64,000 nt of DNA from assembly GCA_002269645.1 (NCBI GenBank), contig NIVC01001548.1, positions 186,001-250,000 of the forward strand, written 5' to 3'. The translations under genes and the position numbers were made by a program. The notes under the pieces were generated by a model. The model ran no database searches. It was not told where the DNA came from and saw only the letters and a list, made by a program, of their open reading frames with translations. Shown here piece by piece: positions 1 to 64,000 of this stretch (positions within the stretch are counted from its first letter, which is position 1; the number at the start of each line of letters is the position of its first letter). This stretch comes from Macrostomum lignano (Eukaryota).

Positions 1-129
1 AGAGGCAGAGATGGAAGTGGAATACTGATTGCTCAATTTCTGATGATTGCTCCGACCCATTCGCAATGATTGACACGAACTTTCACCCCGATAATTACTG
101 TGATTAATTCCTCGAGTTAATTTGCTCAC

Positions 130-13232
<13,103 letters not shown>

Positions 13233-13795
13233 CTGCAGCTGCTCAAGCGTTTTTATCCAGCGACAGCTCGCAATCTGCTCCTACCTCTGCTGCATTTGCT
13301 TCTCTTCATTATATCGCGGCGAGTTTTGCATTGCCCATCCCTGATTGGGTGGCCCGGGAGCGCCTGCATCAAACATCTGTCAGGCCTCCGCAGTTCCAAC
13401 CCTGCAGTCTGGCCATCTGGCCTATAATCCAAGTTTGAAGGGTCCGCTTCAATCTCGAGATCTGCTGCATGATGAATAAAACATTAGCGTTGCTTCAAGC
13501 TGTCACGGTATATTTTCTTAGGGACGTCAGCAGCTTTATTGAATATTAAAGATAAACTTGTGTACAATTTCTGGTTAAACTTGCCAAATCTACATGTTAT
13601 GCAAATCCATGAGTTTAAATCGCTTCAGTTACACAGTTGGTTCGGAGCTTCGGAGTTCGGAGAAATCCCTTTTTTGCACTATTCGAGCTTATCTGCTGCA
13701 TTGTATTAAATTTTGGCTTCTCTTACGCGGACTATTGGCCGTACCAAGAGGTTATTAGCACGGAAATCAGTGTGTTAGTGTACACAACCAAATAG

Positions 13796-13948
13796 GGTTG
13801 CTTTCACAAGCTCGAAATTTCACAACCTCGAAATTTAAAAAAAATCAAAAAAGCCATCGAAGCTCAGTACAACAAGCATGTGTACTTTATTGAACTATAA
13901 CCCTTTTACACTTTCGAGTTTGTGAAATTTCGAGCTTGTGAAGCGACC
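13796..13948. mobile_element. MITE-like inverted repeat (~40-bp arms, ~75-bp spacer)
   Basis: 13796-13835 ggttgctttcacaagctcgaaatttcacaacctcgaaatt nearly equals the reverse complement of 13911-13948; no clear TSD. Confidence 0.5.
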
Positions 13949-16289
13949 CCAACCTAATTTTTTTAAACTACATATGGTTTGTGTTAGCTTTTCTAAAATC
14001 AATTTTGCAGCCATATTTGCCCTCTCATTTACATGTAGATCATGCATGTACACAAGCATACATTGCAGGGAGTTGCTGGTGCACATAACAAAGGACTTCA
14101 ATTTCTCCACTAGTGGACTTTGAAGACAGATGCCAATTAAACTCGAGCATCCACAGCTGGAATAAGCATCAAAATAATGTCGATTCCAAGTCAATTATTT
14201 TTCAATGTCGATTCAAACAAACAGAAATTCCGACTCCGGCAAGTCTTGAGGAATATACAGCATGCTAGATCACTACTTACTATGTATTAATTACATATAC
14301 AGAAAATATGCACGTATATAAATTTAGCATCAATTAACTAATGAATCAATCAATTTAACGATTGATTCTGCTGGTGAGAGGCTCACCACTTGAATTTTAT
14401 AGTTTCTGAAAAAATAAATTTGCATGTTTACACGTCTAATATAGGATACATGTATTTACACTCGTACTTTACTATTTAAACTTCTGGACTTGTACTTATC
14501 AGTTTTTCAAAGATGTCTTGATGAATAATCATACGTTCGGCAGGTCTAAATTTAGTTTTACTGTTTTACTTCCCGGAAAAATCAAATTTGGAACCCGATA
14601 ATCGTTAAGATTCACTTTCTATGCGGGAGCCCTAAAAATTGTGGTATCTCATTTGTCAATTATAATGTATATTATAATTTTAAAAAAATAATAATCGACA
14701 GGCAATATAAATAGTTTTATAATGATTCATTCAAAGGCACTTTCGATTTAATTAGGGGCGGCAGGGACCTAGACTAGATAGATACAACTGTAGGCCTACA
14801 GTTACAATTACATAGCATAATACAATGTAGTGGACAGGGAAGTCTGAAAAAAGAAATATATATGCTATATGCTATGCTTAGGGCCCTGTACAGGCTTGTA
14901 GTTGTTAGTAGTGTGTGTAAGCCTACTAGGCAGGCGGTAGGCCTAATTAAAAAGAATTAAATGAACACAATAATATGGCTTCCTTCCTTTAAACTCAAAT
15001 TCTTTAATAATGGATAGGAGGAAGTAAAAGTCTTGCTAACAAACTAGACTAGGCTATATGTCTATGTTATATAAAATTAATGAATTTCAATAGGCCCTAG
15101 ACATGGGCTTAGAAAATTAGAACTAGGCCTATGTGCTCCTTTGGTTAGGCCCTATAATCTGTATTTTTAGCCATACCATAGGGATTGCCATTGGCATTCT
15201 CTATGGGGACTAATGAGATATTTCAATATTTAAATAGGCCTATAGACATTTTGATAAATAGAAATTTGGGTTAAATATTGTTCTTTCACTTAGTTTTTGG
15301 TTAAAAAAATTATATTTATCTTTAGATCAATAGCTGCATGCTATCTGCAATAACAAATCAAACTTCAAAGTTAAAAGTAGACCTACTTCAAGCAAAAATT
15401 GATAAATATAAAAATTTAATGCATTAATAGCTATAGTTTGGATTGTGCAATAGTGTATGCCAGGTTTATTGCCAGAAAAAATGATGAGACCTTATTGAGT
15501 GACCTCAATAAGGTCCAATATGAGGTTGAGGTTCAATGTGAGTGATGAATGAGTGACCTCATTTATATGTTAGGTTTGTGCGTCAATACAAAAAATTTAT
15601 CATTTGACACAATGTATCTACTATGTCTTGTATGCCAAGGTATAGCTTGAGGTATGCTAAAAAATATTAAGACCCTTGTTGTATGCCAGGAATACATGTT
15701 GCCTTCCAAACTATGGATTAATAGTTAAAAGGGCTTAATAAACTGTAAAATCCAAAAGCAAAGCAAAGTGAATAGCAAAATTAATAAAAAATTAATAGCA
15801 AAAGATAAACCTATTATAGTTTATATGCTAAAATAGAAATAAGTGATTACAAAAAATAGAGTTGCAATAAAGTAAATTATTTGAGGAAAGCCAAGAAAAC
15901 AAAAGCAAAAATGAATATTCACATTTTTTCTTTAATAATACCCTATTACAATTTATTAGTCTTCACGTAACATGTTTTTCCTATATCTTAAGGCAATAAT
16001 ATAGATCCAGAGAGATGGTAAATCTTTAAAGTCTAGTGAGCCAAAATAATGCAAATATGGATAGAAGAGTTAGATGGCCCTAAATAAGAGGCAAGCGCAT
16101 AGGGTCAGAACACTCTTAGATGGACACTTACCTCTCTATTACCAAGTTTGGATATTCATGGTGGGCTTTAGCTGTTTAATGTACAACTATTACTATCAAT
16201 GATTATTATAACTATATATTTATATTTTAATATAAACTTAATAAGAATCAAAAACAACAAAAATATTTTTTTAGATTTTTCTTTAAAAA

Positions 16290-16500
16290 GTAGTGATTAG
16301 TATAGTGATTAGTGTTTAGTGATTAGTGTAGTGATTAGTGTTTAGTGATTAGTGTAGTGATTAGTGTTTAGTGATTAGTGTAGTGATTAGTGTTTAGTGA
16401 TTAGTGTAGTGATTAGTGTTTAGTGATTAATGTAGTGATAAGTGTTTAGTGATTAGTGTAGTGATTAGTGTAGTGTAGTTAACAGTAGTGATTAGTGTGT
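16290..16500. repeat. Alternating 14/12-bp repeat (gtgattagtgttta / gtgattagtgta)
   Basis: Seen directly, just upstream of the FHA-PHD gene. Confidence 0.9.
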
Positions 16501-16574
16501 TTCAATTCCTAATAAATGTTAAATAAATAAGTCCTTATTTGTCTAGAACCAGATCCAAGGAAGATGGCTGCTGC

Positions 16575-17630
16575 ATGTCTCCACACCCGCAGGCAGCCGA
16601 GCCCAGCAGTCCAGCCTGTCGCTGGCAGCTCCGCCGGGTCAGCGACCTGGCCTTCTATGGCCGCACGCCTAAGCTGATGCCAATCTATGCTGACCGGCCG
16701 ACCCTCCTGGGCCGCGGCAGCCAGAGCGTGCGGCCAGACTATGTGCTGGAGTCCACCGCCCAGTCCATGATGCCGAGCCGGCAGCACGCCCGCCTCCACC
16801 CCTGCGCCGACGGTGGCATAGAAATCGAAGACCTGAGCGTCAACGGTACCTACGTTAATTTTGTTCGCGTGGAAAAGATGAAGCTGGTGAAACTGACGCC
16901 CGGAGACGTGCTGGTGTTCGGGCATCGCAACGGGGTGAATATCCCGCACGGGGAGTCCGTTCCCACGTTTCGCTCCGAGTTGAAGTTCATTTTTGAGCGT
17001 GCGGCGACGCCCAAAGCGGAAGCCGAGCCGAGTGCGGAGTCGGTTGGCGGGACCACCAAGCGCAGGCTGTCTGGGACACCCGACCAGGAGGCTGGCGCCG
17101 ACGCGAACCCGACTGCTAAGCGGCCTCGTCTGGTTAGCGATGAGGCACCAGCGCCCGAATCTGCCATTCTGGCGCCGCTCACGCCGCTGCCGGTGAACTC
17201 GCTGGCACTGCCTCCGGCGACGCCGCCAGCCGCACCGAAGACGCCGAAGACGCCGAGGACACCTGGTGGTGCAACGCCGGGCAGCGGCAAAAGCCGACAT
17301 CGACGCGGTGGCGGCGGTCGGAAGTCGCGCCTGCCTCGCCAACAGAAGCAGCCGCAGCCGACAACCGTGGCCTTGGTGACAGCGGCAGCCGAGACCGCCG
17401 GCGACGATGCAGCGGCCGCCATCGCTGCTGCCGCCGCAGCTGCGGACGCCCAGCCGGACGAGGGCCCGTGCGCTCTGGGTGGCGAGTGCAGCCTGCCGCT
17501 GGGCCCCAACCTGCTGTGGGTTGGCTGCGACTGCTGCTTGGCCTGGTACCACGCCGCCTGCACTTCGCTGTCCGGCTACGATGAGAATCAGTTAGCGGCC
17601 ACCGACTTCCTGTGCGACCGGTGCCGATAA
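16575..17630 (+). CDS. TCF19: TCF19-like protein (N-terminal FHA domain, C-terminal PHD finger), single coding exon, ~351 aa
   Basis: FHA motifs LLGR, SRQHA, DLSVNGTYVN, LTPGDVLVFG; PHD C-x4-C...WVGCDCCLAWYHAAC...FLCDRC. FHA + Pro-rich linker + PHD is the TCF19 architecture. First in-frame ATG is at 16575; candidate acceptor tttgtctag lies at ~16546. Confidence 0.8.
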   Translation: MSPHPQAAEPSSPACRWQLRRVSDLAFYGRTPKLMPIYADRPTLLGRGSQSVRPDYVLESTAQSMMPSRQHARLHPCADGGIEIEDLSVNGTYVNFVRVEKMKLVKLTPGDVLVFGHRNGVNIPHGESVPTFRSELKFIFERAATPKAEAEPSAESVGGTTKRRLSGTPDQEAGADANPTAKRPRLVSDEAPAPESAILAPLTPLPVNSLALPPATPPAAPKTPKTPRTPGGATPGSGKSRHRRGGGGRKSRLPRQQKQPQPTTVALVTAAAETAGDDAAAAIAAAAAAADAQPDEGPCALGGECSLPLGPNLLWVGCDCCLAWYHAACTSLSGYDENQLAATDFLCDRCR

Positions 17631-17774
17631 GTCGGCGTTGATTGGCTCAGACCAGCTGCAACCGAGGTTGCATTGCAATCGGCAGCTTTATTCGATTTTG
17701 TAAAATAACAACAGACCTGAGGCTTTTATTGTTTTTGAGGGCCATGGGGTATCAGAAAGCCACACTTTATAGGA

Positions 17775-18367
17775 CCAGGGGATGTCAGGCTATCACTGTA
17801 TAGGGCCAGGGGATGTCAGGCTATCACTGTATAGGGCCAGGGGATGTCAGGCTATCACTGTATAGGGCCAGGGGATGTCAGGCTATCACTGTATAGGGCC
17901 AGGGGATGTCAGGCTATCACTGTATAGGGCCAGGGGATGTCAGGCTATCACTGTATAGGGCCAGGGGATGTCAGGCTATCACTGTATAGGGCCAGGGGAT
18001 GTCAGGCTATCACTGTATAGGGCCAGGGGATGTCAGGCTATCACTGTATAGGGCCAGGGGATGTCAGGCTATCACTGTATAGGGCCAGGGGATGTCAGGC
18101 TATCACTGTATAGGGCCAGGGGATGTCAGGCTATCACTGTATAGGGCCAGGGGATGCCAGGCTATCACTGTATAGGGCCAGGGGATGTCAGGCTATCACT
18201 GTATAGGGCCAGGGGATGTCAGGCTATCACTGTATAGGGCCAGGGGATGTCAGGCTATCACTGTATAGGGCCAGGGGATGTCAGGCTATCACTGTATAGG
18301 GCCAGGGGATGTCAGGCTATCACTGTATAGGGCCAGGGGATGTCAGGCTATCACTGTATAGGGCCAG
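17775..18367. repeat. 31-bp minisatellite (ccaggggatgtcaggctatcactgtataggg), ~19 near-identical units
   Basis: Seen directly. Confidence 0.97.
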
Positions 18368-18907
18368 GCCCAGTGAGTATCTGGTAGGTTGGCAAGACCA
18401 ACTGGATAAATAGTTAATGTGCTGTCCGAATTATATAGTGGTTGCTAACAATGACAGAATAAAAATATAGGTGATTCAAGTTGAAGGGATATCTCGCATT
18501 TATAATCCTGTTTATAAACCTAGTAAAAGCTAGTACAAGCCTTTTTACTTATTTTCATGCTGTTAAATTTGTTTTATTATGTTTGCCAAACAAGTCCCTA
18601 GTTTTATTCGTTTTATTTATGGCATTTTATTTATCAAGGTGCGATCTGTGTTGCTGCTTGAGTGTTGACGTGAGGGGGGGGGTTAAGCTGTGCTGTTTCA
18701 GTGCAGTGAGTGATTCCACCGTGCTGTTATAATGTCAGTTCACAGCGTCTCCTACTTTGATCTGTGTTGCCAGGCATTTAGCTGTCATCATATTGTCTGT
18801 TTAATAAAATATAAGCTTGCGTTTCCGATGCTCTGTTTTCTACCTGTAAATTCTACAGTTTTTGTGCTTGACCGCCAGTGCTTCATTTAGCAGCCCAGGT
18901 GTGCTTT

Positions 18908-20497
18908 ACCTGCTGACTCATTTCTGGTCCTCTGAGAGCCATGTAGGAGTGACACAATTTGCACTTGCTGACTCATTTCTGTTCTTCTGAGAGCCATGTA
19001 GGAGTGACACAATTTGCACTTGCTGACTCATTTCTGTTCCTCTGGGAGCCATGTAGGAGTGACACAATTTGCACTTGCTGACTCATTTCTGTTCCTCTGG
19101 GAGCCATGTAGGAGTGACACAATTTGCACTTGCTGACTCATTTCTGTTCCTCTGGGAGTCATGTAGGAGTGACAATTTGCACTTGCTGACTCATTTCTGT
19201 TCTCCTGGGAGCCATGTAGGAGTGACACAATTTGCACTTGCTGACTCATTTCTGTTCCTCTGGGAGCCATGTAGGAGTGACACAATTTGCACTTGCTGAC
19301 TCATTTCTGTTCCTCTGAGAGCCATGTAGGAGTGACACAATTAGCACTTGCTGACTCATTTCTGTTCCTCTGGGAGCCATGTAGGAGTGACACAATTTGC
19401 ACTTGCTGACTCATTTCTGTTCCTCTGAGAGCCATGTAGGAGTGACACAATTTGCACTTGCTGACTCATTTCTGTTCTCCTGGGAGCCATGTAGGAGTGA
19501 CACAATTTGCACTTGCTGACTCATTTCTGTTCTCCTGGGAGCCATGTAGGAGTGACACAATTTGCACTTTCTGACTCATTTCTGTTCTCCTGGGAGCCAT
19601 GTAGGAGTGACACAATTTGCACTTGCTGACTCATTTCTGTTCCTCTGGGAGCCATGTAGGAGTGACACAATTTGCACTTGCTGACTCATTTCTGTTCTCC
19701 TGGGAGTCATGTAGGAGTGACACAATTTGCACTTGCTGACTCATTTCTGGTCCTCTGAGAGCCATGTAGGAGTGACACAATTTGCACTTGCTGACTCATT
19801 TCTGTTCTTCTGAGAGCCATGTAGGAGTGACACAATTTGCACTTGCTGACTCATTTCTGTTCTCCTGGGAGCCATGTAGGAGTGACACAATTTGCACTTG
19901 CTGACTCATTTCTGTTCCTCTGGGAGCCATGTAGGAGTGACACAATTTGCACTTGCTGACTCATTTCTGTTCTCCTGGGAGCCATGTAGGAGTGACACAA
20001 TTTGCACTTGCTGACTCATTTCTGTTCCTCTGGGAGCCATGTAGGAGTGACACAATTTGCACTTGCTGACTCATTTCTGTTCCTCTGGGAGCCATGTAGG
20101 AGTGACACAATTTGCACTTGCTGACTCATTTCTGTTCCTCTGGGAGCCATGTAGGAGTGACACAATTTGCACTTGCTGACTCATTTCTGTTCCTCTGGGA
20201 GTCATGTAGGAGTGACAATTTGCACTTGCTGACTCATTTCTGTTCCTCTGGGAGTCATGTAGGAGTGACACAATTTGCACTTGCTGACTCATTTCTGTTC
20301 TCCTGGGAGCCATGTAGGAGTGACACAATTTGCACTTGCTGACTCATTTCTGTTCTCCTGGGAGCCATGTAGGAGTGACACAATTTGCACTTGCTGACTC
20401 ATTTCTGTTCTCCTGGGAGCCATGTAGGAGTGACACAATTTGCACTTGCTGACTCATTTCTATTCCTCTGAGAGCCATGTAGGAGTGACACAATTTG
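18908..20497. repeat. 55-bp minisatellite (ttgctgactcatttctgttcctctgggagccatgtaggagtgacacaatttgcac), ~29 units
   Basis: Period 55 confirmed (gcact at 18961 and 19016). Confidence 0.97.
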
Positions 20498-20580
20498 CTG
20501 AAACTTGTCAACAGCTTACGCAGACTACTTATACGAGTAGTAAGTGCTGTATTAAAAATTTCTAAAATCAATCTTTGCAG

Positions 20581-22016
20581 CTTCTGAGTCTGACTGCGAA
20601 AAGCATCGAAACAGTTGGAGCTGTCGGAATGGACCTGGATCTGGTTCTCAGCACCCTGCGGCTTCTGTCGCTTCGTGCAGCCGCTGAGAATTGCAGCTCT
20701 GTTGACAAGACAACCAGTTTGATGAATTCTGACGATGAGAAATTGCTGCAGGATGCTCGGTCGGGTGTGTGGGGACTCGCGCTGTTATACTAATATTCCA
20801 ATTCATCGTTTAAGAGAGGCCCTGGAGATGCAGGTTCAGGAACTGCCTGAGACAGGTTCAGGAACTGCCTGAGGCAGCAGGAAGGCAGGTTCAGGAACTG
20901 CCTGAGGCAGCAGGAAGGCAGGTTCAGGAACTGCCTGAGGCAGCGGGAAGGCAGGTTCAGGAACTGCCTGAGGCAGCAGGAAGGCAGGTTCAGGAACTGC
21001 CTGAGGCAGCGGGAAGGCAGGTTCAGGAACTGCCTGAGGCAGCGGGAAGGCAGGTTCAGGAACTGCCTGAGGCAGCGGGAAGGCAGGTTCAGGAACTGCC
21101 TGAGGCAGCGGGAAGGCAGGTTCAGGAACTGCCTGAGGCAGCAGGAAGGCAGGTTCAGGAACTGCCTGAGGCAGCGGGAAGGCAGGTTCAGGAACTGCCT
21201 GAGGCAGCGGGAAGGCAGGTCGATGGAACAAAAATTTAGTCAATAATTTTAGTATATGAAATGGTTGCTTCTGAAACTTCCTGTCTAAAAAGCAAAAGCT
21301 GGTTGAATATCTCTTCCAGAGCTGCAACAGACTGCCATTGCCAAAGGAACTTCACTCGGCGCATTCTTTAAAGTGCTCACCGAAATTTCTGGACCTTGTT
21401 AGTAGCGTTTCTTGATTTTAGCACCATAATCAATTTTTTGATAATCAAATCTTGAGTTTTCACCTTCATCCGCCCTCTCCTAGTGCATTAGCCCAGCCTC
21501 CATCCGCTCTCTCCCCAGTGCACCAGCCTCCATCCGCTCTCTCCCCAGTGCACCAGCCTCCATCCGCTCTCTCCCCAGTGCACCAGCCTCCATCCGCTCT
21601 CTCCCCAGTGCACCAGCCTCCACCCGCTCTCTCCCCAGTGCACCAGCCTCCACCCGCTCTCTCCCCAGTGCACCAGCCTCCATCCGCCACCCGCAGTCGC
21701 CTGGGACTCCGCCGACTGCCGCATCGCGAATCCGCGCCACAGTCGGCCCAGTCAGCCGCAGTCAAAGACGGAACGCGAGACGGTCAGCTTCCAGGTGCTG
21801 TGCCGCGGCTACCTTCTTGTTGTGGAAGTCACCGACGGCGACGCTGACGCAGCCTCGGCGTCAGTGAGCTGCGACCCGAACTTGCCGGAGCTGCGGCAGC
21901 TCTGGCCGCGCCTGGCTGAGCAAGCGGCCGCCTGCGGCACCGATGCCGCCGCCGCGGCCGCTGGCATTCGGAAACTGATGACGGAGCTGGCGGAGAATCT
22001 CGCGTCTGCTTACTGA
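20581..22016 (+). CDS. Unidentified protein, 3' exons only (possible RWD-like C-terminal domain)
   Basis: Phase-consistent candidate exons 20581-20764, 21320-21397 and 21697-22016 (stop TGA) give LLSLTAKS...DARS-ELQQTAIAKGTSLGAFFKVLTEISGP-FAWDSADCRIANP...VSFQVLCRGYLLVVEV...SVSCDPNLPELRQLWPRL...IRKLMTELAENLASAY*. Minisatellites fill both introns as in neighbouring genes. The start was not found and the first donor (GTGTGT) is weak. Confidence 0.45.
20830..21219. repeat. 33-bp minisatellite (gcaggttcaggaactgcctgaggcagcgggaag), ~12 units
   Basis: Seen directly; each unit holds the palindrome ctgcc-tga-ggcag. Confidence 0.95.
21490..21687. repeat. 30-bp minisatellite (ccagcctccatccgctctctccccagtgca), ~6.5 units
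   Basis: Seen directly; it runs into the acceptor ccgcag at 21696. Confidence 0.95.
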
Positions 22017-22454
22017 GTAGCCTGCAGTGCGCGCGCACTAATGCGAGTCATTTATAGTCAGCCTGTAAAGCTTACAGTATTTTTGTTTAACTCGCGCATT
22101 TACGTTTGTATGTAGTCTACTGCTAAATTAAATTTAAACATTCAATTTAAGGATGTTATGCATCTACGCTATAAAGCTTTGAAGTAACTATTGGTTTAGC
22201 TAGTTTTTGTCTCGATCCATTTAATTATTATTGTACTGCAGCGAATCGAAAAGAAAGTTTTTTAAAAGCCGGTCTGTCGATTCACAGTTAAAATTCCGAA
22301 GTTACTATAGCTACTTCAAGTAGCATACAATTCTTTGTTTCTATTTACACCTGCTTACAGCGTCATTCGTCCTGGCTGGCCTTTTAAAGTCACTGACACC
22401 TTTTTACGATTGCTCTCGGACCCCTTCTGGACACTCTGTCACTCTTCGATCTAC

Positions 22455-22955
22455 TGGGTCACTCCGGCACCATCCCAGATCTTCCATGTCACTCCGTCAC
22501 CATCCCAGATCTCCCATGTCACTCCGTCACCATCCCAGATCTTCCATGTCACTCCGTCACCATCCCAGATCTCCCATGTCACTCCGTCACCATCCCAGAT
22601 CTTCCATGTCACTCTGTCACCCGCTCAGATCTCCCATGTCACTCCGTTACCCTCTCAGATCTCCCATGTCACTCCTTCACCATCTCAGATCTTCAATGTC
22701 ACTCCGTCACCATCTCAGATCTTCAATGTCACTCCGCCACCATCCTAGATCTTCAATGTCACTCCGTCACCATCCCAGATCTTCCATGTCACTCCGTCAC
22801 CATCCTAGATCTTCCATGTCACTCCGTCACCATCCTAGATCTTCCATGTCACTCCGTCACCATCCCAGATCTCCCATGTCACTCCGTCACCCTCTCAGAT
22901 CTCCCATGTCACTCCGTCACCCTCTCAGATCTTCAATGTCACTCCCTCACCCTCA
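22455..22955. repeat. 30-bp minisatellite (ccatgtcactccgtcaccatcccagatctt), ~16 units
   Basis: Seen directly. Confidence 0.95.
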
Positions 22956-23150
22956 GAGCTCGCAGGTCACTCTTTCAGTCATCAATCCTTGCCCCATTTA
23001 TTCATGTGTGGGTAGCAAAGAATTCTCAGAGCAGAAAAAGCAGCAATCGAAGCGGCTGTACCTGCAGACCGGTCCTGGGACCGGTTAGGCCAGGGGGCTG
23101 GGACAGTTGCTTAATCGCGTCCGCTTGTTCTCAAATTTGATGACGCGTGC

Positions 23151-23151
<1 letters not shown>

Positions 23152-23184
<33 letters not shown>
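23152..23184. repeat. (CTG)11 microsatellite upstream of the ORP start
   Basis: Seen directly. Confidence 0.95.
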
Positions 23185-23187
<3 letters not shown>

Positions 23188-23500
23188 GATGCAGCCTATT
23201 CTGTCCCTCAGTTCCAGCCTCCCCGCACGCGCTGAGCAAATCAAATTCTTTCTCCTACACTTGCCCTCAGCGGCCCTGCTGCCAAGTCTCGCCTTGCATC
23301 CCGTCCTCCCATTGTATAAATACGGAGCGAGTCTGCCTCCGCACCGCAGCTGCTTGTTCAACTCTGCAGCTGCGCCGCCTAAGTTTGCTGGCAATGAACT
23401 CACAGCTGGCCTCGCGTTCTCTCTGCTAACTGTGAGAGGCCACGGCCACCCGTTGTCTTGCGCGCCAATTCCTAATCTGCTTTCACTGCTTGCCGCTCGC

Positions 23501-26500
23501 ATGGCGGACGAGGAGAACGGTGAGCAGACCGAAGCGACCGCCTCCTCCGCTGTCAATGGATACCGGTGAGCCGCAGCTTTCTGCAGTCAGCGCAATGGGC
23601 AGAATCGCCTCACCGCTGGTTTTGGACGATGTCGCCGAAGGCGTTGCGCCAGGGTGCGCGCAGCCCTCCTTAGCTCGTAGTAGCAAAACTCTCCTCGAAA
23701 TGTGCTCTCGGGTCTCTCTTAGCCGGTTTTCACAACTCTGCAATAGTCTGACGAGGCCTTAAAAAACTAATTGAAGTTACACAGACTGTCAACTGAATCG
23801 TATCAAGCTTGAGCAGTCTCCCGGCTCTCTGTTCCTCGGTTAGGAAATTTTTCCTCTTCGTTTCAGCCGGCCCGATCGAAGGCCCGCCCAGCCATCTGCC
23901 TGAGTCCTCATTATTTCCTAAGCGTGCCTTTTCTGCTTGCAGTCTGCGCTTCGTGCCGCTCCGATCATTAGCTTGGGGCTCCTGAGGCCTGGCTGCCCAC
24001 CTGCGCCTGCACCGTGCACTTTTGATGAGCCCCCATTGCCTAGCTATGCACAGCTGGACGATTTGAAACTCTGCTTTATCATTAATAGTCCTTGGCGATG
24101 CCTCAAGGACATCAAAACTGACTGGCCAACATCCTTGCCCCGTTTTCCATGACACAGCTGCCAGCTGCCCGCTGAGATGCCCTCCAGAGCTGAGTTCAAC
24201 GTGTGGAGCATCCTGAAAAACTGCATTGGCAAGGTAAAGTTGAGCAGACCTGGCGCCTAGCGGAATTTTTTATTTACGCGCGTACCCTCGTTAATTACGA
24301 GCGCGAGATAAACAGTATTTACCCTAGAACCAACAGGCCTACTATATTGTTCCTAAATTCAAAGTATTAAAATGAAATTCTTTGAAATGGTTCATTTTTC
24401 AAGTCCTGAAAGGGCTGGTTGGAAACGTGTCTGTAACTCTTGAAAGACGATTCCGCTTGGGCTTGTCGTGGGGTTCACGCTCGTGAGGGTCAACAGCACA
24501 ATAGTGTACATGCCTGGTGATGAGAAAGTCAGGGAAAGTTAGGAATGTCAGGAAAGTCAGAAAGTCAGAAAGTCAGGAATGTCAGGAGAGTCAGGAATGT
24601 CAGGAATATCAGGAAAGTGAGGAATGTCAGGAAAGTTAGGAATGTCAGGAAAGTCAGGAATGAGCCTCGCTTCATCATCCCCTCGATTTCAAACTTTTCC
24701 GAGCAAATCGCTTAAAAACTCCACTGAGAGTCTTGAACGCTGCTGGACAGCCAATCGTAGTAGCATTTTTGCCTGAGAAAGTCGAGCAGAAGCTGCTCTG
24801 CCGGCCCTCCTGCTGCTAAATTAACTTTCCATCGGCAGTCCGGCCCAGCGCCCTATTTAGATAGAGAGATTTGAGTCCCCCTGCCTGCCCTCTATTTCCC
24901 TGCTTCAGTCCGTCACGCCCGGGCACTCTGCACTGCTGCCGGCCGTCTCCTCTGTTCGTGTAATTTGCCCCCCCCAGCACTTGCGCGCACCCGGCCGGCC
25001 ACTAATTGCCCCGCCCGCGAAATTCCCCACCCCGCCCTCCAGCCCGTCCAGCTTCTCTCCTCCACCTCCTCTGAGCTGCGCTCGGACTTCAATCGCTGAG
25101 CCGGAACCGCGGGAAACTGCCGAGGTCACTGGCCATGCTGAGCACTATAGGTAGCGAAATTCCTGGGGAATTAATTCAAGCCGCGCAAAAAGGATCGATC
25201 CAGCCTCTCTGGCCCTCATCGATCTCAGGCTGAGGCCATTGCAAATTTTGGCCCCCAATTCTTCCCCAATATTTCTCTTAGCACCCTTGGGGACGCAGGC
25301 GCCGTTGCCAGGGGAAATCTCCTTCCCTGTCGGCTGCGCTAATCTCACTTCCAAGTCGCCCACAGGATCCTTGAATCAGCTGTCGAAGGAGAGCGAGTTG
25401 TACTTTTGTAGCCCGCCTGCTATTGGCTGCTTATGCGGAAAGGAACTTCTTTGTACTCGCATGCAGGAAGCGATCCAACGCACACCCAGTCTTATGGGCT
25501 TGTAGTCTGGCGGGACCGAGGTTCGATTCCGTTCGATTCTATAGGGGCATTGAGGGCCCATTGCCAGTGTGCACTGCCCGTCGATGAGAGAGTTGAAAAG
25601 GCCCACGTCCCGATTCGAACCCGCGACCTTCCCCTTCCCCCGTGCTCGCAGGAGCTGACCAAAATCGCCATGCCGGTGAACTTCAACGAGCCGCTGTCGT
25701 TTCTGCAGCGAATCTGCGAGTACCTGGAGTACTCGGAGCTGCTGTTCCAGGCTGAGCAGTGCGACTGCCCGACTGAGAGGCTGGAAGTAAGTTGGCTAAT
25801 TGTGCTCAGGTTTTCATTGGGCAACTTGAAGCTGGAAGATTGCGCCTTCTGAGCCGCCGCTGCACCTCCCGCAGCTCATTGCAGCATTCGCTGTGTCGGC
25901 CGTCTCCTCGAACTGGGACCGCCTGGGAAAGCCGTTCAACCCGCTGATGGGAGAGACCTATGAATTGGACAGGTGAGACTTGACAGGGTTAAGGATCTAG
26001 TGTGCTCTGTGCCTGGTTTTTGTGTCCCTTGGTTCGATTCACTGTACTCCTACTGGTCCTTGGTTTGATTCACTGTACTCCTATTCGGTCCTTGGTTCGA
26101 TTCACTGTACTCCTACTGGTCCTTGGTTCGATTCACTGTACTCCTATTCGGTCCTTGGTTCGATTCACTGTACTCCTACTGGTCCTTGGTTCGATTCACT
26201 GTACTCCTATTCGGTCCTTGGTTCGATTCACTGTACTCCTACTGGTCCTTGGTTCGATTCACTGTACTCCTATTCGGTCCTTGGTTCGATTCACTGTACT
26301 CCTACTGGTCCTTGGTTTGATTCACTGTACTCCTACTGGTCCTTGGTTTGATTCACTGTACTCCTACTGGTCCTTGATTTGATTCACTGTACTCCTACTG
26401 GTCCTTGGTTCGATTCACTGTACTCCTACTGGTCCTTGGTTTGATTCACTGTACTCCTACTGGTCCTTGGTTTGATTCACTGTACTCCTACTGGTCCTTG

Positions 26501-29500
26501 GTTCGATTCACTGTACTCCTACTGGTCCTTGGTTTGATTCACTGTACTCCTACTGGTCCTTGGTTTGATTCACTGTACTCCTACTGGTCCTTGGTTTGAT
26601 TCACTGTACTCCTACTGGTCCTTGGTTCGATTCACTGTACTCCTACTGGTCCTTGGTTTGATTCACTGTACTCCTACTGGTCGTTGGTTCGATTCACTGT
26701 ACTCCTACTGGTCCTTGGTTTGATTCACTGTACTCCTACTGGTCCTTGGTTCGATTCACTGTACTCCTACTGGTCCTTGGTTTGATTCACTGTACTCCTA
26801 CTGGTCCTTGGTTTGATTCACTGTACTCCTATTCGGTCCTTGGTTCGATTCACTGTACTTCTATTTGGTCCTTGGTTCGATTCCTTGTACTCCAACAGGT
26901 CCTTGGTTCGATTCCTTGTACTCCAACAGGTCCTTGGTTCGATTCCTTGTACTCCAACAGGTCCTTGGTTCGATTCCTTGTACTCCAACAGGTCCTTGGT
27001 TCGATTCCCTGTACTCCTATTTGGTCCTTGGTTCGATTCCCTATACTCCTACTGGTCCTTGGTTCGATTACCTGTAGTTCTAGAGGGTGAAGTACTTTTT
27101 TAGTCCTTTGTTTTTCACTACACTCACAGCGGTTTTTGGCCCGATCCGCGTTGCTCCCAGTGGTTAAATTGGTCTTTGGTCCGCGACACTGCCATGCCTT
27201 CCGCTATTGCCACAATCCATTTCACTGCAAAGCCAGTTTGGCAAGCGTTTCCCAGGGTGAATAAGCGCCAGTGCAGCGCCAGTGTAGTTGGACTGGACAC
27301 CCGCCCTTCTGCAGCCGCTTCTAGCAATGCCTGAAACAGCTGCGATCCATGCAGCCTTGCAAGTGGGCAAGGCGAGAGGGCCAGGAAACTGGATTCTGCT
27401 TTTCCATCTCTCTCTCTCCCTCTCGTTCTCCATCAGTGCTCAGGTGAGTCCGATGAGGACAATGGAGTAGTTTTAGTCAGTTCGCTTCCCTGGCCTGGGC
27501 TCACTGTGTGCTCAGTGGAGAGCACCAACAACGGAACCTCCTGCAGCCTGCATGGCCTCTGGCCTCATCTTAATAGTGCTTCCTGCAGCCTCCTCCTGCC
27601 GCTTTGCCGCTTGCAAAGAGTGAATTAAAACGGCCCCTATTTGATGGCAGGAGTACTGGTAGGTTGAAGTTGATTCAACCAGAATTCTAATAATATACAT
27701 GTATGGGCTTGCATGTATTCGTATTATGCACCTTGTATAAATAGCAGGAGAACTTTTGTGTGGGACTCAGGAGCTGTTGTTTGGTTTATGGCCATCTGGG
27801 ACTGCTGCTGGTGCTGTGTTGGGGGGGGGGAATTGGAATCGCATGCCTATTCAGTTTACTATAAATAAATTGATATGTTGGAGTTGGGAGAAAGCGCAGC
27901 ATCCAAACTGCAGCCAAGTTGAACATGGCATGGGTGACAGCTCAAGGTGAGAGGGACTGTCAAGAAGAGAAATGCGGGTTTAAGCAGCTATAGCCCTCTG
28001 TCTATCACTCCTAACCCTAGCCCTAGCTATAGCCCTCTGTCTATCACTAATAACCCTAGCCCTAGCTATAGCCCTCTTTCTATCACTCCTAACCCTAGCC
28101 CTAGCTATAGCCCTCTTTCTATCACTCCTAACCCTAGCCCTAGCTATAGCCCTCTGTCTATCACTCCTAACCCTAGCCCTAGCTATAGCCCTCTGTCTAT
28201 CACTCCTAACCCTAGCCCTAGCCCTAGCCCTAGCTATAGCCCTCTATCACTCCTAAGCCTAGCCCTAGCTATAGCCCTCTGTCTATCACTCCTAACCCTA
28301 GCCCTAGCCCAAGCCGTAACTCTAGCCCTAGCCCTAGCCCTAGCCCTAGCCCTAGCCCTAGCCCTAGCCCTAGCCCTAGCCCTAGCCCTAGCCGCCCTAG
28401 CCCTGGCCATAGCCATAGCCATAGCCTTAGCCCTAGCCCTAGCTCTAGCCCTGCCGTAATTACTTTTAGCGCTCTGCATGAAGCGTAAATAAAGCGTAAA
28501 GCGCATGAAGCATGTTAGTCGTAAATTTCTGCCGCAGAGTGTTAACAAAATTTTTCCCAAACGCATTTACTGCTTTTGGTCTCTGAAAGATAGAGTGACG
28601 AAGCTGAAGAAAAAAAATTGACTTTTAGAGTGCTTTCCCGAGCCAGAGTCTTGAGCGCCGAGAGGCTCGTTGGAGAGCCGGAACCGCTTCAGTGCGATGC
28701 GCCTATCGGGAGGCCGGGTTTGCTGAACCGACTGGGTGAGCGGCTGCACCTTTGCTTTGCCGAGGCCCCCTGCTGGGCTAATGGCCCGCAGTGGATCAAT
28801 AATTGATTGCTGGGGACTGGGAAAATGGAAGGAGGCCATGCGGCGCTGATGGCGGAGAGAAACTGCAGCTGGGACCGCCGAACAGATGATGGCATGTCGT
28901 GCGCTCACTTTCTACGTACTGGCGCTTTGGAGAGAGCCCAGTTTCTAAGCCTCATCAACTTCATTCTCGCTCTCAGATCAAATGTCTCCTTTTCTCTATA
29001 TTTCTGTCTCCCCAACCGGATAGAACAACGTGCTCATGCATGCATTTTGTTACAGTGCTTTAGTACAAGACCATTGTTCCTATGTACAAGACCATTGTTC
29101 CTATGTACAAGACCATTGTTCCTATGTACAAGACCATTGTTCCTATGTACAAGACCATTGTTACTATGTACAAGACCATTGTTCCTATGTACAAGACCAT
29201 TGTTCCTATGTACAAGACCATTGTTCCTATGTACAAGACCATTGTTCCTATGTACAAGACCCTTCCCAGTTTCTAGCACAGGATCATATGTGGACAGTCC
29301 GTTCTCCATGTAAGTTCTGTGGACCTGCAACCCTCAGAACCCACGAGCAGGGTGGCGGCTTCCGGATGGTGTGCGAGCAGGTCTCTCACCACCCGCCAAT
29401 CAGCGCCTTCCACGCCGAGTCCTCGGACAGCGCCTGGCGCTTCCACGGCAGCGTGACGCCCCGCCTCAGCTTCTGGGGAAAATCCGTGGAGGTCTGCCCG

Positions 29501-29993
29501 AAGGGCTGGGTGACGCTGGAGTTTCCCAGGCGCGGCGAGGTGTACACCTGGCAGAATGTGCAGTGCAAAATACACAACATCATCATTGGGAAGCTGTGGA
29601 TTGAGCATGTAAGAAGGGACTGCACTTCTCGGAGGTGCTACATGTAGTGCACTTTAAATGCCGAGATGGGCCAAAGTGACTAATTAAAAATTTTTCACGC
29701 CCAACTGCAGTTCGGCGACATGACAATCACCTGCCACGGCAGCGGCCGCAAGGCTGAGCTCAGCTGGCACCCGGCATCCTGGCTCAGCCCCAGCCACCAC
29801 CGGGTTGACGGCTACGTGTTCGATGAGGATGGCAGGAAAGTTCGGGCCTTGTACGGCAAGTGGCTTGACGCCATGTTCAGGTGAGCCTGTCTGCCTGTCT
29901 GCCTGCCTACCTGCCTGCCTGTCTGCCTTCCCGCCTGTCTGCCTGCCTGCCCGCCTGCCTGCCCGCCTGCCTACCTGCCTGCCCGCCTGCCTA

Positions 29994-30039
<46 letters not shown>

Positions 30040-30155
30040 TGCCTGCCTGCCTACCTGCCTGCCCGCCTGCCTGCCTGCCTGCCTACCTGCCTGCCCGCCT
30101 GCCTGCCTGCCTGCCTGTCTGCCCGCCTGTCTGCCTGCCTGCCTGCCTGCCCGCC

Positions 30156-30225
<70 letters not shown>

Positions 30226-31401
30226 ACTGTCTGTCTATGTGGCTGTCTGCCTGTCTGCGTGTCATTCTCGCTAGACTCGCCACAGTAGGAGCGGTCCGCT
30301 GCGTGTGGAAACACTATGAGCGCCGCAGAGATGAAGAGTCGCTAAGAGCGGCAAACCAAAGCAGGAGCGGAGGCTGGGGGAGCTGCTTCCCGCTGCTCCA
30401 TCCTCACTATTTAGCCAGCAGAAGCCGTGCAGGTGGCGGCTAGGCAATGAATTCAGCTGGGCCGGATTGAACCAGTTCGGGCTTTGAGAGGCGCCCCAGC
30501 ACCGGCTGTCACCTGCTTTACCTGAGCTGGTCTGGGAGAGCTCAGCTTATAGATTAGCAAGCCCCCAGCGCGTGCTAATTCTCGAATCCATTCCGTTCCC
30601 GGGGATTCGGTTAGTCCATTACCCATATGAGTTTTGACATAGGGGGTGATCTGGAGAGACGGAAATAGAGAAGGCTGGGAGTGCAGCATGCTCGAATTCT
30701 AGCACCATCCACCTTAGTTCTACTTTAAGTAATGTGAATGGCGGCTGAGAGAATTTGCCGCCCGGCTTTTCCATAGCCTGCCGGTGGAGGCCTGGAAGGA
30801 GCACAAGCGCAGCGGCGGCAGCCACCAATCGTCGCGTCGTCGCCACCATCAGCAGCGCGAAGTATCCTCATCGCCTCGCAACGGCAGCCCTAAGCTGCGC
30901 CCATCGAGTTTCATCGCCGCCAACAGCATCAGCAGCGGCTCAGCCGGCGACGAATCGCCGTCCAGGAAGGCAGCCAGCGACAGCGAGGACGGCCAGACGG
31001 GCCCGCCGAGTCGCGGGTCAGCGGCCGACCTGCGGCTGCCCGGCCAGCGGCTGCTCTGGCAGCTGGTGCAGCGGCCGCAGGGCTGCGAGCGCTACTACAG
31101 CTTCACCCGCTTCGCCATGCAGCTCAACGACTGCTCGGACGCCGAACTGATGGCGCGCCTGCCGCCTACCGACGCTCGCCGGAAGCCTGACGTGCGCGCC
31201 CTCGAGGCCGGTGACCTTGCGCTGGCGCAGGCAGAGAAGTCGCGCCTAGAAGAGAAGCAGCGCCGGCGCCGCGCTCAGTCGGACTCCGACGGCGTCTGGT
31301 TCCGCAGGTGGCGGAACCCGCACACCGGCAAGGACGGCGACTGGCGCTTCACGGGCGAATACTGGGCGCGCGACTGGGCCCGCTGCCCGGATATTTACTG
31401 A
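23501..31401 (+). CDS. OSBPL2: Oxysterol-binding protein-related protein, ORP1S/ORP2 type (ORD only), 7 exons, ~479 aa
   Basis: Exons 23501-23565, 24158-24233, 25652-25786, 25875-25972, 29338-29608, 29711-29880, 30777-31401, all GT-AG and phase-consistent. Motifs [88 protein letters not shown] and terminal CPDIY match the ORP1/ORP2 subfamily. Confidence 0.92.
24528..24662. repeat. 9-10-bp repeat (gtcaggaaa/gtcaggaat)
   Basis: Seen directly in ORP intron 2. Confidence 0.85.
26030..27075. repeat. 31/32-bp minisatellite (ttggttcgattcactgtactcctactggtcc), ~33 units
   Basis: Seen directly in ORP intron 4; many units contain GGTTCGATTC. Confidence 0.95.
27985..28455. repeat. Telomere-like array: 39-bp units containing taaccctagccctag grading into (CCCTAG)n
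   Basis: Seen directly in ORP intron 4. Confidence 0.9.
29063..29262. repeat. 21-bp minisatellite (tacaagaccattgttcctatg), ~9.5 units
   Basis: Seen directly. Confidence 0.95.
29885..30255. repeat. Compound (CTGC)n/(CTGT)n microsatellite
   Basis: Starts immediately after the GTGAGC donor at 29881. Confidence 0.95.
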
Positions 31402-32177
31402 GGCTGCAGTGCCGCCCCTCACCCCTGCTGGATTCCTATTGGCCGCGGAGAAAACAGCCAATAGGAGCGGGTAGAGCCGTAGCGAAGTGAAGAAAGGGGA
31501 GTGAGGTGGGTGGTTGAGGCGGATAGGGATTGGCTTGGGTGCTTTAACAGGTTGTTAGTTGCGGTTGACCTGGCTTGAATACTTGTTGGCTATCTCCATA
31601 CCATATTAGATGAATTCGGATGCATTCGAATGTACTTTATGCTTGTACTGTGATGCCCAAATTCAGCTCGGAAACATTCACACAATCGCGTACTGTCACT
31701 TGCCAATTTACTATGGAAAAAATTCTCTCTGGAAAAAACCAGACTTGATAATATTTTTAAATCCCCACTTTTCACACCCTGCGAATTTCTCTATTGTAGT
31801 GGCTCGCAGAAACAATAAATTTGACCTGCTTTCCGCATTCCTCTACTTACCTCAGTAGCGTCTTGGTAATATCAATAATTGAAATGCAAAAATCACAATT
31901 AGATTGGAGCTGGATTGCGTATTTTTTAATCTATTTATGTACCGGATCAAAGCGTAAATATTAAAGTCAACAAAATTCAGGATGCCTCTTGCCAAGTTTC
32001 TTATACACAAATACTGCACTGCTCAATAAATGATCATAAGAGACTAGCCATACTAGAAAATATATGTAAACCTGCAACACGGATAAAAATATATAGCATA
32101 TTGTGAGCTCTGCTAGGCATGATCGACAGGCTGTTTGCATTGATAACTGAGGAATAAAGCAGACAAAATCCCAATCG

Positions 32178-35100
32178 TCACACGCTGCTGATGGTTTGAA
32201 GGCGAAGCTGCTGCTCAAATTGCTGCTGTTGCTGCTGCGGCAGATGCAGCGGCGGCTGCACGGTCGTCGGGCGCGACTCCCGCCTGGCCGCGGCCGTGGC
32301 GGTGCGGCGCCAGAGCGCGGCAAGCAGTCGGCAGATCGCGGGCAGCAGCCAGGTGGTGGCCAGGCTGAGGACCAGCATGTAGGCCATGAGCACAGGGGCG
32401 CAGGCGGCCGGCGGCATGACGCGGCCGAAGTCGGGCCGGCCGTACAGGGCTGGCAAGATGCAGCGGCCGGTGAGCCCGGTTAGCAGGTTGCCGATGAGGA
32501 AGTAGGCCAGGCCGTGCTGGTCCACCAGCTGCAGGAAGGGGGACGCCGGCGGGGGAGGTGGCTGGGACAGGTGCTCGGACTGGTGCTCCCGCTGGTGCTC
32601 GCGCAGGTGCACATTGTTGGAGCTGACCGGGTAGGGGCCGGCCAGGGCCGCAAACAGGCAGGACGCGAAGGCGCAGGCGGCCATGTAGGCGCAGCAGAAG
32701 CCGAGGATCCACGCCACGTAGGCGGCGTTGCCCAGGCGCCGGGACTCCGGCAGGGCAAGCCCGGCAGCTGGCAGGACGCGGAGCGCCAGGGTGGCGGCGG
32801 CCACCGCTGCGCACCAGCCGGTCACGCGGCCGACATCAGCTGGCCGACGGCTGGCTAGGACGGGCAGGGCAAGACGGCCGACCTGCAGCGCCAGCAGGTA
32901 GAGGCAGTAAAGGCCCAGACAGGCCACCAGGCCCTCTCGGTTGGCCTCGAAGAAGCCGGCATCGCGTCTGGCGGTCAGAGCGGCCGCGGCCGCCGCCGCC
33001 GGAGCTTGTGCATCGGCCGCGGATTCTGGCCGGACGATGGTGATGGCCAGCCGGCCGACCGGGCCAAGGGCCACCTCGTAGGCGGCCAACAGGAGACAGG
33101 CGGGCAGCGCCGGCGGCAGGCGCGACTGTGGCGGCAGCAGCAGCAGCTCGGTAGCGGAGCCCACCATCTTCACTGCGGCAAGCGTAAAGAACACATTCCA
33201 GTCCCGGCCGTACTCCTCCACGGCCTGGGCGGTGGAGGCAGAGTCTGGGATGAATGCATCCATTGTTTATCCCACACTCCCCATCCTCGCTCCCACACTC
33301 CTTATCCCCGCTCCCACACTCCTTATCCCCGCTCACACACTCCTTATCCCCGCTCACACACTCCTTATCCCCGCTCAAACACTCCTTATCCCCGCTCACA
33401 CACTCCTTATCCCCGCTCACACACTCCTTATCCCCGCTCTCACACTCCTTATCCCCGCTCACACACTTCTTATCCCCGCTCACACACTCCTTATCCCCGC
33501 TTACACACTCCTTATCCCCGCTCACACTCCTTATCCCCGCTCACACTCCTTATCCCCGCTCACACTCCTTATCCCCGCTTACACACTCCTTATCCCCGCT
33601 CTCATACTCCTTATCCCCGCTTACACACTCCTTATCCCCGCTCATACACTCCTTATCCCCGCTCACACACTCCTTATCCCCGCTCACACACTCCTTATCC
33701 CCGCTCACACACTCCTTATCCCCGCTCACACACTCCTTATCCCCGCTCACACACTCCTTATCCCCGCTCACACACTCCCCGCTCACAAACTCCTTATCCC
33801 CGCTCACACACTCCTTATCTCCGCTCACACACTCCCCGCTCACACACTCCTTATCCCCGCTCACACACTCCTTATCCCCGCTCACACACTCCTTATCTCC
33901 GCTCACACACTCCTTATCCCCGCTCACACACTTCTTATCTCCGCTCACACACTCCTTATCCCCGCTCACACACTCCCCGCTCACACACTCCTTATCCCCG
34001 CTCCCACACTCCTTGGCCCCGCTCCCACACTTCTTATCTCCGCTCCCACACTCCTTATCCTCGCCCCCACACACCGTACCTGATCGGGTGCCACCGCCAG
34101 CCGCACCAGTCCGCAGCCGGTCAGCAGCAGGCACAGTACGGTCTGCTTCAGCAGCGCCGCCTGCCGCTGGTGCCGGTTGAGCGCCCGAGCCCGGCAGGTG
34201 GGCGCCGTCAGGCCCATCAGAAAGACGAAGCAGCCGAGGCCGACATCCATCAGGCCGGTGCCAAAGGTGCGCGTCTTGCCGAATGGAAGCCGAAAACAGG
34301 GTAAGTCCCTGGCGGAGCAGCAGAGGGGCGGAGGCTTTGAGATTTTGTTGGCTCAATGACGATGCATTTGGGAAGGTGGCAAACCCTAGACTAGAACAGT
34401 CACGGACCAATCAGAATCTGGGACGGAAGTGAACCAATCAGAATATGGGACGGAAGCGGACCAATCAGAATGTGGGACAGTCACGGACCAATCAGAATCT
34501 GGGACAGTCACGGACCAATCAGAATCTGAGAAAGTCACGGACCAATCAGAATCTGGGACAGTCACGGACCAATCAGAATCTGAGAAAGTCACGGACCAAT
34601 CAGAATCTGGGACAGTCACGGACCAATCAGAATCTGAGAAAGTCACGGACCAATCAGAATCTGGGACAGTCACGGACCAATCAGAATCTGAAAGTCACGG
34701 ACAAACCCGAATCTAGGACGGAAGCGAACCAATCAGAATCTAGGACGGAAGCGGACCAATCAGTACCTGGCGCTAAAGTGAGTCAATCAGTTTGGGAGAG
34801 TCACACACACCTGGCCAGAATGCAGGCGCATGTTGGCAAATAGATGAGGCCCCGAAACTCGGTGATGAAGCGCGCTCGGCCGGCCTGCTCGGCGCTGAAC
34901 GCGGGCTCCCCGAGTTCCGCCGGCAGCCACCAGAGCCACTGTCCCCGCCGCCGCCGGGCCAGCAGTCTGGCCAGGGCGGCCACATTGACCGCCACGGCGA
35001 CGACAGCCGAGACTGCCACAGGCACTGCGTAGCTGGCAGCCGGAAAGGTGACGATGCACAGGCAGAAGGCGCTGGTGATGAGGCCGTGGTCAAGCAGCAG

Positions 35101-35382
35101 GTGGCCAAGGCGGCCAGCGCGGTTCGCCAGGCCGGGCGCCAGACACAGCAGGGCATTCCGGCTGCTCAGGCCCAGCACGAGGGGCAGCACGGCGACAAAG
35201 ACTTCCCAGATGGCGCAGCGGACGGGCTCGGTGTGGTGCTTGAAGCCCGGCACCAGCGGGTGGTAGGGCGAGAACTCGCCAACCACCTTCTGCTGCTGCG
35301 GAGCCTGGCCCGCCACAGCCTGGATGGGGAGTTTGAACAGGCCTAGTTACTGCTGGGGATTTAACGGGCAGCTAACAAACAT
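32178..35382 (-). CDS. PIGW: GPI inositol acyltransferase PIG-W/GWT1, ~596 aa
   Basis: Exons 35382-35377 (ATG TTT micro-exon; uncertain), 35319-34811, 34308-34080, 33224-32178. Motifs RFITEFRGL..TCACILARD, GKTRTFGTGLMDVGLGCFVF, EEYGRDWNVFFTL, NREGLVACLGLYCLYL, SRRLGNAAYVAW and HGLAYFLIGNLLTGL correspond to the GWT1/PIGW motifs. Confidence 0.9.
33270..34065. repeat. 21-bp minisatellite (cacactccttatccccgctca), ~38 units
   Basis: Fills a PIGW intron almost from donor (34079) to acceptor (33225). Confidence 0.97.
34395..34770. repeat. 27-bp minisatellite (gtcacggaccaatcagaatctgggaca), ~13 units
   Basis: Lies in a PIGW intron; each unit carries ACCAATCAG. Confidence 0.95.
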
Positions 35383-35599
35383 GAACTAACAAAACTGAAC
35401 AAAAACATAAACAAAACACAGAATTTTTGACTATAGGGACGAGAACAAACAAAGGAATCTCATTGTTGTTTAAACGGTTTAGTGATCAGGGAAGCCCCAA
35501 GCGCTTTCTTCTGGTTTCCTATCAGAGAATCCCCTGAGTATTATATAAACGACTCGAATCGAACTAACAGGGGAATACCCTAGGGTCTATGTGTTTTTA

Positions 35600-36001
35600 A
35601 ACGAGTACCAATCAGGGAATCCCTAAGTGTTCTAAAACGAAACCAATCAGGGAATCCCTAAGTGTTCTGAGAATCAATCAGGGAATCCCTAAGTGTTCTG
35701 ATAATCAATCAGGGAATCCCCAAGTGCTCCAAAACGAGAATCAATCAGGAAATAACCAAGTCTTCAAAAACGAAACCAATCAGGGAATCCCCAAGTGTTC
35801 TGAGAATCAATCAGGGAATGTTCAAGAGTTTTAAAACGAGAATCAACCAGGGAATCCCTAAGTGTTCTAAAACGAGAATCAACCAGGGAATCCCTAAGTG
35901 TTCTAAAACGAGAATCAACCAGGGAATCCCTAAGTGTTCTAAAACGAGAAACCAACCAGGGAATCCCCAAGTGTTCTAAAACGAGAAACCAATCAGGGAA
36001 T
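35600..36001. repeat. 32-36-bp minisatellite (aacgagaatcaa(c/t)cagggaatccctaagtgttctaa), ~11 units
   Basis: Lies between the CYB5R stop and the PIGW start. Confidence 0.9.
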
Positions 36002-36584
36002 CAAACAAAAAGCAAGGCCAACAGAAGGTCGTGAATCGTGATGAGGGGAATACAAAATCCATATATATATTTAGTAGAAGCGATAAGAAATGGCGGGTAA
36101 CACCGAACTCCAAGAGGCATAAAGTAGGCGATTACAAAATCCGATCTAAAGAAAAAACTGCATGACTTGGCGCAGATTAACTGGGAAAAATGGAGCGGTT
36201 TTAGAGAATTTTTCAGTTTGCGGAAGTAGAATTAAAATATGGAAAATTACCGGACTGCAAAGATCAGAATGAATAGGCGGAATATTTATAAATATTAAAT
36301 TATATGAAGTTCCTACAACCGACTAACAATAAGTATAAACTATAAAACGATTTGCAATTCTAAATTATTAAAGCAAACAAACTCTAACTGCCTAGCCCAG
36401 CTTGGAGAGCAATATTACATGGATGAATTTGTTTAACTAAATAGCAGTACAAAACCGATACAAAAGGAAAGATTGGTCAATTCAATCGAATGAAAAAACA
36501 CCTTTTACCAATGTTTAAATAATACGAGCGTATTAGAATTGTACGGCGGATATTAGTATATTTAAATCAACGGCGTCAGACATG

Positions 36585-36805
36585 CAAGCTATAGAGACAG
36601 TCAACAAGCCTGTCCCAGCCAATCAGAGACAGTCAACAAGCTATTCATACTGTCCCAGCCAATCAGAGACAGTCAACAAGCTATTCATACTGTCCCAGCC
36701 AATCAGAGACAGTCAAAAAGCTATTCATACTGTCCCAGCCAATCAGAGACAGTCAAAAATCTAGTCCCACTGTCCCAGCCAATCAGAGACAGTCACCAGC
36801 AATCA
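36585..36805. repeat. 40-bp minisatellite (cccagccaatcagagacagtcaacaagctattcatactgt), ~5 units
   Basis: Immediately 3' of the CYB5R stop; the stop codon (36803-36805) sits in a terminal caatcag motif. Confidence 0.9.
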
Positions 36806-38007
36806 GTAGGAGAACAGCATATCGGGCTTGAATCCGAGCTTCTCCAGGCTGGGCATGCAGGCAAAGTTGATCATAGGCGGCGGGCCGCACATCAGCACCA
36901 GGGTGTCCTCGCCAGGCGGGAACAGGTGCTCGCCGATCATTTCGGAGTTGACAAAGCCCGAGCTGTAGCGCCAGTCCTCGGGCGGCCGGTCTAGGGTGTA
37001 CCAGAGCTTGAACTGGCTCGGTTTCGAGTCGCGCAGCTGCTCGAGCTCGTCGCGCAGCAGGATGTCCTGCTCGGTCTGATTGGCGAATAGCAGCGCCAGC
37101 TGAGTCTTATCCGTGTCCGCGTGGCCCAGCACCTGCTGGATGAGCTGGTACATCGGCGTGATGCCCGTCCCGCCGGCGATCATGGCAACCCGGCGGACCC
37201 GCTTAGCAACCGGCGGCGACTTCTTGTCCGGCCGGATCTGGAACTGGCCGCTGCCTTCGTACACCAGCCGGCCGGAGGGGCCGCGCACGTCAACGCAGTC
37301 GCCCTCCTTCAGCGACTCGAGGTACTGCGACATTTTGCCACCGTCTGGGAACTTCGGGTGCACGTTCTGGAGAGAGAGAGACGGGGAGGGGAGAGTTGAA
37401 AATGCTAAACTGTAGCTACTAGTCTAGAAGCATCGAGGAAGCCAACCAAGACTGGACGGCAGAGACTTTGCCAGATTTCAATTTCTATTAAAACTGTCTA
37501 CTATAAGTAGCTTACACGCGAATATGCTGGGTGGCCGATCTACTTATTATAGTATCTTAATACAGCTAACTACAACTGACCCAGTTAACCTCCTATGGAT
37601 GGCTCCTATATTGCAAACCCCAAGCTGTGACTCATACTTCACCATATGTATATATAGAGAGAGCCTCTCACCTTGAAGTAGACCTTAATAACCAGATCAA
37701 AGTGGCCCTTCTGCTCGTCCGAAGTTGTCGGCGTGTACGGCCGGACAACGGGATCGCCGTCGATGCGGGCGTGCAGGTAGATGTGCTGGCCGACCGGCAG
37801 GCCGAGCACGTGGTCCCGGCTGGGCAGGGCGAAGCGGAACCGCCTGGTGTCGTGGCTGATGATCTCCTTGTCAACCAGGCGCAACGGATATTTCACGTTG
37901 GCGTCCTGCAGTGTCACCAGGCGTTTGGGCTTGCGCGAACCCCAGAACAGCTTGTAGACGGCCACGGACAGCAGGATGATGGCGCCGCCGCCACCGACTA
38001 TCAGCAT
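36803..38007 (-). CDS. CYB5R: NADH-cytochrome b5 reductase (membrane-anchored), 2 exons, 299 aa
   Basis: Exons 38007-37672 and 37366-36803. N-terminal hydrophobic anchor, [17 protein letters not shown] (FAD), [43 protein letters not shown]. The ATG directly follows an acceptor (ctaac...cgcacag|ATG). Confidence 0.97.
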
Positions 38008-38074
38008 CTGTGCGATTGTTAGCGAGCAGTTAATTGTGCAAGTAGATAGCAACAGATTGGGGAATACTATTTCC

Positions 38075-38345
38075 CCCCTGCATCAATTCGGGAATTCCCA
38101 AGTGTTTTCCTCTGCATCAATCAGGGAATTCCCAAGTGTTTTCCTCTGCATCAATTCGGGAATTCCCAAGTGTTTTCCTCTGTATCAATCAGGGAATTCC
38201 CAAGTGTTTTCCTCTGCATCAATCAGGGAATTCCCAAGTGTTTTCCTTTGCATTAATTAAGGAATTCCCAAGTGTTTTCCTCTGCATCAATCAGGGAATT
38301 CCCAAGTGTTTTCCTCTGCATCAATCAGGGAATTTCCTGTTGTTT
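38075..38345. repeat. 34-bp minisatellite (tcaatcagggaattcccaagtgttttcctctgca), ~8 units
   Basis: Just upstream of the CYB5R acceptor; related to the 35600-36001 array. Confidence 0.95.
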
Positions 38346-39389
38346 TCTCCTGCATCAATAAGGGGATTACCAGCTGCTTTCTCAGCTTCTCCCATAATTC
38401 TATAACTTTATTTGAATACCATTTAAAAATAGCATTCTTTGGTACATGCCATGTCAATGGTAAATACTTATTTAGTCTTCATTGATTTTTAAAGTATAAC
38501 TTTTACACTCGTAAAAGTAAAAAGCCTTTTTCCAAATGTTACTTTTTCTATACAAAAAATTATAAAAATGTCTTTACAGTTAATGCACATTAAATGATAA
38601 ATTGCAAATATTATAATTAAACACTGAAACATGGGCTCTCAAAACTACATTAGCACATTCCCAAAAACACATCAAAAAGGACAAAATTTGTACATTTTAA
38701 TTAGCCCAATCTAGAGGTACAAGTAAAACAAACTCTCAAAAATGAACTTAAACTAACCCTAATCAAACTAATAATAACTAATATGATTAAAACAAATAAC
38801 AAAAGTGAGATTATATTAATATTATGGAAAAAATATTTTGATACTCAATAGATTATATATAAGTCCTTAAAAATAGCTTTGTTGAACTCATTGTTAAAGT
38901 CATTGTTGCATTATTAAATAAAATAGTAAAAAAACACAAAAAGCATTTTAAAAGTCTGAGTTGACTGATTTGCAATTTTTTGTTTCACTTTTTTCATTTA
39001 TAAACAATTAGTTTTTAGACTTGAAGACCTTAGAATGGAAGGCTAATTTTTTTACTACTTACAAAACAGAAAGTATTCTATGTTTAAATTTTTATTTTAT
39101 TTAAAAAGACAAAAGATTTCTAAGGATTTCTAAGTTTTTCTAAAAAAAACTTGCAAAAATTCATACTAATTTAAAGTGCAAAGTTTGCCAGCAAACATCC
39201 ATATACTAAAAATGGTCTATCGTCTTTTTCTAAAAGTAAATATACTGCTAATTCCTTGTTGCAAAATAACCTTTAAGTTGTTTTCTTTCATTTAAATATC
39301 AACTTGAATAATATTAGTATATATAATATGGCTATATTTAGACTTGAATTTTTTGGGTAAAAAATGGTATCAGAAAATGTGAACCCGGC

Positions 39390-39712
39390 ATCTAAATCAA
39401 ATGCTTCCTATAGGCTTAAGAGACAATAAAGAACAATGAAATTATACTTATTATGTATTATTGTGGCATGTATGCAAGAAAAAGAATTTTCCAAATTGCT
39501 TCAGTTCAGTAGAAGCTAAGTAAAATACAATTTTCCAATCCTTATGGGAATTCTAATGTGTTATCCAGCTTCCAAATTAGATGCTTCCTATAGGCTTATG
39601 AGGCAACAAAGAACAATGAAATTATACTTAAATATGTATCATTGTGGCATATATGCAGGAAAAAAGAATTTTCCAAATTGCTTCAGTAGAAGCTGAGTAA
39701 AATGCATCTTTA
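39390..39712. repeat. Diverged ~180-bp-period tandem duplication in AT-rich DNA
   Basis: atgcttcctataggctta...aagaacaatgaaattatactta...gaattttccaaattgcttcagt...agaagct.agtaaaat occurs at ~39400-39535 and ~39580-39705. Confidence 0.85.
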
Positions 39713-42539
39713 CAATAATTTGTATGCTTAAATAATAAACTTATGTTGAATACAGTATTTATTGCAAATGAACTCTAAAAAATACATATTTTCAATAGTA
39801 ACAAAAGTGATGAACAAATAAACCCTCAAAAAGAATACTAAATGTGTTATAGCATTATAGAATGTAATATTATAAGATACTTAAAGTTAATAAATACAAT
39901 ATTAGAGTTTTTTTATCATTTTTATGAGTCATTTTAGTCATAATTTAATTTACCATTTTAACAAATCATTTTATTAAAAATAAGGCTATACAATTGAATA
40001 ATTTGTGCTTTTATAGATATTTCTAACTTTTATAAACTCAAAAAAAATTATTTTATAGCTTTATTGTTTTCAAACTGCCAAAAAAACGAATGTTAAAAAA
40101 ACTTGCTACTAATTTTTGGATTTTACCAGAAGCATTCTTAATCTTAGATAAATACTTTGGTGTATATAGCAAATAGATAGCAAGGAAGCAAGGAATTATA
40201 GGTATAGCACTATATAAATATTCTAATTATTTGCAAAAGAGTAGTAGGCCTATTCTTATATGTATTATAATTAAGCTGCTATGCAAATAAGCAGGTAATT
40301 GTTGGCATGGGACCATGGGAATAAGCACTGCCTATTAACTAGTGCAAAAACATAAATTTCATGTTTTATTTGTAAATAAAGTAAAAAAACAATTAAATTA
40401 TTATAGCACAAAAACACACAAAATAGAATAACAGTTCTTTAATATAACAAGAGGACTCGATTAATTTAAAAATACAAAACTTAGAAAGCAAGTTGTTTCA
40501 TTTTTTGGCTTTAATTAATATTCAACCCTAGCTTAGAAATATACTAAAATTTGAATGACAACAATATAGAAGATTCTAATAATCTTATCATGTCAATGAT
40601 TTATAATAGAAAATAGAAAAAAAAATAATAATAGAAAAAAAGCAAAGCAAACTGCACGAAACAATAAAGTTTTTTTAGCTAGAACCAAAACTGTAACTGT
40701 AAGCAAGCAAGACATTTACATACTAAATTATAGATGCAGTTTATACTACTCGTAATTCTAATTGTCGCATTACAACATAGCATCACGTGAAACGCTTACC
40801 GTTGTGTTAACCATGACGTGTGCTATTCTATTTGGGAAAAGCTGAAATCTCCCAGTTATTGAGTCAACGACCAACGTTTGAAAAAAGCGACCAGACCAGT
40901 ATTAAATTGTTATTAAATTTTTTCAAAGTCAGTTTTCGTGGAAAAAAGTATCGTTTAAACAAACTGTTTAATTAATATATCCTCATTTTAAACAGGGTTA
41001 AAAAAATTTAGTAAACTTTCTGCTGTTAGTTTTTTATTCCAAGACTAATCGTATTCGTTTTGTAAATTTTGACTACCGTTCAATTAAGGCGAAAGATTTC
41101 GTTAATGAAATTCAAAAGTCTTCGTCAACTAGTAAAATCCCACCACTGTTTCTAACCTAGGACGACTGAAGTAATCTATATATAATCCAATTAAGTAGTC
41201 CTTGTTTCTAACGAAGCCCTGCACGAAGCCCTTTTTCATTACTTCTATTTTTCTCTACCATGTCAACAATTTCACATATGGCAACGTCAGGGATCGACGA
41301 CAATAGAACAAACATATGCGAAATAAGCTAGTAAAAAGTAAAACAGTCTTCGTATGTAGGTGTTGTTAGTTGAGAATAAGCGTGCCTATTCGGCGCATAA
41401 AATATTGTATTGGGGGCTGGAGTGAAAGTGTTGATCAGCTCTTGAGAGCAATGGAGGAAATACAGCCAGAGCCCTCATATCGCGGAGCAAAACTGCAGCT
41501 TATGTCTGGAAAAACTCTAGCTTTTATCATTCGGTGTCGGTGCATAGCCAGCACTACGTAAAACTGACCCGATTCGTATTCTATGCGAGCTATTCTCCAC
41601 AAGAGAAGTTAAATAATAAGCATCTGTTGGTATTATTATTACACGTATAAACACGTACACGTACACGTAAATGTAAAGTGCTTGCCTTTTCAAAATAAAG
41701 TACATCGACATCGGATGCATGTACAAATCAGTAACTTCGCGTGGACGTCCGGAATATTTTACACATATATGAACGCTGGGCATCTACAAATAGTACTACG
41801 CTTACGCACGTACATGTATAAAAACTTTTTCGTCATAGAGAAGATCGCATATGCACAATTTTTCATGCCCATCTGATGTTTCAAACTACTACTCGTATAT
41901 ACTGCTTCGGAAAGGATCATTCATAAAGCTGAAAACACATAATTAGCTCGTGACCTAAGAAGCCATGCCTGCATTACATCGCTTCACCAAGGACTTATAA
42001 ATCCTTGGCTTCCATTTGTGTAAGACATGCGTACATGCGGACCATGCAGCATGGTTTATATATCGATCGTTGATACGTACGTTCGTATTAAAAATAGTTT
42101 AAGGATTTACATTTTACTGAGGAAATAGATCATAACTGTGGAAAGAAGACCAGCACCAGCAAAAAGTACAGTAATTTATACACAGGATCGCAGAAAATAG
42201 CCATGCCAGTATAATACCACACGATTAGACTGCAATAACGATAAATAAAAATATACGAGCTTATAAAGGGTATGAGACCAGTAAAAATGCACATAGAACA
42301 TTTTTGGGGCGAAGCATTATATACAGATTCCTTTCTGAAGCATAAAATCAGGCTATAATAGTGTTATTGTAATTCCACGCTGATCCTACCACGCGATAAA
42401 CTGCATGGCGAGTCAAAGTAAGATCGTTTACGCGTATCATATACTGGGCCAAAAGAGGCTACTTTACTCATTTTTATCTTGTTCTTGGCATACTGTGCAT
42501 GTGAATTCACGACACAGAATTGAGAGAGAATCGAGCAGC

Positions 42540-44980
42540 TCACGGATCGATCAGCAGAGGCTGGCTGGGATCGTCGCTAGACGTTACGGGAATCGGGACA
42601 GGAGGCTCGGAAGCTCCCGCAGCGCCCACCGCCTCCGTGGTGCCGGGTAGGTCTTCAGGCTGTACCGGCTCCGGCTCGCGCCACGGCCCGAGCTGCTCTT
42701 CCTTAAGTTCCTGTGTCAGCTCTTCGTCACTGTGCAAGTAGTTTCCAGGCGGACCGTCTCCTTCCATTGCTCGACGCAGCTTCTTAGGGTAGAATTCGAC
42801 CGGGAAGCCGGCCAGGTTGCGGCCTTTGCGCAAGTTGGAGTTGAGGATGTCGCTGAAGGGCAGGTCGTCAACGTCAGCTGCGTACGGGTCCATGAGGATG
42901 AAGGCAACTTTAAACCAGCCGAGGACGAACAGCAGTTTCACGAGGGCGAACACCGGCACGTAGAGGTCCGTCCAGTACTGCCGGACGTACGGGATCTGGC
43001 CGTCCGGTACTCCGCCATCCGGTGTGGTGGCGTTCAGCGGCCCGTGCCGCTCCAGAAGAGTCTGCGTGGCAACCACTTCGATAAAGAACCAGGTGTAGAC
43101 AGCGATTATCACTACCTGCAGTTGGAAAGATTTGCCAATCAGTTTCACCTGAGCTCTTTAGATGTCTCTAGCAATGTCAATAACTCCTAAATTTGAGCAC
43201 TGAGCAAGGTCTATATAACTATAATTGAGAAATGAGAAATATATAGAGCCGCTAGAAGTGTAGCAACTGGCTCACCTGAGTGTACACCAGAGGCAGGTTC
43301 TTGTTGGCGTATTTGTTGACGGTGCTGAGCAGGGAGGACCAATCGGAGAATGTTCCCAGCAAGAACCTGTAGGCTTCATATGTGCAGATGAAGCCCTCGG
43401 CCAGGGCTTGCTGTGCTACAGCCACTGCCCAGTGCATGGGCAGCTCGTACTCAATCGAGTAGGGCCCACGGGCCTGTCTGGCGCGTTCCTCGAACACGGC
43501 AATCTCGCTGGGTGTGATGATCTCGCCGTAGTTCTCCTGAATCACTGGGTCCTGGTTGAGCAGCACCAGATCTTGAATCAGCAGCTCGATCTGCTGCTCC
43601 CGGATGTCCTCGCGCTCGGAGACGATCCGCTGCAGAGCCGGGTAGAGGCGCTGACCGCCGTCCACGCGGAAGTGGCGCATGTCAAAGTTGCTGGAGTTCT
43701 CCAGGTGGTCGCGGCTGCGACGCATCCCCGGCACTGAGGACAGGTAGGGAGGGGAAATGGCAAGGAGTAGGATGGAACAGTAGGATGGAGAAGATAAGCT
43801 AAAAGGGAAAGGACTGGATAGGTAGAAAAAGGAAAAGACACAGAGCATATTCAACTTTTTAAGAATCTTCTCCCCCCAATTCAGCCTTGAAGCCGTACTC
43901 ACAGTGCGTCACCGTAAAGCGGTTGGTCTCGCTGATGAGGTTGCGGAGCATCCGGAATCGCTGCTTAATCTTTTCGCTCACCTTCCACATGTACAGCAGC
44001 CAGGCCAGGTTGAGGTAGCGCGACATTGTCAGCCTGATTTTCTCCGCCCTTCGCGGCTGCCCGCTGTTGAACACAATGGCCTCGATGCGCAGCGCCGTGG
44101 TTCCCATGGTTGGAATATCCTGCGGTTGGTCGGGTCTTCAATATAATCGATTCCCACTCATTCGCTCAATGAAGATGCTCAGCACTTTGTCTGTCACTGC
44201 CCTTTCTTTACCATAGACCGGCTACGCTACCTCGGGCCGAACCCGTCTATTGACGAGGTCTGCCAGCCCGACAGCATCCCACGGCTCATCCAGTTCCTTC
44301 GGGCGACAAGACAAGCCGCGTTCTTGCCTACGGAAGATCACGCTGCAGGACGGACCGCGATCACCCTGACCGGCCCCACGCCTTTGCCTGTCTGCGGGCC
44401 TTCAGGGCCTAGCGGAATGGGCGACCCTCGCCTCCCCGCTGTGTCTACGGACCGCCCTGCAGCTAAGTGAAAGTAAGTTCGCTCTTCCTTAACTAGTTTT
44501 ATCCTCTTTGCCAGTGCTTCTACCACTCCTTTCCTAAGACGTCAGGCCACTCACCAAGTATGACTTCCACCAGCGGTCCACCACAGTGCTAACGTAGAAT
44601 CCCAGCAGGAAGGTTACCGGAAGACTTGACTGCAGCTCAGCCACAGAGTGCACCAGTCGGGCAAATCTTTGCTGATGAACTTCGGGCAGCGCGTGCCGGT
44701 ACAGCAGGTTCACAATTGTGTACAGAGTAGCCCACAGCAGCACGTCTGGCCACACGAGACTGTAGACGCTGACCTTCCAGTGCAGCAGGTAGCGAATCAT
44801 CAGCGTGTAGTTCATCGGCTTCTGCTTGTTGTAGATGAAGGCAAACAGGCGGTGCCGCAGTCGCCGAATCTCCTTGTGCGCCTCGGCCGGAGTCTGCGGA
44901 TCGTCAGCCGACGACTGGCCGGGGCAGCAACGGCGGCGCAGCCGAGCGCAGAGGGACTCACCAGATGATGATAAGGACAT
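42540..44980 (-). CDS. BEST: Bestrophin-family chloride channel (divergent), 4 exons, ~558 aa
   Basis: Exons 44980-44555, 44119-43903, 43733-43276, 43115-42540, phase-consistent. Motifs LLHWKVSVYSL, LPVTFLLGFYVSTVVDRWW, RLTMSRYLNLA, LPLVYTQVVIIAVYTWF, LYVPVFALVKLLFVLGWFKVA, DPYAADVDDL. Confidence 0.9.
44161..44546 (+). mobile_element. 5'-truncated LINE 3' fragment in bestrophin intron 1
   Basis: The + frame EDAQHFVCHCPFFTIDRLRYLGPNPSIDEVCQPDSIPRLIQFLRAT...* (stop 44470) aligns with the end of the ORF2 at 4734-8552 ([46 protein letters not shown]). Candidate 7-bp TSD ccactca at 44154-44160 and 44547-44553; no obvious tail. Confidence 0.7.
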
Positions 44981-46759
44981 TGCAGACTCAGCTGGACGAG
45001 CGAGTGTGCGATCAAAGCTTTCAAATTTTAATCCTGTGCTTTCTTCTGGAGCGCTTTCCGCCTCTCAGTCCCTATGCAAATTGTAGCCGGGCAATGCAGG
45101 CCCTAAGACACCGCGTGCTTATTATGCCGTATTGTTTGCCTGGTGCGGGCAGCGCAGGCACCCCGAGGGAGAGCGGAGGGTGCAGAGAAATGCGAGTGCC
45201 GAGGCCGCGCCAGCTGAGCCGCGCGTGCCTGCAGGGAGAGGAGGGTTGAAACTTTTCTGTACTTCGTATGCCAGTGTGAATGCGGCGCACTCATTTAGTG
45301 TACAGTGACAGATTCAATGGAAAATTACCAGACAACCCCATGATCACGTGACTCACCTTGGCTCATTTTTCTACGTATGTTTCTACCTTGTTATTTAAAA
45401 TTTGAAGTTGTTTCACAGAGAACTTTATAAGTTATAATAAGTTTTGCTTGCACTGCTGTGCAGAATTGACACCCAGATATAGTTTGGACTGAAGCATATT
45501 GAATTAATCCAGATCCGCAATGTTGGCACTGCTGCCTTCAACCTATTCGTACTTTCAATTAATCCGCCACTTCAATTGCCAAAGACCAGTTTGATAGTGT
45601 CGGGATAGCGTTTTGCGCGCCAACATCTCCTACAGCTGCACTTAAGCGCCTACCACGTGTGGTTCATTGATCTGGCTAAACCTGCCAGCTCTGGACCCAT
45701 CAGTCTCGAAGTCATAGCCGATAAAAGGGACGCGCTGCTGAGACTGGATTGCATTGACCATGCAGGACAAAGAGGCCTTTTAAAGAGGGATCTTGCAAGG
45801 CGAGACTTTATAGGTTCGGGGAATGTAGCTCGTACTATTACATAATTGAATTCGTATATGCCAGCTTCTGGCCATAAATGTGACAACAAACTCTCCAATA
45901 GCGCTAATAGTGCAGAGCAGTCGTGGCCCTCTCAGACCCTAGCAGGTGAATTCTTACATATAAGCCGCTCTGGTGCCTGGATCAGCACTAAAGTACATGA
46001 CTGGCTTGAATTCTGACTCCAAATGATTGATTGAGAACTTTTTGGCCATTCGTTCCAACATCACCTTCAGCATATAGCTGCATGCTCATCTGAGCTTGCA
46101 TTTCCAATCAAAGAATAAAAGTAAACTACATTATCCGATCAGATTTGCCTTCTTACTGAGCTCGCAAGCACTGATTCAGAGCAAGCAAGCTACTTTCAGT
46201 ATCGAACACTGTATTAAATTCTGCCTTGAAAATTTCAGCACAAGAAAAATAAGCAAGAAAAGTGCAAGCAGGCTACTGAAAACGAAGCCAGATAAAGAGT
46301 AGTCCGAGATAAGCAGGTTTAAGCAGCCTCTCAACCCAACCAATCAGAAACTCAGACTTCTGGTGGCCAAAGACTCCTCAAATAGCTCAGAGCCTCTCGA
46401 TGAAGCTCTAGGCAGTTGACGCCGTAGATGATGTCTTCTGACTTGATGACGTCACAATCCGGGGAGTGGAAATCTAAAGATTTTGGAAGAGTAGGAGGAG
46501 GTGAGCAGGAAAAATCTGCGGCTTAAATAGGAACCAAGTGGTCCGCGTTTTGTTATAGTGGAACACGTTGATTCTTATTGGCTGAGCTTGTTGACAACCA
46601 AACCCGAAAAGCCAGATCTTATCAGGCCCTGAGGAACCCCCAGAAAGTGACAGGTGCGGCCATAAATCAATCCAATCTGGATAAAAAACGATTAACATGT
46701 ACATATGTACGAGTTTCAGCAATGCCAAGTCCAAAATCAACATGAAAATATAGATTAGA

Positions 46760-47150
46760 TCAGGGATGAAGAGAAGAGTACAATCGCGATGAGTTTAGGA
46801 TAAAAAGGACTATACTTTTAGCGGTAAAGGTCACAGTGGTCAAATCCGAACAACAGGCCGAAGTCTCATGGGATTGATGGCCTGTCAAAATGAGTAATGA
46901 CTATTTATGGCCTATCATATCTTGACTTAGCTGCAGAGCAGTCCAGGGAGGGACACAGCAGGAAGGCGCGGACGCCCATTCCCCTAATCCCTGAACAGCC
47001 GACGCGTCGCTATGAACGAAGGGTTGGCGCCGCCCAGGCAGGTCCCATCAGTGTCGCCAGCAGCTTATCCATAGTCGGCTCAAAGGCGTTTTGGAATGAG
47101 CCAGAGCCGCACCTCTTAGCGAGGGTGTCTGCCAGCTCGTTCCCCGAAAT
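46760..47150 (-). mobile_element. Decayed, internally deleted LINE fragment (RNase H end plus 3' end)
   Basis: The minus frame ISGNELADTLAKRCG matches the RNase H C-terminal motif. 46925-46990 (rc ggaatgggcgtccgcgccttcctgctgtgtcc...ctgcagctaagt) resembles 44413-44468 of the other fragment. Confidence 0.6.
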
Positions 47151-48034
47151 ATATATTCATATTCATATTCATATATCTCGTAATCTCATCCGGCTTAATG
47201 TACATGGCACATGCAGTAGCTATAGCTAGCCTGGGTCGTCTTAGCCGGCCGGACAAGTGCAGGCTCTGCATGGTCTTAATTCGCTAAAAATTGAGTACAG
47301 TAGAGCACATTCTGGACATTGCATGCAATGATATCTAAACTTGTCTTGGTTCTAAAAACATTTTCTCAATGGCAAAAAAGGCATACCCTATCGATATAAT
47401 TAGCTTTTAGATTTTATTCGTAATTTAATACAATACTTATGCTGCAAAAGTCGTTTTTTTGGCGATGCTTCGAAGTAAGTAAGTAAGTAAGTTTGGCTCA
47501 GGCCAGAAGCCTGTTTGGCCAATATATTTCAGTGTATTTAAAAATAATTCAAGAGTAGAAGGCAATATTTACGCATAAGTACGATCGTACGAGTTTTGTA
47601 ATAATATAGTATTTGAAAGAGCGCCTAAATGTTATTTACGAAACTTTGAACGAGCTTTAACGACCAACGAAGAAAACGTGAGGAATTAAAAAAAGACAAG
47701 TATTGTGTGAAATTGATGTATGTAGTTGGTGATTTTGAGCAAATCAGTTTAACGAAGCTTAAATATTATCTGAAATTTAAGGAACCTTTCGAGCGGAGTT
47801 ATTAGTTAAGGTAAAACAAAACTTTTAAATAATTTTCTGGTAATTCAAAGGTTATATTTAAGTATAGTGTATGCTGTAGTTTTAAAATATATTTGATTTA
47901 AGTGAATTTAACTGATTTTGCAGAAAAGTATGCAATATTTATCCTTTTTCTAATTTTGACAAAAAAGAAAGGAAGGACGAGTCGATCGGTTCACTATCTT
48001 TAATTCTTATTGGCATACTGCAAAACGCGACAAA

Positions 48035-48158
48035 AGTCATTTCGCTTTAGTAAAATATACTAGAACGTTACAAAAAGACAGACAGACGGATAGATTAAAT
48101 ATTTAGTGAATTTAGTTTAAAAGCGAATTTTCCTAGTGTTTTCCTAGTCTAGACCAGT
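48035..48158. repeat. 124-bp direct repeat, left copy (candidate long TSD)
   Basis: agtcatttcgctttagt...ctagaccagt, identical by eye to 49433-49556. Confidence 0.95.
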
Positions 48159-49432
48159 TGTTGTTGTTAAACGGGGTGGGAAGCTACGGGGCTACCCGCG
48201 GATCAGCCCTGGGAGGGGCTCTGCCGCAGAGGGCACTACCAAGGGAACAGATACGACTGAACCCGAGATACCCAAACCAATTTAGTTGGAGAAGGGCGAG
48301 GGACCTCAAGTCTATGGTACAAAACACCGCCAAACCAACAGTGGAATCAGGGACGGTGCTAGGACCGAGTCCACCCAGGCCACCCCCCAGCAGACAGGTC
48401 CTCGGGAGTGCGCGAAAAAACAGAAATTGGAATTACTGAAGAGCCGTCCAAGAGCGGGGAAACCCAGAAGTCTTGGAAAAGGGCTAACTATTGGAGAGAG
48501 TCTGGGCAGCTATTTACCAAGAGCGATCCTATACAGTCCTATGCACCGGCCAACTGTAGGTCTCGAGCCTCAAGGCTTTTCACTACCCAGCTCTATTTTG
48601 GAGTGAGTCTGGAAGGCTTGTATCCGAGGGGGAGACTCCAGGCGTCCAGGTCCACCTCTATTGCTACCAACCCAAGGGCATCGCCTATCCAGCTCATCTT
48701 TGGGGGCCAGGCCAAGGGGTCGGGAGAAGAGGCACCCAGGGCAAGAGGACTCCGGACTCAGCCGGTTGTCCCCGGTTCGGGACGAACATCCTTCCCAGGA
48801 CACCAATCCACTGTCAGGATGAGAGCCAGAGACACGCAAGCAGGGACCTTACAGCAGGAGCCAGGAGATGGACCCGAGGACAGGGCAAGATGGACCGGGC
48901 AAGGGCAGAGCTCATAACTCCAAGAATTGGAAGGCTTCTGTTGGCCAGATAAAAGATTAAAAGAATAAAAAGCCACAAAGGCACAAAGCTAGGGATAAAA
49001 CAGCGCTGGGATGCCAGCCCAGAAAAAAAGAATGGCAGTGGGGAGGAGCACCATAGCCCTAAAGCAGGCAGCTTGCCGACCTGCAGCCCGGGTGCTCAGC
49101 CTCAGGGCTGGCATGCTACTGGGTCTACCGTACACCTTTGTGAATTGGTCGTTCTTTCCTGCAGGGCGGGTACGACCAGGGGGCTCAGTCCCGTCCTAGC
49201 CACACTGCAGTCCAGAGAACCTACTCACTCCGGGCACCACCCCCCCTAAACCAAGGCCGAGGGCCAAATAATTGGAATGTACACCTAAGAAAGATAGGGT
49301 TTATTTTTAGATGGGCACAGCCCCTCCGGGGCGGACCCTTAGAAATTGGCATAGCCAATCGGATTGCGCACAACCCTTAGACAAGCTACCAGAGAGGCAA
49401 CCAGGGTAAAAACAGTCAGAGACCGTCTTTAC
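48159..49432 (-). mobile_element. Non-autonomous retroposon, 1274 bp, SL-like 5' head, (AAC)n tail, 124-bp TSD
   Basis: A GC-richer insert between two identical 124-bp AT-rich repeats. The minus strand begins GTAAAGACGGTCTCTGACTG and ends ...ccccgtttaacaacaaca. No recognisable ORF. Confidence 0.8.
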
Positions 49433-49556
49433 AGTCATTTCGCTTTAGTAAAATATACTAGAACGTTACAAAAAGACAGACAGACGGATAGATTAAATAT
49501 TTAGTGAATTTAGTTTAAAAGCGAATTTTCCTAGTGTTTTCCTAGTCTAGACCAGT
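49433..49556. repeat. 124-bp direct repeat, right copy (candidate long TSD)
   Basis: Identical by eye to 48035-48158. Confidence 0.95.
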
Positions 49557-52500
49557 ACTGACTTATTATTTTATCTGTCGTACCATTCTTTGTGGTAAAT
49601 AGTATAACCATAAAACTTGAAGCTAATTACTTTAGTCAGATAACTGGTTCTGCTTTTTCATATTTTATTACTATTTATTATAGTCTTGCTTACAAGATGA
49701 ACATTAAAGCTAGTGATATCAACTGAGCTGCTATTGCATTTCAATGATTTCCGGCTGTTGAAAACCTCTTATTAAAGCCAAGACCAAGTGAATTTTGTTT
49801 AATTTTTGTTGATGAATCACACTTTTAATAAAACTATTGATTTTTGCTCAATGGATATAGTTCTATCAATATTATTTGCAATATATTGTTGCATATTATC
49901 TAAAAAATTAGTTCAAATTCAAGTTTTTCTGAGAAAAGGTAAAATAAAAGAATGAAAATGGTTTTGGTAGTATTCAATTGTATTTTACACTTCATGAATT
50001 ATCAGTCACAAATATTTTTAATTAAATTTAGATAATAAAAATTTTTTCTTATAATGTAGCCTATATCAACTATTAATTTAATGTTTTGGACCTAAATATT
50101 AACAATAGATTAGATATTAAAATGCCCATTTTGTGGTATGTCATTCAATCATAAGTCCTAGTTGCTATGATCTCTTTGAAAAATCATTTAGGTTGTTGCA
50201 TATTATGCTATAAGATTTTGTAGCTTTGAACATGTTATAAATGAATTGCTTATCTCCTTTACATTCAACTAGGTGAATAAAATGCCTAGTGTTCTTGTGA
50301 AAAATGTACTTTTTGTTGAACTAAAATGACTTGAACCCAATAGGGTTTTATCTCTAGAGTTTGTAGAATTTACAAAATTTCTTAAAGTGCAGGCCAGAAA
50401 AACTTTTAATAGCAATTTTGAACTCATTTTTATACCACTACATAGTGACCAATGACTGACTCATTGTACAAGAATTCTTAGTCCACTTACAACACTGCTG
50501 CTCTTCTCTCTTCTCACCTTCGCTCATCTGAATTAGTCTGCAGTGCACATAATGGGCACCCAGTATAGCCCGCATCTCAAAGGAGGATAGGGGAATTAGC
50601 CAGAACCGGCTGAGCAGAAAAAATGGCTCAGAAATGAGCGAAGGGCCTCAGCTTAGTCCGTCTTCCCTGCCTGTTTTGGGCGTGGCGAGTGCAGGGGGGG
50701 GGCTGGCGCAGGGCTGGCCCGCCCGTTTCTCACAGAGTTCCGTCTGTTCTGCTCATCGAAGCATAAAGCATTGACAAGTTTCAGCGCCCCGCTTCCAGCA
50801 GTCTTAGCAAGCGCGCTTTGCAGCTTTGGTTGGTGAAATTTTACCTGTGTGAATGTATTGCTGGCTCTTCCCCTGAAATGATTTACCTTGAGTGCTAGGT
50901 CTGCACTTTTTCTCGATAAAAGATGTTTTGAGAAGTCTTATTGAGATGTGTAAAGGATTCCGTGCAAAAGATATCTAGATTCTGAAGAGAACAATAAATA
51001 AGCTGATTATTCTCAAGCTTTTGAAGCTTGGAGTGTTTAGATGATGAGGCTTGAGAGAGTTTCCAGATGCATGAGAACTCTCCAGCTTTGCAGAGTCTTA
51101 CAGGTGTGGCTTTACTTCTCAAGCTCCAATGTTTTTAGGTCGCAAAATTCCTGTCGCCGAGGGCTCATCAATTGTCACTGAACCTCCAATATCGCAGCAG
51201 CGAGCTCAGAGACCCCGGCTCAGTGAAATATGACCAAAATCCTGTCGATCGAGGCGGCGGCAGATGGCACGCGATCTCGCGAACAAAAAAGTCCACGCTG
51301 GTACTGGATGAAGGGAGATCAATCTGCGGCATTGAGCCGTCAAGCCCGACCGAGATTGTGTATCCCAGCTTCCCATTTTCTCCCCTGGGAAGAGCAGCCC
51401 AGCGGGCGGGGGAGATTTCGACCCCAATATTGTATTGGTTTCTTCCGCTGCTGACCAAGCGAGTCCATTTTCACTCGCTCAAATTCGGATGGAGTGGCAG
51501 CAGCTCTGGCGCGCTCGTTTCTATTACCGAGATCGGCGATAGCCTTCCAGCAGTGAGGGGATGAGGGAGAGGAGAGAGGGAGAGAGCGGAAAAGGTTGAT
51601 GAGATGGGGATCGGGGAGACTGGGCGTGACGGTACAGTGTCTGATGGGGAAAATGGGATATTTTATACTCGTGGCCCAGAGTGACGAGCGAGCTGGGAGC
51701 AGATTGTCTGCTCTGATGCCGTGATCGGGACTCTTCCTCTCTGCTGCCCTGCCTCCCCCCCCCCCCCCCTGATCCCCGCCGAGGCCTGCCGAGCCACTCC
51801 CTGTTGATCCGGCCGCTCCACCTGCGGCTCTCTCATTCGTTTTTCTTTGCGATTCGAGCTCAAGACCACCCAGAGAGATTCACTCGTCAACTGGGATAAC
51901 CGGGGGGATTAAAGAGGAGAGTGCGCAGCAGTTAAGGCTGATCTGGGCCTGTTTCTGCTTTGTTTGGCGTTTCGAGCTTCACAGGACAGGAAATTGCGGA
52001 GGATGCAAAATTGGTTGTATCTGGGATACCGGATTGTTCTGGATGGGAAAATTGCATTGGTTGATTTTTTAAATCAATGTAATTGAGGAATACTCTGGGG
52101 CAACTGAGCTCCAGGATTTGCGTTTTGACGATCTAAACTTTGTATAGAGAAAAAATTGCAATAAATTTGAGGGATGGCGGTTTTCTGATGCGTTCTACTG
52201 TTACTTAAAATATTGATGCTTTTTGGGGGGATCTGAGCTACTGCGGACAGCTGCGAGACGGGCTGAGTAGTTTTTGAGTGCGAAATCTAAGAAGAGAGCG
52301 AAAAGGCTAAAAAGCAAAATCGTGAAAGCTGAGAAACTGGAAAATGAATTTTCCCAGATGTACCTGCTTCTGTTTGTTCGGCTCATATTCCAGTCGAGAG
52401 CCAAACTATTCGAGTTGCCGAGCGGGGATCAGGCCGAGTCCAGTCGAACGGCGCCGGCAATTTTCCAGTCCGCTATCCGGGTCGGCCCCTGCCCGGCAAC

Positions 52501-52984
52501 AGAAGCCGTTTTTTTCCTTTTACTCGGGCAAGCCCCGATTTCAGCCTGGCTTCTTTCCGCAGTTTTATTCTCCCCTTCTTCCCGACCCCCCCCCCCCGAA
52601 TTCGGGATTAAGGGGCATCAATGGGATTCGGTCAGGCGGCGGCGTGCGCGGAGGGAGTCAGGGGGAGCAGGGTGGGCGGACACTTTGAATAATTGCTTGG
52701 CGGCGGCCCCGGCGGGACTGCGCCACCCGGTGTGCGTGCATCGCGTCGAAAAGATTGGAAAAGGCAAAGCTGTTCCGTCTGATATCGTCTTTGAGCTTTC
52801 CTGTCTTTTTTAAAAGTGCCGCCTCAGTGTAAGTGCTTTTCAAGGCATTAGCTGCGTCCCTTAGCTCTGCTCCTCACGTTGTAAGGCACCCCATATCTCT
52901 CTTCACTGCGTGAGCCCCTTTTCATTGATTTTCGCGGCAATTAAGACAAAGGCGCCAGCACAGGACAGGGGCGCCATCACAAGG

Positions 52985-54600
52985 CAGAGGCGCCATAGTT
53001 AAGATAGAGGCACCATAGTTAAGATAGAGGCGCCATAGTTAAAATAGAGGCACCATAGTTAAGATAGAGGCGCCATAGTTAAGATAGAGGCGCCATAGTT
53101 AAGACAGAGGCGCCAAAGTTAAAATAGAGGCGCCATAGTTAAGACAGAGACGCCATAGTTAAGATAGAGGCGCCATAGTTAAGATAGAGGCACCATAGTT
53201 AAGATAGAGGCGCCATAGTTAGGATAGAGGCGCCATAGTTAAGACAGAGGCGCCAAAGTTAAAATAGAGGCGCCATAGTTAAGACAGAGACGCCATAGTT
53301 AAGACAGAGGCGCCGTAGTTAAAATAGAGGCACCATAGTTAAGATAGAGGCGCCATAGTTAAGATAGAGGCGCCATAGTTAAGACAGAGGCGCCAAAGTT
53401 AAAATAGAGGCGCCATAGTTAAGACAGAGACGCCATAGTTAAGACAGAGGCGCCATAGTTAAAATAGAGACGCCAAAGTTAAGATAGAGGCGCCATAGTT
53501 AAAATAGAGGCGCCATAGTTAAGACAGAGGCGCCATAGTTAAGATAGAGGCGCCATAGTTAAGATAGAGGCGCCATAGTTAAAATAGAGGCGCCATAGTT
53601 AAGATAGAGGCGCCATAGTTAAGATAGAGGCGCCATAGTTAAGATAGAGACGCCATAGTTAAGATAGAGACGCCAAAGTTAAGATAGAGACGCCAAAGTT
53701 AAAATAGAGGCGCCATAGTTAAGATAGAGGCGCCATAGTTAAGATAGAGGCGCCATAGTTAAGACAGAGGCGCCAAAGTTAAGATAGAGACGCCAAAGTT
53801 AAAATAGAGGCGCCATAGTTAAGATAGAGGCGCCATAGTTAAGATAGAGGCGCCATAGTTAAGACAGAGACGCCAAAGTTAAGATAGAGACGCCAAAGTT
53901 AAAATAGAGGCGCCATAGTTACGACAGAGGCGCCATAGTTAAGATAGAGGCGCCATAGTTAAGACAGAGACGCCAAAGTTAAGATAGAGACGCCAAAGTT
54001 AAAATAGAGACGCAAAAGTTAAGATAGAGGCGCCATAGTTAAGATAGAGGCGCCATAGTTAAGATAGAGACGCAAAAGTTAAGATAGAGGCGCCAAAGTT
54101 AAAATAGAGGCGCCATAGTTAAGATAAGACAGAGGCGCCATAGTTAAGATAGAGACGCCAAAGTTAAGATAGAGGCGCCATAGTTAAGATAGAGACGCCA
54201 TAGTTAAGACAGAGACGCCAAAGTTAAGATAGAGACGCCAAAGTTAGAATAGAGGCGCCATAGTTAAGATAGAGGCGCCATAGTTAAGACAGAGACGCCA
54301 AAGTTAAGATAGAGACGCCAAAGTTAAAATATAGGCGCCATAGTTAAGATAGAGACGCCATAGTTAAGATAGAGACGCCATAGTTAAGATAGAGGCGCCA
54401 TAGTTAAGATAGAGGCGCCATAGTTAAGATAGAGGCGCCATAGTTAAGACAGAGGCGCCAAAGTTAAGATAGAGGCGCCATAGTTAAGACAGAGGCACCA
54501 TAGTTAAGATAGAGGCGCCATAGTTAAGACAGAGACGCCATAGTTAAGACAGAGACGCCATAGTTAAGACAGAGACGCCATAGTTAAGATAGAGGCGCCG
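52985..54600. repeat. 20-bp minisatellite (gcgccatagttaagatagag), ~80 units
   Basis: Seen directly, ~650 bp upstream of the PLC ATG. Confidence 0.97.
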
Positions 54601-55249
54601 TCACAAAACAAGCGCGCCATGGTTGAAACATTGGCGCCATCATCAAGGAGGCGTCATAGTTAAGCGCCATTACGTACAGGACAGGATTTTGACACGTAAA
54701 CACCCCACTGAAGCAGTAGACAGCAAGGCAGATCTAGTTTACTATGCATTACAGGAATTGTGCAAAAAAATTCATGTTTCAATATTTTGCTTCAAGTTTT
54801 ACACCCCTATTTTGCAATATTTGCGCCATAATAAAAATTGCGTCCGAAATTGCGCCGTCAAGCATTCCATTCTGCATGCCCAATAATTTCTTTCCCTGCT
54901 TATGTTTTTAAAATCGCCACCTGCATGGCAGCATCCAAATACCCGGTACAGCAGCTCCCTGCCAATGCGATCTTTATCAGGGCATCAGGGCGTAGTCCCC
55001 TGGCGCGGAGGCAGGCTGGTCTCTGGAAAGGCCTTCATTGGCCATCTAGGCTGACCAACCGGGCCCTTGGGGAGGCAAAGCAGAGGACAAGGAGGGAGAA
55101 GTTGTAGGAGGACTTCTGTTCCAGCAAAGCAGTTTCCCGCTGCTCCTGGAGCTGATAGAGCTCAATTTGCATCTTTCAGCCCGCGCCCGCCACTCGCCTG
55201 AGCAGCCGCAGCCACCGGAGTAGCAACTCAGCGAGCCGCCGAGTCAGCG

Positions 55250-55784
55250 ATGACGTCGGACATTGCCAAGCGGCAGCGGACGGTGCCCTCCGCCAAGGCC
55301 TACGAGTTCAACTGGCGGCTGCCTGTGGCGGCACACCTCATGACCGGGGCGGTGTTTGACCGCTATGATGAGGTTTGTAGCTCGGATGCTGGGAGCGGTT
55401 TCCTCTATGAGTTCTGGTGACTCCGTGCCAGTGTTAACAACGCCTCCACACACCGTTTCAGTACAATGGCTCACTCGAACTCGGTTGCGAGGTGAAAGTG
55501 GACGAGTTCGGGTTCTTCATCTACTGGAAAAGCGAGAATGGGGTGAGCTGTCTGCCTGTTTGTCTTAGTGTCTGCCTGTTTGTCTTAGTGTCTGCCTGTT
55601 TGTCTTAGTGTCTGCCTGTTTGTCCTAGTGTCTGCCTGTTTGTCTTAGTGTCTGCCTGTTTGTCCTAGTGTCTGCCTGTTTGTCCTAGTGTCTGCCTGTT
55701 TGTCCTAGTGTCTGCCTGTTTGTCTTAGTGTCTGCCTGTCTGTCTTATTGTCTGTCTGTCTGCCTGCCTGCCTGTCTGCCTGCC

Positions 55785-55861
<77 letters not shown>

Positions 55862-58800
55862 TAGTAGCCATCTGTCTAGCCCGGAGTAGCCAGCCAGTAG
55901 CCAGTGTCAGGAGTATCAGGCTTCTCCTAGCAAAGCCAGTCTTAGACAAAGCTGAGTCGCAGGCCGGGCGATGGACTGCAGCAGCAGCCATCGAGTGGTT
56001 AACGAGGAGACGCGCTCGTTCGTTGAGGAAATTTCATGCGGAACAAAGCGCTCCTGCATAAATCAATGCCCAAGTGCTGGAGCGGAAGGCGCAGACCGCC
56101 GGGAGGCCGCGGCCGTGACTCGGCGTGAACAGCCCCCCTCCCTCCAGTATTTCCCTCGGAGCTCTCAGAGACTCGGTTGGAGCCGAGCTGCCAGGGGAGC
56201 TTCTCAGCGGGATCAAATTAGGGAAGAAGCGCTCCCCATCTTCATCTTATGCGAGCTGGCGGGCCATGGCTGCCAGGCATCGATTGCGGGCGGGCGGACA
56301 ATCGATGGCGGCGCGTGTCGCGCTGAAGTGCAACGCAGCTTTTCTCCCATTATACCGCAGTTTTATTAATCCGCCGCGGGATGGATGCTGCAGTTATCAT
56401 TTAGTTTGACTGTGCTCGAATATGTAAGAATTGGATGGATGCCACAGTTATCATTTAGTTTGACTGTGCTCGAATATGTAAGAATTGGATGGATGCCGCA
56501 GTTATCATTTAGTTTGACTGTGCTCGAATATGTAAGAATTGGATGGATGCCACAGTTATCATTTAGTTTGACTGTGCTCGAATATGTAAGAATTGGATGG
56601 ATGCCACAGTTATCATTTAGTTTGACTGTGCTCGAATATGTAAGAATTGGATGGATGCCGCAGTTATCATTTAGTTTGACTGTGCTCGAATATGTAAGAA
56701 TTGGATGGATGCCACAGTTATCATTTAGTTTGACTGTGCTCGAATATGTAAGAATTGGATGGATGCCACAGTTATCATTTAGTTTGACTGTGCTCGAATA
56801 TGTAAGAATTGGATGGATGCCGCAGTTATCATTTAGTTTGACTGTGCACGAATATGTAAAAGTCGAAAAGTTAACGGAATGTAAAGATTATTGAAAGCTC
56901 CCCATCTCGCTAATGCATTGTTCATGTATTTTATATAGCAATCTCGTCGCTAATTGTTGAATGGCAGTGAGTTGTAAAGCTCTGTCCCCACCCGCAGGAG
57001 GGCCAGGTGCTGGAGCTGTCTCAGGTCAGCGACGTCAGGAATGGGACTCGGCCGAAGGTGAGCTTGTTGGCTTTTATCGTCCTTCTTAGTTAGCGTTCTC
57101 GCAAGGGGGGAGTTTCTGAGCACTGCCGCAAATGCAGGCGCACGCACGCACAAGGTATAGAGCGGCTCCGGCTTTCTCAGCGTCAGGCAGTTTAGCTATG
57201 CGCCTTTGAGTCTGGTTCTCATAGGCGTGAATGGCACAGCCAGCCAAATTAATATAGCCGGGCGCCGAATCCCTGAAGTGTTTTGCCACTCACCGAAGAG
57301 TCGCGTTGAGAGCTGCTCTTCATCCGCCCAGCAGCATACGCTGACGAGCCATTTGGCCTCTGTTTGCCCAGCCAGCCGCTGACCTTCCTCCTCTGGCGCT
57401 GGAGTGCGGAGCCACCCCCCCCCCATATTGTCAACAGCCGCCCGCATCACTAGCCGAGCTGCTGAAGGCAATGAGGGCTTGGCAAGAGAAATGGAACTGT
57501 TGTCACAATTCTTATTACTCAGCCTCCGTGCATAGGGCGTGCGATGAGAGCCAATAGGTTAGCCTGTCCTACGGGTGTCATTTTATGCGAAACCTCACAA
57601 AAGCCAGATGTTGGTCTTAAGCAAGCAGACGTTGGTTCGAGTCGCTGTACTTCCTTAGTTTTGTCTGAATTTCCGCTCTGATAGTGAAAGAGACGGAAAA
57701 ACTTGCTGGGAAGAGTTTCATATCTCACTGTCTAGCAGCTCCTTACCTGACCTGCCTCTGCTAAAGCAAGGAAAGTGCTTTCTAAAGCGACCGCAACAAC
57801 CTGTTGATTGATTGCCAACAGCAAGAGGCTGCTGGGGAGGCGAGACAGGGACTCAATTTGCTGCAATGGGTGCCGCCCCCCCCCTCCAGCGACTGTCTCA
57901 ACGCATTACCAGCCGGCCCGGTCGATTCCAGAATCAATTAGCGCCATCAATTAGCGCCTGCTTCTTTTGCTTCCGCTGCCAGCCCCCGCTAATCGTGCCG
58001 CTGAGCCTCGTTAGCGGCCTAATGGCTCGGCCCAGGCAGCGGAAGCGCATAAATCTGGCATTTGATGAGCTTGGCCGCTTTATTTCCTGCAGTTCCGCTC
58101 TATTGACAGGTCGTGCAGCCGCTTGCACCTGGCTTTCCTTGCGGCTTTCTTTCGCTCACATCGTTCCCCAGATTACTCGTAGAAAACGAGCTGAGGCACG
58201 GGCTCAATTTGGAATATCTAAGTGTTACAGATTTTATCTAATGTTCATCTAAAGTTTATCTAAAGTTCAGATGGTCAAATGCTCAATGGGCCTTGCTCAT
58301 ATTGCCAACTGCTGAAGACTTGAAGACTTAAATACTCTTCAAGAATTTCGATTCTCCTTGAAGCTTAAAACTCACAGTTGCACAGCCCCAAGCTGGCAAG
58401 TGGAGGTTTGGTAACCAAGTTACGAATCATACAACAAGCCATTTAGTAAGCATAAGTCTGAGAAGCCGCAGTCACACTATTCAGTCTCCGTTCTCTGTTC
58501 GTCATGGTCTCAAGCCCGATGGGAAACCGTAAATTGGCTGCCGCTGCATCTGAAGAGGCCAAAGTCAATTTTCTGATCTCCGGAGCTCGTAGAGCGAAGC
58601 GACTCACTGGAGTTCGAATCGGTTAGGAGGTGAATCTAAAAATGAGAGAGACTGCTTCAGTCGTTTAAGAGTTTCGATCGCTTGATTTCCAGTCAGTTGA
58701 GAGTTCCGATCGCTTGATTTCCACTAGGATGAGAGTTCCGATCGCTTGATTTCCAGTCAGTTGAGAGTTCCGATCGCTTGATTTCCACTAGGATGAGAGT

Positions 58801-61800
58801 TCTGATCGCTTGATTTCCAGTCAGTTGAGAGTTCCGATCGCTTGATTTCCACTAGGATGAGAGTTCCGATCGCTTGATTTCCAGTCGGTTGAGAGTTTAG
58901 ATCACTTGATTTCGAGTTCCAGCAAGGTTTTCAACGCCCACTACAATAGTCATTGCGCTGTTATTGCATTGGACTGCTAATATTTATGTAAGCTTAGTTG
59001 GAGAACTTTCAATGTAACAGCGGAGCAGCATGCATAGCATGCTAATTACACATTTTTGACCTCCAGCGCTGGAACAGCTTCTATTAGAGAATAATTCAGT
59101 TCGAATCCATGGAATTCGGATGCTCGCCTCTCTTCTCTTCCGCAGTCATTAATTTCCCCATTTTCCCGCTTGCACCCCAACACGCTGATCGGCCGTGCGT
59201 GGTTAGCCGGGAAAATCGAAAAATCCCTAAGGATTTTCGCCTCGTTTTTTACTCTCAGCCCGGCAGCCTGTGGCTCAACTTTGGTAGGGATGCTTTTTTT
59301 TTAATTTAGCAGCCTAAAAGATAACGGCGGAGTGCGTTGGGATGATTTTAGCGATCGATCCCTAACCTGTCCATAGTATTCTACTGCCGACTCTTTGTGA
59401 GTAGTGTTTAGCGGATTCCAGCACTATTTAATGACTGAATTGTTGAATTCACCCATCCGCAGGAAGACAAGCTGGCCAACGCGCTGGTTGAACGCGGCGG
59501 CCCAATCGAGGGCCGGGTGGTGTCCATCTGCTCGGGCGCCGACCTCGTGAACGTGGTGTACACGCATATGATTGCGCAGGACAGCAAAACCGCAAATGTA
59601 AGTTTGTGAGCACCTGTGCTCTTCTTTGGTGAGCTGATTTTGTTGTTTTAGGAATGCTGCAGTATCCCTGTCCCTCAGTTGTGCTTGAGGCTGCAGCATC
59701 CCTGTCCCTCAGTTGTGCTTGAGGCTGCAGTATCCCTGTCCCTCAGTTGTGCTTGAGGCTGCAGCATCCCTGTCCCTCAGTTGTGCTTGAGGCTATAGCA
59801 TCCCTGTCCCTCAGTTGTGCTTGAGGCTGCAGCATCCCTGTCCCTCAGTTGTGCTTGAGGCTGCAGCATCCCTGTCCCTCAGTTGTGCTTGAGGCTGCAG
59901 CATCCCTGTATCTCAATTGATCTGCTCACACAGGCACAACTGCATACAAAAGTTATCGCTTCCTGAACCCGCAGGCTTGGATCCAGGACCTGAGGCCGCT
60001 GACTCACAACACAAAGGCCAGCAATGTGTGTCCAATGACGCAGCTGCGCAAACAGTGAGAGTCGGAGTTCCTTTTTCGTTTTGCCCTTTTCCTTCTCTTG
60101 TCCAGTTGAAGTTTTCTTCAAGCCAGCATTTTACCTGTCCTATTCCATGGTTAAAGTGCATGTCCTTACCAGCAGCTCCCCTTAGTTCTCCCCGAGTATG
60201 TTTGCTAATGTCTGCCGCGGGTCGGAGGTTCCCGGAATTGGGGATCCTCTCTGCCTCACCGCTTGTTTTCCCGTCTCAGAGTTGAGAGGCCGAGCCAGAG
60301 CGATTTGAAGAAGAGCAGCAGTGGAAAGGAAAATGGTTGCATGGGGTTTTGTCACGGCTGGTAAATATGGGCCTGTGTGTTGGTACATAAGTGCAACTCT
60401 GCAGCCTCGTGCAGTCTTGTGTGCACGGTTCCCATCGTTTGTTATATCAGTAATTTTTACTTGTGAATAATACAGCTGCAGCTGTACACCCAATCCAAGC
60501 CCAACCCACCCGATCCAAGCCCAACCCACCCGATCCAAGCCCAACCCACCCGATCCAAGCCCAACCCACCCGATCCAAGCCCAACCCACCCGATCCAAGC
60601 CCAACCCACCCGATCCAAGCCCAACCCACCCGATCCAAGCCCAACCCACCCGATCCAAGCCCAACCCACCCGATCCAAGCCCAACCCACCCGATCCAAGC
60701 CCAACCCACCCGATCCAAGCCCAACCCACCCGATCCAAGCCCAACCCACCCGATCCAAGCCCAACCCACCCGATCCAAGCCCAACCCACCCGATCCAAGC
60801 CCAACCCACCCGATCCAAGCCCAACCCACCCGATCCAAGCCCAACCCACCCGATCCAAGCCCAACCCACCCGATCCAAGCCCAACCCACCCGATCCAAGC
60901 CCAACCCACCCGATCCAAGCCCAACCCACCCGATCCAAGCCCAACCCACCCGATCCAAGCCCAACCCACCCGATCCAAGCCCAACCCACCCGATCCAAGC
61001 CCAACCCACCCGATCCAAGCCCAACCCACCCGATCCAAGCCCAACCCACCCGATCCAAGCCCAACCCACCCGATCCAAGCCCAACCCACCCGATCCAAGC
61101 CCAACCCACCCGATCCAAGCCCAACCCACCCGATCCAAGCCCAACCCACCCGATCCAAGCCCAACCCACCCGATCCAAGCCCAACCCACCCGATCCAAGC
61201 CCAACCCACCCGATCCAAGCCCAACCCACCCGATCCAAGCCCAACCCACCCGATCCAAGCCCAACCCACCCGATCCAAGCCCAACCCACCCGATCCAAGC
61301 CCAACCCACCCGATCCAAGCCCAACCCACCCGATCCAAGCCCAACCCACCCGATCCCAGCCCAACCCACACAATCCAAACCCGACCAACACAATCCAAGC
61401 CTGACCCACCTGCCGCACTTGCAGCTGGATGAAGCTGTGCGTCTCAGTGAACGCCAACAACTGCATCCCGGTGCGCGCAATCAGCAAGACCTTCGCCTCC
61501 GGCAAGACGGAAAAAATCATCTTTCAGACGCTGAAGGATCTCGGTCTGCCGTCTGCCAAGGTGGGGGAGGGAAGAGAGAGAATAAAACAGAGAGGAGAGA
61601 CAATACAAGGGAGGAGAGACAATACAAGAGAGGAGAGACAATACAAGAGAGGAGAGACAATGCAAGAGAGGAGAGACAATGCAAGAGAGGAGAGACAATA
61701 CAAGAGAGGAGAGACAATACAAGAGGGGAGAGACAATACACGAGGGGAGAGACAATGCAAGAGAGGAAAGACAATGCAAGAGAGGAGAGACAATGCAAGA

Positions 61801-62842
61801 GAGGAGAGACAATGCAAGAGAGGAGAGACAATACACGAGGGGAGAGACAATACAAGAGGGGAGAGACAATGCAAGAGAGGAGAGACAATGCAAGAGAGGA
61901 GAGACAATACACGAGGGGAGAGACAATACAAGAGAGGAGAGACAATACAAGAGGGGAGAGACAATGCAAGAGAGGAGAGACAATGCAAGAGGGGAGAGAC
62001 AATACAAGAGAGGAGAGACAATGCAAGAGGGGAGAGACAATACACGAGGGGAGAGACAATACAAGAGGGGAGAGACAATACAAGAGGGGAGAGACAATGC
62101 AAGAGAGGAGAGACAATGCAAGAGGGGAGAGACAATACAAGAGAGGAGAGACAATGCAAGAGGGGAGAGACAATACACGAGGGGAGAGACAATGCAAGAG
62201 AGGAGAGACAATGCAAGAGAGGAAAGACAATGCAAGAGAGGAGAGACAATGCAAGAGAGGAGAGACAATGCAAGAGAGGAGAGACAATACAAGAGAGGAG
62301 AGACAATACAAGAGAGGAGAGACAATGCAAGAGAGGAGAGACAATGCAAGAGGAGAGCTGGGAAGAGTGGGGATTAGATCTGAGCGGAGATGTGTACCAA
62401 AAGTTCATGCAGCTTTGGGACTAGGCGTGTTTTCTTTGTGAAGTGGTAGATCGCAGGACGACTTGAAGGTCTCAGCATATTCAATGAAAGATTGACAGCT
62501 GAGCAATGGGTAGGGCTTTGTCGACGAGCAAGCGAACTCAGACTTTGCTTTGCCTGTTTTTCTCCCTAACAGAACGACGAAATCGTAAAGGCGGACTTCA
62601 CCTTCGAGAAGTTCTACGAGCTGTACCACCGCATCTGCCCGCGCCAGGACATCGAAGACCTCTTCAACGAGCTGTGCGGCGGCGCTGGTGGCAGCGTCGT
62701 CTCTCAGGACAAGATGATGGAGTTTCTCAACGTCACCAGCGAGATCCCCGGCTCAACGAGATTCTGTACCCCTTTGCCAACAAGCTGACCATTGAGAACA
62801 TTCTTAAGTGCTACGAGCCAAATAAGGAGAACCAGGAGAATC
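55250..62842 (+). CDS. PLCB4: Phospholipase C-beta (PLCB4/NorpA type), first 7 coding exons (PH plus EF hands); 1-nt frameshift at ~62734; continues off the right edge
   Basis: Exons 55250-55372 (..[20 protein letters not shown]), 55462-55542 ([14 protein letters not shown]), 56998-57057 ([10 protein letters not shown]), 59463-59597 (CSGADLVNV), 59975-60054 ([11 protein letters not shown]), 61425-61560 ([21 protein letters not shown]), 62573-62842 ([24 protein letters not shown] / [13 protein letters not shown]). YEFNW and TFASGKTEK are PLCB4/NorpA-like. Confidence 0.92.
55547..55860. repeat. 20-bp repeat (tgtctgcctgtttgtcttag) grading into (CTGT)n
   Basis: Starts right after the GTGAGC donor at 55543. 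Confidence 0.95.
56390..56860. repeat. 54-bp minisatellite (gttatcatttagtttgactgtgctcgaatatgtaagaattggatggatgccaca), ~8.5 units
   Basis: Seen directly in PLC intron 2. Confidence 0.97.
58675..58915. repeat. 32-bp repeat with two alternating variants (gagagttccgatcgcttgatttcca-gtcagtt / -ctaggat)
   Basis: Seen directly in PLC intron 3. Confidence 0.9.
59655..59908. repeat. 34-bp minisatellite (gctgcagcatccctgtccctcagttgtgcttgag), ~7.5 units
   Basis: Seen directly in PLC intron 4. Confidence 0.95.
60489..61400. repeat. 20-bp minisatellite (ccaacccacccgatccaagc), >40 essentially identical units
   Basis: Seen directly in PLC intron 5, ending just before the acceptor at 61424. Confidence 0.98.
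61585..62355. repeat. 19-bp purine-rich minisatellite (agaggagagacaat(a/g)caag), ~40 units
   Basis: Seen directly in PLC intron 6. Confidence 0.97.
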
Positions 62843-62892
62843 GTGAGTTACTATGCTGCTCAAGGTGCTCAAACAACGAGGGCGCAGCAGGT

Positions 62893-63690
62893 AGTTAGCC
62901 AGCTGGCCTGGCTAGGCAATGCCCCCTCCCAGCCCTGCTGTGGTTAGCCAGCTGGCCTGGCTAGGCAATGCCCCTCCCAGCCCTGCTGTGGTTAGCCATG
63001 CAGCTGGCCTGGCTAGGCAATGCCCCCTCCCAGCCCTGCTGTGGTTAGCCATGCAGCTGGCCTGGCTAGGCAATGCCCCCTCCCAGCCCTGCTGTGGTTA
63101 GCCATGCAGCTGGCCTGGCTAGGCAATGCCCCCTCCCAGCCCTGCTGTGGTTAGCCATGCAGCTGGCCTGGCTAGGCAATGCCCCCTCCCAGCCCTGCTG
63201 TGGTTAGCCAGCTGGCCTGGCTAGGCAATGACCCCCTCCCAGCCCTGCTGTGGTTAGCCATGCAGCTGGCCTGGCTAGGCAATGCCCCCTCCCAGCCCTG
63301 CTGTGGTTAGCCAGCTGGCCTGGCTAGGCAATGACCCCCTCCCAGCCCTGCTGTGGTTAGCCATGCAGCTGGCCTGGCTAGGCAATGCCCCCTCCCAGCC
63401 CTGCTGTGGTTAGCCAGCTGGCCTGGCTAGGCAATGACCCCCTCCCAGCCCTGCTGTGGTTAGCCATGCAGCTGGCCTGGCTAGGCAATGACCCCCTCCC
63501 AGCCCTGCTGTGGTTAGCCAGCTGGCCTGGCTAGGACATGCCCCCCTCCCAGCCCTGCTGTGGTTAGCCAGCTGGCCTGGCTAGGACATGCCCCCTCCCA
63601 GCCCTGCTGTGGTTAGCCAGCTGGCCTGGCTAGGCAATGACCCCCTCCCAGCCCTGCTGTGGTTAGCCAGCTGGCCTGGCTAGGCAATGC
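62893..63690. repeat. ~49-52-bp minisatellite (gttagccagctggcctggctaggcaatgccccctcccagccctgctgtg), ~15 units
   Basis: Seen directly in PLC intron 7. Confidence 0.97.
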
Positions 63691-64000
63691 CCCGGTCCCG
63701 TGGCTGTGTATGGAACTATGGCAATAAATGCCATTAGCCAAACGTAACAACTTTGAGCTCCCCTCTTCTTCCTCGCTATTTGCTGGCCAGCCTGGCGGAG
63801 CGCAAAGTTCGCCGAAAAATCTGGGCGGGGCTGTCCAGCTGAGTGCGCGTTCGGACTCTCAAAGGGGCCTCCCCTCCTTTCCTCCGCGCCCGGAGACCCG
63901 CGCGCTCGAATCGCCAAATTGTCAAATAATTGAGGCGGCCGGGCAAGATTTGGGCGGGGCCGGAGCGCGGGCTGGGCGTGTCCGAGAGTGCCATCGGTGC

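What the first reader, a model, noticed from the sequence alone, without database searches (positions are those of the whole stretch)
48035..49556. Spliced-leader-headed non-coding retroposon with a 124-bp target-site duplication
Seen: a 1274-bp insert flanked by two identical 124-bp direct repeats (48035-48158, 49433-49556). On the minus strand it ends in an (AAC)n tail and begins, exactly at the repeat boundary, with GTAAAGACGGTCTCTGACTG. A CCAAT box (~49345) and a GC box (~49328) lie just inside the 5' end, and there is no ORF. Knowledge (recalled, must be verified): the Macrostomum lignano SL starts CCGTAAAGACGGTCTCTTACTG, a 19/20 match to the head, after which the sequences diverge. NeSL (nematodes) and CRE/SLACS (trypanosomes) retrotransposons target SL RNA genes, and the NeSL-related rotifer R9 element makes ~126-bp TSDs. 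Inference: this is an off-target copy of a non-autonomous element mobilised by an SL-gene-targeting (NeSL/R9-like) retrotransposon and transcribed from an SL promoter, so it carries the 5' half of the SL. Alternatively it is a new SL-derived SINE class.
Basis: partly seen in the sequence, partly recalled or inferred. Interest (0 to 1): 0.85.

Follow-up and report, generated by a model that had tools for sequence, protein, structure and literature searches.

The report
Flatworm retroposon with spliced-leader hairpin head
A young, non-coding 1.27-kb retroposed insert in the flatworm Macrostomum lignano is flanked by an unusually long 124-bp target duplication and starts with a 27-base hairpin built from the first bases of the worm's trans-splicing leader; with only this one copy to study, how it acquired that head is unresolved.

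Summary
Two 100% identical 124-bp direct repeats (48035-48158, 49433-49556) flank a 1274-bp GC-rich insert in AT-rich DNA. On the minus strand the insert ends in (AAC)3A and begins GTAAAGACGGTCTCTGACTG. That is 19/20 to the published Macrostomum spliced leader (SL) and to a real SL RNA gene I recovered from a metagenome contig. The window is M. lignano. The insert has no coding capacity and no Pfam or Rfam match.

New here: only the first 15 bases are SL (15/15). Bases 16-27 are the complement of bases 1-12 with two G·U pairs. The terminus is therefore a 12-bp hairpin (-12.1 kcal/mol; chance about 5e-6). The first 120 nt are structured on the sense strand only.

Best reading: a recent target-primed reverse transcription (TPRT) insertion of a non-autonomous retroposon whose source RNA already carried the SL-derived hairpin. 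The nick sites do not resemble the SL locus. Described NeSL elements make target deletions. R9 is grouped with the R2 clade. A (CAA)n tail with an A-initial target-site duplication (TSD) is the RTE-type signature. No other copy could be retrieved, so family-level claims remain open.

The parts
49433..49556 (.). Upstream (5'-side, in element orientation) copy of the 124-bp target-site duplication. The inferred first (priming) nick on the window + strand lies between 49556 and 49557, at ...CCAGT^ACTGAC.
   Evidence: It is 100% identical to 48035-48158. It is AT-rich like the flanks (31% GC) and occurs nowhere else in the window.
49418..49432 (-). SL-identical 15-mer GTAAAGACGGTCTCT, element nt 1-15. 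It equals SL nt 4-18 in the GCCGTAAAG... numbering.
   Evidence: It is 15/15 identical to the published SL and to SL gene DNA L007:618-632.
49406..49432 (-). 5'-terminal hairpin GUAAAGACGGUC-UCU-GACUGUUUUUAC: 12 bp, two G·U pairs, 3-nt loop.
   Evidence: MFE is -12.1 kcal/mol, z = -5.7, with 0 of 200 shuffles as stable. The antisense strand folds at -4.3 and the genuine SL over the same window at -1.3; P(chance) is about 5e-6.
49313..49432 (-). Structured 5' domain of five consecutive hairpins.
   Evidence: MFE is -48.8 kcal/mol, z = -3.4, 0 of 200 shuffles. The structure is sense-specific: z = -3.1 against -0.8 for the antisense strand. No other 120-nt window of the element except the 3'-terminal one reaches a z of magnitude 2.
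48169..49312 (-). Non-coding body of the insert.
   Evidence: There are no Pfam hits, no Rfam hits and no protein homologues. It shows no similarity to the window's LINE. GC is 55% and CpG o/e 0.47.
48159..48168 (-). 3' microsatellite tail AACAACAACA. The first two TSD bases (AC) complete a fourth AAC unit, giving a 2-nt microhomology with the priming end.
   Evidence: Read directly from the sequence. The tail type matches the (CAA)n, A-initial TSD pattern in PMC6007223.
48035..48158 (.). Downstream (3'-side, in element orientation) copy of the 124-bp target-site duplication. The inferred second nick on the window minus strand lies between 48035 and 48034, at ...AATGACT^TTTGTCG.

Best explanation
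This is a recent insertion, by target-primed reverse transcription, of a non-autonomous, non-coding RNA of about 1.27 kb into AT-rich intergenic DNA of Macrostomum lignano.

Shown:
- The insert has a defined 5' end and a short (AAC)n 3' tail.
- It is bounded by a perfect 124-bp duplication of host sequence.
- Its first 15 bases equal the 5' end of the SL.
- Bases 16-27 pair back onto bases 1-12.
- The 5' 120 nt fold strongly on the sense strand only.

Inferred:
- A LINE-encoded endonuclease and reverse transcriptase nicked the window's + strand at CCAGT^ACTG. The GT-3' end paired with the AAC tail of the RNA and primed cDNA synthesis.
- The second nick fell 124 bp away on the other strand, and fill-in made the TSD.
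- The SL-derived hairpin was already part of the source RNA. It is an inherited 5' module, probably first acquired when a reverse transcriptase ran onto the 5' end of an SL-bearing RNA, as proposed for snRNA-headed SINEU elements. It was not made during this insertion.
- The partner LINE recognises a microsatellite-tailed 3' end. An RTE-like partner is the best guess from the tail.
- The hairpin plausibly stabilises or marks the 5' end, or carries an SL-gene start-site element. That function is conjecture.
For: TSD and boundaries.

Composition contrast between insert and TSD/flanks.

Non-coding.

Orientation: the microsatellite lies at one end only, and folding is sense-specific.

SL identity.

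Hairpin significance.

Hairpin predates the insertion: it carries two G·U (that is, imperfect) positions, while 124/124 TSD identity bounds post-insertion change at roughly 1% per copy. About 0.14 changes would be expected in a 12-nt arm, so two are unlikely (P about 0.01; my calculation). A snap-back made at the time of insertion would also be a perfect complement.

Both departures from a perfect complement are C-to-U and preserve RNA pairing.

The head is followed immediately by the only strongly structured part of the element. That fits a genuine functional 5' end better than a random truncation point.

Tail and TSD-start pattern: PMC6007223.

Precedent for snRNA-derived 5' additions that become heritable: PMC4494074.

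Organism.
Against: - Only one copy is available. No second copy was found in the window or in any searchable collection, so 'family' and 'inherited head' are unproven.
- The head lacks the first 1-3 bases of the assembled SLs (GCC/CC/C), which no model explains.
- RTE-clade TSDs reported in PMC6007223 and PMC1291365 are about 10-13 bp, not 124.
- No partner LINE sharing the 3' end was found.
- A perfect 124-bp duplication is also what some assembly errors would produce.
Confidence: 0.5

Rival explanations
1. Copy-specific chimera. During this one insertion the reverse transcriptase, copying an unrelated (possibly 5'-truncated) RNA, reached a stretch (GACUGUUUUUAC) to which the 5' end of an abundant SL-bearing RNA was annealed. 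It crossed onto that RNA and ran off its 5' end, adding SL nt 18 down to 4. This is analogous to U6-L1 and other snRNA chimeric retrocopies.
For: It explains the exact 15/15 SL identity ending near the SL 5' terminus. It explains the G at position 16 as simply the first base of the other RNA. It explains G·U pairs, because two independent RNAs pair. SL is carried by about 30% of mRNAs (PMC8629364), so it is the commonest 5' sequence in the cell. Template switching onto snRNAs is documented (references and discussion in PMC4494074).
Against: It needs a 12-bp anti-SL stretch in the template. My estimate is about 4e-6 per site, or about 2% for a 5-kb RNA. The junction sits directly beside the only strongly structured, sense-specific domain of the insert, which looks like a real 5' end and not a random switch point. 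The missing GCC of the SL is not explained.
Confidence: 0.25
2. The family normally lives inside SL RNA genes, inserted around SL nt 18-23, and is co-transcribed from the SL promoter, as SLACS/CRE are in trypanosomatids. Its RNA therefore starts with SL bases, and this copy is an off-target insertion. The machinery is a site-specific RLE-type LINE that nicks about 124 bp apart.
For: The head starts within 1-3 nt of the SL 5' end. The long, precise TSD is reminiscent of R9. CRE and R4 elements make duplications. A NeSL-clade lineage (R5/LIN) that retargets small-RNA and rRNA genes exists in flatworms (PMC4640811). With a head of about 20 nt and a 124-bp TSD, insertion in an SL gene would duplicate about 100 bp of promoter plus the start site. 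That would leave a complete SL gene downstream, an attractive rationale (inference).
Against: No SL-gene-resident copy has been seen. The one SL gene recovered (L007) is intact and solitary, and the literature reports only about 8 SL genes, a small target pool. The nick sites and TSD show no similarity to the SL locus. Described NeSL elements cause deletions, and R9 is R2-clade. The tail is RTE-like. Simple read-through does not predict that the bases after the SL part would be its complement. The SL-differing G would need a variant master copy.
Confidence: 0.17
3. Not a transposition event. Either it is an assembly artefact that duplicated 124 bp around a heterozygous insertion, or it is filler DNA captured during repair of a staggered break. 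A solo LTR or a DNA transposon would be further alternatives.
For: 100% identity of the repeats is compatible with an artefact. There is a single copy only.
Against: The insert has a microsatellite tail at one end and a defined structured terminus at the other. There are no terminal inverted repeats. The ends are not TG...CA, and no 4-6-bp TSD lies outside the 124-mers (flanks ACAAA versus ACTGA). The 124-mer has host composition. The 2-nt tail/target microhomology is typical of TPRT.
Confidence: 0.06

Closest known systems
SINEU (crocodilian SINEs with U1/U2 snRNA-derived heads; PMC4494074)
   Same: Both are non-autonomous retroposons whose 5' end derives from a pol II small nuclear RNA. The 5' addition is thought to arise by reverse-transcriptase template switching and then be inherited. 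In both, how the element is transcribed is unclear.
   Different: The source RNA here is the spliced-leader RNA, not U1 or U2. Only 15 nt are derived, and they are folded back into a hairpin. The element is 1274 bp (SINEU is under 500 bp). Family status is unproven.
SLACS/CRE1/CZAR (CRE clade, trypanosomatids) and NeSL-1 (nematodes): SL-gene-specific LINEs
   Same: All are linked to the spliced-leader sequence. CRE elements make target duplications (PMC3636483). From my own knowledge, SLACS sits after SL nt 11 with a 49-bp TSD and is transcribed from the SL start site.
   Different: Those are autonomous RLE-type LINEs found inside SL genes. This insert is non-coding, lies in unrelated AT-rich DNA, and its target does not resemble the SL locus. 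NeSL elements delete target bases.
R9 of bdelloid rotifers (Gladyshev & Arkhipova 2009, cited in PMC3636483)
   Same: It makes an exceptionally long TSD. The figure of about 126 bp is from my own knowledge; the paper's title is confirmed.
   Different: R9 is 28S rDNA-specific, autonomous and related to the R2 clade, not NeSL. No sequence or structural link to this insert was found.
RTE-clade LINEs and their SINEs (PMC6007223, PMC1291365)
   Same: They have short microsatellite 3' ends, often (CAA)n in animals, with the TSD starting with A. They are frequent sources of non-autonomous partners, including in flatworms.
   Different: Reported TSDs are about 10-13 bp. No RTE element or shared 3' end was available to test.
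U6-L1 and other snRNA chimeric retrocopies (Buzdin 2002, cited in PMC4494074)
   Same: The 5' part is copied from a small nuclear RNA after a template switch, it is co-linear with an unrelated 3' part, and one TSD surrounds both.
   Different: Those usually carry the whole snRNA. Here there are only 15 nt, and they are paired to the adjoining sequence.
SVA / Sadhu-type long non-coding pol II retroposons (discussed in PMC4494074)
   Same: They are about 1-2 kb, non-coding, mobilised in trans by a LINE, and lack a pol III promoter. This insert has a T5 run at nt 21-25 that would stop pol III.
   Different: They have different composition and origin, and none has an SL head.

Membership tests
Non-LTR (TPRT) retroposon insertion | Target-site duplication of host sequence directly abutting both ends | tested here: met
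   124/124 identical; host-like composition; unique in the window.
Non-LTR (TPRT) retroposon insertion | A-rich or microsatellite 3' tail at one end only, with no LTRs or TIRs | tested here: met
   (AAC)3A lies at the minus-strand 3' end. The termini are not inverted repeats and not TG...CA.
Non-LTR (TPRT) retroposon insertion | Multiple dispersed copies with independent TSDs (a family) | not testable with these tools
   There is no second copy in the window. M. lignano genomic DNA is not retrievable. Scans gave 0 hits.
Non-autonomous element | No RT/EN coding capacity | tested here: met
SL-gene-targeting LINEs (CRE/SLACS, NeSL) | Copies reside at a fixed site inside SL RNA genes | not testable with these tools
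   Only one SL gene (L007) could be recovered, and it is uninterrupted.
SL-gene-targeting LINEs (CRE/SLACS, NeSL) | The target, or an off-target site, resembles the SL-gene recognition sequence | tested here: not met
   Both nick sites and the TSD, aligned locally against the SL gene with 135 nt of upstream and about 30 nt of downstream flank (L007 481-760), scored no better than shuffles (63-417 of 500 shuffles scored as well).
SL-gene-targeting LINEs (CRE/SLACS, NeSL) | RLE-type RT ORF, or a 3' end shared with such an element | tested here: inconclusive
   There is no ORF in the insert. The only LINE in the window is APE-RT-RNaseH with an unrelated 3' end. The rest of the genome was not searchable.
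NeSL clade specifically | Target-site deletion on insertion (all described members, PMC3636483) | tested here: not met
   A 124-bp duplication is present.
R9 / R2-clade long-TSD elements | Insertion at a specific 28S rDNA site | tested here: not met
   The target is AT-rich intergenic DNA. Rfam finds no rRNA in the window.
Classical SINE (tRNA/7SL/5S head) | Head derived from a pol III gene with an internal promoter; length under about 700 bp | tested here: not met
   No tRNA was found and there are no Rfam hits. A T5 run lies at nt 21-25. The length is 1274 bp.
snRNA-headed retroposons (SINEU-like) | The 5' end is co-linear with the 5' end of a pol II small nuclear RNA | tested here: met
   There is 15/15 identity to SL nt 4-18 at the exact terminus. 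The derived stretch is much shorter than in SINEU.
RTE-mobilised retroposons | (CAA)n-type tail with an A-initial TSD; 3' end shared with an RTE LINE; TSD of about 10-13 bp | tested here: inconclusive
   The tail and the first TSD base fit. The TSD length does not fit. The shared 3' end is not testable.
Solo LTR | TG...CA ends and a 4-6-bp TSD | tested here: not met
   The ends are GT...CA on the minus strand and TG...AC on the plus strand. No short TSD lies outside the 124-mers.

The most novel reading that the evidence does not exclude
M. lignano harbours an active retroposon family whose normal home is the SL RNA gene. Nicks about 124 bp apart would duplicate the SL promoter and start site. 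The upstream copy would then drive the element, whose RNA starts with SL bases that fold back into a protective or recognition hairpin. The downstream copy would regenerate an intact SL gene. If so, this would be the first SL-associated mobile element in flatworms, and a 'harmless' insertion strategy that explains very long TSDs. A weaker version is also possible: a dispersed family that uses a 15-nt SL module in a 5' hairpin as a portable start-site or cap-recognition signal, which would be a new class of small-RNA-headed retroposon.
Probability: 0.17. Interest if true: 0.85.

Novelty: new variant of a known kind. Interest (0 to 1): 0.55.

Why it matters
Retroposons need a way to carry or find a promoter and to define their 5' end. 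Known solutions are pol III gene heads (SINEs), internal LINE promoters, co-transcription with a target gene (R2, SLACS) and, rarely, snRNA heads (SINEU).

An element that starts with the first bases of the spliced leader, locked into a hairpin, would add the SL RNA to that list. It would also link mobile DNA to the trans-splicing system of a regeneration model organism.

The 124-bp TSD is among the longest for any retroposon. If it is reproducible across copies, it would say something about the nicking geometry of the partner enzyme.

If the head instead proves specific to this copy, the locus is still a clean natural example of reverse-transcriptase template switching onto an SL-bearing RNA. 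It would also be a useful marker of very recent retrotransposition in M. lignano.

Tried and rejected
- Other copies in the window: blastn of the insert and the 124-mer found only themselves, and self-blast found no other dispersed repeat pair.
- Other copies elsewhere. Protein-level searches with the insert's longest frame found nothing, or one spurious low-complexity hit. Exact 18- to 25-mer scans of viral contigs and of prokaryotic genome contigs found nothing.
It returned six chance matches and one genuine SL RNA gene, L007.
- Retrieving M. lignano DNA through window proteins failed. The LINE ORF is not on record. A bestrophin exon gave no hits. The M. lignano UniRef hits of the LINE have no contigs attached.
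- SL RNA mimicry beyond the head is rejected. No similarity to the SL intron part was found. There is no Sm-like U-run between hairpins, and the fold differs from the SL RNA fold.
- Ribozymes, tRNA and other known RNAs are rejected. An HDV-like topology is incompatible with nt 1-12 pairing to nt 16-27.
- A 3' end shared with the window's LINE is rejected: the alignment is no better than shuffles (279 of 1000).
- Plus-strand orientation of the element is rejected. It would put the microsatellite at the 5' end, and the antisense RNA folds far worse (-31.8 versus -48.8 kcal/mol over 120 nt).
- Snap-back synthesis at the time of this insertion is rejected, because the hairpin is not a perfect complement while the TSD is perfect.
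- CCAAT and GC boxes as promoter evidence get little weight. Such short motifs are expected by chance, and here they are palindrome arms.
Full report
**Observation**

The sequence is as described. Positions 48035-48158 and 49433-49556 are a 124-nt direct repeat at 100% identity. They bracket a 1274-bp insert, 48159-49432. A self-comparison of the whole window, after setting aside its many minisatellite arrays, finds no other dispersed direct repeat of this kind. Neither the insert nor the 124-mer occurs elsewhere in the window.

The insert is 55% GC. The 124-mer is 31% GC and the surrounding DNA 38%. The repeat therefore has the composition of host DNA, not of the insert, as expected of a target-site duplication (TSD).

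Read on the minus strand, the structure is: flank ...AAGTCAGT | 124-mer ACTGGTCTAG...GCGAAATGACT | GTAAAGACGGTCTCTGACTGTTTTTACCC ... CCCACCCCGTTTAACAACAACA | the same 124-mer | TTTGTCGCG... The tail is short, (AAC)3A, and the first two bases of the TSD complete a fourth AAC unit. There are no terminal inverted repeats and no TG...CA ends. No short duplication lies outside the 124-mers.

**Organism**

The window carries eukaryotic exons (bestrophin, GWT1, FHA/PHD) and an APE-RT-RNaseH LINE ORF. That ORF matches UniRef proteins of Macrostomum lignano at 95-100% identity. The window is therefore M. lignano or something extremely close to it.

**The spliced-leader match**

PMC5173321 gives CCGTAAAGACGGTCTCTTACTGCGAAGACTCAATTTATTGCATG. 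PMC8629364 uses a 35-nt core of it and describes a 109-bp SL RNA gene present about eight times. The supplement of PMC10468722 gives the same SL for M. cliftonense (starting GCCG...) and M. hystrix (starting CG...), both with T where the insert has G.

This is contig L007...TTTGCCGTAAAGACGGTCTCTTACTGCGAAGACTCAATTTATTGCATG|GTAAGACACCGG..., with the expected stem-loops. Blastn of the insert plus flanks against L007 finds only element nt 1-20 = L007 618-637, 19/20, and nothing else. The head is thus truly SL-derived, and it begins 1-3 nt inside the assembled SL 5' ends.

**What the head really is**

Folding shows that element nt 1-27 form a perfect 12-bp hairpin, GUAAAGACGGUC-UCU-GACUGUUUUUAC, with two G·U pairs. 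Its energy is -12.1 kcal/mol, z = -5.7, and none of 200 shuffles is as stable.

The antisense strand folds to only -4.3 kcal/mol. The genuine SL over the same 27-nt window folds to -1.3. With the SL 15-mer fixed, the chance that twelve random bases of the element's composition pair completely is about 5e-6.

The SL-identical part is therefore nt 1-15 (15/15). The 'mismatch' G16 is the partner of C12. ACTG (17-20) matches the SL only because the SL has a latent 4-bp self-complementarity there. The 'divergent' TTTTTAC is the complement of GTAAAGA.

The return arm is the exact reverse complement of the SL arm except for two C-to-U changes, and both preserve RNA pairing.

The hairpin heads a run of five hairpins in nt 1-120 (-48.8 kcal/mol, z = -3.4, 0 of 200 shuffles). 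In a sliding-window scan this is the only strongly structured part of the element. It is structured on the sense strand only (z = -3.1 against -0.8).

**Coding and known RNAs**

Sense-strand open frames are 93 codons or fewer. The longest open frame is 184 codons on the antisense strand. It has no relative in the word-indexed search. In the exhaustive HMMER search of 1.84 billion representatives it has only one spurious hit, to a low-complexity repeat protein.

The ten ORFs tested gave no meaningful Pfam match; the only hit, TRIQK at E = 0.025 and 15 bits, is well below its 27-bit cut-off. Rfam gives nothing at gathering thresholds and only noise at E up to 10. ARAGORN finds no tRNA. A T5 run at nt 21-25 argues against pol III transcription.

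**Mechanism**

The anatomy fits target-primed reverse transcription (TPRT).

1. The window's + strand was nicked at ...CCAGT^ACTGAC (49556|49557).
2. Its GT-3' end can pair with the AC of the RNA's AAC tail, and cDNA synthesis then proceeded into the element.
3. The other strand was nicked 124 bp away, at ...AATGACT^TTTGTCG, and fill-in produced the TSD.

These steps are inferred from the junctions, not observed.

The hairpin was most likely already in the source RNA. The TSD is 124/124 identical, which bounds post-insertion divergence at roughly 1% per copy. Two changes in a 12-nt arm after insertion would then have a probability of about 0.01. A snap-back made during this insertion would be a perfect complement.

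**Three models for the head**

(a) It is an inherited 5' module of a non-autonomous retroposon. It would have been acquired once by reverse-transcriptase run-on onto an SL-bearing RNA and then kept, as proposed for the U1/U2 heads of SINEU (PMC4494074).

(b) It is a chimera specific to this copy. An SL-bearing RNA annealed to an anti-SL-like stretch of the template, and the enzyme crossed over and ran off the SL 5' end. This neatly explains the exact 15-mer, the G16 and the G·U pairs. It needs a rare 12-bp complementarity (my estimate is about 2% for a 5-kb RNA). It also leaves the adjacent structured domain as a coincidence.

I rank these (a) about 0.5, (b) about 0.25 and (c) about 0.17. The remainder covers artefact and non-TPRT origins.

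**Tests bearing on the NeSL/R9 idea**

- Neither nick site (±20 nt) nor the TSD aligns with the SL gene and its flanks better than shuffled controls (63-417 of 500 shuffles score as well).
- The only LINE in the window is APE-type, ends in (GTAA)n, has a TSD of about 10-11 bp (GGGTTGCCTG), and shares nothing with the insert's 3' end.
- According to PMC3636483, all described NeSL elements produce target deletions, whereas CRE, R4, R8 and R9 produce duplications. That paper groups R9 with the R2 clade, so 'NeSL-related R9' is inaccurate.
- PMC6007223 reports that animal RTE-clade LINEs and their SINEs commonly end in (CAA)n and have TSDs starting with A. That matches this insert, although their TSDs are about 10-13 bp.
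With a head of about 20 nt, a 124-bp TSD in an SL gene would duplicate the promoter and regenerate a whole SL gene.
- The one SL gene recovered (L007) is intact and solitary, with a protein-coding gene 1.1 kb downstream.

**Limits**

No second copy of the element could be obtained by any route. The routes tried were protein searches with window ORFs, exact-pattern scans of viral and prokaryotic collections, and the M. lignano UniRef hits, which carry no contigs.

All family-level statements are therefore untested. These include copy number, the constancy of the head, the typical TSD length, the partner LINE, and residence in SL genes. An assembly artefact cannot be formally excluded without reads.

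**Verdict**

The object is a recent, non-coding, TPRT-type retroposed insert in M. lignano with an exceptionally long TSD and an SL-derived 5' terminus.

The new and most interesting fact is that this terminus is a 27-nt hairpin made of SL nt 4-18 and its complement, at the head of a sense-specific structured domain. The SL-gene-targeting, NeSL/R9-like mechanism is not supported by anything testable here and is mildly disfavoured. An snRNA-headed (SINEU-like) retroposon, possibly RTE-mobilised, is the closest known analogue.

I rate it a new variant of a known kind. Interest is moderate to high, pending a genome-wide census.

Noticed in passing
window 4645-9060 (minus strand): A 5'-truncated APE-RT-RNaseH LINE with an intact 1272-aa ORF2 (4734-8552). 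It ends in (GTAA)n preceded by CCCCCCGT and is flanked by a TSD of about 10-11 bp, GGGTTGCCTG. It is 95-100% identical to many M. lignano UniRef 'proteins', several of which are evidently gene models fused to this LINE.
   Followed up: partly
L007 (metagenome contig Ga0302322_100095745), 615-730: An intact Macrostomum-type SL RNA gene (SL exon, GTAAG donor, two downstream stem-loops) sits in an environmental metagenome contig. It is solitary, not in a tandem array, with a (CAGG)n run upstream and an intronless 380-codon ORF (1785-2923) 1.1 kb downstream that I did not identify. GCCGTAAA occurs twice just upstream of or at the start of the SL.
   Followed up: partly
window, throughout (e.g. 2267-4448, 10256-11508, 11990-12970, 18911-20498, 26027-27076, 52986-54599, 60487-62352): The density of long minisatellite arrays (periods 17-55 bp, many 1-2 kb long) is extraordinary. 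Several create long spurious ORFs with Pfam noise such as Collagen, DotD and Lamprin.
   Followed up: no
window 42540-44980 (minus strand): Three ORF segments of a bestrophin-family gene lie here. Its 5' end is about 3 kb from the insert. The C-terminal exon has no detectable relatives in the protein collection.
   Followed up: partly
window 48159-49432: The insert is strand-asymmetric (sense strand T 28%, A 17%) and CpG-depleted (o/e 0.47, against 0.72 in the flanks). All three antisense frames have fewer stop codons than composition predicts (28 against about 50), and no frame stands out. This is unexplained.
   Followed up: partly
window 49413-49419 and 49430-49436 (minus strand): The heptamer TGACTGT occurs twice 20 nt apart: once across the TSD/element junction (aaTGACT|GTaaag) and once at element nt 15-21. 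In addition, the empty-site sequence at the second nick (AATGACT|TTTG) resembles element nt 13-24 (TCTGACTGTTTT). This may be chance, or a microhomology involved in forming the 5' junction.
   Followed up: no
window 39376-39716 and 13795-13949: These are the only other dispersed repeats found: a 165-bp tandem duplication at 84% identity, and a 47-bp inverted repeat at 89%.
   Followed up: no
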